DNA of 61,724 nucleotides, taken from NCBI GenBank assembly GCA_014729395.1, contig WJJZ01000004.1, positions 1-61,724 of the forward strand, in the 5' to 3' direction. Origin of the DNA: Candidatus Magasanikiibacteriota bacterium (lineage in GTDB: Bacteria; Patescibacteriota; Patescibacteriia; Magasanikbacterales; UBA922). Positions 1 through 61,724 of this stretch are shown piece by piece. The position numbers and the translations under genes were made by a program. Below the pieces are notes generated by a model. That model searched no databases. It was not told the DNA's origin and worked only from the letters and a program-made list of their open reading frames with translations. Every line of letters starts with the position of its first letter. The first letter of the stretch is position 1.

Positions 1-146
1 AAAATTTATTAATAAAAAACAATTTGAGTATATAAATAATAAGAGAGGCGAGGTAGGTTATTTACTTTATAAATTAATGAACACTCTAGAGAATAAATAG
101 CCTTTTAAGCCTTTCTGGCATTTCAAGCTTTTTAAGCATTTTAAAT

Positions 147-491
147 ATGATTATAAATACAAAAGCTACAAACATGGATATGACTGATTCTATTCGCAAT
201 TATGTTGAAGAAAAGGTGAATAGTCTTTTAAAATATTTTGATAATATTCAGCAGGCCGATGTTGATGTTGGTTTACATTCACAACATCATCAAAAAGGAA
301 AAATATACTATGCAGAGATTAATCTACATGTTCCGGGTAAAATTTTACGGGTTACCAAAGATGCTGAAGATTTATATAAGGCAATAGACAAAGTTAAAGA
401 CCATTTAAAAGTAGAGCTTGAAAAAGTAAAAGGAAAAATGAGAGGTATTGATAAACAGGCTTTACGAGATCAGAAGAGTTATCAGGGATAA
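147..491 (+). CDS. hpf: ribosome hibernation promoting factor (RaiA/YfiA/HPF family, short form)
   Basis: 114-aa ORF. 'NMDMTDSIRNYVEEKV..LLKYF' and 'YYAEINLHVPGKILRV' match the HPF/sigma-54-modulation fold as I know it. A hairpin plus T-run follows. Confidence 0.85.
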   Translation: MIINTKATNMDMTDSIRNYVEEKVNSLLKYFDNIQQADVDVGLHSQHHQKGKIYYAEINLHVPGKILRVTKDAEDLYKAIDKVKDHLKVELEKVKGKMRGIDKQALRDQKSYQG

Positions 492-507
492 CGTTTTAAA
501 GACAAAG

Positions 508-529
508 ACCGCCCATTCGGGCGGTTTTA
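508..529 (+). terminator. intrinsic terminator after hpf
   Basis: Stem ACCGCCC (508-514) / GGGCGGT (519-525), loop ATTC, then TTTT. Confidence 0.75.
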
Positions 530-611
530 ATATCTACAATAAATAGCTAGACTTTTTCTATTTTTTATGCTAAACTAGTCAAGCTAAACAGATAACAAAA
601 CAGTGAAATTT

Positions 612-3455
612 ATGTCAATTTATTACAAAATTTTTGGAGATCCGAACAAAAAAACTCTTAAGAAATTACAGCCAAAAGTAGATGAGATTAATTCACTTGA
701 AGCTGAATTTGAAAAATTAAATGAACAGGAGTTGAAAGCTAAAACAGGAGAATTCAGAGAAAGATTGTCGTCCGGAGAAACTATGGATGATATTTTAGCC
801 GAGGCTTTTGCCACTGTTCGCGAGGCATCAAAGCGTACCACCGGTATGCGACATTATGATGTCCAGCTTTTGGGTGGTATGGTTTTGCATAGTGGCCAAA
901 TTGCCGAGATGAGAACCGGTGAAGGTAAAACACTCGTAGCCACATTGCCTGTTTATTTAAATGCTTTGCAGGGTAAGGGTGTACATGTGGTTACAGTAAA
1001 TGATTATTTAGCCAAGCGCGACGCGGTTTGGATGGGTCAAATTTATGATTTTTTAGGTCTCTCCATCGGAGTAATTCAGAACCAGAGAATTTCTTATATT
1101 TATGATTCCAATATAAAAGGTGGGGAAGAGGGTGAAGAAAAAGACTTGGAACGAGATGAGAGTGGTAGTTTCAAAGTGGAAGATGATTATTTGCGAGCCG
1201 CCAGTCGTCAAGAGGTTTATCAATGTGATATAACCTATGGTACGAATAATGAATTCGGTTTTGATTACCTAAGGGACAATATGGTGCAAAATGTAAAAGA
1301 AATGGTAATGAGACCGGGTAATGAGATGAATTTTTGTATTATAGATGAAGTTGATTCCATATTAATTGATGAAGCCAGAACACCGCTTATTATTTCCGCT
1401 CCGGCCGAAGAGGCAACTGAGAGATATTATCAGTTTGCAAAACTTGTAAGACAATTAAATGAAGAAGAAGATTACAATATTGATGAAAAATTAAAAGCGG
1501 CCACTTTGACCGAAAAAGGCATTGAAAAATTTGAGAACTGGCTTGGCATAGACAATATTTATGTCGAAGGCGGTATAAGAACAGTTCATCATATTGAACA
1601 AGCTCTTAAAGCGGAAGTACTTTTTAAAAAAGACAAAGATTATATAGTTGAAAATAATGAAGTTGTAATCATTGATGAATTTACCGGCAGAAAAATGCCG
1701 GGACGACGATATTCAGAAGGTTTGCACCAAGCAATCGAAGCAAAAGAAAACGTAGAGATTCAACGCGAGAGTCGAACTTTAGCTACGATTACGTTTCAAA
1801 ATTTATTTAGAATGTATAATAAAATGGCCGGCATGACGGGTACGGCTAAAACCGAAGAGGAAGAATTTTTAAAAATTTATAATACCGAGGTGGTGGTTAT
1901 ACCAACCAACAGACCTGACGCCAGACTTGATCACTCTGATAAAATTTACAAAAATGAAAGAGGAAAATTTAAAGCCATTACAAAAAAAATCAAAGAGTGT
2001 CAGGAAAAAGGCCAACCGGTTTTGGTTGGTACTATTTCAGTAGAAAAAAATGAACAATTAAGTGACTATTTGTCTAAAGAGGGTGTTCAACATGAACTTT
2101 TGAATGCCAAGAACCATGAAAGAGAGGGTGAAGTTGTCGCTCAGGCCGGTCGCAAAGGGGCGGTAACATTGGCTACCAATATGGCCGGTCGTGGTGTGGA
2201 TATTAAGCTTGGTGGGAGTCCGGCATCATCAGAACGAGAAGAAGAAATAAAAAAGCTGGGAGGTTTGTTTGTTTTGGGTACGGAAAGACATGAGTCACGT
2301 CGTATTGATAACCAATTGCGTGGTCGTGCCGCCAGACAGGGTGATCCCGGTGAAACTCAATTTTATGTTTCCACCGAAGATGATTTGATGCGTATTTTTG
2401 CCGGGGATAGGCTGAAAAGTATGATGACCAGACTGAAAGTCCCCGAAGATATGCCAATAGAACAAAAGATGATTACCAAGATGCTTGAAAGCGCTCAGAA
2501 AAAAGTTGAGGGCCATCATTTTGATATCAGGAAACATGTTTTGCAGTATGATGATGTTTTAAACAGACATAGAACTGTAATTTATGAAAAAAGAAAACAG
2601 ATTTTGGAATTATCCGAGGCTGTGGATATTTTACCCGAAGAAAGTATAAAAAAAGACGACTCTTCTAAAAGTCAAAACGAAACAAGTGGGTTTGAAATTG
2701 AGAATTATAACAGTCTCAAGGAAATTATAATGGACTATATTGAGCAGGAAATTGAATTTGTGGTTTCGTTTCATACTAACCCCGAGGAAAGGGTGGAGAC
2801 GGAAACCAGTTCTTCTGAATGGAATTTAAAAGAGATTTATGAAACCATGAGAACTATTTTCCCTTTTACAAGTAGTGAGAGGGAAAAATTGCTTCATATG
2901 AATCCGGGTAAAGAAGGTAAGATGGATGAAGTGGATGCCAGGGAAAAAATTGTACAATTTTTACTTGATAAGGCCAAGGGATCATACGAAGAGATTGAAA
3001 AGAGTATTGTCGGTTCTGCCGATTCTGAAGAAGAGGGTGTTAAAATATTGCGCGGTATTGAAAAAAGTATTCTTCTCAGGTCAATTGATTCTTTGTGGGT
3101 TGATCATCTGGTTGATATAGATTATCTTCGAACCGGAATTGGTTTGCGCGGTTATGGACAACGTGATCCGTTGGTTGAGTACAAGCGAGAAACTTATCAT
3201 ATGTTTAATAGACTATTATCCAGTATTCAAAAAGAAGTGGTATATTCATTTTTTAAAGTGGGCGTAGGTCTGCAATTGGCGCCAACCGTAATGGCGTCAG
3301 ACAAGCTGACCTTGAAAGGAGCGCAGAAATCAACCAGCCAGCAAGGAAGGCACATACAAAAGAAACCCAGAAATGATTCCGGTGAGAAAATCGGTAGAAA
3401 TGATCCTTGCCCTTGCGGTAGCGGTAAAAAGTATAAAAAATGCCATGGTCGATAA
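612..3455 (+). CDS. secA: preprotein translocase ATPase SecA
   Basis: Motifs 'MRTGEGKTLVATLP', 'IIDEVDSILIDEARTPLIIS', 'TNMAGRGVDIKLGG', 'LGTERHESRRIDNQLRGRAARQGDPG' and the C-terminal zinc motif 'CPCGSGKKYKKCHG'. The ORF opens at GTG 603, but ATG 612 gives the canonical 'M....KIFG' N-terminus. Confidence 0.97.
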   Translation: MSIYYKIFGDPNKKTLKKLQPKVDEINSLEAEFEKLNEQELKAKTGEFRERLSSGETMDDILAEAFATVREASKRTTGMRHYDVQLLGGMVLHSGQIAEMRTGEGKTLVATLPVYLNALQGKGVHVVTVNDYLAKRDAVWMGQIYDFLGLSIGVIQNQRISYIYDSNIKGGEEGEEKDLERDESGSFKVEDDYLRAASRQEVYQCDITYGTNNEFGFDYLRDNMVQNVKEMVMRPGNEMNFCIIDEVDSILIDEARTPLIISAPAEEATERYYQFAKLVRQLNEEEDYNIDEKLKAATLTEKGIEKFENWLGIDNIYVEGGIRTVHHIEQALKAEVLFKKDKDYIVENNEVVIIDEFTGRKMPGRRYSEGLHQAIEAKENVEIQRESRTLATITFQNLFRMYNKMAGMTGTAKTEEEEFLKIYNTEVVVIPTNRPDARLDHSDKIYKNERGKFKAITKKIKECQEKGQPVLVGTISVEKNEQLSDYLSKEGVQHELLNAKNHEREGEVVAQAGRKGAVTLATNMAGRGVDIKLGGSPASSEREEEIKKLGGLFVLGTERHESRRIDNQLRGRAARQGDPGETQFYVSTEDDLMRIFAGDRLKSMMTRLKVPEDMPIEQKMITKMLESAQKKVEGHHFDIRKHVLQYDDVLNRHRTVIYEKRKQILELSEAVDILPEESIKKDDSSKSQNETSGFEIENYNSLKEIIMDYIEQEIEFVVSFHTNPEERVETETSSSEWNLKEIYETMRTIFPFTSSEREKLLHMNPGKEGKMDEVDAREKIVQFLLDKAKGSYEEIEKSIVGSADSEEEGVKILRGIEKSILLRSIDSLWVDHLVDIDYLRTGIGLRGYGQRDPLVEYKRETYHMFNRLLSSIQKEVVYSFFKVGVGLQLAPTVMASDKLTLKGAQKSTSQQGRHIQKKPRNDSGEKIGRNDPCPCGSGKKYKKCHGR

Positions 3456-3462
3456 TACGAAC

Positions 3463-3491
3463 TTGACAATTATAAAAAAAAATTATAAATT
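3463..3491 (+). promoter_or_regulatory. sigma-70-like promoter candidate
   Basis: TTGACA (3463-3468), 17-nt spacer, TAAATT (3486-3491). Confidence 0.4.
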
Positions 3492-3502
3492 ATGTGTCAA
3501 CA

Positions 3503-3524
3503 AAGCCCCGCGATTGCGGGGTTT
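3503..3524 (+). terminator. hairpin after secA (terminator or 5' stem-loop of the next transcript)
   Basis: CCCCGC (3506-3511) / GCGGGG (3516-3521), loop GATT, weak TTT tail. It lies downstream of the 3463 promoter candidate. Confidence 0.45.
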
Positions 3525-3557
3525 ATGGTAGGGTTCTTTATACAGGGAGGTGCAATA

Positions 3558-3977
3558 ATGTTCAGAAAAAATAAAGCACTGTTTATCAGTGCAACCATAT
3601 TTATCTCCGGAGATAATCCGGATAATTTTGAAGTTAACGTCGATGCGGCCAATCGAATTTTTGATTGGGCGGCCAATGGTTTTTTGATTGTTTCAATTAT
3701 ATATAGCGGGGATTATAAAGATACCGATACGCGCAGAAAAATCAAAGAAAAAATTGATTTAGCTTTTAAAAAATATTGTAATTTCAAATTGGATAATTTA
3801 AAAATCATGTGTGTTTCAGATTTGAAAGATCCGGATCCTTTTTGGGATTTGATGAGAAAGTCCGCTGTGAATGCCAGTCGTAGTTTATTGGTTGCAGAAA
3901 CCGAGCGGGGGGAAGAGTTGGCCCGGATCATTGATGTTCGCTTTGAATATGCAAGAGACTTTTTACGACATATGTAA
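3558..3977 (+). CDS. hypothetical protein (139 aa)
   Basis: GGGAGG (3545-3550) lies 7 nt before ATG 3558. The track ORF from 3492 reads through the hairpin, so I trimmed it. I recognise no family. Confidence 0.6.
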   Translation: MFRKNKALFISATIFISGDNPDNFEVNVDAANRIFDWAANGFLIVSIIYSGDYKDTDTRRKIKEKIDLAFKKYCNFKLDNLKIMCVSDLKDPDPFWDLMRKSAVNASRSLLVAETERGEELARIIDVRFEYARDFLRHM

Positions 3978-3995
3978 AAAGTCTCTAAAAAAAAG

Positions 3996-4027
3996 AGGTT
4001 CAGCACAGGCTGAACCTTATTTTTTTA
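3996..4027. terminator. bidirectional intrinsic terminator between convergent genes
   Basis: AGGTTCAG (3996-4003) / CTGAACCT (4011-4018), with an A-run upstream and a T-run downstream. Confidence 0.7.
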
Positions 4028-4571
4028 TTTCCAGTTTAATTCCATTATCTCGAATATTGAAAAAATCAATATCTTCAGTGGTAAGACAGCGACTATCATG
4101 GAATTTATATTCTCTCTCATCCAGTAAAAATATATCTACGCATTTTTCATCATTTTCAATATAACAGTCATCCAATGATTGGCATGGGCAGCTTTGTATT
4201 GTACGATTGTTTACTCGATTGCGTCTCCATGTGGCAAGCGGTTCACCTTTTTTGCACATACCGTGCTCTACCGAATCATCAAATATTTCTCCGCAGCCAT
4301 GCCATATATTTAAGAAGCCGATTTTTTTTGATGCTCCACAATAACATATGTTTAAGACAACTGCCAATGATAAAATTGTGATTGAAATAATATATTTCCT
4401 TTGTTTTGCAATTACAAACTTATTATTTTCTTTGTAATAATCAAAAAAATATATTATAAAAATCACAGCTAACAACCACAGCAGTAGTGGGGGAAGAAAG
4501 GTGATACCGGCTATTACAAATAGAGATATCGCCACTATGAAAAATATAAGAATAAGTAATGCGCAACCCAT
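4017..4571 (-). CDS. hypothetical membrane protein with Cys-rich C-terminal domain
   Basis: 184 aa with three N-terminal hydrophobic helices, then about 10 cysteines. A strong SD (GGAGG at 4578-4582 on the minus strand) lies 6 nt before the ATG. Confidence 0.7.
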   Translation of the reverse strand: MGCALLILIFFIVAISLFVIAGITFLPPLLLWLLAVIFIIYFFDYYKENNKFVIAKQRKYIISITILSLAVVLNICYCGASKKIGFLNIWHGCGEIFDDSVEHGMCKKGEPLATWRRNRVNNRTIQSCPCQSLDDCYIENDEKCVDIFLLDEREYKFHDSRCLTTEDIDFFNIRDNGIKLEIKK

Positions 4572-4758
4572 TAGTCACCTCCTTTTTATTTAATGAACAT
4601 GATATATTGACATATAAATGGAAAAATGTCAAAGTAATTGCGGTAAAAATTATCCACATAGATTGATTTTAAAAAGAGGCGGAAATCTGTTAGTATGACC
4701 AAGACTATGAATAATAATTTTTCAAAAGAAAACCATTTATAATCCGGTGATATTTTAG

Positions 4759-4784
4759 CCACTCCAATCGAGTGGTCTTTTTTT
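4759..4784 (+). terminator. intrinsic terminator-like hairpin 50 nt upstream of the PRTase-like CDS
   Basis: CCACTC (4759-4764), loop CAATC, GAGTGG (4770-4775), then TCTTTTTTT. Confidence 0.55.
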
Positions 4785-4834
4785 GAAAGTTCTTTATTCA
4801 ATTATTTACCACCAATAGGTATGGGAGGTGTAGC

Positions 4835-5740
4835 ATGCAAGCTATAGAGAAAGGACTTTGGTCCAGTCAGATCGGAAACGCCACTGTATATGTCCTTGAG
4901 ACAGAGGACAGTATTGCTCTTGCCCACAGTCGTGATTTGGTTGGGGAGGAGAAGCGTAAGTTGATGAAGAGAGTGGCGAGGCAGTATTTTTTGAAGTTTG
5001 CCCGTTTCTTTCGCAGTCTTGACCATTTTTCGTGGGTTTTGATTGAGCGCGGCGGTCGTTTCGTGGCGCCAACAGACGATGAGATGCTCGCTTGGTGGGG
5101 TGGACCCCGTCCAATTTCACGACTTGAAATGAAGCGTGATTTGGATCAGAAAAAGGAGTGTTCATGGCGGGGAAGGTTTGTATGGGGTTTGGAGGACTTG
5201 CTGGCAAGGCGAGATCGTAATTGGGTGGTTGGTGAAACTTGCTTGGCCAGCGGCACCACCTTGTATACGCTTGTGTCAGCAGCTCTTGATGTTTATCCAC
5301 AACCGAGTCTTAGACATGTAATTTTGGTTTGCCCGGTAGTGGGTTCATACGGATTAAGACGACTTATTAAGCTGTGTAGTGCAAACAACATAGCGCTCAC
5401 CGTTTATACTTCCGGTATTTGGTGGGTAAATAGCGAAGGGTATGATTCCGGCCTGCCATTTACTGATTTTGTTATCAATGATGAACCGGATCCCGACAAC
5501 CTTCAGTTTGTACCACCAAAAACCAAGTCGGTTTATCAACAGCAATACAGGGGCAAGCCCGTATGCGTTGTGGGGGATGCGGGCGACAGCATGGCTGTAC
5601 GAGATGATGGGTTGGAGGATAACAAAGCACAGTTTAATTACATGCGTGATACAGTCAAAGGTTTCAAGAACCTTGGGCTTGATCCACATAAATATTTTCC
5701 TTCCTGGCCGCTCAATGAACTGATTCTGGCAGTGGCTTAG
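4835..5740 (+). CDS. divergent uracil phosphoribosyltransferase-family (type I PRTase fold) protein
   Basis: 301 aa. By-eye alignment to E. coli Upp: 'VLIERGGRF' ~ 'VPILRAGLGM', 'ISRLEMKRD' ~ 'ISVVGMYRNE', 'WVVGETCLASGTT' ~ 'LIVDPMLATGGS', 'VVGDAGDSM' ~ 'PGLGDAGDK'. GGGAGG (4823-4828) precedes the ATG. The gene is visibly G+C-richer than its flanks. Confidence 0.6.
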   Translation: MQAIEKGLWSSQIGNATVYVLETEDSIALAHSRDLVGEEKRKLMKRVARQYFLKFARFFRSLDHFSWVLIERGGRFVAPTDDEMLAWWGGPRPISRLEMKRDLDQKKECSWRGRFVWGLEDLLARRDRNWVVGETCLASGTTLYTLVSAALDVYPQPSLRHVILVCPVVGSYGLRRLIKLCSANNIALTVYTSGIWWVNSEGYDSGLPFTDFVINDEPDPDNLQFVPPKTKSVYQQQYRGKPVCVVGDAGDSMAVRDDGLEDNKAQFNYMRDTVKGFKNLGLDPHKYFPSWPLNELILAVA

Positions 5741-5748
5741 AGCGATAT

Positions 5749-5797
5749 ACCTGTTTGGAGACGTTGCAAAGCACCAAACTCCAAGCAGGTTTTTTTA
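5749..5797 (+). terminator. intrinsic terminator after the PRTase-like gene
   Basis: 12-bp stem ACCTGTTTGGAG / CTCCAAGCAGGT (one G-U pair), then TTTTTTT. Confidence 0.75.
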
Positions 5798-5819
5798 AAT
5801 CATCGATATAAAAAAAGTA

Positions 5820-5848
5820 TTGACGATATAAATAATTTACTATACAAT
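5820..5848 (+). promoter_or_regulatory. sigma-70-like promoter for secDF
   Basis: TTGACG, 17-nt spacer, TACAAT. The ATG at 5865 follows after a very short leader. Confidence 0.5.
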
Positions 5849-5864
5849 AATCCCCAGTTTAAAT

Positions 5865-7919
5865 ATGAATAAAGTTAAAAAAGCAAACAGCGCAAGGTCA
5901 AAGGTCAGGTGGGGTATAATTGGCATACTCGCGCTTTTTATTATAGCCGGTTTTTTTGATGTGCCAACCTGGGCAAACAAAGCGATTGATACGGTTAATA
6001 ATACCGCATATTTAGGTATACCCAGAATTCCCGAAAAGGGTTTTAATCTTGGGTTGGATTTACAGGGCGGCGCTCATCTTATTTACCAGGCGGATGTCAG
6101 TGGAATAAAAGAAAGTGAAAAAGGTGCTGCAGTAGAAGGGGTTAGAGATGTGATTGAAAGAAGAGTGAACGCAATCGGTGTCTCTGAACCTAATGTACAA
6201 ACCACCAAAGTGGGAAACGATTATCGAGTTATTGTGGAATTACCCGGGGTAACCGATATAAACGAAGCTATTAACATGATTGGCGAGACTCCAATTTTGG
6301 AATTTAAAGAAGAAAATGATGAGCCGCAAAGAGAGCTAACTGAAGGAGAGAAGCAGCAATTGAGTGATAATAATTTACAAGCAGCTCAAAAAGCTACTGA
6401 GGCTTTGGATAAGATTAAAGAAGGGGCTGAATTTGGTGAGATTGCAAAAGAGTATTCAGAAGATGAATTAAGTAAAAATAATGGCGGTTATTTGGGTTAT
6501 ATTGACAGATCTTCGCCTTATCCCGCGCTTTATTCATGGGCCGAAAATGCTCAAGAGGGGGATTTGGGAGAATTGGTTCAGTCAAGCGAGGGTTTAAACA
6601 TACTTAAAAGAGGAGCTGAACGAGACGGTCAGGTGGAAGTGGAAGCCAGTCATATTTTAATTTGTTATCAAGGAACACAATTTTGTCCTGATAACGAATT
6701 GACTAAAGACGAAGCGTTTTTAAAAGCTCAGTCACTTTTCCATGAAGCAAATGCGGAAAATTTTAGCGATTTGGCAAAAGAAAATTCCACAGATCCCGGG
6801 ACAAAAGATGTTGGTGGTGATCTGGGTTGGATAAGTAAAGGTCTACTTGTTACCGAAGTTGATGAGCCGCTTTTTTCATCTGAAGTTGGTCAAATAATCG
6901 GTCCGGTTGAATCTCCTTTCGGTTATCATATTTTATATAAAAAGAATCAAAGAGTAGGTAAAGAATATGAAATTTGGCGAATACTGGTAAAGACCATGAC
7001 AGCGGCAGACATTTTACCTCCTGATGATCCTTGGAAAAATACAGGATTATCCGGTAAGCAGCTTGAAAAAGCGGAAGTGGTTTCAGATCCACAAACCGGA
7101 GCTATACAGGTTTCTCTGTTGTTTGACGAAGAAGGAAAAGATTTATTTAAAGAACTTACAGAAAGAAATATCAGCAAACCGATAGCAATATTTCTAGATG
7201 GAGCACCGATTAGTATTCCAACCGTAAATAGTGTAATCCCGGATGGTAGAGCTGTAATTCAGGGTAATTTTAATCTAAGTGAGGCACAATTGTTGGCACA
7301 GAGATTAAATGCCGGTGCTCTGCCGGTTCCGGTTGAGCTGATTGCTCAGCAGAGTATTGGTGCCAGCTTGGGTGCCGAATCATTACAAAAAAGTTTGAAA
7401 GCCGGTATTGTCGGTTTGATCTTAGTAATGCTTTTCATGCTGATTTATTATAGATTGCCCGGTTTGGTGTCTGTTTTTTCTCTTACTTTGTATATCACTT
7501 TGACACTGGCCATTTTCAAATTGATCGGCGTTACTTTGACATTGGCCGGAATCGCAGGATTTATTTTGTCAATCGGTATGGCGGTTGATGCAAATGTTCT
7601 GATTTTTGAGAGATTAAAAGAAGAGCTTAAAGAAGGTAAAAGTCTAAAGGCCGCGGTTGAAGAAGGATTTTTACGAGCATGGACGTCTATCAGGGATGGG
7701 AATATTTCCACGCTGATTACTTGTGTACTGTTAATTTGGTTTGGTTCCAGTTTTGTGCAAGGTTTTGCCGTAACTTTGGCAATTGGTATTTTAATCAGTA
7801 TGTTTTCGGCTATTACAGTGACGCGTGTCATCTTGAGATTTGTGGTACCTTGGTTCAAACCGGAAGGCGGTTTCATGTTTTTGGGCAGTAAAAGAGTTGA
7901 GAACAAAAAGACTGAGTAA
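5865..7919 (+). CDS. secD: protein translocase subunit SecD with inserted PpiC/parvulin-type PPIase region
   Basis: SecD signatures: 'GLDLQGGAHLIYQ', 'ETPILEF', 'IAIFLDGAPISIPTV' and C-terminal TM helices containing 'GMAVDANVLIFERLKEE'. Residues ~153-385 carry parvulin motifs: 'GGYLGYI', 'ASHILI', 'GGDLGWI', 'PFGYHILY'. Confidence 0.9.
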   Translation: MNKVKKANSARSKVRWGIIGILALFIIAGFFDVPTWANKAIDTVNNTAYLGIPRIPEKGFNLGLDLQGGAHLIYQADVSGIKESEKGAAVEGVRDVIERRVNAIGVSEPNVQTTKVGNDYRVIVELPGVTDINEAINMIGETPILEFKEENDEPQRELTEGEKQQLSDNNLQAAQKATEALDKIKEGAEFGEIAKEYSEDELSKNNGGYLGYIDRSSPYPALYSWAENAQEGDLGELVQSSEGLNILKRGAERDGQVEVEASHILICYQGTQFCPDNELTKDEAFLKAQSLFHEANAENFSDLAKENSTDPGTKDVGGDLGWISKGLLVTEVDEPLFSSEVGQIIGPVESPFGYHILYKKNQRVGKEYEIWRILVKTMTAADILPPDDPWKNTGLSGKQLEKAEVVSDPQTGAIQVSLLFDEEGKDLFKELTERNISKPIAIFLDGAPISIPTVNSVIPDGRAVIQGNFNLSEAQLLAQRLNAGALPVPVELIAQQSIGASLGAESLQKSLKAGIVGLILVMLFMLIYYRLPGLVSVFSLTLYITLTLAIFKLIGVTLTLAGIAGFILSIGMAVDANVLIFERLKEELKEGKSLKAAVEEGFLRAWTSIRDGNISTLITCVLLIWFGSSFVQGFAVTLAIGILISMFSAITVTRVILRFVVPWFKPEGGFMFLGSKRVENKKTE

Positions 7920-7931
7920 ATATTTATAGTT

Positions 7932-8846
7932 ATGATCAACATAATCCAAAAAAGAAAAATTACATTTGCGCTTTCAAGTATTTTGTTTGTAGCCAGTATT
8001 GTTATTTTAATTGTTTTTGGTCTGAAGCCCGGAATAGATTTTACCGGAGGCTCATTGATGGAAGTTTCTTTTTCAGAGACAAGACCGGGTTTAAACGAAA
8101 TACAGGAGAGTTTATCTACGGTTGGATTCGATCTCGGATCAGTATCAACGCAACCGATTGATGATGATTCTTTTTTAATCAAAACACGGTTTATCTCGGA
8201 AGATGAACATCAATTGGTATTGGAGAAAATAAGAGCTGATTTTGAAAATGAAAATAATCGTGTTTTGGAAGAAAGAGTGGAGACAATCGGACCCGCTATC
8301 AGTTCGCAACTGCGAACCAGGGCTATCTATGCGGCAATTGCCGTAGTTTTGGCAATTGTTTTTTATGTAGCTTATGCTTTTCGACGTGTTTCAAAACCGG
8401 TTCAATCGTGGAAATATGGAATCACCGCAATTATTGCTTTGGTACATGATGTGACAATCACAATGGCCGTATTTGCTTTATTGGGTAGATTTTACGGTGT
8501 TGAGGTTGATATTCCTTTTGTGGTTGCATTGCTTACAATTTTAGGTTATTCGGTAAACGACACTATTGTTGTGTTTGACAGGGTTAGAGAAAATTTGATC
8601 AAAAGAGGCAGTTCGCAGTTTGCAGACACGGTTAATCTTGGTGTAAATCAAACTTTAACTAGATCATTCAATACTTCTTTGACTACCTTGGTGGTCTTGT
8701 CTGCTTTGTTTGTCTTTGGCGGCGCCACTATTCATTATTTTTCATTGGCTCTGATTATCGGAATTTTATTGGGAACATATTCATCAATATTTTTGGCAAG
8801 TCCATTGCTTGTGGTTTGGCAGGAGTATAAATACAGAAAAGTTTAG
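7932..8846 (+). CDS. secF: protein translocase subunit SecF
   Basis: 'GIDFTGGSLMEV' and 'LGYSVNDTIVVFDRVREN' are typical SecF motifs. It immediately follows secD. Confidence 0.93.
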   Translation: MINIIQKRKITFALSSILFVASIVILIVFGLKPGIDFTGGSLMEVSFSETRPGLNEIQESLSTVGFDLGSVSTQPIDDDSFLIKTRFISEDEHQLVLEKIRADFENENNRVLEERVETIGPAISSQLRTRAIYAAIAVVLAIVFYVAYAFRRVSKPVQSWKYGITAIIALVHDVTITMAVFALLGRFYGVEVDIPFVVALLTILGYSVNDTIVVFDRVRENLIKRGSSQFADTVNLGVNQTLTRSFNTSLTTLVVLSALFVFGGATIHYFSLALIIGILLGTYSSIFLASPLLVVWQEYKYRKV

Positions 8847-8872
8847 GACTGATAAATTTTTAGGTTTGAGCA

Positions 8873-8892
8873 GCCCCTTTTGGGGTTTTTTG
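8873..8892 (+). terminator. weak terminator after secF
   Basis: CCCC / GGGG stem with TTTT loop, followed by a T-run. Confidence 0.4.
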
Positions 8893-8913
8893 TTTTCTGG
8901 TATAATAAACACA

Positions 8914-8978
8914 ATCATAAATCATAAATCCTAATTCATAAAATATAAATTTATGATTTTAGACTTTAGATTTTAGAC
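8914..8978. repeat. tandem heptamer arrays (ATCATAA-type x5, TTTAGAC-type x3)
   Basis: In 7-nt register: ATCATAA ATCATAA ATCCTAA TTCATAA AATATAA (8914-8948), then TTTAGAC TTTAGAT TTTAGAC (8958-8978). AATCATAAAT and ATTTATGATT can pair. Confidence 0.8.
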
Positions 8979-8986
8979 TTATTTTT

Positions 8987-9148
8987 ATGTCCGACAATTT
9001 TATTCGTCATCTCATTTCGTTTATTGGTACATTGATTGTTTTGTTGGCCTATTTTTCCGGTTATATATCAGGAAGTAATGGCTGGTGGTGGACAGCAATC
9101 GGTATGTTGATTTTTTATGTCATAGTTTTTAAGCTGGTTGAAGCTTAA
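8987..9148 (+). CDS. small two-helix membrane protein (53 aa), absent from the ORF track
   Basis: I translated ATG 8987 to TAA 9146-9148 by hand: MSDNFIRHLISFIGTLIVLLAYFSGYISGSNGWWWTAIGMLIFYVIVFKLVEA. It has two hydrophobic helices and ends 9 nt before the next gene. Confidence 0.5.
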   Translation: MSDNFIRHLISFIGTLIVLLAYFSGYISGSNGWWWTAIGMLIFYVIVFKLVEA

Positions 9149-9157
9149 ACTTTCTTT

Positions 9158-10582
9158 ATGAATGTAGAAATTGGAATTTTTTCTTTCAATTTAGGTAGTC
9201 TTAGCGACTTTTTTGCACAAGGTATATTTCAAATCATTATTCAGTTGCTTGCTATTTTTGGCTGGTTGGTACTGGCCGCTCTTTTGTTATTTGTAGCTTT
9301 GTTTTTTTATCAGGAATATAGACAGGAAAAATATACCAAAGACTGGAAATGGGTTGTCTTGGCTATAGATATTCCACCTTTAAATTTACAAACTCCAAAA
9401 GCGGTCGAGCAGATGTTTGCCCAACTGGCCGGAGCATTTGACCAGCCAAATATTGCTGACAAATTTTATTATGGCTATAAACAAAAATGGTTTAGTTTTG
9501 AGATCGTTAGTATTGAGGGTTATATCCAATTTTTAGTGCGTACGGAAGAAGCTTTTAGAGATTTGGTTGAAGCATCTATATACGCTCAGTATCCGGATGC
9601 TGAAATTACAGAAGTGGAGGATTATGTGAATGAGATTCCCGATTCCTATCCAAATGAAGAATATGATTTGTGGATGGCTGATTTTGGTCTGGAAGAAGAA
9701 GATTCATATCCGATAAGAACTTTTGATGATTTTATGGACAAAATTTCAAAAGATGATATTTTGAAAGACCCGATGAGTGCTTTTTTGGAAAGTTTTTCCA
9801 GAATTGGTCCGGGAGAACAAATGTGGTTTCAGATTTTATTGGAACCCATATCCAGTTCATGGAAGGAGCAGTCAATAAAAAAGGTCAAAGAGTTGATCGG
9901 TGACAAAAGTTTGGGGAGTACTGGCGGGAGTAAAGTGGCTGAATTTATTACCAGTGGATCCCTAAAAGCGATTGAATCGATTGGAGACCAAGTTTTTGGT
10001 AGGGAGGCCGGCGCTTCAAATGGAAATGAAATTGATCGAGATGCTCCAAATCAGCTACAGTACTTAACTCCGGGTCAGACCAAGTTGGTGGAAGCGATTG
10101 AAAATAAAATAAGTAAAATCGGTTTTAAAGTTAAGTTGCGTGGTGGCTATATCGCGCGTAAAGAAGTTTTCAAAGCGGAGAGAGGGGTAAATTTAATGAT
10201 TGGTGCTATTAACCAATATAATATTCCAAGCGCAAATTCAATACTTCCGAAATATGGTGTTGGTGCTTCATACTTCTTCAAAGACCAAAGAAAAGCCTAC
10301 AGAAAGAGATTGTTAATCAAGGCGTACAAAAAAAGAAAAATAGCCGTGGGAGCTAATCCTTTTATATTAAATATTGAAGAACTGGCGACGTTGTGGCATT
10401 TTCCCATGTCTCAAGTTAAAGCACCATTATTGCAAAAAACTCAGGCAAAACAAACCGAACCCCCGATTGGCTTGCCGGTTGAAGGTGTTCCGGAACCGGA
10501 AAAAGAAGAGGAGAGTGAAGAAGAAGGTTATCAAATTGATACCGGAGATGTTGGATTTAAAGAAGATGTTGAGTTTGGTTAA
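9158..10582 (+). CDS. conserved-looking membrane-anchored protein of unknown function
   Basis: 474 aa with an N-terminal TM region. 'FSFEIVSIEGYIQFLVRTEE..IYAQYPDAEITEVEDY' and 'LATLWHFP' resemble a CPR/archaeal family that I recall neighbouring FtsK/VirD4-like ATPases. I cannot verify that here. Confidence 0.6.
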   Translation: MNVEIGIFSFNLGSLSDFFAQGIFQIIIQLLAIFGWLVLAALLLFVALFFYQEYRQEKYTKDWKWVVLAIDIPPLNLQTPKAVEQMFAQLAGAFDQPNIADKFYYGYKQKWFSFEIVSIEGYIQFLVRTEEAFRDLVEASIYAQYPDAEITEVEDYVNEIPDSYPNEEYDLWMADFGLEEEDSYPIRTFDDFMDKISKDDILKDPMSAFLESFSRIGPGEQMWFQILLEPISSSWKEQSIKKVKELIGDKSLGSTGGSKVAEFITSGSLKAIESIGDQVFGREAGASNGNEIDRDAPNQLQYLTPGQTKLVEAIENKISKIGFKVKLRGGYIARKEVFKAERGVNLMIGAINQYNIPSANSILPKYGVGASYFFKDQRKAYRKRLLIKAYKKRKIAVGANPFILNIEELATLWHFPMSQVKAPLLQKTQAKQTEPPIGLPVEGVPEPEKEEESEEEGYQIDTGDVGFKEDVEFG

Positions 10583-10625
10583 TACAAAAAAACGACCAAC
10601 TGTACATTGTTGGTCGAATATTTTT

Positions 10626-11768
10626 TTAGTTTATTAACCCCCTCATTTTTTCAAGAGCTAAATCTCTCAAGTCGTTTCTAGACTCGGAATACTTATATAG
10701 AATTCTCCATTCATCAAGGCTATGAGCAAGTATAGACATTTGTTCAAGAATAAAATTTTTAAAAATGGGGTCAGGTTCAGACCTATTTAAATAATTCGAA
10801 TATTCTTCAAAACTAATATTTGCCATTTTTACTTTATTCATAATTGCATTTTTAATATCCAACCTAAACTTCGCTTTTTCGTAAACAATACACAGTTCAG
10901 TAAAATTACCCGCCAATTCAGCCATTTTATTTAATGCTTTGTCTTGTATTATTTTACTATGTTCATTATTCGGACAAGATTCGTGCCATTTATTAAAATT
11001 TCGTTCAAATTCAGTCAATTTCTCCAGAACATTTATTTGCAAGTCTATAGATTCCTTATTCGAGGATTTCAAATCCCAAGTACTGTAGCATTTGATTAGT
11101 TCACTCATTTTTCTATGAATTATGTCTTTTAGTTCATTTTTTTTATTGGAATAAATGAATACATAAAACCATTGAAGAAAATTTACAGCAAATTTATACA
11201 TTTTTGTAATAGCAATTTCCCTATATTTACTACCCGGCAGAGAATGTTTGTAAATATAATGCCAGTCTTCAAAAGTATTAGCCAGTTTAACAAGTTTTTG
11301 AATTGCAATTTTGTCTAAATCATTCCAATCATCAAAACAAGCACAAAATTCCTTCCATTGTTCTGAGGTGAATTCAAAATCAATTATACGCTTCAAGGCC
11401 AAACGCAGTGACTTGCTGTCATATGAACAATTTAAAAAAAAATAACACCATTCATCAAAATTACCGGCCAATTCAGCCATTTTATCGAGAGCAATAAGTT
11501 TTATTCTACTCGACAAAGGAGCTGATTTGTAAACTTCCTCCCAATCACCAAATGTCTCACATTTTTGCTTTATTATTTTTAATATGAAATTTTCAATGTC
11601 GCTTTCCGGATTCGCATTGCAGTGTATTTTGACCAATTTTTCTATACTCAAAGATTCAAAAAATTCTTTATCCTCTGAAAGAGCGGGCCAAAGTAATACT
11701 ACGGTCAAACCAAATTTAAATTTTTTTTCCAATTCAGTAAAGGTTTTGTTTTGTTCGCTCGGTTTCAT
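10626..11768 (-). CDS. alpha-helical tandem-repeat protein (~31-residue period, ~10 repeats)
   Basis: Repeat pattern 'A..KM.ELA.NF.EW..........'; for example 'ALDKMAELAGNFDEW', 'AIQKLVKLANTFEDW', 'ALNKMAELAGNFTEL', 'ILEQMSILAHSLDEW'. A strong SD (GGAGG) lies 8 nt before the ATG. Confidence 0.7.
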   Translation of the reverse strand: MKPSEQNKTFTELEKKFKFGLTVVLLWPALSEDKEFFESLSIEKLVKIHCNANPESDIENFILKIIKQKCETFGDWEEVYKSAPLSSRIKLIALDKMAELAGNFDEWCYFFLNCSYDSKSLRLALKRIIDFEFTSEQWKEFCACFDDWNDLDKIAIQKLVKLANTFEDWHYIYKHSLPGSKYREIAITKMYKFAVNFLQWFYVFIYSNKKNELKDIIHRKMSELIKCYSTWDLKSSNKESIDLQINVLEKLTEFERNFNKWHESCPNNEHSKIIQDKALNKMAELAGNFTELCIVYEKAKFRLDIKNAIMNKVKMANISFEEYSNYLNRSEPDPIFKNFILEQMSILAHSLDEWRILYKYSESRNDLRDLALEKMRGLIN

Positions 11769-11911
11769 AATGAGCTCCTCCGTTTGCTTGTTAAATTGTA
11801 AAGGTCAGGTTCACGAAAAATAACACAAAAAGTCATTTAAGTCAACCGGGTCATGAGTAAAATTAGGATTTGCTTTTTTGTGTTGTTTTTTGGTAATCTA
11901 CCATAACAGTT

Positions 11912-11998
11912 TACGAGTCACGATACACGATTCATGCCTGCCTTTGGCAGGGAACACGATGCAAATTTTGTCTCGTGATACGTGTATCTTGAATCGTA
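11912..11998. repeat. heptamer-word region with central GC hairpin upstream of dnaG
   Basis: TACGAGT CACGATA CACGATT ... GTGATAC GTGTATC TTGAATC in 7-nt register. Central hairpin CCTGCC-TTTG-GCAGG. Confidence 0.6.
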
Positions 11999-12079
11999 TT
12001 TTTATTAATTCCCTTGTCCGACACCCGGCTAATCAAAAACCCATCTTCGCTTCGCTGCGTTGGGCAAGCAAACTAATAT

Positions 12080-13894
12080 ATGAGTGATACTCAACTAATC
12101 AAAGATAAACTCGATATTGTCGATTTCATATCTGAATACGTTCAACTAAAGCCGGCCGGAGTGAACCATAAAGCTTGTTGTCCTTTTCATCAAGAGAAGA
12201 CCCCTTCTTTTATGGTTAGTAGAGAGAGGCAATCTTGGAAATGTTTTGGTTGTGGCAAAGGCGGAGATATCTTTACTTTTGTGGAAGAAATGGAAGGTAT
12301 GGAATTTGTTGAAGCTTTAAAATTTTTAGCCCAAAGGGCAGGAGTGGAATTAAGCGGTCGAGTCAGCGAAATCAACACCAATCAAAAAAATCGTCTAAAA
12401 GATATAAATAGCGAAGCGGCCAGATTTTTTCATAATTTTTTAATTAAAATGCCGACTTCAAAACCCGCCTTGGATTATTTGCAAAACAGAGATTTGAAAA
12501 CGGACACAATTGAAGAATGGCAAATAGGTTATATTCCTGATCAATGGGATTTGTTGACAAAATATTTATTAAAAAAGGGTTACGGTATTGATGATTTGGT
12601 GGCAAGCGGACTTACAATCCAAAGAGAGGGAGCTGATTCTCGGACCGGTCGCGGCTATTATGATCGTTTTAGGGGTAGGATAATGTTTCCAATTAAAGAT
12701 GTTCATAATATAACCGTTGGTTTTACCGGTCGATTGCTTGAAGAAAAAGAAAATGCCGGAGGAAAATATATCAATACACCGCAAAGTCCTATTTATGATA
12801 AATCGAGGATTATTTATGGGTTAAACAAAGCGAAACAAGAGATAAAAAAGAAAGATTATGCTGTTGTCGTAGAGGGGCAAATGGATGTGATAACTAGTCA
12901 TCAAGCAGGTATGAAAAATGTGATAGCGTCAAGTGGTACAGCCCTAACAGAATACCAAATAAAGTTGATCGGTCGATTTACAAAGAATATCAAGATGGCG
13001 TTCGATGCCGATGATGCCGGTGAGAAGGCTGCATTGCGGGGAATAAATTTGGCAGTCCGGCAAGGGATGAATGTTCAGGTGATTCAGATACCCGATGGCA
13101 CGGGCAAGGATCCCGATGAATGTATAAAAAAAGATTTCAGTGTTTGGCAAAGAGCTGTTGAGGAAGCGGAAGCAGTCATGAATTGGCATTTTAAAAGAGT
13201 AATAAAAAATAGGGACAAAACCTCCCCCAAAGAAAAACAAGAAATTGCAAATTTACTTTTAGCGGAAATAGCCAATATTCCGTATGCTGTTGAAAAAGAT
13301 CATTGGTTGAAAGAATTGTCTATGGAAATTAATTCTGATGTGTCAGTATTAAGGGAAGACTTGAACAGGATTGCGAAAAATCAGAAAAAAAATATTTCAA
13401 ATAATTATAAAAAACCAGAAAAAAAAGATGACGCGAAAAATGAGAGTAATTTGGATATAATTGCAAGAAATTTATTATCGATATTTCTTGGCAATGAGGC
13501 TTTGTTTAAAAAGCATTGGAAAAAGATGGATAAAGATGTTTTGTCCACAAGTAAATATGCATCCCTTTACGAAAAGTTAAATAAGATGTATAATGATAAT
13601 ACTTTTATTCAAAAACAAGAACTTCGTGAAGACAAAGAAAAAAAACAAAAAAGTCACGAAGATAATGATATAGAAGACCTGATCTTAAATTTTGAGTGGT
13701 CTTTTTCTGGCATTTCTGAAAAAGACGCTGAGAATGAACTTGATAAGTTAATAAAAAGATTTTATAACGAGTGGAAAAAGCTAAAAAGAACTGAACTGCA
13801 AAACGAAATTAAGATTGCTGAAAAAAATAATGATGAAGAAAAAATCAAGATATTATTATCAAAAATAAACGAAATTAATAAAATTAAACCTTAG
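12080..13894 (+). CDS. dnaG: DNA primase
   Basis: CHC2 zinc finger '[30 protein letters not shown]', Toprim motifs '[10 protein letters not shown]' and '[10 protein letters not shown]'. Confidence 0.95.
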
Positions 13895-13902
13895 GCCAAC
13901 TC

Positions 13903-15270
13903 ATGCCTAGAAAAAAAAGTACAACTAAAAAGAAGTCAGCTGCAAAAAAGAAAAAAACAGCTGCAAAAAAGAAAGCAGTTAAAACTGCTAAAACAAAGAA
14001 GAAATCTTCCGGCAGAAAAAAAAGAAAACCAACAAAAAGAAAAAAAACTGCCAAGAGAAAAACTTCAAAGAAAACTGCCCGCAAGTCATCAAAACGGGCA
14101 AAGAGAACAACAAAAAAGAAAAAAACCAGAAAAACAACACGCAAAAAAAAGACCAGCAAAGTAAAGGAAGAAATAGTAGAGCCTTCCGATGCTCAAGTAA
14201 GAGATTTAATAAAAAAAGGAAGACAAAGAGGCTTTATTACGGAAGTGGAAGTTTTGCAAGTTTTTCCAAAAGTTGAATACTACATATATATTTATGAGGG
14301 TTTTTTGGATTTGGCTGCAAAAAATAATGTTGCGGTTGTGCAAATGAAGGAAGGACTCTTGGGACAAGGTGAAGAAAAGAATGATATATTAGCGGATTTG
14401 CAAGGTAAACAACCTGATATGGAAGGATCTTTTGATTTGGGTTCCATATCAGAGGATTCAATTCAAATGTACTTGCGTGAAATTGGTAAAATCCCATTAT
14501 TAACGGCCGAAGAAGAAGTTATTCTGGCCAAAGGTAAAGAAAGAGGCGATAGGAAGTCGGAAAGAAAGATGATTTTGGCTAATTTGCGACTTGTGGTTTC
14601 CATTGCAAAGAAGTTTGTCGGTAAACAGCTTTCACTACTTGATTTAATTCAAGAGGGTAACATTGGTCTATTTAGAGCGGTAAAAAAGTTTGATTATCGT
14701 AAGGGCTATAAATTTTCCACATATGCAACTTGGTGGATCAGGCAAGCTATTACCAGAGCATTGGCTGATCAATCCAGGACAATTAGAATTCCGGTTCATA
14801 TGGTTGAGACGATAAATCGTTTCAATCAGAGACAAAGAGCGTTGTTGCAAGACTTGGGAAGAGACCCTACACCGGAGGAAATGGCAGCCGAATTGGGAGA
14901 AGATTTAGACAAGGTAAAACAGATAATAAAAATATCACAAGATACTATTTCTCTTGAGACATCAGTGGGTGACGATGACGATGATTCGGCATTGGCGGAT
15001 TTTATAGAAGATGTAAAAAATGTCAGCCCATCACATTCAGCCGGAGTATCACTTTTAAAGGATTATATTGCCGATGCAATCAAAGATCTGTCACCCAGAG
15101 AGCAGAAAATTTTGGAGATGCGTTTTGGTCTAACCGATGGTGTTACGCATACTTTGGAAGAGGTTGGAAAAGAATTTGATGTTACTCGTGAGCGTATCAG
15201 ACAGATTGAAGCCAAATCTTTAGAAAAAATTCAGACGTACGACATTATCAGCAAATTAAGAGATTATTAG
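13903..15270 (+). CDS. rpoD: RNA polymerase sigma-70 family factor with Lys-rich N-terminal tail
   Basis: Region 2-4 motifs '[39 protein letters not shown]', 'IRIPVHM' and '[20 protein letters not shown]'. Residues 2-87 are almost only K/R/T/A/S. Confidence 0.93.
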
Positions 15271-15278
15271 TTATATTC

Positions 15279-15311
15279 AAAAACCCGCAGGTAATATCGC
15301 GGGTTTTTTTA
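15279..15311. terminator. bidirectional terminator between rpoD and the SOD gene
   Basis: ACCCGC / GCGGGT stem flanked by an A-run and a T-run. Confidence 0.75.
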
Positions 15312-15322
15312 TATTGAATTTT

Positions 15323-15904
15323 TTAAAAAAATTTTAGTACATTCCACCAATTATCAACATAGTCACCGCGTTTATTTTGGTATTTCAAATAGTATGCATG
15401 CTCCCATACGTCAATACAAAATATAGGCTCATCCCCGAGAGTATAGGGTGATTCCTGGTTTGATAGTGAATAAATCTTTAGTTGCTTGTTATCATCCCTT
15501 ACAAGCCATGCCCAACCGCTTCCAAAATGAGTTTTGGCCAGGTCACTGAATTTTTGTTTAAAATTTTCCATACTATTAAATTTTTCTTCAATTTCCGATA
15601 TCAAATTATCATCCATTTGCTTTTCAGATGACATTGATTGCCAAAATATATTATGATTTACATATCCGCCACCGTTATTTTTTATAGCATTTCTGTCGGA
15701 GTCGCTTACTTTCAAATCGTTCAAATTACTTAGTATTTCTTCAGGAGATTTATTTTGTAAATCAGGATAATTTTCCAGGACTTTATTAAATTTATCCAAA
15801 TATGATTGATGGTGCTTTGTATGGTGCACTTCCATGGTTTCTTTATCAATATAGGGTTCAAGGGCATCATGAGAATAGGGGAGCTCCGGTAGTTTGAAAG
15901 TCAT
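15323..15904 (-). CDS. Fe/Mn-family superoxide dismutase
   Basis: 'LPELPYSHDALEPYIDKETMEVHHTKHHQSY' and 'DVWEHAYYLKYQNKR' are canonical Fe/Mn SOD motifs. Confidence 0.93.
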   Translation of the reverse strand: MTFKLPELPYSHDALEPYIDKETMEVHHTKHHQSYLDKFNKVLENYPDLQNKSPEEILSNLNDLKVSDSDRNAIKNNGGGYVNHNIFWQSMSSEKQMDDNLISEIEEKFNSMENFKQKFSDLAKTHFGSGWAWLVRDDNKQLKIYSLSNQESPYTLGDEPIFCIDVWEHAYYLKYQNKRGDYVDNWWNVLKFF

Positions 15905-15999
15905 ATGTTTTATGGTTAAGTTTTACTTTTCATACTTATATGGTATAATTTAATTTATAAAAAGTCAAATTTGTATTTTGTCGATAAATTCGGTAATAT

Positions 16000-16992
16000 A
16001 TGTTGTGGATTGAATTAATAAAGTATTATATGATGAAAGATGCAATATTGGATTTTCCAAAACAATTTAATTATCAACCCAAGCTGGAAAACATTGAAAG
16101 AGAGATTCAAGCAAAATCTTACCTAGTTTGTGGAATGGGGGGTTCTCACCTATCAGCAGATCTTTTAAAAAGAATTAAACCTGATTTGAAACTTTCAATT
16201 CATAGTAATTATGGACTTCCAAAGAATTTAAATTATGACGATACCTTGGTTATTTTCAGTTCTTATTCGGGAAATACGGAGGAGGTGTTGGATGGATTTA
16301 ATTTAGCGCGTAAACATAATTATCAAACGGCTGTGATTTCGGTAGGAGGAAAATTATTGGAATTGGCTCGTGAAAATAATATTCCATATATTCAATTGCC
16401 GGATACCGGGATTCAACCAAGATCAGCTTTGGGTTTTAGTTTGCTGGCTTTAATGAAGATAATGAATTTGGATGAATTTATTAGTAAACTATCAGCATTG
16501 TCTCAAAAGCTTGACCCAAAGAGTTTGGCAAACGAGGCAGTCGGATTTGTAGAAAAACTAAAAAACAAAGTACCGGTTATATATTCTTCAGAATTAAATA
16601 AAGCCATTGCCTATAATTGGAAAATAAAAATGAATGAGACAGGTAAAATCCCCGCTTTTTATAATATTTTTCCCGAATTAAATCACAATGAGATGACCGG
16701 ATTTGATGTTGTAAAGGCAAGCGAAAAATTATCTGAAATATTTACTTTTATTTTTTTAAATGATAGTGGGGATCATCCGAAAGTAAACAAGAGAATAAAG
16801 ATAACCAAAGAACTTTATGAGGATAGAGGCTTGAAGACGGAGATGGTTGATCTAAAAGGTGACAATGTTTTTGAGAAGATATTTAATTCATTAATATTGG
16901 CTGATTGGATAGCTGTAAAATTAGCGGAATCTTACAACTTGGAATCAGAGCAGGTACCAATGGTGGAGGAATTTAAAAATAAAATAAAATAA
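16000..16992 (+). CDS. bifunctional phosphoglucose/phosphomannose isomerase (SIS domain)
   Basis: 'GMGGSHLSADLL', 'SYSGNTEE' and 'ELNHNEMTG'. The start could instead be ATG 16030. Confidence 0.8.
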   Translation: MLWIELIKYYMMKDAILDFPKQFNYQPKLENIEREIQAKSYLVCGMGGSHLSADLLKRIKPDLKLSIHSNYGLPKNLNYDDTLVIFSSYSGNTEEVLDGFNLARKHNYQTAVISVGGKLLELARENNIPYIQLPDTGIQPRSALGFSLLALMKIMNLDEFISKLSALSQKLDPKSLANEAVGFVEKLKNKVPVIYSSELNKAIAYNWKIKMNETGKIPAFYNIFPELNHNEMTGFDVVKASEKLSEIFTFIFLNDSGDHPKVNKRIKITKELYEDRGLKTEMVDLKGDNVFEKIFNSLILADWIAVKLAESYNLESEQVPMVEEFKNKIK

Positions 16993-17023
16993 TTTATAAG
17001 TAGTATTTATAACATAAATATAT

Positions 17024-17782
17024 ATGAGTGAAAAAAAACAGTTTACACCGGTACAAATGTTTGCAGGGGGGCTTGTAGTTGGGTTTCTATTATTATCTAC
17101 GATCGGTTTTTTTATAATGCTGGGTGTATATTTTAATGGAGATAAAAATTCGGTTACAGCCGGTGAGCCGGATAAAATAGTTAATGAAAATAGCGGAGAA
17201 GCAGTAGCACAAGCTGAGCCGGAAAAAAATGAACCGCAAGTCGATGTTGAACCTTTTGATGAGACGGTTGACCATGCGAGAGGTAATGAAAATGCTGAAG
17301 TTACTTTAATAGAGTATTCAGATATTGAATGCCCTTACTGCAAGCGTTTTCACGAGACATCCTTGCAATTATTAGACGAGTATGGAGATGACGTTAGATT
17401 TGTTTTTAGGCATTTTCCACTCGACAGTCTTCATAAAAATGCGAGAATAGAGGCAAATGCGACTGAATGTGCCGGAGAGCAAGGAGCTTTTTGGGAGATG
17501 CTTGATGCAATCTTTGATGAGACTTCATCCAATGACGGCTTTGATTTAGACAAATTACCTGATTTGGCATCGGATTTAAACTTGGATGTTGATCAGTTCA
17601 ATGAATGCGTGGAAGAAATGAAATATGCTGAAAAAATTCAAGATGATCAGGATAGTGGTGTTGCCGCAGGTGCGAGAGGCACGCCATATAGTGTGCTGTT
17701 GGGACCTGAAGGAGAGGTGCAAGTTTTAAGCGGTGCACAGCCATACCAAACAGTTGCCTCAGCAATTGAGCAGCTTTTATAG
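17024..17782 (+). CDS. membrane-anchored DsbA-family thiol:disulfide oxidoreductase
   Basis: N-terminal TM helix and thioredoxin-fold active site 'ECPYCKRFH'. Confidence 0.8.
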   Translation: MSEKKQFTPVQMFAGGLVVGFLLLSTIGFFIMLGVYFNGDKNSVTAGEPDKIVNENSGEAVAQAEPEKNEPQVDVEPFDETVDHARGNENAEVTLIEYSDIECPYCKRFHETSLQLLDEYGDDVRFVFRHFPLDSLHKNARIEANATECAGEQGAFWEMLDAIFDETSSNDGFDLDKLPDLASDLNLDVDQFNECVEEMKYAEKIQDDQDSGVAAGARGTPYSVLLGPEGEVQVLSGAQPYQTVASAIEQLL

Positions 17783-17843
17783 TTAATAACAAAACTTGCC
17801 CGTAAACGGGGTAAGTTTTGTTTTTCATACTAAGAGGCATAAT

Positions 17844-19055
17844 ATGAAAAAAATTATAAAATATTTTTTTATTGCATTGATTCTATTTACTTTTGTGCCT
17901 TCAATTGTTTTTGCATCGTCAGACTCCGGAATTGATGAAGAGATTGATAAAATTAATTTCAGTCTCTTTCATTCGTTCACCTGTCCGCATTGTAAAGATG
18001 AGATTGAGTTTATTAATAATGAGTTGGAACCCGAATATGGTGAGTGGGTTGAATTTAATTTATATGAAATCAGTGATCCTGAAAATCAAAAATTACTGGA
18101 TCAGTATGCTTATTTCTATAAGGCCTCGGTTAGCGGGGTGCCGATAACATTTATAGATGGACAGGTGGTATATGGATATGACAATGAAAAGACTACAGGA
18201 CAAGAACTAATAAGCATAATAGAAACAAAACTTAAGGAAAAAGGGATAGTTTATGAAAAAGATGCTAATGTCGAATCTGCAGAAAAGTTTGATCCATCTG
18301 ATTTTGTCACCGTTCCGGTGATTGGCGAGATTAATGCAAAGACTTTTTCGTTGCCTCTTTTGACGGTTATGATAGGATTACTCGATGGCTTCAATCCTTG
18401 TGCCATGTGGGTTTTACTTTTTTTAATTTCCTTGCTTTTAGGCATTGAGAACAGAAAAAGAATGTGGATTCTTGGATTGTTGTTTATAGTATCGTCCGGC
18501 TTGGTATATTTTTTCTTCATGGCTGCTTGGTTGCATTTTTTGATGTTTGTGGGGATGATATTTTTCGTACGTATCATTATCGGTTTGGTGGCAATTGGCG
18601 TAGGCGGATACAACCTGCGTGATTATTGGAAAAATAGAAAGTCAGACGGTGTAGTTTGTAAAGTATCCAATAAAGAAGGTACTAAAAAGACTTTTGATAA
18701 AATAAAAGACATTGTTTATAAAAAAAGTCTGCTATGGAGTATTACGGGAATAATACTACTTGGTTTTTCAGTAAATTTGGTTGAGTTGGCTTGTTCGGCC
18801 GGCTTTCCGGCAATTTTTACACAAATTTTGGCAATCAGTGACGTGGCTATGTGGAAACGATATCTTTATATGGCTGGATATATATTCTTTTATATGCTTG
18901 ACGATATGATTGTGTTCGCAATTGCCATGATAACATTGAAATCAAAAGTGGTAGGCAGTAAATTTGCCAAATATTCAAATCTTATAGGTGGGCTGATAAT
19001 TTTTGTTCTCGGTTTGCTATTGATTTTTAAACCCGCGTGGCTAATGTTTTCCTAA
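17844..19055 (+). CDS. secreted thioredoxin/glutaredoxin-like domain (CPHC) fused to a DsbD/CcdA-like polytopic membrane domain
   Basis: Signal-like N-terminus, 'FHSFTCPHCKDE', and membrane-embedded Cys motifs 'DGFNPCAMWVL' and 'LACSAGFP'. I chose ATG 17844 because AAGAGG lies upstream. Confidence 0.65.
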   Translation: MKKIIKYFFIALILFTFVPSIVFASSDSGIDEEIDKINFSLFHSFTCPHCKDEIEFINNELEPEYGEWVEFNLYEISDPENQKLLDQYAYFYKASVSGVPITFIDGQVVYGYDNEKTTGQELISIIETKLKEKGIVYEKDANVESAEKFDPSDFVTVPVIGEINAKTFSLPLLTVMIGLLDGFNPCAMWVLLFLISLLLGIENRKRMWILGLLFIVSSGLVYFFFMAAWLHFLMFVGMIFFVRIIIGLVAIGVGGYNLRDYWKNRKSDGVVCKVSNKEGTKKTFDKIKDIVYKKSLLWSITGIILLGFSVNLVELACSAGFPAIFTQILAISDVAMWKRYLYMAGYIFFYMLDDMIVFAIAMITLKSKVVGSKFAKYSNLIGGLIIFVLGLLLIFKPAWLMFS

Positions 19056-19061
19056 AAAAAT

Positions 19062-19622
19062 ATGAATAATAACGAGAAAAGATTTTTATTGAAATTATCT
19101 CGTAAGTCAATCAAAAATTTTTTAGAAACGGGAGAGAAAATAGTACCCAAACCGGAAGAGATTAAGTATAAAGTTTTACGAGAAAAAAAAGCCTGTTTTG
19201 TAACTTTGAAGCAAGATAACCTGTTGAGGGGTTGTGTAGGACATATAGAATCATTTCAACCATTGTATAAAGATGTAATTGATAATTCCATATCCGCCGC
19301 TTTTCAAGACAATAGATTTGAACCGCTCAAAAGCCATGAATTGGATAAAATTAATATTGAAATTTCTGTTTTGTCTCCACCGGAGAAGATATCATTTAGC
19401 TGCAAGCAAGATTTGTTGGAACAAATTACAGTCGGAATTGATGGTGTGGTGTTAAAGAGGGGTGACTCTAGGGCTGTATATTTACCACAGGTTTGGTCGA
19501 AATTTACTAACAAAGAAGACTTTTTAGATTCACTGGCTGAAAAAGCCGGCTTGTCAAAGGATGCTTGGAAAGATAAAAAAATGGAATTTTATAAATTTTC
19601 AGTAATCGAATTTTCCGATTAA
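19062..19622 (+). CDS. AMMECR1-domain protein
   Basis: 'LRGCVGHIES..PL...V..NSISAAFQDNRF.PL' matches the AMMECR1 core motif. Confidence 0.85.
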   Translation: MNNNEKRFLLKLSRKSIKNFLETGEKIVPKPEEIKYKVLREKKACFVTLKQDNLLRGCVGHIESFQPLYKDVIDNSISAAFQDNRFEPLKSHELDKINIEISVLSPPEKISFSCKQDLLEQITVGIDGVVLKRGDSRAVYLPQVWSKFTNKEDFLDSLAEKAGLSKDAWKDKKMEFYKFSVIEFSD

Positions 19623-19630
19623 TAATATAT

Positions 19631-19660
19631 TTGTTGCTTGCCTGACAATTGTGGTATAAT
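19631..19660 (+). promoter_or_regulatory. extended -10 promoter candidate
   Basis: TTGTTG, 18-nt spacer, TGG-TATAAT. Hairpin GCGGA/TCCGC (19666-19684) follows at about +1. Confidence 0.45.
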
Positions 19661-19711
19661 TAAGTGCGGAGAATTGGATTCCGCTAATTTTTTATTATAA
19701 TTCTAGAAGTT

Positions 19712-21466
19712 ATGCCAATTGAGAGCATGCATGCAAAAGGCGCTAAAACCGAACAACGCGACGAAGATTTATGTCTTTTTGCGAAGACTAATTTTCGTAA
19801 TCAAATGAGACGTTTTGGTATAAAAACTGATGACAGAAGAAGGCATACATATATAATTGGTAAAACCGGCATGGGAAAAACCACCATGATGGAAAATATG
19901 GTTTTACAAGATATTTACAAAGGTCATGGTGTCGGGGTAGTTGATCCTCATGGGGATTTTGCCGAGAAAATTATTGATTATATTCCATCTCATAGAATAA
20001 ACGATGTTGTTTATTTTAATCCGGCTGATATCCAGTTTCCAATCGGATTTAATGTACTGGAAGTAAAGTCAGAAGAGCAAAGACATTTGGTTGCCGCCGG
20101 TTTGATGGGGATATTCAAGAAAATTTGGCCTGATGTTTGGTCTTCAAGAATGGAGTACATCTTAAACAATACCTTGGCGGCTTTGTTGGAATATCCCGGT
20201 TCGACTTTGTTGGGTATAAACAGACTATTGGCTGAAAAATCTTATCGCAGAAGAGTTATAAAAAAATTAACCGATCCGGTAATCAGATCATTTTGGCAAA
20301 ATGAATTTGCTCAATATAATGATAGATATGCACAGGAGGCCGTAGCTCCAATTCAAAATAAAATCGGTCAATTTTTGTCTGCAAATGTTATCAGAAACAT
20401 GGTTGCTCAAGTCAAGTCTACTATAAATATTAGAGATATAATGGATGAAGGTAAAATATTTATCATGAACCTGTCAAAGGGTAGGATCGGAGAAGACAAC
20501 AGTCGACTTCTTGGTGGTATGTTGATTACAAAAATACAGTTGGCCGCCATGGAAAGGGTTGATATGCCTGAGGAAAAAAGAAAAGATTTTTTTCTATACG
20601 TTGATGAATTTCAAAATTTTGCCACTCCCAGTTTTGCAAATATACTCTCAGAAGCCAGAAAATATCGTCTAAGCTTGATCATGGCTCATCAATATGTGGC
20701 TCAGCTGGATGAATTGGTTGCGGACGCTGTTTTTGGAAACGTTGGGACTATTGTAACTTTTAGGGTAGGTGGAGCTGACGCCGAAAAATTAGTGCGAGAG
20801 TTTACTCCCACATTTACAGAAGACGATATCGTAAATTTGGCAAAATTTCATATTTTTTTGAAATTGATGATAGACGGCGTTGCTTCCCAGCCTTTTAGTG
20901 CGGTTACTATGCCTCCGATCGGATCACCAACAGAGTCAAAAGAAAAAGTAATAAAGGTTTCAAGAGAAAGGTATGGTAAACCCAGGGATGTAATAGAAGA
21001 TAAAATTTTAAGATGGAGTGGGATGGAGGATTCTGATGAAGATTCTTCCGGAAATAAGTCCAAGCAGGGCAAACAACAGTACGATAAGAAAAATAAAACA
21101 AAAAAGAATCAAAATTATAATAAAAATAGTAGCAGAGACAGATCAAATAATCAGAGACAGGGTAACGATAAAAAAAGAGAGGTGACAAAGAAGAAATCAA
21201 ACACAAAGCCAAACACAAAAAAAGAAAATTTTGTTTCCCTTTCGGATTTAAAAAAGAAAACTGAAAAAAATAATCAATCAAAAAATAGTTCAAAAAATAC
21301 TTCTGGTAATCAAGTCCAAGATAATAAAAAAAATTTTCAGCGGTCTGAAAAAAGTCGTGATACAAAAAAATTTGATAAAAATAGGAGAGCAAAGAATGAT
21401 TCCCAACCTAAAAATAACAAAAAAAGCGGAAAATTGTCTCCTGACCAAGTAATTGAATTTGATTAA
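19712..21466 (+). CDS. VirD4/TraD/FtsK-HerA-like P-loop ATPase with long K/N/S-rich C-terminal tail
   Basis: Walker A 'GKTGMGKTT', Walker B-like 'FFLYVDEFQNF', and 'LSEARKYRLSLIMAHQ'. The last ~150 aa are low complexity. Confidence 0.75.
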   Translation: MPIESMHAKGAKTEQRDEDLCLFAKTNFRNQMRRFGIKTDDRRRHTYIIGKTGMGKTTMMENMVLQDIYKGHGVGVVDPHGDFAEKIIDYIPSHRINDVVYFNPADIQFPIGFNVLEVKSEEQRHLVAAGLMGIFKKIWPDVWSSRMEYILNNTLAALLEYPGSTLLGINRLLAEKSYRRRVIKKLTDPVIRSFWQNEFAQYNDRYAQEAVAPIQNKIGQFLSANVIRNMVAQVKSTINIRDIMDEGKIFIMNLSKGRIGEDNSRLLGGMLITKIQLAAMERVDMPEEKRKDFFLYVDEFQNFATPSFANILSEARKYRLSLIMAHQYVAQLDELVADAVFGNVGTIVTFRVGGADAEKLVREFTPTFTEDDIVNLAKFHIFLKLMIDGVASQPFSAVTMPPIGSPTESKEKVIKVSRERYGKPRDVIEDKILRWSGMEDSDEDSSGNKSKQGKQQYDKKNKTKKNQNYNKNSSRDRSNNQRQGNDKKREVTKKKSNTKPNTKKENFVSLSDLKKKTEKNNQSKNSSKNTSGNQVQDNKKNFQRSEKSRDTKKFDKNRRAKNDSQPKNNKKSGKLSPDQVIEFD

Positions 21467-21556
21467 CAGCCACTCGTCAAAAACTGTTAATAAATAAAAC
21501 TAACTATGATATACTAGTTTTCAGCTATATATTAATATTATTTAAGCTAAATAATT

Positions 21557-23929
21557 ATGCCACTAATAGATTCATCTGCCACTGATGGCTTGTCCTCGGG
21601 GCTCTACCATAAAATATTAAAAAAAGCCTCCACCGCCTTGTTGGTTGTGGGAACGGTGTTAATTCCGATTTTTTATCTTCCATTCACAATGGATGTATTA
21701 AATTTACCGAAACAGTTTTTACTTTATATTATTGTATTGTTGGGCTTGCTCTTATGGTTATCTCAGGTAGTTTTAACCAAGGAACTCATTTTACGCAGGA
21801 CTATTTTAGATATTCCTTTGGTTGTGTTTGGTGTACTATCCATTATTTCGGCTATCGTTTCATTGTCTACCTCGCTTAGTTTTTTGGGAAAGACAGATAG
21901 TTTTGTTTTAAATGTCGGGGCAATATTTTCATTAATTTTTTGGTTTTGGCTTGTTATTCAAAATATTGATGAGAAGAAAAAACTTGATTTATTAATAAAC
22001 TCACATTTAGTATCCGGAATTATATTGTGTGTAGTATTTTTGATTAGAAAGTGGTCTGTGGTCTCCGGCATTACAAACTCGGTTGGTGATAATTTGGTGA
22101 GTAGGTTTAATAGTATTTTTGCCGTATATGTAGCGGCATTATTGGTAATGTCGCTCGGTTTGCTGATGGTAAAAAGCAGGTCATTGATAAAGCAGATAAT
22201 CCCGGCATTAAGTCTTGTTTTTTCGGCAATAGTCCTGGCTAGAGTAAGTTTTACGGTCGGATGGGTGGTTTTGTTGGTTGGTTTGGCATTGCTTCTCGTT
22301 ATTGGTATTACCATGCTTGCCGAAACAAGGATCTTTGTAATATCCCTGGGATTTTTCTTATTCTTGTTGACAATATTGATTTTGTTTGTTGGAAGCCCAC
22401 AGTTTATTAAAACAAATTTACCGGTGGAGGTTTCTCTGGGTAACAAAACCTCATGGAAAGTTTCTTACCAAACCATAACCGGAGGTGTTAAACCATTTTT
22501 GCTGGGGTCGGGACCGGGTACTTTCATTTATGATTTTTCTCATTATCGTCCGGCAGAATTCAATGTTAGTCAAATTGCCTGGTCAACTCGATTTCAACAA
22601 CCTTTCAACAGTGTTTATGCTATCTTATCCGAATTTGGAATATTGGGCTTTGTATCATTTATTTTTGTATTCCTCTTGTCTATTGGGGCCGTATTTAGCG
22701 GCTGGTTGAGAACAAGACCTTCAATATGGAACAAAGTGAAAGGAAAAGTGAGTAAAAAAGTTGAGGATATGGATAGAGTGGAGTCGTTTATACCTGCGGC
22801 CGCATGGTTAGCTTTTTCGGTAGGTTTGTTTGTGGCCTTCTTTGATTCGGTTGCTTGGTGGGCTTGGTTTTGGTTTTTGTCTATCAGTATTGTCTCTTTG
22901 TCCATGGTCGTGCCGGAGCTGGTAAGAAAAAGAAAAGTTATGCTTCAGGTTTCACCTCAGTACGCACTGGCCATGTCATTTGGAATGGTTCTGTTGTTTT
23001 CCGCAATTATTATATTTGGAGCTTTTGGTTTTAGGTATTATTTAGCTGAAGTTGCTTATAGTGAAGCGGCACGAAGCAATAATTTGAATACAATGGAAAA
23101 GGAATTAACCACTTCAATAAGATATAGACCTTCATATCCGCAGTATCACATTGCTATTGCCAGGGTTTATTTACAAAAGGCCAAAAATCTAGTCGAAGTG
23201 GAGAATGCCTCGCCGGAAGAAGTGGCTCCGGTATTGGCAAAGGCGGTTAATGAAGCTAAGTTGGCCACAGATGTACAACCAAACAATGTTCAGACTTGGG
23301 ATATATTATCTCTTATGTATTTAAATGCCAGGGCGTTTGCACCTGATGCCAATCAGTGGGCAAGAGATGCTTTGCAAAAGGCGGTTGATTTGGAACCAAC
23401 AAATCCAACATTATATTGGCGTTTGGCCAATACATATATTTTTGATAATGATCTTGAACAAGCGGAAGAACATTACAAAAAAGCGATTGAATTGAAACCG
23501 GACTATATTGATGCTTATAGTGAACTTTCTCGAGTATATGAGGTACAAGAAAGATATGATGAGGCAATTGCTCTCTATGAGCCAATTATGCCGGTGGTAC
23601 AACAGCAACCCGGACTCTTGTTTGATCTGGGTAGATTATTTTATAACAGGGATTCAGAAGGGGATATAAAAAAGGCGGAAATTTCTTGGTTAAGAGCGGT
23701 TGAATTAATGCCGGATTATTCAAATGCATTATATGGTTTGGCTGTATTGTATGAAAAGACAGGAAATACTGAAAAATCCCTGGAATATTATAGAAGAGTG
23801 CAGGAGTTGAACCCGGATAACCAAGATTTACAATCCAAATTGGATAGCTTGATAAATCCTCCGCCTCCGGCACCGGTAACACCCGAAGCTGAAGAAGGAG
23901 AAGAGGTGGAAGAGCCAACAGAACAATAG
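21557..23929 (+). CDS. polytopic O-antigen-ligase-like membrane protein fused to C-terminal TPR repeats
   Basis: About 12 hydrophobic helices, then TPR-like units such as 'AEEHYKKAIELKPDYIDAYSELSRVY' and 'ALYGLAVLYEKTGNTEKSLEYYRRVQELNPDN'. Confidence 0.75.
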   Translation: MPLIDSSATDGLSSGLYHKILKKASTALLVVGTVLIPIFYLPFTMDVLNLPKQFLLYIIVLLGLLLWLSQVVLTKELILRRTILDIPLVVFGVLSIISAIVSLSTSLSFLGKTDSFVLNVGAIFSLIFWFWLVIQNIDEKKKLDLLINSHLVSGIILCVVFLIRKWSVVSGITNSVGDNLVSRFNSIFAVYVAALLVMSLGLLMVKSRSLIKQIIPALSLVFSAIVLARVSFTVGWVVLLVGLALLLVIGITMLAETRIFVISLGFFLFLLTILILFVGSPQFIKTNLPVEVSLGNKTSWKVSYQTITGGVKPFLLGSGPGTFIYDFSHYRPAEFNVSQIAWSTRFQQPFNSVYAILSEFGILGFVSFIFVFLLSIGAVFSGWLRTRPSIWNKVKGKVSKKVEDMDRVESFIPAAAWLAFSVGLFVAFFDSVAWWAWFWFLSISIVSLSMVVPELVRKRKVMLQVSPQYALAMSFGMVLLFSAIIIFGAFGFRYYLAEVAYSEAARSNNLNTMEKELTTSIRYRPSYPQYHIAIARVYLQKAKNLVEVENASPEEVAPVLAKAVNEAKLATDVQPNNVQTWDILSLMYLNARAFAPDANQWARDALQKAVDLEPTNPTLYWRLANTYIFDNDLEQAEEHYKKAIELKPDYIDAYSELSRVYEVQERYDEAIALYEPIMPVVQQQPGLLFDLGRLFYNRDSEGDIKKAEISWLRAVELMPDYSNALYGLAVLYEKTGNTEKSLEYYRRVQELNPDNQDLQSKLDSLINPPPPAPVTPEAEEGEEVEEPTEQ

Positions 23930-23938
23930 AAATAAACG

Positions 23939-23970
23939 GACGTGCATGCCAAGTGCACGTCTCGTTGTTA
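23939..23970 (+). terminator. terminator hairpin
   Basis: GACGTGCA (23939-23946) / TGCACGTC (23954-23961), with a T-rich tail. Confidence 0.55.
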
Positions 23971-23987
23971 TTATTAATCAAATATAT

Positions 23988-24383
23988 ATGAATTTGAAAA
24001 GATCAATTTTTTTTGCGGTTATACTCTGGATTTTTATTTTTATAATAATTTCAGTGCTAATGTTTTTGCCGCAACTTCAAGGAAATGATTTGGCAATAAA
24101 CATTGTTTTTTGGATTATATTAATTCCACTTGTATTATTGTTAGCGAAATGGTACTTTAAAAAAGATCCGCCCAATATTAAAAAAGGCTTTTATTTGGGT
24201 GTTATCACACTCATTATAGGAACTATACTTGATTTAACTATTACAATACCTTTTTTTGTGCATTCATATGCGGATTTTTACAGTGATTGGATGATGTGGT
24301 TCGGATTTGCTGAGTTGTTAGTATTAACGACGTTTGCGGGTTTTGAATTTGATAAAACTTTTACTAAAAGAGAAAATAACTAA
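23988..24383 (+). CDS. small polytopic membrane protein
   Basis: Four hydrophobic helices. I moved the start to ATG 23988, downstream of the terminator hairpin. Confidence 0.6.
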   Translation: MNLKRSIFFAVILWIFIFIIISVLMFLPQLQGNDLAINIVFWIILIPLVLLLAKWYFKKDPPNIKKGFYLGVITLIIGTILDLTITIPFFVHSYADFYSDWMMWFGFAELLVLTTFAGFEFDKTFTKRENN

Positions 24384-24389
24384 AAAAAT

Positions 24390-25238
24390 ATGGAAACAAT
24401 AAACCCTAAAGGTAAAAAGAAAATAATAGGAGGGATTATTGCTTTTGTAATATTTATGGTGCTTCTTAGTATAGCCAGTAGTTTTTGGGTAGTGGTTCCC
24501 GCAGGAGAGACCGGAGTTTTATCATTATTTGGAAAAGTCAAAGATAATGAATACTCATCCGGTTTTCATTTGAAAAATCCGTTTGTCAGGGTTACCTTGA
24601 TGACTATCCGTACACAGGATTATACGATGAGTATTACTCAGGGTGAAGGTGAGAGGTATGGGTCTGATGTTATTACCGCTCTTACAAAAGAAGGCTTAAG
24701 TGTGGATTTGGATATTACCGTTTTGTATCACCTACGAGAAGAAAAAGCATCAGATGTTTATCGCGATATCGGTTTAAATTATGATGAAGTGGTAATAAGA
24801 CCACAGATTAGAAGTGTTATTAGAGAAGTGATAGCTCAATATAATTCTAAAGATATTTATTCGGAAAAAAGACAAGAAGCGGCAAAAAAAATACTTGATC
24901 AGTTAAAAGTTAAAATTGATCCCCGAGGGATTGAAGTTGAAGATGTGTTACTAAGACATGTTGAATTGCCGGAAAATTTGGCAAACAGTATCCAGCAGAA
25001 GTTGCAAGCGGAACAGGAGGCGCAACGATATGATTTTATTTTGGAAGCAGAAGAAAAAGAAGCAGAGAGAAAAAGGATCGAAGCTGCGGGGCAAAGAGAC
25101 GCTCAGCAAATAATAAATCAGAGTTTGACAAGCAACTATTTGAATTATTTATACATTCAGAGCTTAAAAGACAGAGAAGGTACAATTTATGTACCGGTCA
25201 ACCCAAATACAGGTATTCCCATGTTTAGATCTCTATAA
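24390..25238 (+). CDS. SPFH/band-7 (prohibitin/HflC-like) protein
   Basis: N-terminal TM helix, 'VVVPAGETGV', and a coiled 'QQKLQAEQEAQR..EAEEKEAERKRIEAAGQRDAQ'. Confidence 0.88.
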   Translation: METINPKGKKKIIGGIIAFVIFMVLLSIASSFWVVVPAGETGVLSLFGKVKDNEYSSGFHLKNPFVRVTLMTIRTQDYTMSITQGEGERYGSDVITALTKEGLSVDLDITVLYHLREEKASDVYRDIGLNYDEVVIRPQIRSVIREVIAQYNSKDIYSEKRQEAAKKILDQLKVKIDPRGIEVEDVLLRHVELPENLANSIQQKLQAEQEAQRYDFILEAEEKEAERKRIEAAGQRDAQQIINQSLTSNYLNYLYIQSLKDREGTIYVPVNPNTGIPMFRSL

Positions 25239-25240
25239 TC

Positions 25241-25269
25241 TTGTCAAATAGAGATAATGCTGATATAAT
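25241..25269 (+). promoter_or_regulatory. sigma-70-like promoter
   Basis: TTGTCA, 17-nt spacer, TATAAT. The ~125-nt leader begins with hairpin CTATCA/TGATAG (25281-25302). Confidence 0.55.
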
Positions 25270-25397
25270 TAGTTCAAATTCTATCAGAAGATCAAATGAT
25301 AGAAGGAAAATTACGCAAAGGGTGATAAAACTGACAAAAAAAGTCTAGTCATCTTGCGAAAAAGGTCGTTAATATTAATAAAAAAGTAGAAAAAATT

Positions 25398-25688
25398 ATG
25401 GATAACCAAGGTGACAGACAAATGTTCGAGGTTGACATAGAATGCGGAGAATGCGGTACAAAAATTACCGAACTCCCATTTGAGCCATCCGGAGATCGAC
25501 CTGTATATTGTACAGCTTGTCTGAAAGAAAGAAGAAACAATAGAGGTGGCGGCCGTGGTGAACGAAAAATGTTTGATGTGGATATTGAGTGTGCAGATTG
25601 CGGTACTCATATCTCACAACTACCATTTCAACCACGTGGAGACGGTCCAATCTATTGCTTTGAATGCAACAAAAAGCGTAGAGGTTAA
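25398..25688 (+). CDS. tandem CxxC-x18-CxxC zinc-ribbon protein (two copies)
   Basis: 'MFEVDIECGECGTKITELPFEPSGDRPVYCTACLKERR' is repeated as 'MFDVDIECADCGTHISQLPFQPRGDGPIYCFECNKKRR'. It resembles the 'CxxC-x17-CxxC' family as I recall it. Confidence 0.8.
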   Translation: MDNQGDRQMFEVDIECGECGTKITELPFEPSGDRPVYCTACLKERRNNRGGGRGERKMFDVDIECADCGTHISQLPFQPRGDGPIYCFECNKKRRG

Positions 25689-25765
25689 TTCTCTCACATT
25701 TTAAAGAAATCCCTATTTATAGGGGTTTCTTGATTTTTAAGAAGGTTTTAGGGATAATACAGTGA

Positions 25766-25836
25766 ATTGGAGACTGGAGATTAGTGACTGGAGACTATTT
25801 GACTATAAAATCAATCTCTAGTCTCCAATCACCAGT
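25766..25836. repeat. inverted heptamer array (ATTGGAG/ACTGGAG vs CTCCAAT/CACCAGT), probable terminator
   Basis: ATTGGAG ACTGGAG ATTAGTG ACTGGAG (25766-25793) and CTCTAGT CTCCAAT CACCAGT (25816-25836), followed by TTTTTATTTTTT. Confidence 0.8.
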
Positions 25837-25869
25837 TTTTATTTTTTATCTAAATATTCTACTGTTCTT

Positions 25870-26991
25870 ATGAAGAATAGCAAAGAAAGAGTTCTAGTTG
25901 CCATGTCCGGCGGGGTGGATTCATCCGTGGCGGCTTTACTATTGAAAAAAGAAGGTTATGATGTGGCTGGAGCATTCATGATAAACTACGAAGAAGAGAG
26001 TGGGAGTTCGTTTACAGGGAGCAGCGTAGCGGAGTCATGTTGGCGCGGGGATTACCGGGACGCTATTCGGGTGGCAGCTAAACTGGAAATTCCACTTATA
26101 AAATTGGACTTTAGAAAAGAATACAAGAAGTTTGTTTTGGATTATATGTTTTCTGAATATAAAACCGGTAGAACGCCAAATCCGGATGTTTTGTGTAATA
26201 AATTTATTAAATTCGGTGCGTGGTTGAAGAAGGCGAGGAAGCTCGGCTTCGAGAAGTTGGCCACTGGACATTATGCACAGCTTCGAAAAAGTAAGACTGG
26301 AGATTGGAGACTGGAGACTGGGAAAGATAAAGAAAAAGACCAGACTTATTTTTTGCACCAGTTAAATCAGGAGCAGTTAAGTCATGCTCTATTTCCAATT
26401 GGTGAATATACCAAAAAAGAAGTTAGAAATTTGGCTAAAAAATTCAATCTTGCAACAGCAGAAAAAGAAGAAAGTATGGGGATTTGTTTTGTGGGTGAAG
26501 TGCCGATGAAAGATTTTTTGATGCAGGAAATTAAATCAAAGCCTGGAAAGATTGTAACTTCAGATGCTGAGGTGATAGGTGAACATGAGGGATTAGCTTT
26601 TTATACTGTTGGCCAGCGCCATATAGGAGTTCACAGTTCACAGCCAACAGTTCACAGTCGGCAAGCGATAAATGACAGTAGACCTTTGTATGTCGTTGAT
26701 AAAAGGTTGGATACTAATGAACTCGTTGTTGGTTTTAAAGATGATCCTTTGTTATTTAAGCAAAAAATTGAAGTTAGTGAAGTAAACTGGATCGCTGGAC
26801 AGCCACCCAAATTTCCCCTAAAATGTAAAGTAAGACTTAGACATAGACAAACTCCTCAAAGAGCGGTGATCAGTGAGCGGGGAACAAAAATTTTGATAGA
26901 ATTTAAAAATGCACAACGAGCGGTAACCCCCGGGCAGTTTGCGGTTTTTTATAAAGGAGATGAATGTTTGGGGGGTGGAGTGATTTTGTAA
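25870..26991 (+). CDS. mnmA: tRNA 2-thiouridine(34) synthase MnmA
   Basis: PP-loop 'VAMSGGVDSSVAA', plus 'PNPDVLCN', 'ATGHYA', 'KDQTYFL' and 'ESMGICF'. Confidence 0.95.
   Translation: MKNSKERVLVAMSGGVDSSVAALLLKKEGYDVAGAFMINYEEESGSSFTGSSVAESCWRGDYRDAIRVAAKLEIPLIKLDFRKEYKKFVLDYMFSEYKTGRTPNPDVLCNKFIKFGAWLKKARKLGFEKLATGHYAQLRKSKTGDWRLETGKDKEKDQTYFLHQLNQEQLSHALFPIGEYTKKEVRNLAKKFNLATAEKEESMGICFVGEVPMKDFLMQEIKSKPGKIVTSDAEVIGEHEGLAFYTVGQRHIGVHSSQPTVHSRQAINDSRPLYVVDKRLDTNELVVGFKDDPLLFKQKIEVSEVNWIAGQPPKFPLKCKVRLRHRQTPQRAVISERGTKILIEFKNAQRAVTPGQFAVFYKGDECLGGGVIL
26296..26323. repeat. ACTGGAG-family heptamer array (4 units) inside mnmA
   Basis: ACTGGAG ATTGGAG ACTGGAG ACTGGGA, translated in frame as part of 'KTGDWRLETGK'. 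Confidence 0.85.
26630..26657. repeat. TTCACAG-family heptamer array (4 units) inside mnmA
   Basis: TTCACAG TTCACAG CCAACAG TTCACAG, translated in frame as part of 'VHSSQPTVHS'. Confidence 0.85.
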
Positions 26992-27010
26992 TTAATAAAT
27001 AAAATTTTAT

Positions 27011-28633
27011 ATGAATGAAAAGTATAATCAGATTCATAGTAAAATGGAACAAACAACTCACCCTGCTGAAGAAGAACTCTCTTCTGAGAGCTTGCCAATG
27101 CCGAATGAATATATTGAACAAATGAGGGAAAGTGGCTTGGAAGGTCATGCCGAGGCATATAAACAAGTTGTGGATTTATGTGAAATTATCAAAGCTGAGG
27201 GCGGTAGGGCTTTGTTGGTGGGTGGATCAGTAAGGGATCATTTTATGGGAAAAATAAGTAAAGATTTTGATATAGAGGTTTATGGTCTTGAGTCCAATGT
27301 CATTGAAGAGATAATCTCAAATAAATTCGGTAGAGTATCAGACGTAGGTAAAGCCTTTGGTCATCTTAAAGTTTTTTTGGAGGGTGGAATTGATATAGAC
27401 GTTACTTTGCCTCGTACCGATTCAAAAGTAAGTGAGGGGCATAAAGGTTTTGATATTAAAACCGATCCTTTTATGAGTATAAAAGAAGCCGCCAGGAGGC
27501 GTGATTTTACCATGAATACCTTGGCTGCTGACCCTATGTCCGGAGAAGTTTTTGACTATTTTGGCGGTATAAAAGACACCAAAGAAAGAAGATTAAAAGT
27601 GACGGATGTTGAGAGGTTTAAAGACGACCCTCTTCGTGTAATGCGAGCAATGCAATTTGTCGGTCGGTTTGGTTTGGAAATAGATCCACAATCAGTGGTT
27701 ATAATGCAGGAGATGTCCAAGCAATTAAAAGAAATAGCAAAGGAAAGAGTGGAAGAAGAATGGAAAAAGCTGCTTTTAAAATCAGAAAAACCATCTCTGG
27801 GCTTGGCTGCCGGACTTTCCTTGGGTGTGCTAAGAGAGTTGCACCCTCAATTACCACCTCTTGTTGAAACTCCTCAAGAACCGGATTGGCATCCGGAGGG
27901 CGATGTTTGGGTTCATACTTTGATGGTGGTGGATGAAGCAGCAAAAATAATTAGAAGGGAAAACATAGAAGATGATAAACAAAAATTTAGTATAATGCTG
28001 GCATCATTATGCCATGATTTAGGTAAACCCGAAGTGACTGAAGAAGTTGATGGGGTATTGGTCTCACATGGACATGAACAAGCAGGTTTTGAGCCGACAC
28101 AAAAATTTTTGGCCGGAATCGGGATACACTCAAATAATGAAATGAGAAAAAGGGTGGTAAAGCTTGTTGTAAATCATATGGCACCGACTATGCTGTATGT
28201 TAACTCGGAGATTAGAGGAAATGTTGTAAAAGACGGTGCGATTAGGCGTTTGGCGGAAAGATTGCATCCGGCGACAATTCGTGAACTGGTTCTGCTTTGT
28301 GAGGCGGATCATATGGGCAGGGGTGCGTTTGAGCCCGACATAGCTGAACAAATGATGCTTTCCCCAAAAGAATATAAACCGGGAGACTGGTTGATGGAAT
28401 ATGCCGCAAGACTGGCTGTAGAGGATTCAAAACCAACTTCGCTTACAAGAGGTAGAGATTGGATCAAGCTGGGATTTAAACCCGGTGTGGAATTTGGAAA
28501 ATTAATCAGATTGAGTGATAAACTTAGGGATGAAAATAATTATACACGAGAAATGATATTTGCTGCCGTGGATGGAGCAAAAACCGGCGGGGAGGCAATC
28601 AAGAAGCTTGAAAAAATTTTAGAATCGAAATAA
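27011..28633 (+). CDS. cca: CCA-adding tRNA nucleotidyltransferase with HD domain
   Basis: 'LLVGGSVRDHFMGK..KDFDIEV', 'RRDFTMN', and HD motif 'LCHDLGK'. Confidence 0.85.
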   Translation: MNEKYNQIHSKMEQTTHPAEEELSSESLPMPNEYIEQMRESGLEGHAEAYKQVVDLCEIIKAEGGRALLVGGSVRDHFMGKISKDFDIEVYGLESNVIEEIISNKFGRVSDVGKAFGHLKVFLEGGIDIDVTLPRTDSKVSEGHKGFDIKTDPFMSIKEAARRRDFTMNTLAADPMSGEVFDYFGGIKDTKERRLKVTDVERFKDDPLRVMRAMQFVGRFGLEIDPQSVVIMQEMSKQLKEIAKERVEEEWKKLLLKSEKPSLGLAAGLSLGVLRELHPQLPPLVETPQEPDWHPEGDVWVHTLMVVDEAAKIIRRENIEDDKQKFSIMLASLCHDLGKPEVTEEVDGVLVSHGHEQAGFEPTQKFLAGIGIHSNNEMRKRVVKLVVNHMAPTMLYVNSEIRGNVVKDGAIRRLAERLHPATIRELVLLCEADHMGRGAFEPDIAEQMMLSPKEYKPGDWLMEYAARLAVEDSKPTSLTRGRDWIKLGFKPGVEFGKLIRLSDKLRDENNYTREMIFAAVDGAKTGGEAIKKLEKILESK

Positions 28634-28634
28634 T

Positions 28635-30146
28635 ATGACAAATTTTTTTACGGAAAAAACAATTTCAAAAAATTGGCGGCTGGCTTATATGGGCTTTGCT
28701 TTGTTGATTGCTATTTTATACGATGTTTTCTTATGGGATTTGAAGCTGGGTTTGGGATTTTTTGTATATGTTGTAGTTTATTTGCTTGGATTTGTAATAA
28801 TATCAGCTCTAAGTGGTCAATTAAGGCAGCCGCTTGCTTTTCTTTTGCTTATCCCTATTTTAATTTTGAGTTTTGATGTACTGCTATATAATAATCGCTT
28901 GGTTAGTCACTTTGTACCGTGGTTTGTATTAGTTTTGTGTTTTGTTTTTTCTATTCTTTTGACCTTGCAAAATCCAAATAATTATAAGTTTTCTTTTCTT
29001 AAAATTCCAATATTAACGCATATTGACCTACCTTTTGCAAAGTGGATTACAATGTATAATGATTTTTTTAAATGGGACGTAAGTGGCAGTAAGGCAATTA
29101 TAAAAAAAGTTTTGACAGGTGTGGTAATTGCTTTACCAATTTTAGTGATTTTTTTATCTCTTTTCATGGGGGCTGATGCTGTTTTTGCGGAAACGGTGGA
29201 GAAAATTTTTGATTTTAGATTGCCGGATCAGTTTGTCTGGAGAATATTGAGAACTTTTTTTATAACTCTGATTTTTTCCAGTCTATTTTATGTGCTTATC
29301 AGCAAGGACAATGTGATGGGTAATAAAATTAATAAGTCCATTAAAATGGATAAGACTGTGGTCGGTACTATATTCTTACTGGTTAATTTCCTTTTTTTCG
29401 GTTTTGTATTGATTCAATTTAAATATCTATTTGCCGGCTCAATGGATTTTGTTTTAGAGAGTGGCTATACTTTTGCCGAGTATGCCAGACAGGGTTTTTT
29501 TGAACTGGCTTGGGTCATTGGTTTGGCAGCCATACTCTTGATGTTTTTTTATCGTTCGGCTTCTGACCATGGTTTTCATTTAGTTATAAAAATATTAAAA
29601 GTAATTTTTGTTTTGCAAGTTGGAGTGATTGCTTATTCCGCCTTAAAGCGCATGAATTTATACCAAGATGCATATGGATTTACTGTCTTGCGTCTTTATG
29701 TAGAGTGGTTTATTTATTTTAGCATGGTAATTTTGTTATTTGCGGCCGTCAGTTTGGTGATTGAGAATAAATTTAGAACTTTTTTGTATAGTTCCATGGT
29801 ATTGGGCGTGATCGCTTTAACCGTAGTTTCTTGTATAAATGTAGATAAAATGATCGCCAATGAAAATGTAGACCGTTATTTAGACGAAGGAAAGGAATTG
29901 GACATTTTATATTTGACTCAAGATTTATCACTGGACACATACACAGAAGTAAGGAGGGCTTTTGAGAGCGGTTTTGTCTTCGCAGATGATACTTATAGAA
30001 TTGCAGTTGAGCAGGGGGAGGCGTATACCACAAATACTTTTAATAAAGACAATTTCCATGCGCTTTATAATGTCAGCAATATGGCTGGAGATTCTTGGCG
30101 TGAATTTAATTTCAATCTGAATAATTTTTTAATCAACTTTAAATAA
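28635..30146 (+). CDS. polytopic membrane protein (possibly DUF4153/DUF4173 family)
   Basis: More than 10 hydrophobic helices. 'LKRMNLYQDAYGFTVLRLYV' resembles that family from memory only. Confidence 0.6.
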   Translation: MTNFFTEKTISKNWRLAYMGFALLIAILYDVFLWDLKLGLGFFVYVVVYLLGFVIISALSGQLRQPLAFLLLIPILILSFDVLLYNNRLVSHFVPWFVLVLCFVFSILLTLQNPNNYKFSFLKIPILTHIDLPFAKWITMYNDFFKWDVSGSKAIIKKVLTGVVIALPILVIFLSLFMGADAVFAETVEKIFDFRLPDQFVWRILRTFFITLIFSSLFYVLISKDNVMGNKINKSIKMDKTVVGTIFLLVNFLFFGFVLIQFKYLFAGSMDFVLESGYTFAEYARQGFFELAWVIGLAAILLMFFYRSASDHGFHLVIKILKVIFVLQVGVIAYSALKRMNLYQDAYGFTVLRLYVEWFIYFSMVILLFAAVSLVIENKFRTFLYSSMVLGVIALTVVSCINVDKMIANENVDRYLDEGKELDILYLTQDLSLDTYTEVRRAFESGFVFADDTYRIAVEQGEAYTTNTFNKDNFHALYNVSNMAGDSWREFNFNLNNFLINFK

Positions 30147-30149
30147 TTT

Positions 30150-31973
30150 ATGACCACCAAAGAACTACGTAGAAAATATTTAGAATTTTTTAAAAGCAAA
30201 GGACACTCGGTTATTCCGAGCGCTTCTTTGATTCCGGAAAATGATCCGACGGTTTTATTTACCACGGCCGGCATGCATCCGCTTGTACCATACTTGATGG
30301 GCGAAAAGCACCCCGAAGGAACCAGATTGACTGATGTGCAAAAGTGTATTCGTACCGGAGATATTGATGAGGTGGGGGATAATAGTCACTTAACTTTTTT
30401 TGAAATGCTTGGTAATTGGTCTTTGGGAGATTATTTTAAAAAAGAAGCGATTGAATGGAGTTTTGAATTTTTGAGTTCACCGGATTGGTTGGGAATAGAT
30501 ATTAAGAAATTGTCTGTTTCTGTATTTGAGGGTGATGATGATGCACCGCGTGACGAAGAGTCGGCTGAAATTTGGCATTCTCTTGGTATAGAAAAAAATA
30601 AAATCGCTTACCTACCAAAAAAAGAAAATTGGTGGGGCCCGGCCGGTCAGACCGGTCCATGCGGACCTGATACGGAAATGTTTTATTGGGTAGGGGAATC
30701 AGAATATCCGCCGGAGGGTAGTAATCCAGGTACTGATGAAGAAAATTGGTTGGAAATCTGGAATGATGTTTTTATGCAGTATAATAAACAGACAGATGGT
30801 TCGTTCGCAACTCTTGAACAAATGAATGTTGATACCGGCATGGGTCTTGAGAGGGTGGTAGCTGTATTAAGCGGACTGAAAGATGTATATCAGGTAGATA
30901 CCATGTGGCCGATTGTTCAAAAAATTGAAGAAATTAGCGGCCGGGAGTATATAGAAAATATAGAAGTAATAAAATCAATGCGGATTATTGCCGACCATCT
31001 TCGAGCAGCTGTGATGATAATGGGTGATAATAAAGGCATAGGTCCCAGTAATGTTGACCAAGGTTATGTTGTCAGAAAACTTATCAGACGTTCCATACGT
31101 CATGGTAAAAATCTTGGTATAAATGATAATTTTTGTTCAAAAATCGCAGAAGTAGTGGTAGATATTTTTAAAGATGTTTATCCTGAAATAGAAACCAACA
31201 AGGATTTTGTAATTACTCAAATTGCCGAAGAAGAAAGTAGATTTAGAAACACCCTTGAACAAGGTATAAAAAGATTCAATCAATTAGTAGAAGGTAGGGG
31301 AGAAGATTCAGTTATCTCGGGTTTGGAAGCTTTTGATTTATATCAAACTTATGGTTTCCCGGTTGAAATGACAGTTGAGCTGGCTAAAGAAAAAGGTTTG
31401 GAAGTTGATTTAAAGAATTTTGAAATAGAAATGGAAAAGCATCAAGAGCTGTCCAGAAAAGGGGCTGAACAAAGATTTAAGGGTGGTTTGGCTGATCAAG
31501 GGGAAGAAACTAAAAGATTGCACACAGCTACTCATCTTTTGCATGCTGCCCTAAGAAAGATTCTTGGAGAGCATGTAGAACAACGAGGCAGTAATATTAC
31601 AGCCGATAGATTGCGCTTTGATTTTTCTCACCCCGAAAAACTAACTCCGGAACAAAAACAGGAAGTGGAAGACTTGGTTAATGCTGCTATAAAGAAAGAT
31701 TATCCGGTAAGTTTTCAAGAAATGACGGTCGATGAGGCTAAGGAGCAGGGTGCAATTGGCTTGTTTGAGGATAAATATGGCGCAAAGGTTAAGGTTTATA
31801 CGATTGGCGACCCGGATGGTGCACCTGAGGCTAGTTCACAGTCTGAAACTTTTAGTAGAGAAATTTGTGGAGGTCCGCATGTTAGCCATACTGGTGAATT
31901 GGGTCATTTTCGTATTAAAAAAGAAACATCCAGTAGCGCGGGAATTAGAAGAATTAAGGCGATCTTAGAATAA
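30150..31973 (+). CDS. alaS: alanine--tRNA ligase, short form (no C-terminal C-Ala/DHHA1 region)
   Basis: 'LRRKYLEFFKSKGH..IPSASLIP.NDPT.LFTTAGM', editing-site motifs 'HTATHLLHAALR' and 'CGGPHV'. Only 607 aa. Confidence 0.93.
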   Translation: MTTKELRRKYLEFFKSKGHSVIPSASLIPENDPTVLFTTAGMHPLVPYLMGEKHPEGTRLTDVQKCIRTGDIDEVGDNSHLTFFEMLGNWSLGDYFKKEAIEWSFEFLSSPDWLGIDIKKLSVSVFEGDDDAPRDEESAEIWHSLGIEKNKIAYLPKKENWWGPAGQTGPCGPDTEMFYWVGESEYPPEGSNPGTDEENWLEIWNDVFMQYNKQTDGSFATLEQMNVDTGMGLERVVAVLSGLKDVYQVDTMWPIVQKIEEISGREYIENIEVIKSMRIIADHLRAAVMIMGDNKGIGPSNVDQGYVVRKLIRRSIRHGKNLGINDNFCSKIAEVVVDIFKDVYPEIETNKDFVITQIAEEESRFRNTLEQGIKRFNQLVEGRGEDSVISGLEAFDLYQTYGFPVEMTVELAKEKGLEVDLKNFEIEMEKHQELSRKGAEQRFKGGLADQGEETKRLHTATHLLHAALRKILGEHVEQRGSNITADRLRFDFSHPEKLTPEQKQEVEDLVNAAIKKDYPVSFQEMTVDEAKEQGAIGLFEDKYGAKVKVYTIGDPDGAPEASSQSETFSREICGGPHVSHTGELGHFRIKKETSSSAGIRRIKAILE

Positions 31974-31974
31974 A

Positions 31975-32217
31975 TTACAATTTATAAGTATTATCATTTC
32001 TTTTTTCAAAGGCTAAGATTTTAATTTTAGCCTCTTTTTTTAAAAAGATTATTCTCTTATTTCCTTTTCTAACGCGAAATATATCTTTGTTATTTTTAAG
32101 TCTTTTTATATCCAAATTTTTAAAATTGCCTTTCTGGATTTGAGAGAGTAACTCTTTAAAAGATTTTTTTTCTTTTGAATTTAATTTATTCAATGCCTTC
32201 GTAATTTTATCGACCAT
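31975..32217 (-). CDS. RelE/ParE-like type II toxin
   Basis: 80 aa; 'IFRVRKGNKRIIFLKKEAKIKILAFEKRNDNTY' fits the RelE/ParE C-terminal pattern. It lies 2 nt downstream of the antitoxin-like ORF. Confidence 0.6.
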   Translation of the reverse strand: MVDKITKALNKLNSKEKKSFKELLSQIQKGNFKNLDIKRLKNNKDIFRVRKGNKRIIFLKKEAKIKILAFEKRNDNTYKL

Positions 32218-32219
32218 AC

Positions 32220-32435
32220 TTATAAACGTTTCAGGATTTCATCAATATCAACCCCACCTTTTTTTATTTTTGTAAAATCAATTACTTCTTCCCAGCGCTG
32301 ATTTTCTTCTATGGGTGAAATTTTAAAAAGAGGCTTTGATCGTTTCAAAACTATAAAAGACTCCCCGGATTTAACTTTTTCAGCATAATGGTTCATTTTT
32401 TGTCTTAAATCATTTAAAGCAATAAATTTTTGCAT
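32220..32435 (-). CDS. Phd/YefM-like antitoxin
   Basis: 71 aa; 'IALNDLRQKMNHYAEKVKSGESFIVLKRSKPLFKISPIEE' fits the Phd/YefM N-terminal pattern. Confidence 0.6.
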   Translation of the reverse strand: MQKFIALNDLRQKMNHYAEKVKSGESFIVLKRSKPLFKISPIEENQRWEEVIDFTKIKKGGVDIDEILKRL

Positions 32436-32530
32436 ATTTTTATTTATTAAATATTATGTGTAGTTTATGTTAAAATCATGTTTACGTCAAGTCTTGTTGA
32501 GATGGTTTTTTTGTCAATTTTAATTGTTAG

Positions 32531-32559
32531 TTGCTAAACTGTCTGATTTTTGCTATAAT
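32531..32559 (+). promoter_or_regulatory. extended -10 promoter candidate
   Basis: TTGCTA, 17-nt spacer ending in TGC, TATAAT. Confidence 0.45.
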
Positions 32560-32653
32560 TAACTTGTGTATAATTATTAAATAATAGCTACAATCTGCTA
32601 AAAAAGTTATTATTTAGCCAAATTTTAATATAGACATGCCTGGCAAAATACCC

Positions 32654-32682
32654 TTGACAGGAATTTTGATATCTAGTAAAAT
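32654..32682 (+). promoter_or_regulatory. promoter for the infA / ribosomal protein operon
   Basis: TTGACA, 17-nt spacer, TAAAAT, 25 nt before the infA ATG. Confidence 0.55.
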
Positions 32683-32706
32683 AGCGCCAGGTTAAAATAT
32701 ACAAAC

Positions 32707-32925
32707 ATGGGAAAAAATAAAGACGTTGTAGAAGTGCGCGGGGTAATTGAAGAACTTTTACCCGGAGCCACGTTTAGAATTAAACTGGAAAATGAGCACG
32801 AAATAATTGCTCATCTATCAGGAAAAATGAGAATGAACAGAATTCGTTTGGGAGTTGGTGATGAAGTAAAGGTTGAAATGACTCCATATGATTTGACAAA
32901 GGGTAGGATCACATATCGTTTCTAA
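32707..32925 (+). CDS. infA: translation initiation factor IF-1
   Basis: 72 aa; '[60 protein letters not shown]'. Confidence 0.97.
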
Positions 32926-33059
32926 ATTAAAAAATATCAACCGGTGCGGTGTAGCATTTCTCTGCGAATGGGCCGATATGTCATTAGAGAAAGCACAGAT
33001 ATCGCGGCAGTGGTTGGTATTTTTGTTTTCATAAATACATATTTGATAATAAATTTATT

Positions 33060-33197
33060 ATGAAGGTTCAGTCTTCTGTTAAAAAACGATGCGCAAAATG
33101 TAAGACCGTAAGGCGACGCGGTGTGGTTTATGTTATTTGTGAAAATCCCAGACACAAACAAAGACAGGGCACAAAAATAAGAAAGAAAGCGGCATAA
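33060..33197 (+). CDS. rpmJ: 50S ribosomal protein L36 (absent from the ORF track)
   Basis: Hand translation: [45 protein letters not shown]. It has the canonical L36 core and sits in the expected infA-rpmJ-rpsM position. Confidence 0.9.
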
Positions 33198-33228
33198 GAG
33201 ATATTTTATATAATAATTTTTCAATTTT

Positions 33229-33615
33229 ATGAGAGTATCCGGAGTAACAATTCCCAAGGATAAAAGAGTAATTATTGGATTGACATATATTTATGGTATC
33301 GGTAATGCTCGAGCTAAGAAAATTTTGAGTCAGGCACAAGTTGATGAGAATGTTCGCGTAAAGGATTTAAGCCAGCAACAGGAAGACCAGATTAGAAATA
33401 CAATAGAAAAAAATTATAAAACCGAAGGTGATTTGCGAAGAGAAGTTGTCGGTAATGTGAAAAGACTTAAAGAAATAAAAAGCTATAGAGGTCTTCGTCA
33501 TACAAAAAGATTACCTTCACGAGGACAAAGAACAAAGACAAATAGTCGTACAGTACGTGGAAATGTTCGTAATATTGCAACCAGTGGAAGGAAACCGTCT
33601 GCTCAAAAAACCTAA
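33229..33615 (+). CDS. rpsM: 30S ribosomal protein S13
   Basis: 'GLTYIYGIG...A..IL', 'IKSYRGLRH..RLP.RGQRTKTN'. Confidence 0.96.
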   Translation: MRVSGVTIPKDKRVIIGLTYIYGIGNARAKKILSQAQVDENVRVKDLSQQQEDQIRNTIEKNYKTEGDLRREVVGNVKRLKEIKSYRGLRHTKRLPSRGQRTKTNSRTVRGNVRNIATSGRKPSAQKT

Positions 33616-33637
33616 ATTTTAAAATTATTGATTTTTT

Positions 33638-34033
33638 ATGGCTAATAAGCCCAAAAGAAAAAATAAAAAGAAAAAAATTATAAAACAGGTCCCTCACGGA
33701 CATGCATATATTCAAGCTACTTTTAATAATACTATTGTATCAGTTACAGATCAGAATGGGGATGTTTTAGGATGGTCAAGCGCCGGACTGGTGGGATTTA
33801 AAGGGCCAAAGAAAGCAACACCGTATGCTGCGACTCAGGTGGTTAAAAGATTAGTCGAAAACATAAATGATTATAACGTAAAAGAGGTAAACGTATTTGT
33901 AAAAGGTATCGGTGGTGGTAGAGAGTCGGCAATTAGAGCTTTTAACAGTAATGGTATTCAAGTTTTGTCGATTAAAGATGTAACACCAATACCACACAAC
34001 GGATGTAGACCTCCAAAGAGACGAAGAGTGTAG
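33638..34033 (+). CDS. rpsK: 30S ribosomal protein S11
   Basis: 'HGHAYIQATFNNTIVSVTDQNG', 'PYAA', 'DVTPIPHNGCRPPKRRR'. Confidence 0.96.
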   Translation: MANKPKRKNKKKKIIKQVPHGHAYIQATFNNTIVSVTDQNGDVLGWSSAGLVGFKGPKKATPYAATQVVKRLVENINDYNVKEVNVFVKGIGGGRESAIRAFNSNGIQVLSIKDVTPIPHNGCRPPKRRRV

Positions 34034-34114
34034 TCGATTTTAAATTAAATTATTTATTAAATAAACTATTTAAATGTTATAACCCAGAGGGTTATGATAT
34101 CAAAGTAATAAATT

Positions 34115-34738
34115 ATGGGAAGATATATTGGACCAAAAAATAAAATAGCGCGCAGATTTGGCGTAAATTTAGGTTTGAAGACAAATGCAGCCAAAGTAGC
34201 ACGCAGATTAAACCAGAGACCGGGTGTACATGGTAAAAGTCGCAGACGCGGATCTCTTTCCAGTTATGGCAAACAATTGCTTGAAAAACAGAAAGCAAAA
34301 TATATGTACGGAATTAGAGAAGGTCAATTGCGAAGATATGTACGAGAGGCAAATAGGATGGAGGGGAATTCCGGTATCAATTTGCAGCAGATTTTGGAAA
34401 TGAGACTAGACAATGTGATATATAGATTGGGTTTTGCTGTTACCAGAGCTCAAGCCAGGCAGTTTGTGAGTCACGGTATGTTTACTTTAAATGATAGGAA
34501 AATGAATATTCCTTCTCATATTGTGAAACCCGGTGATGAAATAAAATTAAAAGAAAATAAAGCAAAAAAGACAGTTTTTGAAAATATTACTGAAAAGCTA
34601 TCAAAGACGGAAGCGCCATCATGGCTTCGCGTGGATCCTGCAAAAAAGACAGGAAAAGTATTACACAAGCCGAGTAATGCTGACTTTGATCGTATATTTG
34701 ATGTTAAACTTATCATTGAGTACTATTCATCTCGTTAA
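34115..34738 (+). CDS. rpsD: 30S ribosomal protein S4
   Basis: 'MGRYIGPK.K..RR.G', 'YG.QL.EKQK', and S4 domain 'RLDNVIYRLGFA.TR.QARQ.V.HG'. Confidence 0.96.
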   Translation: MGRYIGPKNKIARRFGVNLGLKTNAAKVARRLNQRPGVHGKSRRRGSLSSYGKQLLEKQKAKYMYGIREGQLRRYVREANRMEGNSGINLQQILEMRLDNVIYRLGFAVTRAQARQFVSHGMFTLNDRKMNIPSHIVKPGDEIKLKENKAKKTVFENITEKLSKTEAPSWLRVDPAKKTGKVLHKPSNADFDRIFDVKLIIEYYSSR

Positions 34739-34771
34739 TTTAGGGGGGCGACCTCAAATAAATTAAAAAAT

Positions 34772-35602
34772 ATGGAAAATATCCTCTTACCGTCAAAAAT
34801 TGAATTTACTGAATTGAATAATCCTAATACAGGAGAAGTTGTTATATCACCATGTCACCAAGGTTATGGAACAACGCTCGGTAATGCACTAAGACGAGTT
34901 TTATTGTCTTCATTACCCGGAGCTGCAGTAGAATCAGTAAAAATAAAAGGTGTACAGCATGAATTTTCAGCCATAGAAGGGGTTCAGGAAGACGTAGTTC
35001 AGGTTATTCTAAATTTAAAACAACTTGCTGTAAGATGTTATTCTGATGAACATGTTACTTTATCTTTGTCCAAAAAAGGAAAGGGTGACATTTTGGCCAG
35101 TGATTTTGAAAAAAATGCTGATGTAGAAATAATGAATCCGGATCATAAAATTGCGTCTATTACCGATGATAAACTGAGTTTTGAGATGGAAATAACTATT
35201 GGCAAAGGCCGTGGCTATGTAGCTGTTTCAGAAAAAGAAACGTCCGATATGGGTCTTGGCACTATAGCCATAGATTCTTTATATACGCCAATTAAAGATA
35301 TTGGTTATAATGTAGAAATGACACGTGTAGGTGATGTTACCAACTACGAAAAATTAACATTGTCAATTGAAACGAATGGAACAATTACACCAAAAGAAGC
35401 CGTTGCTCAGGCTACAAAAATTTTAATGGATCATTTTGAGTTGATTTTAAATGAAGCGGAAAATAATGCACCAAAAAAAGAGAGTGAAGAGAAAGATTCG
35501 GCTGATGAGGAATCAACAGATGAAAATGAAGACAATGAAGATATGAAAGAGTCCGGCGACGATGAAGAAAAGGATACTGAAGAAAAAAAAGATGAAAAAT
35601 AA
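34772..35602 (+). CDS. rpoA: RNA polymerase alpha subunit, N-terminal domain only, with acidic tail
   Basis: 'GYGTTLGNALRRVLLSSLPGAAV', 'IDSLYTPI', 'NYEKLTLSIETNGTITPKEA'. Residues 229-276 are D/E/K/S low complexity, and I can find no alpha-CTD. Confidence 0.9.
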   Translation: MENILLPSKIEFTELNNPNTGEVVISPCHQGYGTTLGNALRRVLLSSLPGAAVESVKIKGVQHEFSAIEGVQEDVVQVILNLKQLAVRCYSDEHVTLSLSKKGKGDILASDFEKNADVEIMNPDHKIASITDDKLSFEMEITIGKGRGYVAVSEKETSDMGLGTIAIDSLYTPIKDIGYNVEMTRVGDVTNYEKLTLSIETNGTITPKEAVAQATKILMDHFELILNEAENNAPKKESEEKDSADEESTDENEDNEDMKESGDDEEKDTEEKKDEK

Positions 35603-35605
35603 AAT

Positions 35606-35956
35606 ATGAGACATAATAAAAAGAAACATACACTGGGAAGAGAAAAAGCCCACAGAGAAGCTATGATGAGAAATTTATCGGATAGTTTATTGGTTCATGG
35701 TTCTGTTGTAACCACCTTGGCAAAAGCAAAAGCCTTGCGAACTGTGGTAGAGCCATTAATAACCAAGGCTAAAAAAGGTGATATAAATGCCCGTCGTCTT
35801 ATAATAAAGAAACTTTATACAGACGAAGCGGTAAACAAAATAATGAATGATATCGCTCCAAAATACAAAGACAGAAAAGGTGGCTACACCAGAATAATAA
35901 AACTGGGAAGACGAAGCAATGACAAAGCCGAGATGGCAAAAATTGAATTGGTTTAA
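35606..35956 (+). CDS. rplQ: 50S ribosomal protein L17
   Basis: 'MRH.KK...LGR...HR.AM.RNL...L..H..I.TT..KAK' pattern. Confidence 0.95.
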   Translation: MRHNKKKHTLGREKAHREAMMRNLSDSLLVHGSVVTTLAKAKALRTVVEPLITKAKKGDINARRLIIKKLYTDEAVNKIMNDIAPKYKDRKGGYTRIIKLGRRSNDKAEMAKIELV

Positions 35957-35978
35957 ATTAGGTAGAATTTTGAAAATT

Positions 35979-36341
35979 ATGAAAAAACAAATAAAAAGGC
36001 AAAAACATGAATTAGATGCCACCGACAGAGCTGTCGGAAGGCTTGCTTCAGAAGCGGCAAAATATTTGATGGGTAAAAACAAACCAGACTACAGTCCAAA
36101 TATTGACGGCGGTGATTTTGTTACTATTATCAACGCATCAAAATTAAAATTTACCGGAAAAAAACTCGAACAGAAAGATTATTATCATCACACTTTGTTT
36201 CCGGGAGGATTGAAAAAAACTTCCATGAAAAAAGTTTTTGAAAAAAATCCTGAAGATGTAATTAGACGAGCCGTTAGAAGCATGCTACCAAAAAATAAGT
36301 TGCGTAATGAAATGCTAAAAAGATTAAATATTAAAGCATAA
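35979..36341 (+). CDS. rplM: 50S ribosomal protein L13
   Basis: 'LDATDRAVGRLASEAAKYLMGKNKP.Y.PN.D.GD.V..INA'. I trimmed the start to ATG 35979 because the track ORF overlaps rplQ. Confidence 0.93.
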   Translation: MKKQIKRQKHELDATDRAVGRLASEAAKYLMGKNKPDYSPNIDGGDFVTIINASKLKFTGKKLEQKDYYHHTLFPGGLKKTSMKKVFEKNPEDVIRRAVRSMLPKNKLRNEMLKRLNIKA

Positions 36342-36361
36342 AAAAGATAAAAAGATGTACT

Positions 36362-36760
36362 ATGGAAAGTAAAACCACACATGAAAGATCAGTGGGTAGA
36401 AGAAAAAAAGCTTCTGCTCGAGTTCGTCTTGAAAAAGGAAAAGGTGAAATAATAATTAACAATAAGAAATTACAAGAGTATTTTCCAATTTCATTTTGGA
36501 AAGATAAAGTTTTGGCACCGTTAAAAAAAATTGGTAAAGAAAAAGATTTTGATATTTCCGTGAAAGTGGCGGGCGGTGGTAAAAATGGGCAAGCCGAAGC
36601 GGTTCGACATGGTATTGCGAGAGCTCTGGTAGAATGGAATGAAGAGTTTAGACCGGTTTTAAAAGCTGAGGGCTTTTTAACTCGTGATCCAAGAGCAAAA
36701 GAGAGAAAGAAATACGGACTTCACAAAGCTAGACGTGCTCATCAGTGGAAGAAGAGGTAA
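36362..36760 (+). CDS. rpsI: 30S ribosomal protein S9
   Basis: 'GRRK.A.ARV.L..G.G.I.IN', 'GGG..GQAEAVRHGIARAL', 'RD.R.KERKKYG...ARR..Q..KR'. Confidence 0.96.
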   Translation: MESKTTHERSVGRRKKASARVRLEKGKGEIIINNKKLQEYFPISFWKDKVLAPLKKIGKEKDFDISVKVAGGGKNGQAEAVRHGIARALVEWNEEFRPVLKAEGFLTRDPRAKERKKYGLHKARRAHQWKKR

Positions 36761-36772
36761 ATATTTACTACA

Positions 36773-36795
36773 ATCCCGCTCTTGGCGGGATTTTA
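36773..36795 (+). terminator. terminator after rpsI
   Basis: ATCCCGC / GCGGGAT stem, then TTTT. Confidence 0.7.
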
Positions 36796-36836
36796 AAATT
36801 GAATTTTCTCATATTTTAACGTAAAATAAAAATATT

Positions 36837-38267
36837 ATGTTGAACCCCACGGCAAAAAACACCGCTTTTATGACTATTTCTTCTGTTGGTCAGAAAGTGG
36901 TATCTTTTGTTTATTTTACATTGATTGCCCGGATGATAGGGGCTGAAGGAATGGGAAAATATTTTTTAGCTCTATCTTTTACAACAATTTTTGTCGTTTT
37001 TGTAGATTTGGGTTTTAGTAATGTGTTGGTTAGAGAATCGGCTAAATATAAAGATAAAGCTCAAGAATACTTTTCCAATGTTTTGGCTGTTAAATTTTTT
37101 TTGGGGCTGTTTACTTATATTGCATTGTTAATAACCGTCAATATATTGGAGTATTCGACAGAGGTAAAGAATTTGATTTACCTCTCAGGAGTTACTATGC
37201 TCTTTGACTCGCTTCACTTATCAATTTATAGTATTTTCAGGGCCTTTGGAAAATTAAAATATGAAGCGATTGGCATCGTTGGCAGTCAAATATTAACTTT
37301 GTTAATGGGCAGCTTCTTCTTGTTTTCAGGCTATCCTTTGATTTTTTTGATACTTGCTTTTACTATACCGTCATTTATAAATGTGTGTTTTGCAGCAGTA
37401 TTTTTATATAGAGAATACAAGATAAAACTTTTACCAAAATATAACAAGAAAATTTTTTTATACCTGGGTTCAATTGCAATTCCATTCGGCCTTGCTGCTA
37501 TTTTTTCTCGAGTATATACGTATATTGATTCTGTTATGTTGTCAAAAATGGCAGGTGAGGCGGCAGTCGGTTGGTATAGTATTCCACATAAGATTGTTCA
37601 GGCTTTTTTGTTTATACCCGGAGCCTTAGTAGCGGTAATTTATCCAAGATTTAGCGAATTGTTTATAAAAGATAAAAAAAGACTTGCCTATGTATTTGAA
37701 AGAAGTTTTAAGTATTTGTTGATCATAGCTATGCCGATCGCTGTCGGTATCGTAGTGTTAGCTAAAGATATTATTGTACACATTTTTACAGAAGAATATC
37801 TTAATTCGGTTTTACCTTTGCAAATTTTAATAGTTGGATTGATTTTTTCATTTACCGCACTTTTGATCGGTTCTTTTTTGAATGCGTGTAATCGCCAAGT
37901 GGCTCAAACCACTATAGCCGCTTTGGTTATGGTAGTAAATATTGTATTAAATTTAATATTAATTCCAATTTATGGCATAGTTGGCGCTGCCATCTCTGCA
38001 CTGGTAGGTAATATTTTATTGGTAAAAATCGGCTATTTATTGATTCCAAAAATTACCCGCTTATCTCATACATATATATTAAAAAATATCATAAAATTAG
38101 GCAGTTCCAGCATTGCTATGGGGTTAATTGTTTGGATAGTTAATATGCATTATAATTTCATCTCGGCAATCGTTGTTGGAATTTTGGTTTATCCCATAAT
38201 GCTTGTTTTAACAAATGCTATAAATAAATCTCAAATAAAGGAAGCATTTGAGATGATAAAAAAATAA
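36837..38267 (+). CDS. Wzx/MOP-superfamily oligosaccharide flippase
   Basis: 476 aa with ~12-14 TM helices. The N-terminus 'KNTAFMTISSVGQKVVSFVYFTLIAR.IGAEGMG.Y' is typical of polysaccharide-biosynthesis flippases. Confidence 0.75.
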   Translation: MLNPTAKNTAFMTISSVGQKVVSFVYFTLIARMIGAEGMGKYFLALSFTTIFVVFVDLGFSNVLVRESAKYKDKAQEYFSNVLAVKFFLGLFTYIALLITVNILEYSTEVKNLIYLSGVTMLFDSLHLSIYSIFRAFGKLKYEAIGIVGSQILTLLMGSFFLFSGYPLIFLILAFTIPSFINVCFAAVFLYREYKIKLLPKYNKKIFLYLGSIAIPFGLAAIFSRVYTYIDSVMLSKMAGEAAVGWYSIPHKIVQAFLFIPGALVAVIYPRFSELFIKDKKRLAYVFERSFKYLLIIAMPIAVGIVVLAKDIIVHIFTEEYLNSVLPLQILIVGLIFSFTALLIGSFLNACNRQVAQTTIAALVMVVNIVLNLILIPIYGIVGAAISALVGNILLVKIGYLLIPKITRLSHTYILKNIIKLGSSSIAMGLIVWIVNMHYNFISAIVVGILVYPIMLVLTNAINKSQIKEAFEMIKK

Positions 38268-38268
38268 T

Positions 38269-39414
38269 ATGAAAAAGGCTCTTATCATAACAATGGAATA
38301 CCCTCCGCAAATTGGAGGTATTGCCACTTATACGCATGATATGGCCGATGTTATGGACAAAAATAACACTATCGTTTTAGCTCCGATCTGGCATGATAAA
38401 ATAGAGCAAAAGAAATTTGATGGAAGAGTTAAATATAAAACCATAAGAGCCAATTTTTTATATAAAAATATAATATGGCCAAGATGGTTAAAGCTTTTTT
38501 TTAAAGTCAGAAAGATTGTAAGAGAGGAAAATATAGAAGTATTGCTAATCCATCATGCATTACCGGTTGGCTATATCGGCGTTTTAATAAAAATTTTATC
38601 AGGTGTACCTTTTTTATTATTTTCTCATGGAACGGATTTAACAAGCGGGATAAGTTCAAGATGGAAAAAAATGATGATGAATTTTGTTTGCAAAGGGTCA
38701 CAAAAAATTTTTTTTAACAGTAATTCATTAATGAGAAGATTTCAAGAAAATTTTTCAGGTTTTGATGATAAATCCGTTGTATTATATCCATGTCCCGAAA
38801 GAGATTTTTTGGAAGCCCCTGATCGCGAAGTTATTGAAGAATTAAGAAGAAATTATGCCTTGATCGGCAAACAGGTTATTTTATCGGTTGGCAGATTTGA
38901 TGAAGGTAAAGGTTTTTTGCATTTATTGAGAATAATGCCAAAATTAGTGGAAAGATTTCCAAATTTGGTGTGGATCTTGGTTGGTGATGGACCGAAAAAA
39001 GATCAAATAATTAAAAATATTCAGAGTTTGGGTCTGCAAAATAATATCAGGTATATCGGACAAGTGGAGCACGATGAACTAAAGAAATATTATTATTTGG
39101 CTGATCTATTTGTTCTATTAACCCATCCGAACAAAGGCAGGGAAGAAGGCTTGGGATTGGTTTTTTTGGAGGCATCTGCAGCAGCTTTGCCGGTTGTAGC
39201 CGGTAGGAGCGGAGGAACGAAAGAGTCTGTATTGGATGGTAAAACCGGTTTTGTTGTTAATACAGATGCGGAAAAAGAAGTTTTTGATACTGTTGTTACA
39301 CTGCTTCGCAATCCTTCTTTTGCGGAAAAAATAGGTTATAACGGCAAAAAAAGAATCATATCGGAATTCAATTGGCAGGAACAAATTAAGAAATTGGAAC
39401 CATACTTAAAGTAA
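38269..39414 (+). CDS. GT4-family (GT-B) glycosyltransferase
   Basis: 'EGLGLVFLEASAAALPVVAGRSGGTKESVLDGKTGF' is the E-x7-E region of GT4. Confidence 0.85.
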   Translation: MKKALIITMEYPPQIGGIATYTHDMADVMDKNNTIVLAPIWHDKIEQKKFDGRVKYKTIRANFLYKNIIWPRWLKLFFKVRKIVREENIEVLLIHHALPVGYIGVLIKILSGVPFLLFSHGTDLTSGISSRWKKMMMNFVCKGSQKIFFNSNSLMRRFQENFSGFDDKSVVLYPCPERDFLEAPDREVIEELRRNYALIGKQVILSVGRFDEGKGFLHLLRIMPKLVERFPNLVWILVGDGPKKDQIIKNIQSLGLQNNIRYIGQVEHDELKKYYYLADLFVLLTHPNKGREEGLGLVFLEASAAALPVVAGRSGGTKESVLDGKTGFVVNTDAEKEVFDTVVTLLRNPSFAEKIGYNGKKRIISEFNWQEQIKKLEPYLK

Positions 39415-39422
39415 TATAAAGT

Positions 39423-40145
39423 ATGAAATCACTAATCAGCGTAATAATACCTGTATACAATCAAGCGACAGCTCTAGAAAAATGCCTTGAATCAATCAGA
39501 GGGCAGTCATATTCCAATATTGAAACTATAGTTATTGATGATGGAAGTACGGACACTCTCCGATCTCAAATTACCAGTCTTCAATCTAAATTTTCCTTTC
39601 AATATTATAGTCAATCCAACAAAGGTGCACCGGCTGCACGCAACAAAGGTTTTGAATTGTCCGGTGGTGAATATGTTATATTTTGGGATGCTGATATCGT
39701 AGGAAAAAGCGATATGCTGGCAAAAATGCTACAGTCTCTGAAAGATAATCCCGAGGCAAGTTACTCCTATTCCAATTTCTATTTTAGTAATGGCAAAAAA
39801 ATGAAATGCGGTAAATTCAGCGAAGATAAATTAAAAAGACAAAATTATATTACCACAACCAGCTTGATAAAGAGATGTGATTTTCCGGGATTTGATGAAA
39901 GTTTAAAAAGATTTCAAGATTGGGATCTCTGGTTTACAATGATGGAACAGAATAAGTTTGGCATTTGGATAGATGAATATTTATTCAGAATTATTTCCAA
40001 GGGCTCTATCAGTACGTGGCTTCCCAAATTTGCCTATAAAGGTTTTTTTAAAAAATTACCTTTTATAAAACCCAGAGTTGAAAATTATGAAAAAGCAAGA
40101 AAAAAAATATATAAAAAACATGGCTTGATTGATACGAACGCTTGA
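39423..40145 (+). CDS. GT2-family (GT-A) glycosyltransferase
   Basis: 'ISVIIPVYNQ...L..CL.SI..QSY.NIE.IVIDDGSTD' and 'FWDAD'. Confidence 0.88.
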   Translation: MKSLISVIIPVYNQATALEKCLESIRGQSYSNIETIVIDDGSTDTLRSQITSLQSKFSFQYYSQSNKGAPAARNKGFELSGGEYVIFWDADIVGKSDMLAKMLQSLKDNPEASYSYSNFYFSNGKKMKCGKFSEDKLKRQNYITTTSLIKRCDFPGFDESLKRFQDWDLWFTMMEQNKFGIWIDEYLFRIISKGSISTWLPKFAYKGFFKKLPFIKPRVENYEKARKKIYKKHGLIDTNA

Positions 40146-40170
40146 CAAGCTAAAATCATTATGATATTTT
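40142..40170 (+). promoter_or_regulatory. promoter candidate for the small zinc-ribbon ORF
   Basis: TTGACA, 17-nt spacer, TATTTT. It overlaps the GT2 stop codon. Confidence 0.4.
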
Positions 40171-40209
40171 AATTTGTTCATTAATGAAGGAAACATAAGG
40201 GAGGTATAA

Positions 40210-40428
40210 GTGAAAGAAAAGAAATCTTTTGTAAAGTTTGAGGCTGAATGCGAAAAGGGGCACAAGTCCGATATCGTGTCCATACAGTCTCCATTTGAAA
40301 TTATAAAATACACTCGCTGTCCATTTTGTATGAGAGAGTTTGTAAGTGTTTTTAGAAAAAATGAAGATGGTGGATTTGGTGGGGGAGCCATCAATAAAAA
40401 ATTTGTCAAGAAAACGGTACAGAATTAG
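40210..40428 (+). CDS. small Cys/His protein (possible zinc ribbon), GTG start
   Basis: 72 aa; 'CEKGH...CPFC'. AAGGGAGG lies 5 nt before GTG 40210. The 3' end overlaps the convergent gene by 4 nt. Confidence 0.5.
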   Translation: MKEKKSFVKFEAECEKGHKSDIVSIQSPFEIIKYTRCPFCMREFVSVFRKNEDGGFGGGAINKKFVKKTVQN

Positions 40429-41930
40429 GTCTGCATATTGGTAGACCTTTTTTTTATTCTATTGAATATTCTATACAGAGTTGTCACAAGTTTTTCAAAA
40501 ATATTTGCGGGTTTGAGAGCAAGAGATAATATTAATACAATAAAAATAATTCCAAAGGTGTGAAATAGAGCCGGTGTAGTTATGTTTATTACGAGCATAG
40601 CGATAATTGCAGCCAAAGAACCGACATAAAAATCATGCCAATCACTTACAAATTTAATTTTATTTATTATTCTTGTTGTGGAAAAAATGTAGATTGCTAA
40701 TAAAATTATTGACCCAATGACACCTAGTTCGGCTAGCATTTCCAAGTAACCCCAGTCATATTGGCCGGTGGTTGTGTAATCGTTGCTGTTAGGGTTTAGA
40801 TATGTAAAGCTTGAGCCAAGTCCATTTCCCAGCATTGGGTTTTCACTAATTTGTTCCAATATACTTGGTAATATTATCATGCGAGTGGCCGAGCTCGTTT
40901 CTATTTTAGGACTGGCAAGGCTGGCCAATCTTACGCCAAATAATTCCCAGCCCAATGTTTTTCCGTTACTGGAAACTATTGAAAAACTTGTAAAAATTAA
41001 AACCACGAGACCAATGGTTGTACACGAAACAATAAACCACCTTGAAGCAATATGTTTGTATTTTAAAATTAACAATCCGACAAAAAGTGCCAGTAAAAAA
41101 GACCTTGATAAATTTAATACCAAAATAATAATAGATAAAAATAGTAAAATCCTCCACATTTTGTGATGGTGTTCATCACGCATTAAAAGGGATGAAATGA
41201 TCAATATTATTGGAGCAATCAATAAATGTTCGGGAAGGACAATCCTGAAAAAACCATTACCCATGTTTGTAATTTTGCCGTTTGCCGCATCTCTGAACCA
41301 TTTGTAAAAAGGTTCTTGCAACTCAACCATTCCGCTGGAAAACATGATAAAAGTAAAAATCGAAAAAAGCGCTGATCCGATAATAAATACAATTATCAAT
41401 CTTATGAAATATTCATAATTGTTTTTTTTGTTTAACAAGTGATAAGTTGGAAATACTAATGGCAGGTAAAGATATGGAATCAAATCTTGAATAATATGTT
41501 TATAATTATTTCCATTAATTATACCGTTTATACTGGCAAACATTAAAAATAAATAGAGAATAATTAAAATTATCGTAAAATATTTGTTAATTAAAAAACG
41601 CTTTCTGAACTCACGCTTCCAAATTATATGATTTGTCCACAAAAATAAAAAAATACTAATTAAAAGTGTCCTTATGGAGAGGCCTGCAAATTCCAAATAG
41701 TTACCCGAACCTCCTAAAAAAATTTCTCCAATTAAGATAAAAAAAGCCCAATCAGGGTTTTTAAAATATACAATCCCAAAAAACATTAGTAAGCTAAAAA
41801 CCAGAATTCCTTGTATAATCAAATGATTGTGAAAAGAAAACGAAACAAATCTTATTGTAAAAAAAACCAGTAGTAAAAATAAGGTTTGCCAGTTTAGAAA
41901 GATGGATTTAGTTGTGAGACGGTTAAGCAT
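40425..41930 (-). CDS. O-antigen ligase/polymerase (Wzy_C-like) membrane protein
   Basis: 501 aa, polytopic. 'LNLSRSFLLALFVGLLIL' is followed by a large loop, as expected for the family. Confidence 0.75.
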   Translation of the reverse strand: MLNRLTTKSIFLNWQTLFLLLVFFTIRFVSFSFHNHLIIQGILVFSLLMFFGIVYFKNPDWAFFILIGEIFLGGSGNYLEFAGLSIRTLLISIFLFLWTNHIIWKREFRKRFLINKYFTIILIILYLFLMFASINGIINGNNYKHIIQDLIPYLYLPLVFPTYHLLNKKNNYEYFIRLIIVFIIGSALFSIFTFIMFSSGMVELQEPFYKWFRDAANGKITNMGNGFFRIVLPEHLLIAPIILIISSLLMRDEHHHKMWRILLFLSIIILVLNLSRSFLLALFVGLLILKYKHIASRWFIVSCTTIGLVVLIFTSFSIVSSNGKTLGWELFGVRLASLASPKIETSSATRMIILPSILEQISENPMLGNGLGSSFTYLNPNSNDYTTTGQYDWGYLEMLAELGVIGSIILLAIYIFSTTRIINKIKFVSDWHDFYVGSLAAIIAMLVINITTPALFHTFGIIFIVLILSLALKPANIFEKLVTTLYRIFNRIKKRSTNMQT

Positions 41931-41944
41931 GAATTTTAAATTTA

Positions 41945-42020
41945 AAATTTTGAATTTCGAATCAATTTTAAATTTATTAATTAAAAAATTAACAATTCAA
42001 TCAAAATTTAAAATTCGAAA
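41945..42020. repeat. AT-rich inverted-repeat element, copy 1 (shares both arms with 58043-58177)
   Basis: AAATTTTGAATTT (41945-41957) and AATTCAATCAAAATT (41994-42008) recur identically at 58056-58068 and 58142-58156. Confidence 0.7.
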
Positions 42021-42023
42021 TTA

Positions 42024-42950
42024 TTAATTTAAAATGTTGCTGGCAATTTTTTGATAACCACGCAAAAATCCTTCGACATCCATAGCTTTTTTACCTTCAA
42101 GTTGAAGTTTTAGCACCTCAATTGCGTTTTTCGCACATCCTATATACATTTTACCATTTTCTAGCACCACCTTGCCAGCTTCTATTTGTAGATCAACCGG
42201 TTTGATTTTTATCAACTTCAATCGCTTATTCTTCCAGCTTGTCCAAATACCGGGCCAAGGATTTAGACCACGGTATCGGTTATAAATATCAGTAGCCGAT
42301 TTTGTCCAGTCAATTTTGCCATCATCTCTGGTAAACTGGCCGCAAGTGGAGGCTTGTAAATTATCTTGTGGAATGGGCTCTAATTCACCGCTTATATACT
42401 TTGGGATAGCCTCCAGCAAAGCTATTTTGCCGATCTCAGCCAGTTTTTTGTCTAAATCAATATAAGTGTCATGTTCACCTATTTTGATTGGTTTTTGTAG
42501 GATTATCGGTCCGGTATCAAGCCCCTCATCCATTTTCATAATAGTAACTCCGGTTTCAGTTTCGCCATTTATCAAAGCTGATTGGATAGGGGAGGCGCCA
42601 CGGTATTTTGGTAGTAGTGAAGTGTGGACGTTTAAAAATCCGTGAGGTGAATCATCTAATAGTTTTTTCGGAATAATTATTCCATATTGAGCTACTATAG
42701 CGATGTGGTAGTCAGATATTGGTAGCTGGTAAATTCTTAATGATGCGGGTTGAATTATTGGGAGATCGTATTTTTCAGCCAAAATTTTTACAGGAGATTT
42801 TTTTAGTTCTTTTTTGCGTCCTACGGGTTTGTCCGGCTGGGTGATTACCAGCTCAACTGTAATAAAAGGACTGCTGATAAGTCCTTCGAGTATAGTGGCA
42901 GCGAATTCATGCGTGCCGAAGAAAATAGCCCTAATTTTTCTATCATTCAT
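42024..42950 (-). CDS. fmt: methionyl-tRNA formyltransferase
   Basis: 'IFFGT.EFA...L..L', 'HGFLNVHTSLLPKYRGASPIQ.A...G...TGVTIM.M...LDTG'. I trimmed the start to ATG 42950 because the track ORF extends through the heptamer array. Confidence 0.93.
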   Translation of the reverse strand: MNDRKIRAIFFGTHEFAATILEGLISSPFITVELVITQPDKPVGRKKELKKSPVKILAEKYDLPIIQPASLRIYQLPISDYHIAIVAQYGIIIPKKLLDDSPHGFLNVHTSLLPKYRGASPIQSALINGETETGVTIMKMDEGLDTGPIILQKPIKIGEHDTYIDLDKKLAEIGKIALLEAIPKYISGELEPIPQDNLQASTCGQFTRDDGKIDWTKSATDIYNRYRGLNPWPGIWTSWKNKRLKLIKIKPVDLQIEAGKVVLENGKMYIGCAKNAIEVLKLQLEGKKAMDVEGFLRGYQKIASNILN

Positions 42951-42952
42951 AA

Positions 42953-43026
42953 AGTAGATGATAAGTGATAAGTGATAAGTGATAGCTTTTCTTAGTAAAA
43001 CTATCACTTATCATCTATCATTTATT
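42953..43026. repeat. inverted heptamer array (GATAAGT x4 vs ACTTATC/ATCTATC) between def and fmt
   Basis: GATAAGT GATAAGT GATAAGT GATAGCT (42960-42987), 18-nt loop, then ACTTATC ATCTATC ATTTATT (43006-43026). Confidence 0.85.
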
Positions 43027-43082
43027 ATTTAAAATATCTCCAAAATCAATTTTTTTATCTCGTCTCCTGGGTCAGACACTTA

Positions 43083-43562
43083 TCACTCAATCTCATATAC
43101 ATCTCTCGCTTTATCAATAAACAACACACCATCAAGATGGTCAACTTCATGTTGAATAACTCTGGCAAAAAGTTTTTCAGCTTCAAACTCAATTTTCTCT
43201 CCTTTTTCGTTAGTCGCAGTTACTTGTATTTTGTTATAACGCTTTACTTTTCCAAATGTTTTGGGAATAGATAGACAGCCTTCCAAATCTACAATTTTTT
43301 TTCTGCTTAATTTATTCCATCTTGGATTGATTAAAACAAGATCTTTTTTATCGGGATTTGCATCTTTTCCAATTATTACTATTCTAATATTTTTCCCTAT
43401 CTGAGGAGCAGCTAAACCAACACCATCATCATTATGCATTGTTTCTATCATGTTTTTGATCAAATTTTGAGTATCCTCTTTCAATATAAAATTACGATCC
43501 ACTTCATCAGATCGTTTTCTTAAAATTTCGTTTGGATGAGTTATCACTACTAGTTTAGTCAT
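43083..43562 (-). CDS. def: peptide deformylase
   Basis: 'GVGLAAPQIG', 'EGCLSIP', 'QHEVDHLDG'. Confidence 0.96.
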   Translation of the reverse strand: MTKLVVITHPNEILRKRSDEVDRNFILKEDTQNLIKNMIETMHNDDGVGLAAPQIGKNIRIVIIGKDANPDKKDLVLINPRWNKLSRKKIVDLEGCLSIPKTFGKVKRYNKIQVTATNEKGEKIEFEAEKLFARVIQHEVDHLDGVLFIDKARDVYEIE

Positions 43563-43618
43563 GATTATGTATTTTTATATTATAATTTTTGCCATATCAC
43601 CGTTTTTTTACGATTAAA

Positions 43619-45493
43619 TTATGGTGATAATATGGAAATTGGGTTTGGATCAATTTTCCACCCGGTCGGTATTATTTTATTAATCTTTGCAATTGAGTTT
43701 GGCCAATTTTTTGCGTCAAGTTTTATTAAAAATACATGCCAGTATTTATTTCGATAAAACTTTGGGTGCATTTCAATTGGACCGCTAATCTTAGCATTTT
43801 TTTGTGTTTTTGTCAATTCTCCGCTTATTATATCATACACTTGTTCAGACTCCTGTTTGGAGAGTTGAAAATTAGTGTTGCCATAAAAATATCGGACCAT
43901 ATAGCTATATGGAGGGTAATTTAAGCCTTTTCTTAAATTTAAATCGGTTCTGTAAAATCTATCCGGTTGCTCAAGTGATTTGAATATCAAATGACTTGGA
44001 TTGTGAGTTTGAATGATGAAATTGGATTTTTTATTTTTTTTGTAGTTTATCTTGGCAATTAGATGCCAAATTTTTTCATTTGATAGGTATTCCGGTATAT
44101 TTAGTATTCTATCAATATCCAGAATTACAAACAGAGTTGTTTTTTCCCAATCAATGTAACGCAGGGCTGAAGTGGTCCCTATTATGATCTTCCTCTTTTT
44201 TGTATATAATTTTTTTTCTGAAATTGTACTATCAATGCGTAATATTTTATAATTTTTTTTATTTTTCATTATTTTTTTTATTCTCTTCTCCACATATTGA
44301 ATTGCTTTGCCTTTTAACTTGCCAAGATTTATTTTGCATTGAGGACATTTTATTGGAAGAGTTTTATTTTTTTTACAATATTTACATATAATTTGATTTT
44401 CTTTTTCAATATATATCATTGGCAAGCTGCAATCGGGACATTTTGCCGTATAAGCGCATTTTTCACAATTTAAAGAAGTGGCAAATCCCAATCTGTTAGT
44501 CATCAAAAAAATATCATTTTTGCTATTTTCAATTAGTTCTTCGGTTCTGTATGAGAGTAAATCAAAATTACCCGTTTGTCTTTCTTTGGCTATGTCAAAA
44601 ATACTTGCCTTAATCGGTTCAATTGATAATTTTTTATCTGTTAAAAGATTATAATTGTCTTTATGAATATGGTAGTAGCTTGTACATGATGGCGAAAAAC
44701 TCATGTATTTAATTTTTGTACTAAATTTGTATGCGTAGAGCCGGGCTATGTCTTTGTCATAAAATCTCGGAGTTTGATCCCAGTGTTTGTGATTTTCGTC
44801 ATGTTCATAATCAATTATTATTGACTCCAAATCAAAAAAAGCCAAGAAAATCGCACTGCGTGTTCCGATAATAATATTTTTTTCTCCATTTCTAACCTGT
44901 ATCCACCTATCATATTTCTGTTTATCACCAAGTTCGCTATGCCAAACGACTGTTTGTTTTTGTTTTTCAATCGGTAATAGTCTTCTAATATCATCAATAA
45001 GGTGAATTTCAGGTACAAGTATGAGGGTTTGGCCTTTTATGCAAGACAATAAACATTTTTTATGCTCTTTTTCGTTCTTATAATAACAATAAGAAGATTT
45101 TGATTTTTTTTCTGCAATCTTTGAATTCGAATCATCATTCTGATGTGACTTTAATTCTATCTTTTTCAGTTTATTTTTCTTAAGAGGTAATAAGCTTTTT
45201 TTTAATATGTCTCCCAACGAGGTTTTATATATTAAGCTTAATGATTTATAAAAATTAAGTTGGTTTTTTGTTAAAAAAGGTTCTGAACTTACAATGGATT
45301 TTATTTGCTTGGTTTTTCCGTATTTTTGTTTTATATCTACAGCCAAAACAAGTCCGAAGATTTCGGACTTGCGAAAAGGAATTATCACCATCTGGCCAAC
45401 ATGAATTTTTTTTGTTAATTCTTTTGGTACAGAGTAATCAAATTCACTTACCTTAGCCGGTAGGCGTTTTATTGGAGCGACTTTGATAATCAT
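43619..45493 (-). CDS. priA: PriA-like primosomal protein N' with degenerate helicase motifs
   Basis: N-terminal 'FDYSVP..L......G..V.IPF', 'LILVPEI', 'IIIGTRSAIF', a four-CxxC zinc region 'CEKCAYTAKCPDCS...CKYCKK...CPQCK', and 'IIQTHNPSH'. The Walker A 'G.TGSGKT' and motif VI 'GRAGR' are absent. Confidence 0.8.
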   Translation of the reverse strand: MIIKVAPIKRLPAKVSEFDYSVPKELTKKIHVGQMVIIPFRKSEIFGLVLAVDIKQKYGKTKQIKSIVSSEPFLTKNQLNFYKSLSLIYKTSLGDILKKSLLPLKKNKLKKIELKSHQNDDSNSKIAEKKSKSSYCYYKNEKEHKKCLLSCIKGQTLILVPEIHLIDDIRRLLPIEKQKQTVVWHSELGDKQKYDRWIQVRNGEKNIIIGTRSAIFLAFFDLESIIIDYEHDENHKHWDQTPRFYDKDIARLYAYKFSTKIKYMSFSPSCTSYYHIHKDNYNLLTDKKLSIEPIKASIFDIAKERQTGNFDLLSYRTEELIENSKNDIFLMTNRLGFATSLNCEKCAYTAKCPDCSLPMIYIEKENQIICKYCKKNKTLPIKCPQCKINLGKLKGKAIQYVEKRIKKIMKNKKNYKILRIDSTISEKKLYTKKRKIIIGTTSALRYIDWEKTTLFVILDIDRILNIPEYLSNEKIWHLIAKINYKKNKKSNFIIQTHNPSHLIFKSLEQPDRFYRTDLNLRKGLNYPPYSYMVRYFYGNTNFQLSKQESEQVYDIISGELTKTQKNAKISGPIEMHPKFYRNKYWHVFLIKLDAKNWPNSIAKINKIIPTGWKIDPNPISILSP

Positions 45494-46278
45494 AATTCAA
45501 AGTTACCAACCAAATATCCAACTCCAAATGGTCCTTCGTACGAATAGTTTTTAAAACTATAATTAGTGTTTTTCAGTAGACCCAGTAAGGTCACAATTGA
45601 AAGGTAACCGCACTGAGCAGCGTTTTCGACAAAGCCAGGATCCATGTTTGTTATACCGACTGTGTTTTTGGTTTCCAGTAATTCTATAATTTTTTTGTCA
45701 AAATCAGCGCCCACTTGGCTAAAACCTGCCGGAGCATCAGTAGTCAGACCGTGCGATAGATCACCTGACGCGATTACCGCAATTCTGTTATTTGATTTGG
45801 TTATTACTTTTTTAAGTATTTCACCAAATTGAAGATGCTTTTTTGTATTCATTGCACAAAAACCAAGCGGCAGTATTTTTGTATTTTCGATATGTTTTGT
45901 CAGATAAAATAGAGGAACTCCGCTGCCATGATCTAAATTTTCACGACATATCAGTTTAATATTTAAATTGTTCTTATTGGCTTCATCTTCTATCAATTGC
46001 GCGGTCTCCGGAGATCCGGTTAATTCTCTGTTTGTATCAAAATCTCCAAATTCTGAAAAATTTAATTTAAAATTTGGACAGCTGTACGCTGAAAAGTAAT
46101 CGTCAAATTTACTGGCATGTGGAGATATTATCAAAATTAAATCCGGCTTGGCAACGTATAAATCTTTTTCCAATTGTTCCAAAGCCTCTTTTGTTTTTTT
46201 TACCTTTTCTATTTGCTCTTTTCCTATATTGGGTATAAGAAGAGGAGGGTGGGGGGTAATGGCAGCAAAAACTAGCAT
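45490..46278 (-). CDS. class III extradiol dioxygenase subunit B-like / Memo-family protein
   Basis: 'AAITPHPPLLIP', 'ISPH', 'LDHGSGVPL', 'ASGDLSH'. It overlaps the priA start by 4 nt. Confidence 0.7.
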   Translation of the reverse strand: MLVFAAITPHPPLLIPNIGKEQIEKVKKTKEALEQLEKDLYVAKPDLILIISPHASKFDDYFSAYSCPNFKLNFSEFGDFDTNRELTGSPETAQLIEDEANKNNLNIKLICRENLDHGSGVPLFYLTKHIENTKILPLGFCAMNTKKHLQFGEILKKVITKSNNRIAVIASGDLSHGLTTDAPAGFSQVGADFDKKIIELLETKNTVGITNMDPGFVENAAQCGYLSIVTLLGLLKNTNYSFKNYSYEGPFGVGYLVGNFEL

Positions 46279-46318
46279 AAAATGAATATTGAATATAGAT
46301 GAATTCCCTGTTTATAAC

Positions 46319-48589
46319 TTAAAATTGCTCGACAACCAATTCCGCCAGACGATTCGGTTCTGCAAATCTATCGTCTTTTGGCATACCCATGTTTATTATT
46401 ACAAATTTTTTACCATCTTCAGGTCTTTCAATCAGCATTATCAAACCAGCTCCGGATTCATATAGATATCCGGTTTTACTGGCTATAATATTATATTTTA
46501 ACCCTTCTTCATTTACCAGGTCATTACTGTGATAGTCATAGTGATGCGGTTTGTCGTCCAAATCCAGAACTTCATCGTATTCATACCCCTTCATAGCCAG
46601 GATATTTTTCAAAGTAACATTATCTATCGCTCTTGTAAATAATGCAAAATATTCACGAGCGGTTGATTTGTTTTCAGTATAAATCCCGGAGGTATCGGCA
46701 AATTTTGTATTATCAAGACCCCATTCCTTTGCTTGTTCGTTCATTCTTCGAACAAAATCACTTTCATTCGGTTCAACTGAATCTACAAGCATGCGAGATG
46801 GAGTGTTTAGGGATGAAATCAACATTGCATACATCAAGTGAATATTTTTTATTTTCTCTCCCACGGTTACTCGGAATGTATGGTAGCTTGCATTATGCTC
46901 CTCAGGGTTATAAGTTGTTACACCGGCGCTTGTTCTCAGGCCTTCTTTTAGTAATCTGTATGCAGTCATGACTTTGGTAAATGAGGCGATAGGTCTTACA
47001 ACATCAACATTTTTTCCCATTAAAATTTCTCCCGAATCATAATCCGCTACCAAATATACGTCGCTTGCGGTATCAAACTTTTCTCCAATATATTGAGTAT
47101 CTTCTTCCGGAGTTTTTTGCATTAGTAAATCCGGATCAAAACTTTGTTTTTCGTCTATAATTGAGCTTTGTCCGGCTACGGTTTGAGTTTGGTCAATATT
47201 ATCATTTAAATCAGACCGAAGGTAGACAGATTGGCCGTTTTCATGTGCCATTCCGGCAAATTGGTTTACCCAGACAATATTCTCCCATTTATAGCCGAGA
47301 CCATTATATACATCTTCGGAAGCGATATGTCTTTTGCGACCGTTTTCAACCACATATATTCTATTTGAACCTTCTATACCAAACAAAGTACCATCTTTTA
47401 ATAAAAGCGGGTCTCCGTGTTCAAATTCATTCATTTCCTCTGCAGGGATAGAGCTAATTTCCATGTTGGGAAAATTATTTTTCGCTACCGCTTTATCGAT
47501 TACCGAATGATATTTACCATCTTTTAGAAAAAACATTTCACCTGTCTCATCTAGTTTTACCAGTTTTCCAAGAGGATTTGCTAGGTCAGCGGTAATGGTT
47601 TTTCCCAATTCGAATGGGGCGATGTCGCTTTTATTAACTTCAATGAATTCTTCCGGATGATATCCTAATTTTTTTATAACATCGTAGTTGGCAAAAGGTC
47701 TTAATGTTAGATTATCCAGTAAGTAATATGTAGAGCCGTTTTTCAGTATTGAATAATTGGGGAAGTCAATTTTATCTCCTGTTTCATAACGCCTGATCTC
47801 ATCTTCGCTTACCTCTACGATCAATTTGGGGTCAAATCTGGTTACAAGTGCTGTCATACTCCCAATAGGTCGTTTTTTTGACTCTTCCAATAAATAGACA
47901 ATGGGACTATCTTCGGATTTTATCAAAGATCCGTCCGGGTATATCTGGTCGAACCATTTTTGCCATAATATCCAGAAATTTTGATTTCCATGAATATGAG
48001 GTGTGTAAGTATAGAGAAATGCGGTTGCCAGATTTGTCGGTGATACAAGTTCACCATCGATCAGATAGCTTTGTCCCGATCTCATAATCCATGGTTCGTT
48101 TTTGTAATTATCATAATACCAACGCATAATCCCGGCGGCGTAATCTACTTGGTTCCCAAAACCTTTAAATTTTTGTATAGAAGGGTCGTTCATGCTGCAA
48201 CTGTCGCAGACGCCATATCCGGTTGCCCAATTAAGGGCTTTCTGGGTGGGGTTTTCATTGGTAATAAGACTTTGTTCTTTTTGCAGTTTTACTAAAATGT
48301 ATTTGGGGTTTATTTGGTACTCTCTTGCCGCTTGGTAAATAATGTCGGATGCTAAACGTTGAGTTCCTTCCCAGTCATCGGTTCTATAATTTGATAAATA
48401 ACTTCGGTGATCCAACAAAAAAGCTTGAATATCAGCTCGATCCATTGTACCCCAATCCTGCATTTCTTCATCACTAATAATGAAGTTGGGATTGAATTCC
48501 GTACTGGAATCGGCAAAGACCGAGGCACCGGGGATTGTCATGCCAACAATGACTAAAAAAACTATTAGTTTTGTAGCTAAATTTTTCAT
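46319..48589 (-). CDS. secreted S11-type D-alanyl-D-alanine carboxypeptidase with ~480-aa N-terminal extension
   Basis: Signal peptide, then C-terminal SxxK 'ASFTKVM', SxN 'SSLN' and KTG 'SKTGY'. Confidence 0.8.
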   Translation of the reverse strand: MKNLATKLIVFLVIVGMTIPGASVFADSSTEFNPNFIISDEEMQDWGTMDRADIQAFLLDHRSYLSNYRTDDWEGTQRLASDIIYQAAREYQINPKYILVKLQKEQSLITNENPTQKALNWATGYGVCDSCSMNDPSIQKFKGFGNQVDYAAGIMRWYYDNYKNEPWIMRSGQSYLIDGELVSPTNLATAFLYTYTPHIHGNQNFWILWQKWFDQIYPDGSLIKSEDSPIVYLLEESKKRPIGSMTALVTRFDPKLIVEVSEDEIRRYETGDKIDFPNYSILKNGSTYYLLDNLTLRPFANYDVIKKLGYHPEEFIEVNKSDIAPFELGKTITADLANPLGKLVKLDETGEMFFLKDGKYHSVIDKAVAKNNFPNMEISSIPAEEMNEFEHGDPLLLKDGTLFGIEGSNRIYVVENGRKRHIASEDVYNGLGYKWENIVWVNQFAGMAHENGQSVYLRSDLNDNIDQTQTVAGQSSIIDEKQSFDPDLLMQKTPEEDTQYIGEKFDTASDVYLVADYDSGEILMGKNVDVVRPIASFTKVMTAYRLLKEGLRTSAGVTTYNPEEHNASYHTFRVTVGEKIKNIHLMYAMLISSLNTPSRMLVDSVEPNESDFVRRMNEQAKEWGLDNTKFADTSGIYTENKSTAREYFALFTRAIDNVTLKNILAMKGYEYDEVLDLDDKPHHYDYHSNDLVNEEGLKYNIIASKTGYLYESGAGLIMLIERPEDGKKFVIINMGMPKDDRFAEPNRLAELVVEQF

Positions 48590-48665
48590 ATGAAAGTTAT
48601 TAATTTTGATGTATACATTATATCATAATGGAGAATTACTTAACAATCTCAGCTAAGTATTGTTT

Positions 48666-48694
48666 TTGACATAAAAGCTTTTTTCTTGTATTTT
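48666..48694 (+). promoter_or_regulatory. promoter candidate for the DUF488 cassette
   Basis: TTGACA, 17-nt spacer, TATTTT. Confidence 0.4.
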
Positions 48695-48731
48695 GCATAG
48701 GATTTCGATCTTTACATTTTAGGAGGTAAAT

Positions 48732-49385
48732 ATGGACGAAAAACAACTTGATTTGTTGAGTATCAAACAGGTACAGATGATTCCAAAACTCGAGAAACCG
48801 CCGCATCTTAGGGCTATTTGCAGTATCAGTTGCAGTATGCCCGCCAGACTTTTTTTTGGTATTCTTAAAAAAAATCAGGTTACCATGATTATGGATACCC
48901 GACGGACTCGAGATTATAGAGGGAGGGGTTTTTTTACCAGTGAAGATGATTTTCGTTATCTTTGCAAATGTCATGATCTTGTTTACAAGGTGGTACGGGA
49001 GTTGTCTCCCACAAGAGAGATGAGGGCGACTTTTGCTGATGAATTTAAATTTGTCAAAAAGGCAAAAGATCGAGACCCGATGGCCTGGACTAATTTTTTA
49101 CGTAGTTATGAAGATATTTTACGTAGTGAAAGACCGTTACGACAGGGTAGGGTACATGATCTTCTTTATGGTGAGCATAGAGTAATTGCGATTATCTGTG
49201 CTTGTCAGCACCATGAAGATTGTCATCGTATGTTGGCAACAACTATGATGGCAAGGTATTTACCGGGAGTGGAGTTAAAAATTCTCTATCCTGAAGATAA
49301 AGAGCCCAGGAGGTCTTACCCACGACGATATCGTCTGGAGGATTTTCCACATTTCGGTATCCAGGCCGATCCGCCAAGGAGATAG
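48732..49385 (+). CDS. DUF488-family protein
   Basis: By eye, 'ICSISCS..ARLFFGILKKNQVTMIMDTRR' and 'RVIAIICACQHHEDCHRMLATTMM' fit the DUF488 pattern (I.TIGHS...F...L....I..L.DVR ... ..L.C.E.....CHR..IA). AGGAGG lies 5 nt before the ATG. Confidence 0.65.
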   Translation: MDEKQLDLLSIKQVQMIPKLEKPPHLRAICSISCSMPARLFFGILKKNQVTMIMDTRRTRDYRGRGFFTSEDDFRYLCKCHDLVYKVVRELSPTREMRATFADEFKFVKKAKDRDPMAWTNFLRSYEDILRSERPLRQGRVHDLLYGEHRVIAIICACQHHEDCHRMLATTMMARYLPGVELKILYPEDKEPRRSYPRRYRLEDFPHFGIQADPPRR

Positions 49386-49388
49386 AGA

Positions 49389-50105
49389 ATGAAAGGTATA
49401 ATTCTTTCACATACGAGAATGGGTGCAACCAACTCCGGTTTTTGCACCAACATTCTAGTTGAAGATGGTAATGGAAATCCTATTCAAATAAGGCCCAGAT
49501 CTCTTCCGAACAATAATCTGTTTATTTGCTCATTTGGAATGAATGAAAATCAGATGATGAAGAAGTGGCGGCCTGGCTGTTGGGTGAGACTTCCCAAATT
49601 CAAGTACGTTGTTGGGGAATATCGAAGACCAACACATCCTGAAGATGTAATTTTGGATCACTATGAGGGAGTGGAGGTTGATTTTGAAAAAATAGTGAAG
49701 AAATCATCCTACATTGAATTAATAGAACCTTTTTGCTATAGGGGGATTGATGAACTGTTTCCTGATGTCAGGATTAAGCGGGGTTCTTTTAATAAATGGT
49801 ATGTACCGGGGGGTCTAAATTTAAATCATTCGGTTGGCTATATCTACTCTAAAGAGGTAAAAATATATGTAGATTTTGATAAGTTTCGAGCTAGAATAAC
49901 CGATGAGAATGGCAATATTATCAATGGGCCTCTCAAAGATGAACATTTGCTAAGAAAACTGAAAAAAAAGAAAGAAAAAATCCAACAGAAATCATTGATA
50001 TATAAAAACAAATTGTTAAGGCTGTCTCTCGCAAACCCTTGGAACGAGGGAAATAGAATGGGTGAGTCTCGTTGTTTTGTGATGGTGAGTCATATTGTTA
50101 AGTGA
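49389..50105 (+). CDS. hypothetical protein, translationally coupled to the DUF488 gene
   Basis: 238 aa. AAGGAG sits inside the upstream gene's last codons, 3 nt separate its stop from this start, and the ORF ends in TGA. I have only a weak recollection of a similar 'dual-OB' family ('..IRP...', 'LRLSLANPW....CFVMVSHI'). Confidence 0.6.
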   Translation: MKGIILSHTRMGATNSGFCTNILVEDGNGNPIQIRPRSLPNNNLFICSFGMNENQMMKKWRPGCWVRLPKFKYVVGEYRRPTHPEDVILDHYEGVEVDFEKIVKKSSYIELIEPFCYRGIDELFPDVRIKRGSFNKWYVPGGLNLNHSVGYIYSKEVKIYVDFDKFRARITDENGNIINGPLKDEHLLRKLKKKKEKIQQKSLIYKNKLLRLSLANPWNEGNRMGESRCFVMVSHIVK

Positions 50106-50126
50106 ATAATAGGAGAAGAAATTATA

Positions 50127-50155
50127 AAGAGTCTGAAATAAGGCTCTTTTTTTGC
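50127..50155 (+). terminator. terminator after the cassette
   Basis: AAGAGTC / GGCTCTT stem (one G-U pair), then TTTTTTT. Confidence 0.6.
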
Positions 50156-50189
50156 CTTTTTAATAATACTTTGCTAAAGTTAAGGCAAT

Positions 50190-50894
50190 ATGAAAAAAGG
50201 AAAATTATATATTGTTGCTACGCCAATCGGAAATTTGGACGACATCACAATTCGTGCCATAGACACAATGAAAAGTGTTGATTTTGTAGCTTGCGAAGAT
50301 ACCAGAGTAACCAGAAAAATTTTGAATCATTACAAAATAGAAACACCAACGATTAGTTACCATCAACATAGCGGTGAGTCAAAGATGTTGGAAATTAGAG
50401 ATTTGTTGCTTTCCGGCAAAAATATCGCATTAGTAACGGATGCCGGTACTCCCGGAATTAGTGATCCGGGGAATAAGTTAATCGAGTTCATAGTTCATAG
50501 TTCACAGTTCTCAGACATTGTTCCTGTTCCGGGAGCTTCGGCAGTTACGGCAGCTTTGTCAGTATCAGGATTTCCTACAGACAAGTTTGTATTTATGGGG
50601 TTCCCGCCACATAAAAAAAGAAGAAAACAATTTTTTCAAGAAATTGCAGACAATAAATACACAACGGTTTTTTACGAATCATCGCATAGAATAAAAAAAG
50701 CTCTGCAAAATTTGGCAGAGGTGTTGGTTGAGGAAAGACAGTCCGCCTCCGCTAAAGCTTCGGCGAGACAAGTGTGTGTATGTCGTGAACTTACAAAAAA
50801 ATTTGAGAGCATTTACAGGGGTTCTGTGTCCGAGGTTGTAGGTATGGATATTACAGAAAAAGGGGAGTTCGTAGTTATAGTACGTAGTCAATAA
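50190..50894 (+). CDS. rsmI: 16S rRNA (cytidine1402-2'-O)-methyltransferase
   Basis: 'LYIVATPIGNL.DIT.RA......VD.VACEDTR.T..IL', 'DAGTPGISDPG', 'PGASA'. Confidence 0.9.
   Translation: MKKGKLYIVATPIGNLDDITIRAIDTMKSVDFVACEDTRVTRKILNHYKIETPTISYHQHSGESKMLEIRDLLLSGKNIALVTDAGTPGISDPGNKLIEFIVHSSQFSDIVPVPGASAVTAALSVSGFPTDKFVFMGFPPHKKRRKQFFQEIADNKYTTVFYESSHRIKKALQNLAEVLVEERQSASAKASARQVCVCRELTKKFESIYRGSVSEVVGMDITEKGEFVVIVRSQ
50487..50514. repeat. TTCACAG-family heptamer array (4 units) inside rsmI
   Basis: TTCATAG TTCATAG TTCACAG TTCTCAG, translated in frame as 'FIVHSSQFS'. Confidence 0.85.
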
Positions 50895-50920
50895 TTAACA
50901 AAAAAATATAAAATAAAAAA

Positions 50921-51085
50921 AGCCCGGACTCCAATTCCTTGTGGCTTTTGAGTGGACAGACAGGTTAGCTATATTGGTGAGAAGAATGGGAGCCGGGCGG
51001 ACTAATTTGAATTTTTTTGCCATCCAATCGTGGTTAACCGGCGAAAGGACATTCCGAATGAATATTAAGGCTTTCAAATTAGCTT
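50921..51085. ncRNA. unassigned G+C-rich structured element (two stem domains); strand and identity unresolved
   Basis: Domain 1: GCCCGGACTCC (50922-50932) pairs with GGGAGCCGGGC (50987-50997), with inner CCAAT/ATTGG. Domain 2: CTAATTTGAA (51002-51011) pairs with TTCAAATTAG (51073-51082). Much G+C-richer than other spacers. Confidence 0.35.
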
Positions 51086-51122
51086 ACAGTTAGTATAATG
51101 AAATAAATAATTTTGTAAAGAT

Positions 51123-51467
51123 ATGAAAAAAGAAATTTGGTTTCAAGGACCCAAAAAAGGACCTGAGATTGTTTTCACAGACAATAATATATTGAAAGTT
51201 GATACTCATGATGAGAGAGGGGTTATTGAGCTGGATATTAATGATATTATAGGTGATTATATAAAATATTTAAAAAATGTGAGAAAAATTTACGATGAAG
51301 ACAAAGAATCAACCTATAGAATAAGTGAATCGGTTTTTCAGGAATTATTTGATGAAATGATTAGCCATGTCCGACAGGCAAATAACTTGCATGACATGGA
51401 TTTACCAAAAGAATTCTTAGATAAATTAAAAAGTGATTTTAAATTATTATTTGAAATTGAGAATTAA
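51123..51467 (+). CDS. hypothetical protein (114 aa)
   Basis: ORF ending 3 nt before metG. I recognise no family. Confidence 0.55.
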   Translation: MKKEIWFQGPKKGPEIVFTDNNILKVDTHDERGVIELDINDIIGDYIKYLKNVRKIYDEDKESTYRISESVFQELFDEMISHVRQANNLHDMDLPKEFLDKLKSDFKLLFEIEN

Positions 51468-51470
51468 ATT

Positions 51471-52988
51471 ATGAGTGAAAAATATTATATATCCACCGCC
51501 ATTCCTTATGTAAACGCCAAGCCTCATATTGGGCATGCTTTGGAATATGTCCAAACCGATGTGCTTGCCAGGTTTAATAGAATGCTTGGTAGAGATGTTT
51601 TTTTCTTGACCGGAACTGATGAAAATTCTTTAAAAAATATCCAAGCCGCTGAAAAAGCTGGTGTACCAATTGAAAAATTTGTTGAAGAAAATGCCAAGTA
51701 TTTTTCAGATTTTAAGTCTGCCCTTAATATTTCTTACGATGAATTTATCCGTACTGTAGAAGGTAGGCATTTCAAGGGTGCACAGAAGTTGTGGAGTAAG
51801 TGCAACCAGGATGATATATATAAGAAAAAATACAAAGGCCTGTATTGTGTGGGCTGCGAGGCTTTCTATACAGAAGAAGATTTAGAAGATGGTAAATGTC
51901 CGGAACACAAAAAAGAATTGGAAGTTATAGAAGAAGAAAATTATTTTTTCAGGCTAAGCAATTATGCAGAAAAATTGAAAACGATATTAGAGAATAATCA
52001 AGTAAAGGTTGTTCCGGAGTTTAGAAAAAACGAATGGCTGGCTTTTATTGACCGCGGCCTGGAAGATTTTAGTATTTCTCGCTCTCACAAGCGGGCTTAT
52101 GGCTGGGGTGTACCCGTTCCCGGTGACGAAGAACAAATTATGTATGTTTGGTTTGATGCTTTGTCAAATTATATTACTGCTTTAAATTTTGGAACCAATG
52201 AAGAGTTGTATAAAAAATATTGGCTGCAGGAAAACCAAGATAGAGAAGTGGTGCATGTGATTGGTAAAGGTATAGGCAGATTTCATGTGATTTACTGGTT
52301 GGCGATGTTGCTTTCTGCCAAAATACCATTACCAACAACTGAATTTATCCATGGTTATGTAACGGTTGAAGGTGAAAAGATCAGTAAGTCTTTGGGAAAC
52401 GTCGTAGACCCTTATGAAGTGGTCGAAAAATATGGTACAGATCCGGTTAGGTATTATTTATTGGGTGCTATTCCGGCTGCCAAAGATGGCGATTTTTCAA
52501 CAGAGAAATTTGAAGAGTATTATACTGCTCATTTAGTAAACGGAATCGGAAATTTGACTTCCAGAATTCTTACCATGCTCGAAAAGTATAATGACGGAGT
52601 GGTACCGGAGAGGGATGAAGATATTTTTGATACACCAACTTTTTGGGATAACTATGAAGACACTTTGGAAGAATTCCAATTTGATCAAAATATTGGTTAT
52701 ATAAACAGACTTGTTTCAGCTTGTGATGAGGTTATTTCTGAACAAAAACCATGGGAAAAGGCAAAAGCCGGTGAAGATATTAAACCGCTTTTATACCAGC
52801 TGGCCGAATGTTTGCGACACATCGGTTTATCACTTCTACCAATTATACCTGAGACCGGAGAAAAAATATTAAATCAGCTTGGAATAAAAATCGAATCTTT
52901 AAAAGATTTGAGTATTGAAAAAAAATGGGGTGGATTGGAAAGAGGTAAAACGGTCAATAAAGACAGTATTTTATTCAATAGACTTTAG
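51471..52988 (+). CDS. metG: methionine--tRNA ligase (core, no C-terminal tRNA-binding domain)
   Basis: HIGH motif 'PYVNAKPHIGHALE', CxxC knuckles 'CVGCEAF...CPEH', and KMSKS as 'KISKSLGN'. Confidence 0.95.
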   Translation: MSEKYYISTAIPYVNAKPHIGHALEYVQTDVLARFNRMLGRDVFFLTGTDENSLKNIQAAEKAGVPIEKFVEENAKYFSDFKSALNISYDEFIRTVEGRHFKGAQKLWSKCNQDDIYKKKYKGLYCVGCEAFYTEEDLEDGKCPEHKKELEVIEEENYFFRLSNYAEKLKTILENNQVKVVPEFRKNEWLAFIDRGLEDFSISRSHKRAYGWGVPVPGDEEQIMYVWFDALSNYITALNFGTNEELYKKYWLQENQDREVVHVIGKGIGRFHVIYWLAMLLSAKIPLPTTEFIHGYVTVEGEKISKSLGNVVDPYEVVEKYGTDPVRYYLLGAIPAAKDGDFSTEKFEEYYTAHLVNGIGNLTSRILTMLEKYNDGVVPERDEDIFDTPTFWDNYEDTLEEFQFDQNIGYINRLVSACDEVISEQKPWEKAKAGEDIKPLLYQLAECLRHIGLSLLPIIPETGEKILNQLGIKIESLKDLSIEKKWGGLERGKTVNKDSILFNRL

Positions 52989-52991
52989 CTC

Positions 52992-53516
52992 ATGTATTGG
53001 ATTGATCTACTAATAATTGCAACCATCGTATTATTTGCTTACCAAGGATTTCGCAATGGTTTTTTACGCAGTTTGGTTTCGGTAGTGGGTTTTGTAATAT
53101 CTACATATTTGGCAGTTAAATTATATGAGCCGATTTCTTTTTGGCTTGTGGAAAAAAGCGGTTGGGGGGTTAATTTTACCAGGATTTTGGTTTTTATAAT
53201 TATTATAGTATTGGTGACCAGGCTGATCTACCTCATATATTTTATTTTGTATAAAACTTTCCGTTTTTTACGGTGGATACCTCTTACCAGAACAATCAAT
53301 AGGATTTTGGGTTCATTCTTTGGATTTATTGAAGGAATACTTCTTTTAGGTTTTATATTTTTCTTTTTGGAAAAACATCCTTTTACAGAATCAGCTATGA
53401 AATATGTTGATAATGCGGTATTGCCCGAATATTTATCAAAATTTGTTCAATATATTTTAAAAATTATTCCACATGGTACTGAAATATTTGATTCCACGGT
53501 AAATTATATTGTTTAG
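52992..53516 (+). CDS. cvpA: CvpA-family membrane protein
   Basis: 'WIDLLIIATIVLFAYQGFRNGFLRSLVSVVGFV' is a typical CvpA N-terminus. Four TM helices. Confidence 0.8.
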   Translation: MYWIDLLIIATIVLFAYQGFRNGFLRSLVSVVGFVISTYLAVKLYEPISFWLVEKSGWGVNFTRILVFIIIIVLVTRLIYLIYFILYKTFRFLRWIPLTRTINRILGSFFGFIEGILLLGFIFFFLEKHPFTESAMKYVDNAVLPEYLSKFVQYILKIIPHGTEIFDSTVNYIV

Positions 53517-53519
53517 ATT

Positions 53520-55355
53520 ATGAAGAAGTTTTTTTTAATAGTATTTTTGTGTATAATCTTGGGAGGTTGTGCTCCGAATGTTGAGAAAAATTCTAGATTA
53601 AACATGGAAAAAGAAATTGCTGAACCCGAAGTAATTATTTCATTGCCGGGAGAAAACAAAGATAATTTTTATTCAGGTGGTAGAGATATCTATATGTATA
53701 AAAAATTTATCAATAATGCTGATAAAATAGATAGAGAAGAAAAAATAAAAGGCGGTTTTTATAGTGCTTATTTGCCTGCCGGTCATATTGATGCATCTTT
53801 TTTTAATTCTCTTTTATCCGATAATCCGGAGTTATTGATTTTAATTGAAGAAGGAGATTTGGGTACAAGAGATACAAAGATTCTTAGCAGTAAAAAAAAT
53901 TGGGATACTGTTTTTGGAACAGTAAATACGGACAGCGATTTAATTGAAAAAATTTCTGAAAAAGGATTATTAAAAATAGATGACCAATTTATTGAAGCTA
54001 AATTTAGAGGATATTCACCAATACCTTTTGTTGCGTATTATTCAAATAAAACCAAAATACTACCATTGGTGTTGGACAGTTCTACAAGTGCAGTGGAATT
54101 GGGAGGTCTGATAAAAAATTTGGAGGAAATTTTACCCGGGGACACTGTCGTTGCGGCAAAGGTGAACCTTTCCAGCTTCCTTAGAGAGTCAGTCGCTGCT
54201 TTTCATGATTCCAATTCAATTGCTCGTATAAAAAGGTTCAACATTGATCAAATTTCAAGTTCAGAAATCAAAACAAAAAAAACAGTGGAATTATTCCTGG
54301 CTTTAATGCAATTTTATGGAGCTGAAAAAATTGTTTATGAAAAATGGAGTAATTCCGCCGAACTGTCAAAGATTGATAAAGTAGAGTCCTGTACCGGCTA
54401 TTATTGGCCTTATTTTTCAAAAGGAGAAAAAGATGAAAACAATAAAGTTGCCATATTGCATGTTGGTGACATTATGCTCGATAGGGACGTAAAATTATTT
54501 ATAGATCAATATGGTTATGATTATATATTGGAAAATATAGCCGGATATAATAGAAAATTTTTTCAAGGCTTGGATCTGGTAGCCGGTAATTTGGAGGGAT
54601 CATTTGCCGACTATCGCAGGCATACCAGCAAAGAGATCGCTTTTCGTTTTGATCCGAATTTAATTCCTTTTTTAAAAAAATACAATTTTAATATTTTTAA
54701 TTTAGCCAATAATCATATTTTAGACATGGGTTTTGGAGGTTTGGAAGAAACCATAGAGAATTTGGAATCTGCAGATATTGATTTTTATGGAGCTAAATTG
54801 GTTGGCAATGATTTTAGTTACATTGAAAAAGATATTAACGGTTTAAAAATAGCCTTTATCGGTTTTGATGATGTCAATTCCAGAATTAATACTGATTATT
54901 TGAAAAAAACAATTGAAAAAATTGACGACACTAATGATTATGTGGTTGTTAATATCCATTGGGGTAATGAATACCATCCTTATCAATCAAATTCACGACA
55001 GCAAATGCTGGCACACATGATGATTGATAGCGGTGCAGATGTTATTATCGGTCACCATCCACACGTAATTCAAGAAATTGAAGTTTATAAAGATAAACCG
55101 ATATTTTATTCATTGGGCAATTTTATTTTTGATCAATATTGGTCGCAAGAAACACAGGAGGGTTTGGCAGTCGGTATGGTGTTGGATAGAGGTGATATGG
55201 AAATATATCTTTATCCGGTTGAATCAAAAATTATGCAAGTACAGTTAATGGATTTTGAGAAAACTGACAAAACTATACAAAAATTAATAGACCATAGTCG
55301 TCTTGGTGAGTATAATTTTAGTAATAATTTTTTAAAAATTAATATAAGTGATTAA
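53520..55355 (+). CDS. lipoprotein: possible degenerate Memo-like N-terminal half fused to a CapA-type metallophosphatase
   Basis: Lipobox 'ILGGC'. CapA motifs 'HVGDIMLDR', 'NLEG', 'ANNHILDMG', 'VNIHWGNEY', 'IIGHHPHVIQ'. The N-terminal 'WDTVFGTVNTDSDL....PIPFV' loosely resembles Memo. Confidence 0.75.
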   Translation: MKKFFLIVFLCIILGGCAPNVEKNSRLNMEKEIAEPEVIISLPGENKDNFYSGGRDIYMYKKFINNADKIDREEKIKGGFYSAYLPAGHIDASFFNSLLSDNPELLILIEEGDLGTRDTKILSSKKNWDTVFGTVNTDSDLIEKISEKGLLKIDDQFIEAKFRGYSPIPFVAYYSNKTKILPLVLDSSTSAVELGGLIKNLEEILPGDTVVAAKVNLSSFLRESVAAFHDSNSIARIKRFNIDQISSSEIKTKKTVELFLALMQFYGAEKIVYEKWSNSAELSKIDKVESCTGYYWPYFSKGEKDENNKVAILHVGDIMLDRDVKLFIDQYGYDYILENIAGYNRKFFQGLDLVAGNLEGSFADYRRHTSKEIAFRFDPNLIPFLKKYNFNIFNLANNHILDMGFGGLEETIENLESADIDFYGAKLVGNDFSYIEKDINGLKIAFIGFDDVNSRINTDYLKKTIEKIDDTNDYVVVNIHWGNEYHPYQSNSRQQMLAHMMIDSGADVIIGHHPHVIQEIEVYKDKPIFYSLGNFIFDQYWSQETQEGLAVGMVLDRGDMEIYLYPVESKIMQVQLMDFEKTDKTIQKLIDHSRLGEYNFSNNFLKINISD

Positions 55356-55358
55356 ACT

Positions 55359-55544
55359 ATGTCATGCAACAATTCAATAGATGAAAACAAAAAAGAAATA
55401 AATATTACCGAAAATTCAAACACAAAAGTTTTGAAACCTCGATTAAAAACCTTTTTTTTATATTTAATTTTACCGATGTTTTCGACGATAGTGGTAGCTA
55501 TCTTGGTGTATGGAGGATTAATTTTTTCAGAAAATTTTATTTAA
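55359..55544 (+). CDS. small membrane protein (61 aa)
   Basis: A single C-terminal hydrophobic helix; packed tightly between flanking genes. Confidence 0.45.
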   Translation: MSCNNSIDENKKEINITENSNTKVLKPRLKTFFLYLILPMFSTIVVAILVYGGLIFSENFI

Positions 55545-55545
55545 T

Positions 55546-56400
55546 ATGATAATTGATTCGCATTGCCACTTACAATTTGGAGCTTTTGAAAAAGACCGTG
55601 ATGAGGTGTTGAAGCGATGTAAAGAGAATAATATGTTGATGAACGTGGTTGGTACACAAAGAGATACCAGTGCCTATGCAGTTCGTTTATCAAAAAAGTA
55701 TGATAATGTTTATGCGAGTGTCGGTCTGCATCCAATACAGGAATATAGTACCAGGGTAATTGAAGAAAATGATGACTTTCTGAGCAGATCTGAGGATTTT
55801 GACAGAAAATATTATCAGAAATTATTAGATAATAAAAAAGTTATAGCAGTAGGTGAAACCGGATTGGATAGATTTCACATACGTGACAATGCCGAAGTTA
55901 AAAAGATATTTTTTAAACAAAAATTAATTTTTTTTGAACACTATCTTTTGGCAAAAAAAAATAATTTACCTCTTGTTATCCATGTTCGTGACGCGCATAG
56001 GGAAATGCTGGAATTATTAAATGGATTGGATTTACCGATTAGAGGGGTGGTGCATTGCTATTCGGGAAATTGGGATCAAGCAAAAAAATATTTGAGTATG
56101 GGCTTACATTTGGGTTTTACCGGTGTAGTTACGTTTCCTCCGAAAAAAAGCGACCCAAGTACGCAGCTTGATCTGTTAGAGGTAGTAAAAAAAGCACCTA
56201 TTGATAGAATTTTAGTGGAGACGGATTCTCCATATCTGGCACCTCAAAAATATCGTGGAAAAAGATGTGAACCCTGGATGGTAAATGACGTAATAAAAAA
56301 AATAGCTGAAATTAGGGATATTTCTTATGATGAATTTAAAAAAAATGCAACTGAAAATACTTTGAAATTATTCACAAAAATAGATAAAAAAATAGGTTGA
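55546..56400 (+). CDS. tatD: TatD-family metal-dependent hydrolase
   Basis: 'IDSHCHL', 'GETGLD', 'VIHVRDA', 'GVVHCYSG', 'ETDSPYLAP'. Confidence 0.9.
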   Translation: MIIDSHCHLQFGAFEKDRDEVLKRCKENNMLMNVVGTQRDTSAYAVRLSKKYDNVYASVGLHPIQEYSTRVIEENDDFLSRSEDFDRKYYQKLLDNKKVIAVGETGLDRFHIRDNAEVKKIFFKQKLIFFEHYLLAKKNNLPLVIHVRDAHREMLELLNGLDLPIRGVVHCYSGNWDQAKKYLSMGLHLGFTGVVTFPPKKSDPSTQLDLLEVVKKAPIDRILVETDSPYLAPQKYRGKRCEPWMVNDVIKKIAEIRDISYDEFKKNATENTLKLFTKIDKKIG

Positions 56401-56425
56401 CGGAATCAAAAAAATACAGTATAAT
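56397..56425 (+). promoter_or_regulatory. atp operon promoter
   Basis: TTGACG, 17-nt spacer, TATAAT. It overlaps the tatD stop. Confidence 0.6.
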
Positions 56426-56427
56426 AT

Positions 56428-56454
56428 GTGCGTTCAAATTTGAACGTACTTTTT
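56428..56454 (+). promoter_or_regulatory. promoter-proximal palindrome / 5' stem-loop with T-run
   Basis: GTGCGTTCAAATTTGAACGTAC has a perfect 16-bp core, CGTTCAAATTTGAACG (56431-56446). TTTTT follows, and then directly ATG 56455. Confidence 0.5.
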
Positions 56455-56721
56455 ATGTCAAACTTGATTCCAAAAGGGAAAGATAGAAAATATATGTTGA
56501 TGGGTCTGCGTATTGCGGGTGATTTTGGTGCTACGATTGCAGTACCGCTTATAATGTTTGTTTTACTGGGGCAGTGGTTGGATGAAAAGTACGGTTCCGG
56601 TCCATTATTTCTTGTATTGGCTTTTGTAGTGTCGGCTATACTTTCGGGAGTAATGATTTACAAAAAAGCAAAGAAGTACGGTGAGGAATATAAGGTACTG
56701 GATAAAAAAAATACTAATTAG
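56455..56721 (+). CDS. AtpZ/AtpI-like small membrane protein
   Basis: 'GLRIAGDFGATIAVPLIMFVLLGQWLDEKYGSGPLFLVLAFVVSAILSG' fits the AtpZ pattern. GTG 56428 lies upstream of the predicted transcription start, so I used ATG 56455. Confidence 0.7.
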   Translation: MSNLIPKGKDRKYMLMGLRIAGDFGATIAVPLIMFVLLGQWLDEKYGSGPLFLVLAFVVSAILSGVMIYKKAKKYGEEYKVLDKKNTN

Positions 56722-56812
56722 AAAAATAATCTTCATTCTTAATTTTTCAATCCGTTAAGACTCAAGATTGAAAAATAAAGATTAGAGATTAAATTTGAAA
56801 AAAGCTTAATTT

Positions 56813-57601
56813 ATGGCGAGTGAAATTCACATTCCGACTTTGGCACCAGAGGTTCTGTTTCAAATAGGACCGGTGAATGTTACCAACACAATGATAAACG
56901 CATGGATTGCGATAATAATATTTCTTATTTTGGGGATTTTTATAAAAAAAAGAATAAATTTAAGCCCGGGTAAACTACAGAACTATTCTGAATATTTTTT
57001 GGATAAGTTATTGGGTTATTTTGACCAGGTTACGGGAGATCGTAAAAAAACAATTGGCTTTTTACCGATTGTCGGATCGATCTTCTTTTTTATTTTATTA
57101 TCAAATTGGCTTGGTCTGTTGCCGGGCACCGGGAGTATAATGGTAGGACACAGTATGTTGCTTAGACCGGCCAACACAGATTTGAACCTTACGGTTGCTA
57201 TGGCACTGGTTGCGGTTGTTAGTTCACATATATTTGGTTTTGTTGCGATCGGTTTTTTTACTCATCTGGGAAAATTTATTCAAATAGGCAATATTTTAAA
57301 GAGTTTCAAAAAAGGCCCAATGGCTATTTTTACAGCTATAATAGAATTTGGTGTTGGTTTACTGGAAATAATTTCTGAAATTGCCAAAGTCTTATCACTG
57401 TCTTTACGTCTGTTTGGGAATATATTTGCCGGTGAAGTATTGATTTCAGTAATAAGCGCTCTTGTTGCAGCTCTTGCACCAGCTCCATTTATGCTTTTGG
57501 AAGTTTTGGTCGGTATTATCCAGGCCAGTGTGTTTGCAATGCTTACATTGGTTTATTTAACGGTTGCTACGAGTAAACCGCATGGGGCGGAAGAACATTA
57601 A
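56813..57601 (+). CDS. atpB: F0 ATP synthase subunit a
   Basis: 'LSLSLRLFGNIFAGEVL' (conserved Arg helix), polytopic. Confidence 0.93.
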   Translation: MASEIHIPTLAPEVLFQIGPVNVTNTMINAWIAIIIFLILGIFIKKRINLSPGKLQNYSEYFLDKLLGYFDQVTGDRKKTIGFLPIVGSIFFFILLSNWLGLLPGTGSIMVGHSMLLRPANTDLNLTVAMALVAVVSSHIFGFVAIGFFTHLGKFIQIGNILKSFKKGPMAIFTAIIEFGVGLLEIISEIAKVLSLSLRLFGNIFAGEVLISVISALVAALAPAPFMLLEVLVGIIQASVFAMLTLVYLTVATSKPHGAEEH

Positions 57602-57674
57602 CAACAGTTCACAGTGATCAGTTCACAGTTAGCAGGATTATATCCTCTGTTGGTTGTGAACTGAAAACTGCGAA
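57601..57674. repeat. inverted heptamer array (TTCACAG family) between atpB and atpE
   Basis: ACAACAG TTCACAG TGATCAG TTCACAG TTAGCAG (57601-57635), 11-nt loop, then CTGTTGG TTGTGAA CTGAAAA CTGCGAA (57647-57674). It begins on the last base of the atpB TAA. Confidence 0.85.
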
Positions 57675-57687
57675 TGGACATTATTAA

Positions 57688-57987
<300 letters not shown>

Positions 57988-58042
57988 GTTGATCAAAGAA
58001 GGGCAATGAAAAAATATTGTCCTTCCTGATGAGTTTATCTTT

Positions 58043-58177
58043 AATTTTGGATTTCAAATTTTGAATTTTGAGTAAATTTCAAATGATTTAATTTTAAACT
58101 TGTCCTGAAAGTTTTGAATGATTAATTCATTAGTAATTAAAAATTCAATCAAAATTCATAATTCAAAATTCATAATT
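58043..58177. repeat. AT-rich inverted heptamer element, copy 2 (AATTTTG vs CAAAATT/CATAATT)
   Basis: AATTTTG GATTTCA AATTTTG AATTTTG (58043-58070) and CAAAATT CATAATT CAAAATT CATAATT (58150-58177). Confidence 0.75.
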
Positions 58178-58190
58178 AAATTATAATAAT

Positions 58191-58787
58191 ATGCCAGAAA
58201 ATACTGAACATACAAGTGAAGTACTTCATGAAGACCAGGTAGTTACTGAAACTCATGAAGAAGTTAGTCATTCTACCGCCGGCGATGATAGTGTTTTGGC
58301 TTCATTGGGTATAAATGGTCAGTTATTTGCTTTTCAGTTGCTAAACTTTGCCATTGTAGCGGCAATTTTATGGTTTTTGATATTGAAACCACTGACTAAG
58401 AAAATGGAAGAACGTAAAAAAATGATTGATGACAGTATTGAAAATACTCAAAAAGTGGAGACAAAGTTGCAGATGAGCGAGCAAAAATATCAAGAAAAAA
58501 TTGATGAAGCTAAAATGGAAGCAAATAAGGTAATTGAAAAAGCTCAAAAAGAAGCAGAAAGCTTGAAAGCAGATATGAGAGAAAAAGCCAAGAAAGAAAT
58601 AGAAACCTTAATTAACCAGGCAAAGCGAAATATCCAAATAGAAAAAGAAGACATGGTAGAAGAGTTGAAAAAAGAAACCGCTGATTTAATAGCGGTAGCT
58701 GTTGAAAAAATTATTGATCAAAAGTTGGATGCGAAAAAAGACCGTGAGTTGATAGAAAAATCAATCAGTGATTTACAAACTAAATAA
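58191..58787 (+). CDS. atpF: F0 ATP synthase subunit b with acidic N-terminal extension
   Basis: TM helix 'FQLLNFAIVAAILWFLILKPL', then a long charged helix. Confidence 0.88.
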   Translation: MPENTEHTSEVLHEDQVVTETHEEVSHSTAGDDSVLASLGINGQLFAFQLLNFAIVAAILWFLILKPLTKKMEERKKMIDDSIENTQKVETKLQMSEQKYQEKIDEAKMEANKVIEKAQKEAESLKADMREKAKKEIETLINQAKRNIQIEKEDMVEELKKETADLIAVAVEKIIDQKLDAKKDRELIEKSISDLQTK

Positions 58788-58789
58788 TT

Positions 58790-59191
58790 ATGAGTAAGAT
58801 TTCAAATCGACAATATGCCAGAGCCTTGTATGAGGTGAGTTTGGAAATGGAGCAGAAAAATATGGAAATAACTGAATTAATAACTGCGTTTTTGGCCGTT
58901 TTAAAAAAAGACCATAAAATTAAGCAGGTGGATAACATAATTAAGGAGTTTATTAAAATTGAGAAAGAGCAGTCAGGTGTAAAAGATATTGAAATAACCG
59001 CATCGGACGAACTTGATAAAAAGACTGTAGAAGTGATAAAAAAAGCTTTTGGTGATAAGGTAGAGGAAACTTTGGTGGTAGATAAGACTATTTTGGGTGG
59101 TGTGAAAGTTAAATTAGGTGATAAGATTTTTGACGCCAGTTTAAGAACGCAATTGGAAAGATTAAAATATGTTTTATATTTCAATAATTAA
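58790..59191 (+). CDS. atpH: F1 ATP synthase subunit delta (short, 133 aa)
   Basis: 'YARALYEVS' and C-terminal 'ILGGVKVKLGDKIFDASLRTQLERLK'. Confidence 0.85.
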   Translation: MSKISNRQYARALYEVSLEMEQKNMEITELITAFLAVLKKDHKIKQVDNIIKEFIKIEKEQSGVKDIEITASDELDKKTVEVIKKAFGDKVEETLVVDKTILGGVKVKLGDKIFDASLRTQLERLKYVLYFNN

Positions 59192-59209
59192 TTCAAATAA
59201 TTAATTCAT

Positions 59210-60061
59210 ATGAGGGAAACTAAGGAAGGAAATGTTAAACCACTACAGATTGAATTAAATAATATAAATATTGATGGTCTTGTACCAGAAGGTTTTATAA
59301 ATAATTTTCAAAAAGAAAAAAAAGATATTATAAAAAATGAAGAAGAGAGAATTGCTAGAGTAAAAGAATATAACCCAGATGAGGAGATTGATTATCGAAA
59401 AAGAATGGAATTAGCTATTCGTGAATGGGTAGATAATAAATTTAAATCTATTTACTATAAAAGATATAAAGATTTGATTTCTAAATATAGGCCTGATTTT
59501 GAACCTTACAGTTTTAATAAGTTTATTAGATCGGGTGCATTGGGGAGATTTAAATTTATTGACAAACTTGGTATAAAACCTGGTTTATATGTACTTAAAT
59601 CTTTACCTGAGGAGAATTCATATAGAAAATACAGAATTGATGGTATTACACCAAATTGTTATTTAAGATTAGAAGGAAAGCGTGGTCATTATTTCCCATC
59701 TGGCGATTTAAAAATTGTGGAAGAAGAGGATTTGACTAATTTTAATATTAAAGAGGTTGGGGAAGATGATAAAAATTTAAAAGATTCAAAAAAGAAAGAA
59801 GAGATTCCAAAAATAAGAAGAATGACCGGAGATGAACACAAAGATGTGCAAGCGAATAGTGGGGAAGATGTCGAGGAGGATGTTCTTGAGCCAGTAGAAA
59901 AAATGAAACAAGTCGTAAAAAAAATAAAAACAAGAGAGCAGGAAAGAATCAAGAAAGAACGAAGTGAATTTAATAAAGAAGCTGTAGAAGTTTATCAGAT
60001 GGCAAGAAGGACAAGTAAGCATGATTTTATTAAATGGTTTATTGATAATTATATTAAATAG
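59210..60061 (+). CDS. hypothetical charged protein inserted between atpH and atpA
   Basis: 283-aa ORF, very A+T-rich and K/E-rich. I recognise no family. Confidence 0.55.
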   Translation: MRETKEGNVKPLQIELNNINIDGLVPEGFINNFQKEKKDIIKNEEERIARVKEYNPDEEIDYRKRMELAIREWVDNKFKSIYYKRYKDLISKYRPDFEPYSFNKFIRSGALGRFKFIDKLGIKPGLYVLKSLPEENSYRKYRIDGITPNCYLRLEGKRGHYFPSGDLKIVEEEDLTNFNIKEVGEDDKNLKDSKKKEEIPKIRRMTGDEHKDVQANSGEDVEEDVLEPVEKMKQVVKKIKTREQERIKKERSEFNKEAVEVYQMARRTSKHDFIKWFIDNYIK

Positions 60062-60101
60062 AAATATTTAGTGCCCTGTGGGCTTTGTAAATATAAAAAA
60101 T

Positions 60102-61592
60102 ATGTCAACGAATACAATTGTAAATGAATTAAAAAAACATATCTCATCATTCGAAAAACAGGTTGAGGTGGAAGAAGTCGGAACAGTTATTGAGGTAGGA
60201 GATGGTATTGCCAGAATGGATGGTTTGACAAGCTGTCAGGCTCAAGAGATGCTTGAGTTTCCGGGTGGAGTCTATGGGGTGGCTCTTAATTTAGAAGAAG
60301 AAACCGTTGGAGCCATTATTTTGGGTGAATATAAAAATATTAAAGAAGGTGATACTGTCAAAAGAACCGGCAGAATTTTGTCTGTCCCTGTTGGCGAAGC
60401 GGTTGTAGGCAGAGTTTTGAATGCTTTGGGTGAGCCGGTTGATGGCAAAGGAGAATTAAAGACAAAAGATTATTATCCAATGGAGAGAATTGCGCCGGGT
60501 GTTATGACTCGTGAACCGGTTAGCGAACCTGTGCAAACGGGAATTAAAGCGATTGACGCTATGATCCCAATCGGGCGTGGTCAGCGTGAGCTTATTATTG
60601 GAGACAGACAAACCGGTAAAACCGCGATTGCAATTGATGCTATTATCAATCAAAAGGGTCAAAACATGAAATGTATTTATGTGGCGGTTGGTCAAAAAGA
60701 ATCAAAAATTGCCAGAATTGTTGCCAAATTGGAAGAAACCGGTGCTATGGAATACACGACTATTGTTATTGCCGGTGCATCTGATCCGGCCAGTATGAGT
60801 TATTTGGCTCCGTACGCAGGTGTAGCCATGGCGGAATATTTTGCTGACAAAGGCGAGGATGTATTGATAATTTACGATGATTTGAGTAAACAGGCTTGGG
60901 CCTATCGTGAAATTTCTCTGCTTCTTAGAAGACCTCCCGGACGTGAAGCTTATCCCGGTGATGTATTTTATCTACATTCAAGATTACTAGAGAGAGCATG
61001 TAATTTAAACAAAGAAAACGGCGGCGGTTCTATTACGGCATTACCGATTATTGAAACTCAAGCCAGTGATGTATCCGCTTATATTCCGACAAATGTGATT
61101 TCCATTACAGACGGTCAAATTTTCTTGGAAACAGATTTGTTTTACAAAGGTATCAGACCGGCTCTAAACGTTGGTATTTCCGTATCTCGTGTTGGTGGTT
61201 CGGCTCAGCTGAAACCAATGAAAAAAGTAGCCGGAAAGATGAAGTTGGCAATGGCTCAATTTAGAGAGCTGGAAGCTTTCGCTCAATTCGCCAGTGACCT
61301 GGATCCGGAAACAAAAAAACAGATTGAGTTAGGTCAAAGAATTACAGAACTTATGAAACAAGCCCAATATTCACCGATGTCGGTTGAGGATCAAGTAGTT
61401 GTTATTTATGCGGTTAATAATGGTTATTTTGATGATGTAGAGGTAGATAAAGTATCAGAATATGAGACTAAGTTAGTAGATTTTATGAATAAAAGTAAAA
61501 GAAAATTATTAGATAAAATTGCCGGTAATGAGTGGAATGACGAGATTGAAAAAGAATTGAAAGAGGCCTGTGAAGAATTTAAGAAAAGCTAG
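60102..61592 (+). CDS. atpA: F1 ATP synthase subunit alpha
   Basis: '[18 protein letters not shown]', '[42 protein letters not shown]'. I chose ATG 60102. Confidence 0.96.
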
Positions 61593-61634
61593 AAAAAGCT
61601 AGAGAGGCCTGAAAAGCCGGAAAGGCTAGGATAG

Positions 61635-61724
61635 TATGCAAGATTATCATGATTTATTAGTCTGGAAACGAACTGTAGAATTTACCAAATTAATTTATCG
61701 TTTAACTCAGAAATTTCCAGAAGA
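61635..61724 (+). CDS. four-helix-bundle protein (23S rRNA IVS protein / Avd-like family), 5' fragment cut by the window end
   Basis: Hand translation 'MQDYHDLLVWKRTVEFTKLIYRLTQKFPE' matches the family N-terminus ('L.VW......L...IY..T..FP..E'). Confidence 0.6.

Follow-up and report, generated by a model that had tools for sequence, protein, structure and literature searches.

A TTCACAG-type heptanucleotide array lies in frame within mnmA of a Magasanikbacteria-like genome and is shared with some of its relatives

Background

How a tandem repeat with a unit of seven bases comes to be placed, and kept, in frame within the gene of a conserved enzyme is the question raised by mnmA, the gene of a tRNA 2-thiouridine(34) synthase, in the 61,724-nucleotide stretch of DNA analysed here (hereafter the window). 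The seven-base repeat length is favoured in many bacteria, and the reason for this has been a standing question since the STRR reports of 1990 and the LSSR survey of 2007. As cited in PMC4679880 and PMC4692102, heptanucleotide repeats are the most abundant class of long SSR (LSSR) in many prokaryotes, and polymerase slippage was proposed as their cause (Mrazek et al. 2007). That bacteria have more heptamer repeats than expected has been published before, and the mnmA array adds a new instance; our search of the literature for heptamer repeats in Patescibacteria found no report. The locus lends itself to a comparison that is small and well controlled, in a Patescibacteria genome of reduced size: the same array occupies the same codons of an essential enzyme across lineages that differ at about one third of their residues.

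Results

The mnmA gene (25870..26991, + strand) is an intact ORF of 373 amino acids with the Pfam domains PF03054, PF20259 and PF20258 and full-length matches in the PDB (E 1e-95). Its PP-loop SGGVDS (S13-S18) and the catalytic residues C109 and C206 are invariant columns. Positions 26630-26657 read TTCACAG TTCACAG CCAACAG TTCACAG, as a preliminary description of this DNA had reported; the third unit, CCAACAG, differs from the word at three of seven bases. According to TRF, the periodicity reaches over 26628..26658 on the + strand (GTTCACA GTTCACA GCCAACA GTTCACA GT), or about 4.4 units, which makes the array, like LSSR and STRR, a head-to-tail series of 7-nt units in three or more copies. Base 26630 is codon position 2 and the array is in frame. 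It encodes the peptide G-V-H-S-S-Q-P-T-V-H-S-R between TVGQR and PLYVVDK, VHSSQPTVHS falling at residues 254-264 or so. Both this translation and its placement between TVGQR and LYVVDK agree with the preliminary description, which had also set the E. coli residues beside the array; the E. coli structure 2DER indeed reads GLGIGGTK..E..GTEEPW there.

The array is far above chance expectation. Four tandem copies of TTCACAG, with up to three mismatches allowed, match the window twice (at 26630 and 50487) versus 0.00 times in 100 dinucleotide shuffles of it, and the 14-mer with up to two mismatches matches five times versus 0.39 in such shuffles. Period 7 alone is enriched in the window: strict three-copy arrays of period 7 number four in the window versus 0.02 in shuffles, and at periods 6 and 8-15 the window has none. 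In 149 kb of Magasanik-type loci, there are 16.8 arrays per 100 kb at period 7, 2.0 at period 6 and 0.7 at period 8. Other bacterial MnmA loci (944 kb), which came from a metagenome scan with very general peptide patterns, are all at most 47% identical and serve as a control only, have 2.2 period-7 arrays per 100 kb. The arrays here are, as is typical of LSSR and STRR, above chance and specific to period 7. We make no claim of an array excess in mnmA itself (13 arrays in about 7 kb versus about 0.2 per kb elsewhere), because four loci had been picked for their repetitive-looking loops.

The window contains 13 heptamer arrays in 61.7 kb. Ten are in the roughly 9% that is non-coding; of the three within genes, mnmA has two and rsmI one. 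This distribution over many dispersed and mainly intergenic loci is again that of LSSR and STRR. Two of the other loci share the TTCACAG family with mnmA, just as had been described from the bases alone. One is an in-frame array in rsmI, a TP_methylase/RsmI gene (50485..50514, + strand), which from 50487 to 50514 reads TTCATAG TTCATAG TTCACAG TTCTCAG, encodes EFIVHSSQFS and adds a net two residues relative to solved RsmI. The other is a hairpin in the atpB-atpE spacer (57601..57674, + strand; -32 kcal/mol, z -5.1), the left arm of which, CAACAGT TCACAGT GATCAGT TCACAGT TAGCAGG, is imperfect and includes two exact TTCACAG units; the right arm is an imperfect inverted copy of it. The mnmA gene carries a second word family as well, GGAGACT, at a position referred to here as site 1 (26294..26324, + strand; ACTGGAG ATTGGAG ACTGGAG ACTGGGA, encoding TGDWRLETG). 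This family too recurs elsewhere, about 500 bp upstream, so that the claim of two word families in one gene, each with relatives in the window, holds: the spacer just upstream of mnmA forms a hairpin at 25768..25833 on the + strand (arm 25768-25796, inverted arm 25812-25833; -28.9 kcal/mol, z -4.95).

Most intergenic arrays are of this kind, an array followed by its inverted counterpart, and form strong hairpins. In the def-fmt spacer (42955..43031, - strand), a TGATAAG array is paired with an inverted TATCAYT array (-27.7 kcal/mol, z -6.0). The elements at 25768, 42955 and 57601 are imperfect palindromic inverted pairs and form hairpins of the REP/REPIN type. Inverted AATTTTG and TCAAAAT arrays lie between atpE and atpF (58043..58180, + strand; fold z -3.75), an inverted pair of the AATTTTG/CAAAATT type lies between a Wzy_C-domain (O-antigen-ligase family) gene and fmt (41930..42022, - strand; z -2.0), and adjacent, partly self-complementary AATCATA and TTTAGAC arrays downstream of secF (8913..8980, + strand) fold weakly (z -1.8). 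None of the spacer hairpins was flagged as an intrinsic terminator by a simple consensus scan, and the window has no Rfam families and no tRNA genes.

The two arrays in mnmA overlie different parts of the protein. At site 1 the PDB alignment is ungapped, i.e. the length is unchanged relative to solved MnmA, and the array overlies what the AF2 model presents as an ordered beta-hairpin (strands E135-140 and E146-150, pLDDT about 87). The Leu and Trp/Tyr codons of this hairpin come from the core of the site-1 word (YTGG or TTAC); in the YTGG words the 3' GG also begins the Gly codon. The TTCACAG array falls in a loop: in the same model (mean pLDDT 82.7, pTM 0.81) residues 256-261 drop below a pLDDT of 50, and across 120 MnmA homologues the length of the segment from GQR to PLYVVDK varies between about 9 and more than 50 amino acids. 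Conservation of this segment across distant MnmA homologues, which the preliminary description had named as evidence against its reading, is not seen. The array adds a net seven residues relative both to the closest relative and to solved MnmA structures (9hlv/2hma and 2DER). The net insertion is 21 nt, or three units, and not 28, because the first unit overlies conserved Gly-Val codons.

Relatives carry an orthologous four-unit array at this site, and the array is therefore not private to the window genome. L002 (65% protein identity) and L207 (63%) have four units of the TTCACAG family at the same mnmA codons, and in all three genes the third unit is the most deviant one. At one position of the word, all four window units have C and all four L207 units have A, each unit in a different frame. 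In L001, which at 73% identity is the closest relative, mnmA is shorter by exactly 21 nt, and this difference of three units is the one case of a whole-unit length difference between relatives. Array-free relatives read GGT GTA AAA ACA at the codons where the array starts. The array is restricted to one lineage: the mnmA genes of L208 and L209 are free of arrays, their flanks (21 kb) contain at most weak ones, and in a NJ tree these two stand apart from the seven array-bearing mnmA genes. The gene is in frame in all seven sequenced relatives. Of the RAYT (Y1 transposase) that would accompany REP/REPIN elements, the only hint is a faint PF01797 match at the edge of L204, another relative.

Among closely related sequences, the arrays are unchanged. 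L002 and L003 are 100% identical over 12.4 kb, with no unit-number polymorphism. Of the genome P0011, five population contigs show no differences in mnmA, the heptamer array included, and the three contigs that extend past the gene have identical arrays just downstream of it; the differences between these contigs are a few base substitutions and one slip of a GATT tetranucleotide, with no change in a heptamer array. Within 90% clusters, length differences are mostly terminal, and internal indels fall in the same loops and are not clean multiples of 7 amino acids.

Translation limits what the word can do inside a gene. Both coding TTCACAG arrays, in mnmA and rsmI, are in the sense orientation and both yield VHSSQ. 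Whether they share one reading frame, a check suggested earlier, is not informative: with 7 and 3 coprime, a sense array is translated into cyclic FTVHSSQ whichever frame is used. The coding orientation is forced, since TGA arises in every frame of the complement, CTGTGAA. In the third unit of the rsmI array, there is a C where the consensus T would make an in-frame TAG.

Words recur at unrelated loci. Among 48 arrays, 18 exact word-class pairs join unrelated loci versus 2.7 under the null, and none of 300 permutations reached 18. A scan of a genome collection for three tandem copies of TTCANAG, done for this one word, gave at least 120 matches in many phyla versus about 17 estimated for uniform random sequence. 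Among the matches listed, arrays of the word adjoin tandem variants one or two mutations away in many phyla, the usual signature of mutation plus slippage. Array length peaks at 4-5 units, none exceeds 6 and there is no decay from the threshold, although loss of detection near three units may contribute to this peak.

Discussion

We consider it fairly probable that the mnmA array is a heptanucleotide array of the STRR/LSSR type that has been inherited vertically, has slipped three units at a time and is tolerated in a flexible loop. A sub-lineage of Magasanikbacteria-like Patescibacteria carries many arrays, each of about 4-5 units (~30 nt); in spacers an array and its inverted counterpart form a hairpin, and a few arrays lie in genes. 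The one in mnmA starts at the conserved Gly-Val codons (GGA GTT), in the loop between TxGQR and PLYVVDK, and its translation as cyclic VHSSQ(F/P)T adds seven residues to a flexible surface loop. It most likely originated in place, by expansion of a native heptamer in the ancestor of the sub-lineage; such an in-place seed is supported by the GGT GTA AAA ACA of the array-free relatives. Vertical inheritance with concerted change is suggested because L002 and L207 share the codons, the unit number and the deviant third unit with the window, and because the C/A position changed in parallel. Since then, slippage or short-patch templated correction may have kept the units alike, and in-gene changes of length would be confined to three units (21 nt, seven codons). 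Slippage as both the generating and the homogenising process, the origin in place and neutrality are inferred; the non-random array itself, the period-7 excess, the placement in a loop, the step of 21 nt, the orthologous arrays, the constraint on orientation and the restriction to a lineage are observed. The array probably adds nothing specific to MnmA, where a permissive loop tolerates it. It is probably tolerated filler and not a functional module.

Several observations stand against this slippage-based account. One is the constancy of unit number, both between the identical L002 and L003 and among the P0011 contigs. The sharing of words across unrelated loci exceeds what independent slippage predicts, the TTCACAG family alone occupies three loci in 62 kb, and the peak of array length at 4-5 units is not the expected decay. 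Moreover, site 1 and rsmI, i.e. two of the three coding arrays, overlie segments of native length, which simple expansion does not explain. With a low probability, the arrays could instead be the footprint of a lineage-specific, sequence-directed process of templated short-patch conversion or dispersal, with a limited heptamer vocabulary and a set size of about four units. Such a process would have rewritten spacers into hairpins and overwritten native coding segments without change of length. If so, repeat DNA would be a direct driver of the evolution of protein loops, and even strands, in reduced CPR genomes.

The recurrence of words might also mean that a small element, mobile or dispersed, was copied into mnmA by transposition or gene conversion from another locus, as a single arm of the spacer hairpins; REP/REPIN, MITEs and the Rickettsia palindromic elements (RPE), which insert in frame into genes, would be analogues. 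Not only are words common to unrelated loci and genomes well above the null (GTGATAA at different loci in the window, L002 and L207; AATTTTG in the window, L204 and L206), but arrays have a characteristic size of about 30 nt, and details are shared between mnmA and the atpB-atpE hairpin. The odd unit CCAACAG is followed by TTCACAGT in mnmA and ACAACAG by TTCACAGT in the left arm, and CAGTTCACAGCCAACAG agrees at 16 of 17 bases with the right arm in reverse complement. The spacer array immediately upstream of mnmA shares its word with the site-1 array of its own genome, in L204 as in the window; site 1 of L204 is an in-frame array with a partial inverted arm; and translations of unrelated palindromic repeats occur in the TTCACAG loop of MnmA in other relatives. 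However, the position, unit number and deviant third unit are orthologous at 63-65% identity, which excludes a recent insertion, and the array starts exactly on conserved native codons. Defined ends, flanking similarity and target duplication are all absent at the mnmA array, the copies fall short of near-identity, none of the coding arrays folds (z -0.7 to +1.3), and the 41 of 56 window ORFs that were scanned include no transposase or Y1_Tnp. We therefore regard a mobile origin as unlikely. A role at the level of nucleic acid is decidedly improbable, be it a site for a heptamer-binding protein or pairing of mRNA with a CTGTGAA-type arm (57650-57674) that would couple the expression of mnmA, rsmI and the atp operon. 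It would account for a nucleotide periodicity kept where synonymous sites should be saturated and for very stable hairpins inside operons (def-fmt, atpB-atpE-atpF), and binding of a regulator was proposed for TAACTGA repeats (PMC4679880). Yet mnmA is intact in L001, where the array is missing or reduced, and in L208 and L209, which lack it; the words at the same site differ between lineages, the spacer hairpins match neither Rfam nor the terminator consensus, and any partner is hypothetical.

Two further explanations place the array under selection on the protein or on its expression. Were VHSSQPTVHS selected for a role in MnmA, for example a contact with tRNA or a partner, the DNA period would be a by-product; the loop does lie between the central and C-terminal domains of a tRNA-binding enzyme, and relatives have similar peptides (GVQSSQFGVHS, GVESSKLKVQG). 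But a 7-nt period whose units are each read in another frame cannot result from selection on a peptide, the C/A difference, parallel across the four units, is a DNA-level event, and the loop is hypervariable, missing in the closest relative and of low model confidence, which together make this explanation very improbable. There is next to no likelihood that the array is a contingency (phase-variation) tract, in which slippage by ±1 unit would frameshift mnmA or rsmI and switch RNA modification on or off. A non-triplet repeat within a gene is the classical architecture of such a switch, and both coding TTCACAG arrays are in RNA-modification genes; against this, the units of the mnmA tract are imperfect and number just four, with CCAACAG as an interruption, the count is four in three lineages, none of the seven sequenced relatives is out of frame, and the P0011 contigs have no heptamer length variants although their GATT tract slipped. 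Accordingly, the array lacks what marks a contingency-locus SSR, a long near-perfect tract with out-of-frame variants in the population.

At this locus one can measure directly how arrays persist and are homogenised and where translation limits them (stop codons and structural residues), because changes are shared by units, the three-unit step preserves the frame, and sister lineages are without arrays or have only weak ones. There is also a consequence for annotation: a loop of variable length in a CPR protein can be filler that derives from repeats, and a peptide with a 7-aa period should not be taken for a functional motif.

Comparison with known repeat systems

The TAACTGA repeats of Beggiatoaceae, cyanobacteria and Bacteroidetes (MacGregor 2015, PMC4679880) resemble TTCACAG in that one word occurs at many loci and is scattered across phyla. 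Their copies in ORFs are likewise few, restricted to the stop-free orientation and translated into a 7-aa periodic peptide (PMC4679880). However, TAACTGA repeats lie mostly just upstream of start codons, and their ORF copies are found at protein ends or in hypothetical proteins (PMC4679880). The arrays described here have no association with start codons, and in conserved enzymes they occupy internal loops or, in the case of mnmA site 1, a folded beta-hairpin. The GGGNATC repeats of Xanthomonas and Nostoc (Rehm et al. 2015, PMC4692102) are dispersed and markedly prefer about four units, like the window arrays; they are enriched in spacers between ORFs of the same direction and depleted in coding DNA. 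Their four-unit preference was ascribed to G-quadruplexes (PMC4692102), an account that does not transfer to the window arrays because their words are without G-tracts.

RPE and in-frame MITE or REP insertions resemble the mnmA array in that surface loops of housekeeping proteins accept the repeat DNA in frame. RPEs are reportedly palindromic elements of about 100-150 bp that were inserted as units (Ogata et al. 2000). The mnmA array is no RPE, being tandem and not palindromic, 28-31 nt long with a net gain of 21 nt, and orthologous across relatives; nor is it a REP/REPIN, being single-armed and not folding (z -0.69).

The canonical STRR words are CCCCAGT, TTGGTCA and CAACAGT. In the strict sense the mnmA array is not an STRR, its word being TTCACAG and its host non-cyanobacterial (best named matches Candidatus Magasanikbacteria). 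There is some resemblance of words: CCAACAG TT contains CAACAGT, and L207 has an array of three TTGGTCA units. As outlined in the sources, LSSR (Mrazek, Guo and Shah 2007) and cyanobacterial STRR (Mazel et al. 1990) agree with the window arrays in having 7-nt head-to-tail units in a few to tens of copies, dispersed and mostly intergenic, with period 7 over-represented, several words per genome and slippage proposed. The window arrays differ from them in that they are found in Patescibacteria, are short and uniform (3-6 units) and in many cases paired as hairpins, and in that several arrays of this lineage lie in frame inside conserved housekeeping enzymes.

The TTCACAG array and its host gene

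The sequence TTCACAG TTCACAG CCAACAG TTCACAG occupies bases 26630-26657 of the window, and Tandem Repeats Finder calls a period-7 array at 26628-26658. The host ORF (25870-26991, forward strand, 373 aa) encodes MnmA: it contains three Pfam domains, aligns end to end with solved MnmA structures (E 1e-95), and retains an invariant PP-loop and both catalytic Cys columns in the alignment. Among named relatives, the closest are Candidatus Magasanikbacteria and Patescibacteria. Because base 26630 is at codon position 2, the array is translated as GVHSSQPTVHSR, flanked by TVGQR and PLYVVDK. Bases and frame, read directly, agree with the preliminary description, as do the E. coli residues at this position (GLGIGGTK..E..GTEEPW in 2DER). 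The array is a real feature and had been correctly described.

Shuffled sequences confirm that the array exceeds chance. The four-unit pattern (TTCACAG)x4 with up to 3 mismatches matches twice in the window (26630 and 50487) versus 0.00 times in shuffles, and the TTCACAG 14-mer with up to 2 mismatches matches five times versus 0.39. Under a strict three-copy criterion, the window contains four period-7 arrays versus 0.02 in dinucleotide shuffles, and zero arrays with periods of 6 or 8-15.

Among 120 aligned homologues, the segment between GQR and PLYVVDK can be as short as about 9 residues or exceed 50. The window protein is longer here by a net 7 residues than the solved structures, and its AlphaFold model (mean pLDDT 82.7) falls below 50 at residues 256-261. 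Therefore, the TTCACAG array (site 2) lengthens a flexible loop. The same gene carries an array of the GGAGACT family at 26294-26324 (site 1), which is ungapped in the PDB alignment (KTGDWRLETGKD vs DEDGTVHMLRGVD) and modelled as an ordered beta-hairpin (pLDDT ~87). The third coding array of the window, at 50485-50514 in the RsmI-type methyltransferase gene rsmI, covers a native segment with just 2 residues added.

Since 7 and 3 are coprime, a sense TTCACAG array yields the cyclic peptide FTVHSSQ in any frame, and VHSSQ is encoded by both TTCACAG coding arrays (mnmA and rsmI). The complement, CTGTGAA, contains TGA in all three frames, so that only one coding orientation is possible. In rsmI, one frame of the consensus word TTCATAG would create a TAG, and the unit read in this frame is TTCACAG. 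At site 1 the words differ among genomes (ACTGGAG in the window, ATTGGTC in relative L207, GTTACCA in relative L204), yet Gly/Ala, Trp/Tyr and Leu are kept at structurally conserved positions.

Several other segments of these proteins deserve mention. An N-terminal low-occupancy insertion in MnmA, SSFTGSSVAE (25996-26035, residues ~45-54, pLDDT <50; DNA GAGTTCGTTTACAGGGAGCAGCGTAGCGGAG), includes TTTACAG and CAG spaced 7 nt apart, a weak signal that this insertion might derive from a TTCACAG-type array by decay. A second in-frame addition in rsmI (50735-50765) encodes QSASAKASAR, 10 aa that the solved RsmI structures lack; GC-rich and partly palindromic, its DNA (CAGTCCGCCTCCGCTAAAGCTTCGGCGAGA) differs from the heptamer arrays. 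Other Patescibacteria carry differing repeat-like peptides in the site-2 loop of MnmA (P0038, P0049, P0014/P0024, P0053, P0068, P0072 and P0077), for example PAKAGIQT..SRVRGND, CHSERSEES.. and SFRAESRNPLN, which we take to resemble translated widespread palindromic repeat elements. Repeats seem to have landed or expanded in this loop more than once. Finally, the window SecD (5865-7919) has an internal PPIC-type rotamase (PPIase) domain (Pfam Rotamase_3, residues ~246-357), an unusual fusion also present in relative L205 and without bearing on the heptamer arrays.

Arrays in related loci and in other genomes

The site-2 codons of relatives L002 and L207 (65% and 63% protein identity to the window MnmA) also hold four units each: GTTCAGA GTTCACA GTTCGGA GTTCATA and GTTGAAA GTTCAAA GCTAAAA GTTCAAG, respectively, versus GTTCACA GTTCACA GCCAACA GTTCACA in the window. 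These arrays are orthologous, and their units have changed in concert. Unit 3 is the most deviant in all three, and one word position is C in 4/4 window units and A in 4/4 L207 units. Since the reading frame shifts from unit to unit, amino-acid selection does not account for this parallel change, which is an event at the DNA level. The closest relative, L001 (73%), has ATTCATG GTTCACA G, shorter by exactly 21 nt, or three units. At this site, L205 and L206 carry AGTCAAA-type arrays, and L204 carries GGGATCA/GTGATCA. Arrays are restricted by lineage: L208 and L209 have GGT GTA AAA ACA at the site-2 codons, show no arrays or just weak AT-rich ones across 21 kb of syntenic DNA, and separate from the seven array-bearing mnmA genes in an NJ tree.

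L002 has a third in-frame heptamer array in the MnmA C-terminal domain (10983-11012, GAATGTA type, encoding QNVECRIEN), where the window protein is array-free. The site-1 array of L207 (1877-1898) is built of TTGGTCA units, presumably the word of the cyanobacterial heptamer repeat STRR2, possibly by coincidence. In both the window and L204, the array in the spacer that immediately precedes mnmA belongs to the word family of the site-1 array (GGAGACT at 25768-25833 and 26294-26324; AATTTYG/GAATTTC at 9941-9974 and 10411-10445, respectively). In L204, a partial inverted arm comes after the coding array, with the whole in frame. Of all the array-rich loci, only that of L204 hints at a nearby REP-associated-type transposase, through a faint Pfam Y1_Tnp match (PF01797) in the gene at its edge (L204:1-100).

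With more lenient detection, the window has 13 period-7 arrays, besides two of lower identity at 25768 and 57601. Ten of the 13 fall in non-coding DNA, which makes up ~9% of the window. Spacer arrays mostly consist of an array and its inverted copy with strong folding: -32 kcal/mol (z -5.1) between atpB and atpE, -27.7 kcal/mol (z -6.0) between def and fmt, -28.9 kcal/mol (z -4.95) upstream of mnmA, and z -3.75 for the atpE-atpF arrays. An intrinsic-terminator consensus scan flagged none of these spacer hairpins. The three coding arrays are single-armed, and none folds. Across the window and five related loci, arrays span 21-39 nt (median 30) and comprise three (n=8), four (n=22), five (n=15) or six (n=1) units. 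Per 100 kb, Magasanik-type loci have 16.8 period-7 arrays, versus 2.2 for MnmA loci from other bacteria (944 kb in total).

Scanning a genome collection with (TTCANAG)x3 gave at least 120 matches, versus ~17 estimated for uniform random sequence. Among the matches listed are Bacteroidota, Acidobacteriota, Verrucomicrobiota, cyanobacteria, Patescibacteria and other phyla; these arrays often adjoin variants one or two mutations away, and an array with its inverted copy is frequent. At distances above 300 nt from the seed, the 8-kb loci of the listed matches contain another 136 heptamer arrays, among which the TTCANAG family is enriched (11 exact vs 0.7 expected), though most have other words. 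Also among the listed matches, TTCAAAG-type arrays are followed by inverted (CTTTGAA)n in Acidobacteriota, Methylomirabilis and other phyla (L010, L019, L027, L035, L039, L093, L094 and L117), an array-hairpin architecture shared with the spacers of the window; in L038, six arrays of this type lie ~100 nt apart inside 8 kb.

Origin of the array

The most plausible interpretation is that the TTCACAG run is a heptanucleotide simple-sequence array. An ancestor of this sub-lineage probably gained it in place, on native Gly-Val codons, and it has been inherited vertically thereafter, with slippage or templated correction probably keeping its units alike. Inside a gene, array length can change by three units at a time only. 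The array is probably neutral, tolerated because the loop is permissive.

A binding site for RNA or protein, a selected peptide or a phase-variation tract is less likely: the array is absent or reduced in the closest relative and absent in array-free ones while mnmA stays intact, different lineages use different words, and the tract is short, imperfect and always in frame. Alternatively, a mechanism resembling that of mobile elements, by dispersal or conversion, could have placed the array; it would fit the sharing of words by unrelated loci and genomes far above the permutation null (18 exact pairs vs 2.7; 0/300 permutations reached 18), the narrow array size, the two coding arrays that cover native-length segments, and the lack of unit-number polymorphism in heptamer arrays among near-identical contigs, despite a slipped GATT tract. 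We nevertheless consider such placement improbable, if less so than the three roles above. The same observations leave room for a directed process that rewrites spacers and coding loops alike. The GATT difference itself (L210:5103-5106 vs L211, population contigs of one relative; AAGATTGATTGATAG vs AAGATTGATAG) is a single unit inside a DUF4153 gene, which is broken into two ORFs in two samples; either a frameshift by tetranucleotide slippage or a difference in assembly may explain it.

Simple-sequence arrays of this period have precedents. As summarized in PMC4679880 and PMC4692102, Mrazek et al. 2007 found heptanucleotide repeats to be the most abundant long simple sequence repeats in many prokaryotes and proposed polymerase slippage as their cause. 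Four units is the preferred length of GGGNATC arrays, which avoid coding DNA (PMC4692102), and TAACTGA arrays inside ORFs occur only in the stop-free orientation (PMC4679880). Our literature search found no report of heptamer repeats in Patescibacteria. The TTCACAG array represents a known, mechanistically unexplained kind of bacterial repeat, and what is new here is the phylum and the location inside conserved enzymes.

Follow-up and report, generated by a model that had tools for sequence, protein, structure and literature searches.

What does the small gene pair that lies between a cell-wall carboxypeptidase gene and rsmI do, and is it a recently acquired module or a settled part of the chromosome? 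The pair is found in a 61,724-nucleotide stretch of DNA from a Candidatus Magasanikiibacteriota bacterium (the window, below). A first, sequence-only reading proposed that the two genes form an acquired functional module, perhaps directed at nucleic acids or nucleotides and perhaps involved in conflict. We analyzed the locus, its protein products, and related loci in other genomes.

The cassette is a real, self-contained two-gene operon. It and the genes on either side are laid out as follows.

46319-48589, reverse strand: left-flanking Peptidase_S11 gene
48666-48694, forward strand: putative sigma-70-like promoter (TTGACA, 17-nt spacer, TATTTT)
48721-48726, forward strand: Shine-Dalgarno (SD) sequence AGGAGG, 5 nt ahead of the gene 1 ATG
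48732-49385, forward strand: gene 1 open reading frame, 217 aa
49376-49381, forward strand: internal SD sequence AAGGAG inside the final codons of gene 1, for coupled translation of gene 2
49389-50105, forward strand: gene 2 open reading frame, 238 aa
50126-50159, forward strand: intrinsic-terminator-like hairpin (9-bp stem, 6-nt loop; hairpin proper 50126-50149) and T-run
50190-50894, forward strand: right-flanking rsmI

The two genes are co-transcribed and translationally coupled. The gap between the TAG stop codon of gene 1 and the ATG of gene 2 is 3 nt, and the pairs in related loci either overlap by 1-4 nt or lie no more than 17 nt from each other. The terminator hairpin had an RNA folding energy of -13.9 kcal/mol (z = -2.1). 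The open reading frames, SD sequences, gap, and hairpin confirm the initial description of a self-contained, coupled cassette. An SD-like motif precedes 5 of the 57 long open reading frames in the window, and the cassette genes are two of those five, in agreement with the claim that a site as strong as AGGAGG is rare here. Almost every locus of the clade also keeps a GGAGG-type SD sequence ahead of gene 1.

The claim that the cassette has its own promoter held in part. The -35-like TTGACA (48666-48671) and -10-like TATTTT (48689-48694) are present and match at 10 of 12 positions, and almost all related loci have a TTGAC[AT] element at a comparable spot ahead of gene 1. However, comparable matches are common in the window (30 found versus 21 expected from shuffles), and the site is therefore weak on its own. 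Alignment of the 5' regions of related loci revealed a short shared TTCTTTACA-like motif. The alignment was uninformative beyond this motif, and we dropped the idea of a conserved 5'-leader structure or operator.

Gene 1 encodes a DUF488-N3a protein that keeps the D-x-R and C...CHR motifs of the family. We took a whole-protein score over the gathering cut-off as the criterion for membership in a Pfam family, and gene 1 scored 40.7 bits against both DUF488 (PF04343; cut-off 22.2; E = 4.3e-10) and DUF488-N3a (PF22751; cut-off 27; E = 3.3e-10). The DUF488 core covers approximately residues 28-185, preceded by a disordered N-terminus and followed by a basic C-terminal tail with a PRRYRLxDFP motif. 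The conserved positions are D55-T-R57 and the loop C156-A-C158-QHHED-C164-H165-R166, of which D55, R57, C156, and C164-H165-R166 do not vary when the proteins from candidate-phyla-radiation (CPR; Patescibacteria) bacteria are aligned with canonical N3a proteins and their paralogous DUF488 partners. The family had been recognized correctly at the outset, but the pattern given for it, 'C...H.DCHR', is off by one residue from the actual Cys/His segment, CACQHHEDCHR (residues 156-166).

The predicted structure of gene 1 hints weakly at an affinity to the Cys-phosphatase/rhodanese type. The AlphaFold2 model was of moderate confidence (pLDDT 67.7). Its top Foldseek matches were the dual-specificity phosphatases VHR and laforin and a DUF442 phosphatase, none significant (E ≥ 0.025), and the best PDB sequence match, the rhodanese domain of USP8, was also not significant (E = 0.15). 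Burroughs & Aravind, in 2023, are said to have placed DUF488 in the rhodanese/Cys-phosphatase superfamily and to have predicted a role in DNA-end processing. To our knowledge, no function has been tested for the widespread DUF488 family, and a full-text literature search found no experimental characterization of it.

Gene 2 is a divergent member of the Pfam family DuOB ('dual OB'). Its own match to the family (PF22557) was marginal, with 29 bits against a cut-off of 27 (E = 1.4e-6; residues 81-236), and most members of the gene 2 clade have no precomputed Pfam hit. Comparison of the clade with canonical DuOB using hhalign gave a probability of 99.9 % (E = 5.8e-32) over 218 columns, and a profile search from the clade reached proteins that score well against DuOB. 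The family-wide invariant residues of DuOB (T9, C19, R35, H83, E85, D86, S148, R211, and C229) are all present in gene 2 and are common to the CPR and canonical clades. The sequence-only reading was wrong in finding no family for gene 2, but right in recalling 'dual-OB' proteins.

Judging from its modeled fold, the gene 2 protein probably binds single-stranded nucleic acid. The AlphaFold2 model (pLDDT 92, pTM 0.89) contains two OB folds, and its best PDB and BFVD matches in Foldseek are the single-stranded DNA binders POT1, Teb1, LEF-3, RPA, and Rim1, with probabilities of 0.95-1.0, yet with low TM-scores (0.25-0.33) and identities of 8-12 %. OB folds bind RNA, oligosaccharides, and proteins besides single-stranded DNA. 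We considered whether gene 2 belongs to the SSB, RPA, or POT1 families and found a resemblance in fold only, without membership at the level of sequence: there was no SSB-type Pfam match, and no match to PDB sequences even at E ≤ 10. PDB searches with single-clade and mixed profiles for a DuOB or DUF488 structure returned nothing significant, neither gene matched NCBIfam, and matches in PHROGs were all non-significant (E = 0.03 and 0.12).

The two genes stay together across genomes. The pair is adjacent, in the same order and on the same strand, in 10 of 10 other distinct loci that carry the DUF488 gene, and the gene directly upstream of DuOB encodes DUF488 or DUF488-N3a in L001-L006, L008, L010, L014, L015, and one JGI contig. 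In one protein, P0071, DUF488 and DuOB are naturally fused in a single polypeptide, an arrangement seen once. DuOB without a DUF488 partner was found in one near-duplicate locus pair. The adjacency and the fusion support the view, put forward from the window alone, that gene 1 and gene 2 form a functional module.

Two coupled genes in a small, self-contained unit could be a toxin-antitoxin-like addiction module, and HicAB modules do occur near some relatives. However, neither gene matched a toxin or antitoxin family in Pfam, NCBIfam, PADLOC, or PHROGs, both proteins are longer than 200 aa and have enzyme-like invariant residues, and the pair has been stably kept at a single site (see L002, below). 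Because of the lack of homology and because the pair is fused in P0071, we reject this reading as extremely improbable.

Fusions and some of the neighbors have a DNA-damage flavor. DuOB is fused to HRDC domains and to Glyoxalase/bleomycin-resistance domains, and a Ble-like gene adjoins the pair in L003. A gene encoding a Vsr+GIY-YIG nuclease is directly upstream of the pair in L006, and in L012 the solo DuOB has a LexA/Y-family polymerase pair on one side and a PD-(D/E)XK nuclease on the other. The HRDC fusions and the tandem-OB fold of gene 2 fit the initial suggestion of a nucleic-acid-directed role. Repair-type neighbors are few, and small GIY-YIG genes and translation genes abound in CPR genomes, so these associations may be due to chance.

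The cassette was not recently acquired. A relative (L002) carries it at the same site, with flanking housekeeping proteins that are 53-71 % identical to those of the window; the gene 1 and gene 2 proteins are 62 % and 42 % identical, respectively. Acquisition with foreign expression signals had been proposed from hints in the G+C content and SD sequence, and was rejected in view of the same-site cassette in L002, its flank-like divergence, and the conservation of the SD sequence across the clade. The G+C difference is small. Gene 1 (41.7 %) is slightly richer than its neighbors (37.8 % and 38.9 %), as had been claimed, but is no outlier, and gene 2 (36.7 %) is not richer than they are; the window as a whole has 35.3 %.

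The surroundings of the cassette are those of a chromosomal housekeeping region. In the window, it is flanked by genes for Peptidase_S11, LigB/Memo, PriA, RsmI, and MetRS, and loci of the clade are flanked by rsmI, metG, and genes for RRF, Dtd, aminoacyl-tRNA synthetases, GreA, and BipA. We checked for placement in defence islands, as had been suggested, and found the cassette, in the window and in most loci of the clade, among housekeeping genes instead. Gene 2 had no tblastn match in phage or plasmid records, CPR-clade relatives (alignment A3) were absent from viral contigs, and canonical DuOB had no match in plasmid records.

The family is rare and its distribution is sporadic. The gene 2 clade comprises approximately 57 clusters among 1.8 billion, and its named members are all from CPR bacteria. 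A profile search found 261 cluster representatives in 1.84 billion. Pattern-based scans found two loci in 185,579 GTDB species genomes and two in JGI metagenomes, counts that underestimate the spread because the scans rest on short patterns.

Relatives outside the CPR clade are found in different company. Burroughs & Aravind reportedly defined DUF488-N3 and DuOB in their 2023 paper, and we take the three-gene DUF488 + DUF488-N3a + DuOB system (PF04343/PF22751/PF22557) to be the one defined there. The canonical loci that we examined (L017, L018, and L019) each have two DUF488 domains and DuOB. Their DUF488 pair matches the PADLOC entries PDC-M45B and PDC-M45C at approximately 1e-55, and their neighbors include a DrmD-like SNF2 helicase (7e-147), SbcCD-like genes, and HicAB; one locus is inserted in a phage contig of 86 kb from IMG/VR. 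A conflict role for these canonical relatives is plausible. PADLOC PDC entries are candidates, and PDC-M45 is unvalidated. The literature search found no functional study of DUF488, DuOB, or PDC-M45. We also tried to identify PDC-M45A among the neighbors of the canonical loci, and this attempt failed; PDC-M45A had no match in the window, nor in the canonical loci that we examined.

The cassette might accordingly be an anti-phage or conflict system, a reduced form of PDC-M45 or of the three-gene system, in which DuOB would sense invading or damaged ends and DUF488-N3a would modify or block them or act on a nucleotide signal. Gene 1 matches PDC-M45C (6.2e-9; the same gene also gives PDC-M45B at 0.0011), and the settings of the canonical loci are as just described. 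The distribution is sporadic, neighbors vary from locus to locus, and between the window and L002 DuOB has evolved faster than its DUF488 partner. Set against these points, housekeeping genes surround the CPR-clade loci, two genomes whose proteins differ by 30-47 % have the cassette at the same place, and no recognizable effector (nuclease, pore, or NADase) is in or beside it. In addition, PDC-M45A and the second DUF488 gene are absent, and the PDC entries that gene 1 matches have the standing of candidates. We consider a defence role possible, but on the unlikely side.

We favor the interpretation, with a probability of roughly 0.45, that the minimal CPR DUF488-N3/DuOB form processes single-stranded nucleic-acid ends and has a role in repair or maintenance. 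DUF488-N3a and DuOB would form a complex in which DuOB grips a segment or end of single-stranded DNA (or RNA), as tandem OB folds of the POT1 and RPA types do, and presents the gripped end to DUF488-N3a. DUF488-N3a would be a metal-independent cysteine enzyme of the rhodanese/Cys-phosphatase type that strips off or transfers a phosphate or sugar-phosphate group at the terminus (such as a 3'-phosphate, a 3'-phosphoglycolate, or a cyclic phosphate) by way of a covalent intermediate on Cys156 stabilized by Arg166. DuOB may add a metal site or a second catalytic step beyond passive binding, as suggested by its invariant polar set (C19, R35, H83, E85, D86, S148, R211, and C229). In the CPR lineage, the module would be a chromosomally fixed accessory for end repair or maintenance and not a mobile defence island. 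Both the substrate and the chemistry of the pair are entirely what we infer, and the defence-like and phage settings of the canonical relatives count against the repair interpretation, as they point to conflict.

A variant gives DuOB a larger part. DuOB would be an OB-based catalytic or metal-dependent domain that forms, with DUF488-N3a, a hitherto undescribed two-enzyme pathway to clean up or chemically alter blocked single-stranded DNA or RNA ends, and the CPR cassette would be a conflict system that bacteria with reduced genomes have domesticated for chromosomal repair. We consider this unlikely. The putative active site of DuOB in this variant comprises the same residues of the invariant polar set.

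It is also conceivable, and in our view quite unlikely, that the substrate of DUF488-N3a is a small molecule or derives from a nucleotide (ADP-ribose or NAD derivatives, or sugar phosphates, for example), with DuOB as a regulator or scaffold. This idea is modeled on proposals for the related DUF4326 and RapZ-C domains. The CYTH family acts on triphosphates, and a gene for a CYTH-domain protein lies directly downstream of the pair in L006; in L014, a NUDIX gene is found approximately 5 kb upstream. DuOB proteins of the family have pI values between 5.2 and 9.8, not uniformly those of a nucleic-acid binder. Also in keeping with such a substrate, the Aravind group proposed that DUF4326 processes ribose terminal phosphates in ADP-ribose derivatives (PMC9503650). 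However, the tandem OB folds of gene 2 have single-stranded DNA binders as their best matches, the HRDC fusions point to nucleic acids, and we found no Macro, NADAR, ART, or SLOG partner in any locus examined.

The cysteines of the two proteins suggest a further possibility, a sulfur or thiol relay. The CxCx5CH loop of DUF488 would pass persulfide or redox equivalents to C19 and C229 of DuOB, which would thiolate or reduce a bound nucleic acid. Both proteins have invariant cysteines, and gene 1 has its weak sequence match to a rhodanese domain. A DUF488 CxC is combined with DuOB C229 in nine loci, and CxE with T or A at position 229 in two; in L012, where DuOB has no DUF488 partner, C19 is lost. 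The co-variation is not strict, however: in canonical systems, C229 occurs with a CSE loop. The match to rhodanese falls short of significance, and no cysteine desulfurase, PP-loop ATPase, or other sulfur-mobilizing gene was found in any neighborhood. We regard the relay as very doubtful.

Against these alternatives we retain end processing as our preferred interpretation. With two genes, a single DUF488 domain, and one natural fusion, the CPR form represents the system at its smallest in nature, and is therefore a convenient minimal model for DUF488-N3 enzymes and DuOB. It is also a test case for whether a module of defence islands and phages can become fixed as a housekeeping-like function in very small genomes. 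The gene families have already been named (DUF488-N3a and DuOB in Pfam, and PDC-M45B/C in PADLOC for the canonical DUF488s), and the CPR form with one DUF488 is a variant; its practical value is as a lead for biochemistry and not as a new class of system.

Individually, the two proteins can be compared with known enzymes and binders. Gene 1 may share with Cys phosphatases, rhodaneses, RapZ-C, and DUF4326 a Rossmann-like alpha/beta core in which a Cys at a strand end is followed by a loop and an Arg at the start of a helix. Its C156-R166 loop is longer than CX5R and has extra Cys and His residues. Like POT1 OB1-OB2, the AB domains of Teb1 and RPA70, and baculovirus LEF-3, gene 2 has two consecutive OB folds, but there is no sequence similarity between them (8-12 % identity), and the invariant Cys/His/Glu/Asp/Ser/Arg set of DuOB would not be needed for binding single-stranded DNA alone.

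As a gene pair, the cassette is a stripped-down CPR version of a computationally predicted gene system. It resembles PDC-M45 in the match of gene 1 to PDC-M45C, but the window has no separate M45B gene, the full A/B/C set is not present, and no PADLOC model represents DuOB. As in the canonical three-gene system, the window has DUF488-N3a followed by DuOB on the same strand, with the invariant residues of both proteins. In contrast to that system, the window and every locus of the CPR clade have one DUF488 and not two. The DUF488 of the clade is longer (184-229 aa versus 146 aa), with extra helices, a disordered N-terminus, and, in most cases, the basic PRRYRLxDFP tail, and mostly carries a CxC loop where the canonical protein has CSE. 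Finally, the clade is surrounded by housekeeping genes, whereas the canonical system is surrounded by defence or phage genes.

The two genes of the cassette form a real unit. Gene 1, which encodes a DUF488-N3a protein, and gene 2, which encodes a DuOB protein, occupy the whole gap between a Peptidase_S11 gene and rsmI, and only 3 nt separate the TAG stop of gene 1 from the ATG of gene 2. The cassette and its flanks are laid out as follows (SD, Shine-Dalgarno):

46319-48589, - strand: Peptidase_S11 gene, 756 aa, flank of the cassette
48666-48694, upstream of gene 1: promoter-like TTGACA, 17-nt spacer, TATTTT (10/12 matches)
48721-48726: SD AGGAGG, 5 nt 5' of the gene 1 ATG
48732-49385, + strand: gene 1, ORF of 217 aa
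49376-49381: SD AAGGAG, within the final codons of gene 1
49389-50105, + strand: gene 2, ORF of 238 aa
50126-50159: 9-bp hairpin then a T-run (RNA fold -13.9 kcal/mol, z = -2.1)
50190-50894, + strand: rsmI (TP_methylase), flank of the cassette

The DUF488 gene was directly upstream of the DuOB-like gene and on the same strand in every other distinct recovered locus with DUF488, namely L001, L002, L003, L004 (Magasanikiibacteriota), L005/L006 (Uhrbacteria), L008, L010, L014, L015, and one JGI contig. In these related loci the two genes overlapped by 1-4 nt or were no more than 17 nt apart. There is also a natural fusion (P0071, 415 aa), with DUF488 at residues 5-133 and a DuOB-like region at residues 194-414. 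The conserved arrangement and the fusion bear out the proposal, made from sequence alone, that the pair is a functional module. The sole exception to the linkage was on two near-identical contigs (L012/L013), where a solo DuOB-like gene lacking the otherwise invariant C19 had no DUF488 gene within 12.7 kb.

Almost every locus of the clade (the close relatives of the pair) has a TTGAC[AT] element and an SD of the GGAGG type ahead of gene 1, so that both the window itself and the comparison support the description of the cassette as self-contained. The sequence-only reading was also correct that such ribosome binding sites are rare: SD-like motifs preceded 5 of the 57 long ORFs in the window, and two of the five are the cassette genes. 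The only other window ORFs with a strong SD motif, all without a Pfam or PHROGs match, were:

4017-4571, - strand: ORF
4835-5740, + strand: ORF with the highest G+C of the window, 47.8%
10626-11768, - strand: ORF

SD use seems to be limited to non-core genes in this genome. The proposed G+C enrichment of the cassette was weak; gene 1, at 41.7%, is slightly richer than the window (35.3%) and the two flanking genes (37.8% and 38.9%), but gene 2 (36.7%) is below both flanks.

A short (G/A)TTCTTTACA-like motif between the predicted -10 and the SD (48706-48718) was also present in the closest loci (L001, L002, and L004) and could function as a leader element or an operator; alignment of the regions upstream of gene 1 was uninformative apart from this motif. 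The cassette lies at an orientation switch, with a block of - strand genes (40425-48589) up to 48589 and + strand genes from 48732. A local minimum in cumulative GC skew near the cassette (~47.7-48.4 kb) probably reflects gene orientation and not a replication origin. There were no tRNA genes and no Rfam families at the gathering threshold in the 61.7-kb window (1-61724).

The cassette had been suggested to be an acquired module; recent acquisition was not supported. In the relative L002, PriA, LigB, Peptidase_S11, and RsmI are 53-71% identical to the window proteins, and the cassette is at the same position, also with a strong SD (62% identity for gene 1 and 42% for gene 2). Because both genomes share this position, the cassette dates back at least to their divergence. 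The remaining clade loci had differing, mostly housekeeping, neighbors, which argues that the module moved or was sporadically lost over long times. We found no relative in phage records and viral contigs, using gene 2 and the alignment of clade gene 2 sequences as queries, or in plasmid records, using gene 2.

Two small ORFs were observed near the cassette. In L002, an additional ORF of 174 aa (5305-5829), missing from the window, separates the Peptidase_S11 gene from the cassette; its N-terminus is hydrophobic, it is served by an SD and a terminator of its own, and it had no Pfam match. In the window, a 114-aa ORF between rsmI and metG (51123-51467), with no match in Pfam or PHROGs, keeps its position in L002 with an identity of just 32%, far below that of its neighbors.

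Gene 2 is a member of the DuOB family, and not a protein without a family. Its score against the Pfam DuOB model ('Dual OB-containing domain') was 29 bits, barely over the cut-off of 27, and hhalign of a 33-sequence clade profile of gene 2 against 26 canonical DuOB proteins gave a probability of 99.9% (E 5.8e-32, 218 columns). The AlphaFold2 model was confident (pLDDT 92, pTM 0.89), and its best PDB/BFVD matches were the tandem-OB ssDNA binders POT1, Teb1 AB, LEF-3, RPA, and Rim1, with Foldseek probabilities of 0.95-1.0 and low TM-scores (0.25-0.33). The modeled fold is in keeping with the nucleic acid-directed role that was suggested earlier. T9, C19, R35, H83, E85, D86, S148, R211, and C229 show little or no variation across the clade, from the candidate phyla radiation (CPR), and canonical DuOB proteins. 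Conservation of this kind is typical of an enzyme or metal site and goes beyond what ssDNA binding alone would need.

Gene 1 scored above the Pfam curated cut-offs for DUF488 (PF04343, 40.7 bits) and DUF488-N3a (PF22751, the 'Active DUF488-N3 subclade' of Pfam, 40.7 bits), and matched PDC-M45C, a subunit of a PADLOC phage-defense candidate, at 6.2e-9. D55, R57, C156, C164, H165, and R166 are invariant in an alignment of gene 1 with canonical N3a proteins and the paralogs that partner them; the gene 1 loop reads C156-A-C-Q-H-H-E-D-C-H-R166. Clade DUF488 proteins are 184-229 aa, versus 146 aa for canonical ones, and most carry a basic tail (PRRYRLxDFP) and have CxC in the loop where canonical proteins have CSE. 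Loop residue 158 co-varied in part with DuOB residue 229: CxC occurred with Cys229 in nine loci, and in L010 and L015 the loop is CxE and position 229 is Thr or Ala. The canonical loci, with CSE and Cys229, break the pattern. The AlphaFold2 model of gene 1, with only four sequences as input, was of moderate confidence (pLDDT 67.7) and had an alpha/beta core and disordered termini. Its top PDB fold matches, the dual-specificity phosphatases VHR and laforin (Cys-dependent) and a DUF442 phosphatase, were non-significant (E >= 0.025), and the best PDB sequence match was the USP8 rhodanese domain (E = 0.15).

We infer that the two proteins form a complex. In it, DuOB would bind single-stranded nucleic acid, along a segment or at an end; DUF488-N3a would use Cys156 and Arg166 to cleave off or transfer a phosphate or sugar-phosphate group at the terminus; and the polar residue set of DuOB would provide either a metal site or a second step of catalysis. 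RNA ends may be a substrate as well as DNA. A Cys/persulfide relay between the proteins and a toxin-antitoxin pair are less supported, as is action of DUF488-N3a on small ADP-ribose-like molecules, which has been proposed for DUF4326 (PMC9503650).

Several fusions and neighboring genes hint at a connection of the proposed complex to DNA damage or DNA ends. DuOB is fused to HRDC in P0122, and P0169 has a similar C-terminal extension; DuOB is fused to a Glyoxalase/bleomycin-resistance domain in P0107 (an 11-member Chloroflexota cluster), and a Ble-like gene adjoins the pair in L003. A further protein, P0109, is a tandem double DuOB. Directly upstream of the pair are a Vsr+GIY-YIG nuclease gene in L006 and a GIY-YIG gene in L010. 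The solo DuOB-like gene of L012 (6001-6681; region 3969-7661, also in L013) is divergent from genes for LexA (5269-5895) and a Y-family polymerase (3969-5267), with a perfect Cheo-box-like palindrome, GTGAACGATTGTTCAC (GTGAAC-N4-GTTCAC), in the shared intergenic region and a PD-(D/E)XK/Cas4-like nuclease gene (6792-7661) downstream. We treat these cases as leads, given their low number and the probable abundance of small GIY-YIG genes in CPR genomes.

The genomic settings of the clade favor a resident repair or maintenance role for the pair. It could equally be a defense system, a reading that the settings of its canonical relatives favor. L018 (1-10944) has as neighbors a DrmD-like SNF2 helicase (7e-147), an SbcCD-like Metallophos + AAA_23 pair, and a DEAD/DUF559 helicase, and L017 (5953-8608) adjoins HicAB. 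L019, a phage-like 86-kb IMG/VR contig (UViG_3300006094_000039), has a fused double DUF488 (377 aa) and a DuOB-like gene at 6847-8777, inserted in the manner of a moron on the strand opposite to the surrounding portal-like, Mu-F-like, and DUF2213 phage genes. For the pair itself, a conflict role is a candidate reading.

Among 1.84 billion cluster representatives scanned in full with HMMER, only 261 belonged to the DuOB family at E <= 1e-3; at E <= 1e-30 there were 57, and these are essentially the gene 2 clade. Clade members with a source name were from Uhrbacteria and Patescibacteria, and the two loci recovered by a scan of GTDB both belong to CPR bacteria. PADLOC contains no model for DuOB, and we did not identify PDC-M45A in the window or in the canonical loci. 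The main worth of the cassette is as a minimal model for giving DUF488-N3 and DuOB a function.

A DUF488/DuOB system has reportedly been predicted in the literature. In L017 and L018, DuOB follows two DUF488 genes (PDC-M45B and PDC-M45C, ~1e-55 each), and neither paralog looks inactive, because both retain the C...CHR motif. In contrast to this canonical DUF488/DUF488-N3a/DuOB form, in which there are two DUF488 genes or a fusion of two, the window has one, and no second DUF488 or DuOB gene emerged when every ORF of the window was scanned with profiles. The form in the window is thus reduced: Pfam and PADLOC already list the system itself, and its two-gene variant, seen so far only in CPR bacteria, is new.

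Follow-up and report, generated by a model that had tools for sequence, protein, structure and literature searches.

How does a row of four 7-nt units come to lie in frame in the middle of a predicted rRNA methyltransferase, and why does a pentapeptide that it encodes recur in an unrelated enzyme? The question is raised by the window, a stretch of 61,724 nt (35% GC) from a Candidatus Magasanikiibacteriota bacterium. Direct reading confirmed the original prediction that rsmI, an intact ORF of 234 aa, carries the following array in frame.

50190–50894, + strand: rsmI, intact ORF of 234 aa containing the array; predicted 16S rRNA C1402 2'-O-methyltransferase
50487–50514, + strand: four-unit heptanucleotide array in rsmI, TTCATAG TTCATAG TTCACAG TTCTCAG
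50487–50493, + strand: unit 1, TTCATAG
50494–50500, + strand: unit 2, TTCATAG
50501–50507, + strand: unit 3, TTCACAG, with CAG where the TAG of the word would be in frame
50508–50514, + strand: unit 4, TTCTCAG

The gene is assigned to RsmI by its full-length family match and motifs, and its enzyme activity is predicted. Residues 5–216 of the 234 match Pfam PF00590 (TP_methylase, E 1.2e-32), the solved RsmI structures 3kwp, 5hw4 and 9pzg align with the protein end to end (E-values of PDB RsmI matches, 1e-43 to 1e-52; phmmer E 4e-43 for 5hw4 and 9pzg), and the DAGTPxISDPG and PxPGxSA motifs are invariant across a 120-sequence RsmI alignment; a full-length orthologue alignment also supports the assignment. 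RsmI and the neighbouring genes are closest to those of Candidatus Magasanikbacteria (CPR/Patescibacteria) MAGs. The best BLASTP match among 5.8 billion proteins was just 72% identical, so that a close strain for comparison is absent.

TRF called the array at 50485–50510 (period 7, 3.7 copies, 94% matches), and its perfect period-7 stretch is 18 nt long. It encodes F100–S108 and the first base of D109, and the translation across it is LIEFIVHSSQFSDIVPVPGASA. A perfect TTCATAG tract meets an in-frame TAG within three units, whatever the frame. The array itself showed no RNA structure (fold z −0.6). A 17-nt inverted repeat surrounds it (50441–50457 and 50527–50543), and a conserved stem with the array in its loop was considered; this was rejected, as only 9–13 of the 17 positions pair in the orthologues when G-U pairs are counted too, and Pro-Gly codons account for the complementarity.

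It had been proposed that the array replaces part of a structured segment, with some doubt as to whether the fold would tolerate it. The AF2 model of the window RsmI, built with 120 sequences, has a mean pLDDT of 88, and the blocks over residues 91–110, array included, have pLDDT of 81–86. In this model the array makes up the last turn of a helix (93–102), a loop (103–108) and the first residue of a strand (109–113), and Foldseek gave TM scores of 0.81–0.87 to 3kwp, 5hw4 and 9pzg. The two-domain RsmI fold is thus predicted to be intact despite the array, and the doubt about it was not borne out; the orthologue alignment and structural model that had been suggested as a check point to a fold that is still compatible. 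The DPG-to-PG spacing is 57 nt with the array and also in most array-free Magasanikbacteria orthologues, indicating that the array is not an insertion. In the RsmI of E. coli and of L. brevis the segment is shorter by two codons, and the E. coli residues at the aligned position are those given earlier, as seen in the alignment to PDB homologues. The array therefore does overlie a native helix, loop and strand without lengthening them, but the idea of a recent replacement fails, because the array is inherited.

The evidence for inheritance is that six or more other lineages, with RsmI 67–70% identical to that of the window, have the same four units starting at this codon.

L081 and L082 (L081 given): TTCGTAG TTCATAG TTCTGAG TTCATAG
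L083: TCCATAG TTCATAG TTCGGAG TTCATAG
L084 and L085 (L084 given): TCAATAG TTCATAG TTCTGAG TTTATAG
L169: TTTATAG TTAATAG TTCGGAG TTAATAG
L170: TTTATAG TCAATAG TTCGAAT CCAATAG
L174, L175 and L176: TTCATAG TTCATAG TTCGGAG TTCAGAG

The array peptides in these orthologues are (F/S)(I/V)VHSSEF or FIVNSS, and from the shared array and codon position the IVHSS of the window RsmI is inherited; the sole feature of its array peptide that is specific to the window genome is the Q encoded by CAG in unit 3. The ancestral word is TTCATAG rather than TTCACAG. In 7/7 array-bearing lineages unit 3 ends without TAG (CAG in the window, GAG or AAT in the relatives), indicating that the rsmI ORF is under selection to remain open. 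In the rest of the gene, third-position identity among array bearers is 0.39–0.48, save for the three closest pairs (among L081, L084 and L169) at 0.63–0.67. Judged from these sequences, the array appears to be old and vertically inherited, and to be neither a recent insertion nor a lesion. Array-free rsmI genes are also found in the close relatives L166 and L173. Whether the TTCATAG array had a single or a repeated origin is not firmly settled by our rough NJ tree, and because this tree is too poorly resolved we counted lineages instead of origin events.

One explanation is that peptide selection (I-V-x-S-S is frequent at this position) and chance yielded the periodicity as a side effect, with no process at the DNA level. 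Repeat-free RsmI orthologues mostly have other residues at the array position, and every VHSS orthologue with DNA checked carries the repeat, so that orthologues with the same residues and no repeat were not found in the strict sense; similar residues do occur in array-free Magasanikbacteria orthologues, e.g., QIVNFSQ, QIVSFSK and LVHSAP, and IVNSS written in AT-rich codons already gives two near-identical heptamers. However, the periodicity spans four units rather than two, and the synonymous positions tell against selection on the peptide. Across six array-bearing lineages, third positions agree at a rate of 0.68 within the array, compared with a mean of 0.48 (sd 0.10) for the gene, which ranks the array 9th of 239 sliding windows. 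Between the window and L174, 8/10 third positions are identical in the array and 0.39 elsewhere, with amino-acid identities of 0.70 in the array and 0.68 elsewhere. L174–176 belong to a species of 51% GC (GC3 0.57 in rsmI and 0.60 across 14 genes of the locus) and nevertheless retain TTC ATA GTT CAT AGT TCG; given the peptide IVHS, the codons ATA GTT CAT AGT have a joint probability of 0.0018 under L174 codon usage. These observations indicate that something besides peptide selection and codon bias holds the array sequence, and a translated array can thus be recognised at synonymous sites over deep divergence. Since several unrelated words also build arrays at the same site and the period-7 excess extends to non-coding DNA, as described below, we regard selection on the peptide as a highly improbable source of the periodicity.

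Period 7 is preferred well beyond this gene. Under a strict rule (four copies, at most 15% mismatches), the 62-kb window contains five period-7 arrays and none of period 6 or of periods 8–14, and 30 dinucleotide shuffles of the window contained no strict array. In a sample of 1.13 Mb, composed of the window and 170 fetched loci that are nearly all CPR (shuffles were made for the window only), there are 48 strict arrays of period 7 and 0–6 of periods 5, 6 and 8–11. Their length is 28–41 nt in 45/48 cases, their size clusters sharply at 4–5 units, and 29/48 lie inside long ORFs. These counts indicate that heptamer arrays are a real and specific property of the window genome and of CPR DNA generally. 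They are abundant in CPR/Patescibacteria, with a large share translated within core enzymes, and our literature searches found no report of heptamer repeats in this group. A word-sharing statistic for Magasanikbacteria arrays (53 pairs within one mismatch versus a null mean of 15 and a maximum of 41) was set aside and not used for specific families, because it comes largely from AT-rich low-complexity words.

Within rsmI the arrays are confined to particular places. We scanned 84 rsmI orthologues for strong period-7 windows (at least 15 of 21 matches), and all of them fell at one of two sites, the two exceptions being a run of N and, in a gene from outside CPR, a low-complexity match. Site A (residues ~101–104) is the helix end and loop flanked by the motifs DPG and P(I/V)PG, where nine genes carry four words (TTCATAG, GATTTAG/GATTTAA, CATAWAA and ATAATYA). 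Site B (residues ~182–183) is the loop preceding the CxCRELTK strand, where four genes (L035, L051, L055 and L062) carry heptamer arrays. Site A also has four copies of TAACACG in L171, 8-nt arrays in L167 (CAATGGST) and L172 (ATTAACTA), and long GC-rich inserts elsewhere in CPR. Segments of the TTCATAG type and the GATTTAA type each make up ~1/6 of the 120 closest RsmI proteins, as assessed from peptide signatures, with DNA for the named loci. Finding unrelated words, or no array, at site A in relatives implies that no particular word is required there. The same sites, different words and unchanged length together suggest that part of the protein sequence is dictated by a repeat process at the DNA level and not by selection on the residues.

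A direct view of array instability came from L174, L175 and L176, three assemblies of one array-bearing species that are 99.9% identical. Over 17 kb, L174 and L175 share 99.89% identity and differ by a single indel, one 7-nt unit in an AGCCAAT array; this array overlaps the atpF stop, and with the unit change the spacer between atpF and atpH goes from 12 nt to 5 nt. Heptamer arrays therefore slip in this group, and translated ones flag frameshift-prone spots in MAG annotation. Slippage raises the possibility that gain or loss of a 7-nt unit toggles RsmI as a phase-variation switch, in keeping with a unit length that is not a multiple of three and with the 18 nt of perfect period 7 in the window array. 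The array is, however, exactly four imperfect units in 7/7 lineages, and its peptide is invariant in 8/8 members of the 90% cluster (seven full length) while other residues vary. A split rsmI allele (P0124/P0125) was considered as a case of array frameshift and rejected, as its break lies ~25 residues upstream of the array. The invariant peptide and the position of this break both disfavour a switch, and RsmI is a housekeeping rRNA methyltransferase, neither a surface nor a restriction gene. Phase-variable SSR contingency loci, e.g., those of Haemophilus (PMC2651432), have, like the rsmI array, an in-ORF unit of a length not divisible by three. Their tracts are perfect, longer and strain-variable, and lie in surface or restriction genes (PMC2651432), whereas the rsmI array is imperfect, has four units and lies in a housekeeping gene. 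Imperfect and constant at four units in seven lineages, it lacks the perfect, variable tract that marks such loci, and we give a switch next to no credence.

We lean, as somewhat probable, towards a translated heptanucleotide microsatellite, homogenised by slippage at a permissive surface site of RsmI and with no function of its own; for the rsmI locus itself, both the slippage with homogenisation and the absence of such a function are what we infer. This Magasanikbacteria lineage, like CPR DNA at large, would make and homogenise short tandem arrays, strongly favouring 7-nt units, probably through replication slippage and short-patch misaligned copying between adjacent units, and coding arrays would persist only where the protein accepts almost any sequence of a fixed length. 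Four copies of TTCATAG may have arisen at site A in the ancestor of the subclade and since then would have been translated as (F/S)(I/V)V(H/N)SS..., with the in-frame TAG of unit 3 purged by selection. Successive units would read each position of the word as codon position 1, 2 and 3, so that with homogenisation of the units a synonymous position in one unit would be pinned by non-synonymous constraint in its neighbours. Homogenisation between units, protein-level selection and three-frame reading could together freeze the synonymous positions, and the rsmI array offers a natural setting in which to measure concerted evolution of a repeat read in three frames. Some features fit this explanation less well. 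The sharp 4–5 unit size is unlike an open-ended microsatellite, and an array of unchanged length requires paired +7/−7 events via frameshifted intermediates or a conversion-type process, neither of which was observed at rsmI.

The shared pentapeptide leads to a second gene of the window and to other arrays.

25870–26991, + strand: mnmA, ORF
26629–26658, + strand: TTCACAG-family array in mnmA, GTTCACA GTTCACA GCCAACA GTTCACA G
26294–26321, + strand: second in-frame heptamer array in mnmA, AGACTGG AGATTGG AGACTGG AGACTGG
25768–25796, + strand: TGGAGAC array upstream of mnmA, which makes up the 5' arm of a hairpin with a T-run after it
57604–57635, + strand: TTCACAG-family array between atpB and atpE, the 5' arm of a strong hairpin

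VHSSQ occupies residues 254–258 of MnmA, encoded by GTTCACAGTTCACAG (26629–26643), and residues 102–106 of RsmI, encoded by GTTCATAGTTCACAG (50493–50507). The two DNA segments are identical at 14/15 nt and are read in the same frame, which bears out the earlier claim that one word family, read in one frame, underlies the match; VHSSQ is common to the two enzymes solely because word family and frame coincide in their DNA, MnmA having its own copy of the family. Translated arrays of this kind create spurious peptide sharing between unrelated proteins and mislead alignment and homology inference. The mnmA array at 26629–26658 translates as GVHSSQPTVHSRQ, and its VHSSQPTVHS lies in a loop ~11 residues longer than that of the nearest orthologue. 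Many CPR MnmA orthologues also have arrays at the position of the AGACTGG array: 4.5 copies of ATGTCAA, 4–5 copies of AATTCAA, or four heptamers (AAATTCC, AAATTCG or AATTTTC) preceded by a GC hairpin, and a long palindrome is found there too. A second cluster of arrays in CPR MnmA lies near the C-terminus. Our metagenome scan for MnmA retrieved distant relatives alone (58% identity at best, most below 50%), and the mnmA arrays consequently show the recurrence of sites, not history.

The intergenic arrays of the window are inverted pairs that form the arms of strong hairpins (z −4.6 to −5.8). The hairpin at 25755–25860, which includes the TGGAGAC arm and the T-run, folds at −30 kcal/mol (z −4.6); that at 57596–57680, after atpB, folds at −32 kcal/mol (z −5.1); and the one at 42945–43045, between def and fmt, has a z of −5.8. 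Folding was absent from the three intragenic arrays of the window (z −0.6, +0.2 and +0.8), and Rfam and tRNA scans of the window gave no matches. The arms of the atpB-atpE hairpin consist of TTCACAG in the window, of the 8-nt CACCTWAC in L174 and of non-periodic sequence in L084; like site A of rsmI, this hairpin keeps its position and shape while the periodic word is replaced.

The words themselves recur between loci. In the 62-kb window there are three TTCACAG-family loci and two TGGAGAC loci, identical at 23–26 of 26–31 nt. The TTCACAG array of mnmA agrees with that of rsmI at 26/31 positions and with the hairpin arm downstream of atpB at 23/26, and the mnmA AGACTGG array matches the hairpin arm at 25770–25796, 500 nt upstream, at 24/26 with the variant unit AGATT in common; with the flanking A-run counted, identity between arrays inside mnmA and the arms of nearby or distant hairpins also reaches 29/35. 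The relative L167, whose rsmI has no TTCATAG array, carries TTCAGAG TTCATAG at the rsmI stop codon, and three copies of AGTTCGGAG with AGTTCATAG lie ~700 nt downstream of rsmI on the other strand, at the contig end, so the AGTTC(A/G)xAG word family recurs at non-orthologous loci in this genome. Independent local slippage does not predict such likeness of whole arrays across loci. Whole-unit likeness at different loci, variant units included, means that some inter-locus copying or a sequence-specific factor is needed.

Inter-locus copying would be central if the arrays were cassettes of ~28–35 nt, mobile or ectopically templated, that are copied and pasted into permissive sites, with slippage secondary. 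Besides the matches between mnmA-internal arrays and hairpin arms (24/26, 23/26 and 29/35, with variant units in common), this would suit the uniform unit size, the intergenic inverted pairs that form strong hairpins, the array at the contig end in L167, and the composite inserts of a GC hairpin and four heptamers that several CPR lineages have at a single site in MnmA. REP/REPIN elements, cyanobacterial small dispersed repeats and Rickettsia palindromic elements are similar in spirit to such cassettes. On the other hand, the rsmI array adds no length and descends vertically over deep divergence, the word changes between loci, and the single polymorphism that we observed is just the slip of one unit. 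The DNA examined showed no transposase, no target duplication and no family of identical copies in high number, and we consider cassettes a doubtful explanation.

A sequence-specific factor is what the arrays would serve if they were functional cis-elements, i.e., at least four contiguous heptads recognised by a DNA- or mRNA-binding heptad factor and embedded in coding sequence. A nucleotide-level function would leave the same signal at synonymous sites as homogenisation does, and the synonymous sites of the array are kept across a large GC shift. Word families common to several loci and genomes would also be expected of such elements, as would the tight 4–5 unit size: omega (ParB), an RHH protein of pSM19035, binds 5'-WATCACW-3' heptads and needs at least four contiguous ones for full activity (PMC9499535). 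The omega heptads are contiguous 7-bp units in direct or inverted order, as are the arrays here, with at least four units compared with 4–5 (PMC9499535), and the window array at 42955–43031 is TATCACT on the complementary strand, an exact match to WATCACW. The omega sites, in contrast, lie in plasmid promoter regions and their cognate protein is known (PMC9499535), and the rsmI word is off the consensus (best rotation GTTCATA, 4–5 of 7 positions), with unrelated words elsewhere. At least six unrelated heptamer words occur within the 62 kb, and site A of rsmI in other genomes has GATTTAR, CATAWAA, ATAATYA, TAACACG, 8-nt arrays, or no array (L166 and L173). Among the 15 of ~55 window ORFs that were scanned, none was RHH. 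Homogenisation with three-frame reading accounts for the synonymous conservation without a function, and we judge a cis-element unlikely. Equally tentative is a combined form in which the arrays are a sequence-specific system, with AGTTC(A/G)xAG-type words copied as ~28-nt cassettes and kept for a heptad-reading factor of the RHH type or an RNA-binding one; were it true, RsmI and MnmA would have a cis-code in common, beyond a peptide.

For the microsatellite explanation, the closest known systems are the heptanucleotide SSRs: STRR in heterocystous cyanobacteria, GGGAATC in Xanthomonas and GGGGAYT in Nostoc (PMC4692102, citing Mrazek 2007 and the Calothrix STRR report). That source notes that an excess of bacterial heptameric repeats has been recognised for years with little detailed study and with no accepted mechanism or role, and that an origin by polymerase slippage has been proposed (PMC4692102). 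These SSRs (PMC4692102) resemble the CPR arrays in their head-to-tail 7-nt units, in the excess of period 7 over other sizes, in a length that varies between close relatives (here in the AGCCAAT array, not at rsmI), and in inverted pairs with possible hairpins. The rsmI array likewise has head-to-tail 7-nt units beyond chance and belongs to a lineage with a period-7 excess. The known SSRs are described mainly as intergenic, often long, and of one or few words per genome (PMC4692102), whereas the CPR arrays are short (4–5 units), have many words and are in many cases in frame in housekeeping genes, and the rsmI array is held at one codon position over deep divergence. What is new relative to the known heptameric SSRs is that the repeats are coding, recur at particular sites, conserve synonymous sites and occur in CPR.

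In Beggiatoaceae, cyanobacteria and Bacteroidetes, the direct repeats of TAACTGA, for which action at the mRNA level has been proposed, are also heptamers, have 2–6 copies and are sometimes found in ORFs, and the forward word contains stop codons that limit its translation (PMC4679880), as with the rsmI word. They represent a single word located mostly just upstream of starts, with ORF cases at protein termini (PMC4679880); in contrast, the words here are diverse, and the rsmI array lies in the middle of an enzyme with its stop-creating unit edited.

Repeated DNA in frame at a surface site of a conserved protein is a feature that the rsmI array has in common with another class of repeats. The Rickettsia palindromic elements (RPE) are short repeats that conserved proteins accommodate in frame at their surface. 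The extra length (spacing 57 nt) and the hairpin (z −0.6) that would accompany an RPE-like element are both absent from the rsmI array. REPINs are inverted doublets that form hairpins downstream of genes (PMC3116915). Unlike RPE and REP/REPIN, which are palindromic, length-adding and high-copy, the array in rsmI consists of direct tandem units, leaves the length unchanged, is unfolded and is vertically inherited.

The window RsmI also has a separate 30-nt insert, which lies at site B.

50742–50771, + strand: in-frame insert in rsmI encoding SASAKASARQ, 60% GC, at the second permissive site

This insert is missing from close orthologues and from PDB homologues, and in the AF2 model the block of residues 181–190, which takes in residues 1–6 of the ten-residue insert, has a pLDDT of 52.

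The array inside mnmA has a near copy of itself in the hairpin that precedes the gene, 500 nt upstream, and the two elements are as follows.

25755-25860: hairpin with a T-run, made of TGGAGAC units, upstream of mnmA
26286-26321: heptamer array internal to mnmA

The internal array matches the 5' arm of the hairpin at 24 of 26 positions, with a variant unit in common. It also resembles the 3' arm together with the T-run, when these are read as their reverse complement (29/35). In four orthologous loci (L109, L114, L117 and L142), the part of mnmA that aligns to window position ~26290 carries a composite in-frame insert, in which a GC-rich hairpin (e.g., CCCGCCTTGGGCGGG) is directly followed by four heptamers of the word AAATTCC, AAATTCG or AATTTTC. 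Long palindromes were observed at the same site in L094 and L106.

Arrays outside genes also occur in the window, some of them as arms of hairpins (z, hairpin fold score).

8905-8990: intergenic period-7 array, AATCATA / TTTAGAC, which folds only weakly (z -1.8)
41925-42040: intergenic period-7 array, AATTTAA-type
42945-43045: strong hairpin between def and fmt, its arms being heptad arrays (z -5.8)
57596-57680: hairpin with TTCACAG-type arms between atpB and atpE (-32 kcal/mol, z -5.1)
58030-58195: intergenic period-7 array, AATTTTG, with the complement CAAAATT ~100 nt off

Read on the complementary strand, the unit of the def-fmt hairpin is TATCACT, which exactly matches WATCACW, the heptad bound by omega/ParB of pSM19035. 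The spacer orthologous to that between atpB and atpE holds 8-nt CACCTWAC arms in L174 and an ordinary hairpin in L084.

At atpF and atpH, three assemblies of one array-bearing species (L174-176) contain two more arrays.

L174 14491-14526, L175 12842-12870, L176 8898-8926: AGCCAAT array at the junction of atpF (stop) and atpH (start)
L174 14906-14944, also in L175 and L176: tandem array of five CCCTAAA units, at the end of atpH

The AGCCAAT copy number in L174 differs from that in L175 and L176 by one unit (7 nt), and this is the sole indel across 17 kb between these 99.9%-identical strains. The complement of CCCTAAA is TTTAGGG, the telomere repeat of the plant type; the agreement is presumably coincidental.

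In and next to rsmI, two features lie outside the heptamer array.

50061-50105: tandem repeat in which a 22-23 nt unit occurs twice (GGTGAGTCTCGTTGTTTTGTGA / GGTGAGTCATATTGTTAAGTGA, 77% identical)
50742-50771: in-frame insert in rsmI encoding SASAKASARQ (30 nt, 60% GC)

The SASAKASARQ insert was found in none of the close orthologues or PDB homologues compared. The AF2 model gives a pLDDT of 52 for residues 181-190, a block spanning the first six residues of the insert, and at the same protein site four orthologous loci (L035, L051, L055 and L062) carry heptamer arrays. The tandem repeat lies at the 3' end of a DuOB-domain ORF (49389..50105) immediately upstream of rsmI.

At the array-bearing site of RsmI, between the DPG and P(I/V)PG motifs, five loci from other CPR (L002, L006, L024, L040 and L048) have GC-rich inserts of 20-50 residues. 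Several encode ...DSSTSLRSA(R/Q)ND-like peptides, suggesting that a GC-rich insertion element of another, dispersed kind is involved. In one assembly of the P0089 cluster, rsmI is broken upstream of the array by a frameshift at about residue 86, leaving ORFs of 96 and 151 aa (P0124 / P0125); the break may be either an error of sequencing or a null allele that occurs naturally.

Follow-up and report, generated by a model that had tools for sequence, protein, structure and literature searches.

The spacer between atpB and atpE in a 61,724-nt stretch of DNA from a Candidatus Magasanikiibacteriota bacterium (this whole stretch is hereafter called the window) carries tandem 7-nt words followed by their reverse complements, which raises the question of what such arrays are, how they arise and whether they serve the cell. 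The top AtpA matches were MAGs of Candidatus Magasanikbacteria/Patescibacteria, in agreement with the earlier view of the host as CPR-like. Genomes of the CPR/Patescibacteria are of the ~1-Mb class and are held to be extremely streamlined.

As summarized in Table 1, the array in this spacer began on the last base of the TAA stop codon of atpB (57599-57601), and the heptamer register given for 57601-57674 in the preliminary description was letter-for-letter correct. The long imperfect hairpin proposed there was also supported by the RNA fold of -32 kcal/mol, compared with a shuffle mean of -16.8 (z = -4.83; 0/200 shuffles as good), and the DNA fold gave z = -3.0. The stem contained four G·U pairs on the + strand, favouring the sense strand. 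At each of the six further sites named in that description, an array pair folding into a long imperfect hairpin was found, and the atpI-atpB hairpin and three single-arm arrays inside mnmA and rsmI were additional to its list. TRF independently reported period-7 arrays at positions 8913, 8958, 25768, 41932, 42959, 43002, 57604, 58043 and 58149. The statement that arrays fill most long intergenic spacers was somewhat overstated, period-7 arrays being present in 8/27 spacers of at least 40 nt (among which 11769-12079 counts weakly) and in 6/10 of those of at least 140 nt. The def-fmt hairpin overlapped the GTG start of the fmt ORF, a start that is over-extended. A GC palindrome, CCTGCCTTTGGCAGG (11937-11951), was nested at the apex of the dnaG-upstream hairpin, and small GC-rich palindromes of mobile appearance shared array sites and nested in hairpin apices. 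Rfam gave no match at gathering thresholds across the whole window and only chance-level miRNA and PrrF matches in the atp spacers, and neither tRNA nor tmRNA was found in the window.

Table 1. Heptamer arrays of the window, with positions, strands and repeat units.
Location	Positions (strand)	Composition
atpB-atpE spacer, 5' arm	57601..57635 (+)	five heptamers: ACAACAG TTCACAG TGATCAG TTCACAG TTAGCAG
atpB-atpE spacer, loop	57636..57646 (+)	11 nt: GATTATATCCT
atpB-atpE spacer, 3' arm	57647..57674 (+)	four heptamers pairing with the 5' arm: CTGTTGG TTGTGAA CTGAAAA CTGCGAA
secF downstream	8913..8980 (+)	inverted arrays, AATCATA x5, then TTTATGATTTTAGAC-type units; imperfect complementarity
dnaG upstream	11912..11998 (+)	hairpin of ACGAT-type heptamers
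zinc-finger gene (25398-25688)/mnmA spacer	25765..25837 (+)	hairpin, ATTGGAG/ACTGGAG x4 vs TCTCCAAT/CACCAGT
fmt/O-antigen-ligase-like gene spacer	41933..42035 (-)	AT-rich inverted arrays, TGAATTT vs TCAAAAT
def-fmt spacer	42955..43031 (-)	near-perfect hairpin, (TGATAAG)x4 vs (CTTATCA)-type units, -35 kcal/mol
atpI-atpB spacer	56727..56791 (+)	inverted arrays, AATCTTC-type vs AAGATTG-type
atpE-atpF spacer	58040..58180 (+)	long hairpin; AATTTTG-type arm 58043-58073, CAAAATT/CATAATT arm 58144-58182
mnmA, internal	26289..26327 (+)	single arm, ACTGGAG ATTGGAG ACTGGAG ACTGGGA; encodes KTGDWRLETGK
mnmA, internal	26628..26658 (+)	single arm, AGTTCAC x3 + variant
rsmI, internal	50480..50519 (+)	single arm, TTCATAG TTCATAG TTCACAG TTCTCAG

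The periodicity exceeded chance. Against dinucleotide shuffles, the control suggested at the outset, the window showed the expected period-7 excess (16 segments vs 1.7), and intergenic identity in the window was 0.356 at lag 7, as compared with 0.299, 0.320 and 0.332 at lags 6, 8 and 14, respectively, and with 0.273 at lag 7 in coding sequence. In a comparison set of 80 related Patescibacteria loci, 137 period-7 arrays lay in 135 kb of spacer and 63 in 1.14 Mb of coding sequence, corresponding to ~10 arrays per 10 kb of spacer here and a spacer density ~18 times that of coding sequence; period 8 was likewise raised, and periods 5, 6, 9 and 10 were low. Under the same array criteria, 50 kb around the atp operon of E. 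coli yielded zero arrays of period 7-10. The units of 7-9 nt ran head to tail with no spacers between, by which a CRISPR array was rejected, and helical phasing was discarded as well, 7 bp not being a helical repeat.

The arrays were also strongly paired by inversion. Within the 80 loci, 44% of spacer arrays had a reverse-complement array at most 120 nt away, whereas the reversed-word and complement-word controls gave 9% and 17%, and 17/34 adjacent array pairs were reverse-complement-related within 1 mismatch. The words themselves were diverse, with 113 distinct canonical words in 200 arrays and a mean G+C content of 23%; a telomerase-like or primer-reiteration origin was rejected because it would need one word per genome. 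Exact sharing of words between non-adjacent arrays amounted to 3.9% when both lay in one locus, compared with 0.87% across loci (4.5-fold). In particular, TTCACAG recurred in the atpB-atpE spacer, mnmA and rsmI, and ACTGGAG in both the leader and the body of mnmA. Such sharing within a genome is consistent with occasional ectopic copying.

Arrays inside protein genes were in frame and located in variable loops of the housekeeping proteins MnmA, RsmI, AtpG, TatD and MetG. Complete two-arm in-frame hairpins were identified in mnmA of two relatives (L161 and L162) and in atpG of another (L051), and across genomes single arms with differing words recurred at identical loop columns in atpG, tatD, rsmI, metG and mnmA. 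As for the window, the first mnmA array, whose word is that of the spacer upstream of mnmA, was homologous to arm 1 of the complete hairpins in the mnmA orthologues; the second added 8 residues that the best-matching solved MnmA lacks and had its homologue in an AGAGTTC array of L163; and the rsmI array lay in a variable loop where the arrays of other genomes use other words. In metG, a heptamer-homogeneous array was present without net length change. Since a single 7-nt slip causes a frameshift, heptamer-homogeneous arrays in essential genes cannot come from simple stepwise slippage, which counts against the explanation favoured below; hypothetical events that are templated or involve several units at once would be required. 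Rickettsia palindromic elements, a sequence family of 100-150 bp, also lie in frame inside protein genes. These elements and the Borg repeats resemble the present arrays in that repeat DNA is tolerated in frame and adds variable or disordered loops. Borg tandem repeats likewise evolve quickly and form locally; they differ in that the abstract of PMC9879509 describes direct repeats and mentions no inverted arrangement.

Comparison of relatives revealed rapid turnover at orthologous positions. The atpB-atpE, atpE-atpF and atpI-atpB spacers carried hairpins with differing words and with periods of 7, 8 or 9, and some of these spacers were merely 2-40 nt long, hairpin-free lengths being 27-39 nt for some atpB-atpE spacers and often 2-20 nt for atpI-atpB. 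The orthologous atpI-atpB spacer of L006 contained the same words as that of the window. A metagenome scan yielded one close relative (L127, AtpB 94% identical), in which the atpB-atpE hairpin was shorter and the 140-nt atpE-atpF hairpin was missing, the neighbouring atpE leader being nearly unchanged. Furthermore, relative to the 95%-identical L016, 73 nt of hairpin had been lost in L018 between AATA microhomologies. The period-7 hairpin-array pattern is real, widespread in Patescibacteria/CPR and fast-changing.

As to whether such arrays are known elsewhere, the preliminary description had pointed to the STRR repeats of cyanobacteria as the only analogue; the analogy was apt, but STRR are not alone, given the heptanucleotide SSRs of Mrazek and the inverted heptamer pairs of Xanthomonas and Nostoc. 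Mazel in 1990 and Jackman and Mulligan in 1995 reportedly dealt with these short tandemly repeated repetitive sequences of filamentous/heterocystous cyanobacteria, which in the nif and hup operons include 'highly variable but structured intergenic regions'. The STRR1-3 words are CCCCAGT, TTGGTCA and CAACAGT. In filamentous cyanobacteria, these 7-bp repeats form hairpins of unknown function between operon genes such as hupS-hupL (PMC2670836). The present arrays share with STRR the period-7 excess, the tandem 7-nt units in spacers including operon-internal ones, the inverted, hairpin-capable arrangement, and the in-place variation of sequence between close relatives with structure kept. They differ from STRR in their Patescibacteria host, which is not a filamentous cyanobacterium, in their many unrelated AT-rich words, where STRR consist of few named words reused genome-wide (CAACAGT/TCACAGT-like words were present at a few sites only), in the periods of 8 and 9 at orthologous sites, and in the frequent in-frame copies in housekeeping proteins.

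According to summaries of Mrazek, Guo and Shah (2007) in PMC4679880 and PMC4692102, heptanucleotide repeats are the most abundant class of long SSRs in most prokaryotic genomes, for which polymerase slippage was proposed. As in that class, as summarized, the period-7 arrays here were in excess over neighbouring periods, as well as over shuffles, and mostly intergenic; that work is, however, older than CPR genomes, and its summaries do not treat the inverted-pair architecture. The class comprises runs of a 5-11-nt unit that exceed compositional expectation, with slippage leaving unit-sized indels; no such indel was seen here between near-identical genomes, the lone informative pair differing by the 73-nt microhomology deletion. 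Xanthomonas and Nostoc possess intergenic GGGAATC / GGGGA(T/C)T heptamer arrays, some of them inverted pairs, whose length and sequence likewise vary at the same loci between close species (PMC4692102), but each genome uses one G-rich, quadruplex-prone word, in contrast to the diverse AT-rich words found here. The TAACTGA repeats of Beggiatoaceae, Cyanobacteria and Bacteroidetes occur in spacers and occasionally in ORFs, and array indels between Cyanothece strains are 'mostly in 7 nt increments' (PMC4679880); they differ in consisting of a single word, almost always direct and not inverted, just upstream of start codons (PMC4679880). REP/BIME/REPIN elements are also intergenic hairpin-forming doublets, often operon-internal, for which mRNA stabilisation has been discussed, but they form a conserved family spread by RAYT (PMC3116915), whereas no conserved sequence was seen here and no RAYT in the window. 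As anticipated, no description of such arrays in CPR was found in a literature search, and one survey ranks CPR phyla first among all phyla in the density of inverted repeats (PMC13155455). The heptamer excess and the operon heptamer hairpins (cyanobacteria, Xanthomonas) are already known, and the occurrence in CPR is apparently new.

The explanation that we favour, with moderate confidence, is that the arrays are STRR-like repeat palindromes generated by slippage and arm-to-arm template switching and tolerated under low constraint. Slippage, one of the origins suggested earlier, was the best fit to the evidence among those suggestions. By this mechanism, weakly constrained DNA would become an array in which a short word, usually of 7 nt and sometimes of 8 or 9, is repeated in tandem, often with an inverted copy of the array. 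Replication slippage would make short units grow and shrink, heptamers being the size class favoured in prokaryotes, while intrastrand template switching or arm-to-arm conversion (quasipalindrome 'correction') would create the inverted arm and keep the arms alike. Microhomology-mediated deletion would take arrays away again, and occasional ectopic copying may carry a word to another site of the same genome. Persistence would be limited to places of low constraint, namely spacers, filled almost end to end, and variable protein loops, where only in-frame versions would survive. The array sequence would hold no specific signal; transcribed spacer copies would form 20-35-bp stem-loops, which may act at most as generic structural elements, e.g. 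as exonuclease blocks or insulation between cistrons, and not as terminators. The anatomy of the arrays, their excess over chance, their taxonomic spread and turnover, the in-frame copies and the missing terminator and G·U signatures are observed; from them we infer the slippage and template-switch steps as well as neutrality, and the arrays most probably represent a side product of DNA copying, not a new device.

It is possible, though on the unlikely side, that the hairpins are selected RNA structures, in which a stem after a cistron would shield the upstream mRNA from 3' exonucleases, provide an RNase III-type site or uncouple translation, and would thus set subunit ratios in operons such as atp and def-fmt, the repeats being simply the fastest way for mutation to produce a long stem. 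In favour of such selection, half of the window hairpins (4/8: atpI-atpB, atpB-atpE, atpE-atpF and def-fmt) are operon-internal, the arms remain complementary while the words change, and the atpB-atpE stem has its sense-strand G·U pairs. In addition, the hairpin directly after atpB was kept by most Magasanikbacteria despite its changing sequence, which could reflect selection on structure, and such a role in the transcript has been proposed, but never shown, for the cyanobacterial STRR hairpins (PMC2670836). The sense-strand G·U bias was, however, missing in array spacers, where single stem mismatches on the sense strand comprised 21 G·T and 28 A·C (49 in total only), and was present in spacers without arrays of the same genomes (94 G·T vs 55 A·C; Fisher p = 0.019); the sense and antisense folding energies were nearly equal, with a marginal difference (p = 0.066). 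Arrays were as frequent in divergent (13/69) as in co-directional spacers (104/440) and rare in convergent ones (4/53; p = 0.008 for convergent depletion), which is the opposite of what a 3'-end element should show; the neutral-filler view does not predict this depletion. Moreover, relatives manage without the hairpin, as seen from the short atp spacers and from L127 without its atpE-atpF hairpin, and complete hairpins lie within the coding regions of mnmA and atpG.

The more specific suggestion that the arrays are terminators was not borne out, as a stretch with 6 or more T among its first 10 nt followed 6% of array hairpins, compared with 5% in the antisense control, the T-run after the zinc-finger gene/mnmA hairpin being an exception among the window hairpins. 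Intrinsic terminators combine a G+C-rich stem with a U-tract, whereas the array stems were AT-rich, and neither terminator-like nor promoter-like sites were in excess in the atp spacers; the idea of promoter arrays was rejected on the same ground. Given the lack of U-tracts and of a sense G·U bias together with the convergent depletion, the arrays are therefore not terminators, and RNA-level selection is not evident. An apparent abutment of hairpins on the upstream stop was rejected as a product of MFE outer pairs, the array blocks being equally near both spacer ends.

We consider it improbable that a dedicated DNA transaction is involved, whereby a host or mobile-element enzyme (HUH/RAYT-like, integrase-like or reverse-transcriptase-based) would recognise hairpin or cruciform DNA and write or copy whole arrays in one step, making the arrays non-autonomous mobile DNA. 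Multi-unit events are required by the in-frame arrays without net length change, one word does occur at several sites of a genome with the 4.5-fold within-locus excess, the mobile-looking GC-rich palindromes sit at the same sites, and the L016 hairpin is flanked by an 8-bp direct repeat, GTTAATAG. This repeat was a single suggestive case with nothing systematic in the way of target-site duplications, however, and the L127 and L016/L018 comparisons revealed no clean empty site that retained just one copy of a putative target duplication. Nor was any conserved family or terminal motif apparent among the 113 words, and periods varied from 7 to 9 at orthologous sites. The 66 ORFs scanned for domains, all within the window, lacked transposase, Y1, integrase and RT domains, and the words formed no dispersed family, so that the earlier suggestion of a REP/RAYT substrate was not upheld. 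REP/REPIN were rejected in that no conserved 20-40-nt palindrome was dispersed in many copies, and MITEs in that there was neither a sequence family nor a clean empty site, the L016 repeat being one possible flanking repeat.

Very unlikely, in turn, are arrays of binding sites at which a regulator would recognise specific DNA or RNA sequences, as proposed for the Beggiatoaceae TAACTGA repeats upstream of starts. Arrays do favour spacers holding a gene start (co-directional and divergent) over convergent ones, and some lie just upstream of starts, but the words differ between sites of one genome and between orthologous sites, TTCACAG and ACTGGAG were not enriched as single copies outside arrays, and arrays also lie within genes. 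Finally, although tandem repeats can be collapsed or wrongly joined in short-read assembly, it is hardly conceivable that the arrays are artefacts of sequencing or assembling the low-complexity DNA of a metagenome bin, since the same architecture recurred in dozens of assemblies that were made independently, by different projects and with different assemblers (NCBI, JGI, ENA and Logan), at orthologous positions and with the reading frames of conserved genes preserved.

All these observations indicate that a sizeable share of the scarce non-coding DNA of CPR and several core-protein loops are made up of fast-churning heptamer palindromes. The arrays will mislead predictors of terminators, sRNAs and repeats, they inflate the inverted-repeat statistics of CPR phyla, and they offer hypervariable sites usable in strain typing. 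They also link CPR to the old unsolved problem of cyanobacterial STRR, and the independence of the phenomenon from heterocysts, large genomes and a single word favours a general DNA-metabolic cause. The copies that lie in frame within fixed loops of AtpG, MnmA, RsmI, TatD and MetG constitute a natural experiment on the entry of repeats into proteins. A bolder and doubtful reading is that either a lineage-wide process of Patescibacteria writes a whole short-unit array together with its inverted copy in one event, or the operon-internal hairpins are selected elements of RNA processing or stability whose sequence churns freely. The former may be hairpin-directed template switching or ectopic templated repair, perhaps frequent through a missing hairpin nuclease or exonuclease, or may be due to an unrecognised enzyme. 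If true, array-writing that reaches essential genes would be a major force behind both the structured spacers and the variable protein loops of the smallest bacterial genomes.

As summarized in the table below, the hairpin in the atpB-atpE spacer starts on the final A of the atpB stop codon (the ORF being identified by the Pfam family ATP-synt_A) and comprises five heptamers, an 11-nt loop and four heptamers of the complementary type, in letter-for-letter agreement with the preliminary description. The 80-nt RNA gave a folding energy of -32 kcal/mol against a shuffle mean of -16.8 (z = -4.83; 0 of 200 shuffles equal), and z was -3.0 with DNA folding parameters. In the pooled spacers of the window, identity at lag 7 (0.356) exceeded that at lags 6 (0.299) and 8 (0.320), with an echo at lag 14 (0.332), and the coding sequence displayed a period-3 pattern only. 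An excess of period 7 over dinucleotide shuffles, as had been anticipated, was confirmed by a sliding test (16 segments versus 1.7). Every spacer for which inverted heptamer arrays had been proposed was found to hold an array pair folding as a long imperfect hairpin, TRF independently detected period-7 arrays at these sites, and an additional inverted pair was located in the atpI-atpB spacer. The assertion that arrays fill most long spacers was only roughly right, holding for six of the ten spacers of at least 140 nt but for eight of the 27 of at least 40 nt. The GTG start of the longest fmt ORF falls within the def-fmt repeat hairpin; since residue 26 is the first of the Formyl_trans_N domain, the true start probably lies downstream of the hairpin, near 42940.

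Features of the window and of related Patescibacteria loci (L numbers), with positions in nucleotides
Feature	Locus	Position	Remarks
atpB stop codon	window	57599-57601	TAA
Post-atpB hairpin	window	57601-57674	atpB-atpE spacer
Post-atpB hairpin, period 7	L008 (AATAAGG), L009 (TTGAAGA), L014, L017, L021		
Post-atpB hairpin, period 8	L006, L011, L022		
Post-atpB hairpin, period 9	L004		
Inverted array pair	window	56727-56791	atpI-atpB spacer
atpE 5' UTR stem-loop leader	window	57690-57745	outer helix GCTAGCC...GGCTCTGG; inner helix CGAGG-TTAAAA-N-CCTCG
atpE leader, orthologous positions	L004, L006, L007, L017, L021, L023-L027, L051, L061, L063, L127		
GC hairpin	window	57997-58027	GAAGGGCAAT...ATTGTCCTTC, directly 3' of atpE stop; outer AT helix on flanks
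mnmA arrays	window	26289-26327; 26628-26658	
rsmI arrays, three genomes	window; L006; L039	50480-50519; 2795; 4197	
atpG arrays, five genomes	L003; L006; L019; L020; L051	3419; 12658; 12170; 9353; 13221	
tatD arrays, four genomes	L007; L008; L024; L026	6072; 3740; 6405; 6397	
metG arrays, four genomes	L012; L014; L030; L052	4518; 3355; 2568; 5375	
GC-rich palindrome	window; L006; L007; L014; L051; L057; L061; L129; others	11937-11951; 2235; 8369; 5943, 11499; 732, 9470; 2687; 2174; 3966/4312/4402	CCTGCC(TGCC)...(GGCA)GGCAGG
fmt, longest ORF	window	42024-43007 (-)	
secD	window	5865-7919	
283-residue ORF	window	59210-60061	between atpH and atpA

The window carries secA, secDF, dnaG, rpoD, a ribosomal protein cluster, def-fmt, priA, metG, tatD and the atp operon as housekeeping genes, and its AtpA shares 80-90% identity with Candidatus Magasanikbacteria and other Patescibacteria MAGs, so that the guess of a 'CPR-like' host was correct. 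Within the atp operon, the OSCP domain encoded by atpH is short (133 aa), and the 283-residue ORF has no Pfam match and gave no tblastn match at E ≤ 1e-5 in 80 related Patescibacteria loci (L001-L080). A peptidyl-prolyl isomerase domain of the PPIC type is inserted in SecD at about residues 246-360.

When the window was pooled with these 80 loci (1.27 Mb; 135 kb of spacers and 1.14 Mb of coding sequence), arrays of periods 5, 6, 7, 8, 9 and 10 numbered 31, 24, 137, 58, 20 and 6 in the spacers, corresponding to 2.3, 1.8, 10.1, 4.3, 1.5 and 0.4 per 10 kb of spacer, respectively, and the coding sequence contained 63 period-7 arrays (0.55 per 10 kb). The density was lineage-dependent, being zero in several loci and 5-10 per 10 kb in others, some of them labelled Moranbacteria or Dojkabacteria. 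A reverse-complement array was present within 120 nt of 44% of the spacer arrays, compared with 9% and 17% in the controls with reversed and complemented words, and the consensus words were reverse-complementary, with at most one mismatch, in 17 of 34 adjacent array pairs.

The synteny rsmI-tatD-atpI-B-E-F-H-atpA was conserved among the related loci, and the atpB-atpE spacer was resolved into two modules, the post-stop hairpin and a conserved stem-loop leader of atpE. The word and even the period of the hairpin vary by genome, and in some genomes it is absent, leaving a spacer of just 27-39 nt. The leader, which matched no Rfam family, has compensatory variants of its inner helix elsewhere (CGAAG/CTTCG, CGACT/AGTCG and CGACG/CGTCG). 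In the atpE-atpF spacer, the GC hairpin after atpE keeps its position in most Magasanikbacteria loci and may be a site of processing or attenuation behind the c-subunit gene; a repeat-built hairpin is added in some genomes only. The atpI-atpB spacer, 2-20 nt long in many genomes, is enlarged by repeat hairpins in others, with identical words in identical order in the window and L006. The nearest relative found (L127, a further locus; AtpB 94% identical) shares with the window only the inner part of the atpB-atpE hairpin and is without the 140-nt atpE-atpF hairpin, although its atpE leader is nearly unaltered. Between L016 and L018 (95% identical), 73 nt of repeat hairpin have been deleted in L018 between AATA microhomologies. 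Arm complementarity was maintained despite the change of words. These comparisons of orthologous spacers thus showed a fast turnover, in which arrays are gained, remodelled and lost quickly and some persist.

Arrays also occur inside genes, a feature absent from the preliminary description and relevant to the mechanism. Compared with the best-matching solved MnmA, the second mnmA array of the window adds eight residues, and the rsmI array amounts to a 2-residue insertion. Indel hot spots of patescibacterial MnmA orthologues coincide precisely with the window mnmA array positions. The first of these hot spots contains, in the further loci L161 and L162, a full two-arm heptamer hairpin in frame, to arm 1 of which the window array is homologous; that of L162 consists of GAAACTN x4, a loop and GTTTCCA x3 (peptide ...NLKLETGG...SFQFPVSSF...), and in L163 all three hot spots hold arrays of related words. 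In housekeeping proteins, the arrays of different genomes fall in identical variable loop columns and use different words, always in frame; atpG of L051 has both hairpin arms, (CGACGAA)x4 ... (TCGTCGA)x3, and the metG arrays in part cause no net length change.

The combined evidence favoured a DNA-level origin of the arrays, to which we assign about an even chance. Arrays would grow by short-unit slippage, the inverted copy would be made and homogenised by template switching or conversion between the arms, microhomology deletion would remove arrays, and selection would decide merely where they are tolerated. This origin is weakened by the frameshift that a single 7-nt slip causes, because of which in-gene arrays would need multi-unit or templated events, by an unpredicted depletion of arrays in convergent spacers, and by the retention of a hairpin after atpB in many genomes.

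A selected RNA role in stability, processing or decoupling is a tentative alternative that we consider rather unlikely. The suggested function as terminators did not hold, as at least six T within the next 10 nt followed just 6% of array hairpins (antisense control, 5%), and a consensus scan of the atp spacers revealed neither terminator-like nor promoter-like sites in excess. Among single mismatches within Watson-Crick stems on the sense strand of co-directional spacers, G.T and A.C numbered 21 and 28 in array spacers versus 94 and 55, the bias expected of RNA structures, in spacers without arrays (Fisher p = 0.019). Sense and antisense folding energies were similar in array spacers, and the array blocks span the spacers nearly end to end (median 4-5 nt to the flanking ORF on either side). 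When spacers of 60 nt or more in the pooled set were compared, convergent ones carried arrays of periods 7-9 in 4 of 53 cases, against 13 of 69 divergent and 104 of 440 co-directional ones; this depletion (Fisher p = 0.008) runs contrary to the expectation for a 3'-end element, and could possibly arise from constraint by real bidirectional terminators or from a requirement for negative supercoiling.

That a dedicated activity writes or mobilises the arrays seems improbable. Words did recur more often between non-adjacent arrays of one genome than between genomes (exact sharing 3.9% versus 0.87%); in the window, TTCACAG recurs in the atpB-atpE spacer, mnmA and rsmI, and ACTGGAG in the mnmA leader and 500 nt downstream within mnmA. 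The mobilising genes that had been envisaged were not detected, the 66 window ORFs scanned yielding no transposase, Y1/RAYT, integrase or RT domain. That the arrays are binding sites for a regulator is very improbable; the 200 period-7 arrays of the pooled set comprise 113 canonical words, which are AT-rich (23% G+C), the arrays are not a sequence family, and neither TTCACAG nor ACTGGAG was enriched outside arrays in the window. An artefact is scarcely credible. A 50-kb E. coli control around the atp operon gave no arrays of periods 7-10 under the criteria used for the window.

Sixteen of 160 Patescibacteria loci, spread over several lineages, contain a GC-rich palindrome, with zero occurrences expected by chance in the window; in the window, L007 and L057 it is located at a repeat-hairpin apex, and the L129 copy at 4402 adjoins repeat-like sequence. 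Further small palindromic elements rich in GC (GTCATTCCCGCG.../GTCATCCCGAGCG... and CTCCCC...GGGGAG) are present or absent between 92-95% identical genomes (L016 versus L018; L061 versus L069). Some MnmA orthologues (P0053, P0024 and P0084; e.g. HCHPERPKGAEGSL) seem to include them as in-frame translated sequence, and such small GC-rich palindromes in frame in MnmA are reminiscent of the Rickettsia palindromic elements.

Heptanucleotide repeats were reported to be the commonest class of long SSRs in most prokaryotic genomes, with polymerase slippage offered as the cause (Mrazek et al. 2007, as summarised in PMC4679880 and PMC4692102). In filamentous cyanobacteria, STRR (short tandemly repeated repetitive) heptamers form hairpins between operon genes, for which transcript stability or translational coupling has been proposed as a possible role, none proven (PMC2670836), and Jackman & Mulligan 1995, a reference given therein, speak in their title of 'highly variable but structured intergenic regions' in cyanobacteria that are close relatives. 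G-rich heptamer arrays, inverted in some cases, are known from Xanthomonas and Nostoc (PMC4692102), and TAACTGA arrays from Beggiatoaceae and others (PMC4679880). A 2026 survey placed CPR phyla above all other phyla in inverted-repeat density and did not dissect the cause (PMC13155455); no description of heptamer-array hairpins in CPR was found in the literature searched. The finding as originally made is real and was well described, and the window arrays are STRR-like heptamer repeat hairpins, a known kind in a new host group. Added features here are the multitude of words within one genome, the spread of periods from 7 to 9 nt and the presence of in-frame copies in fixed loops of core proteins.
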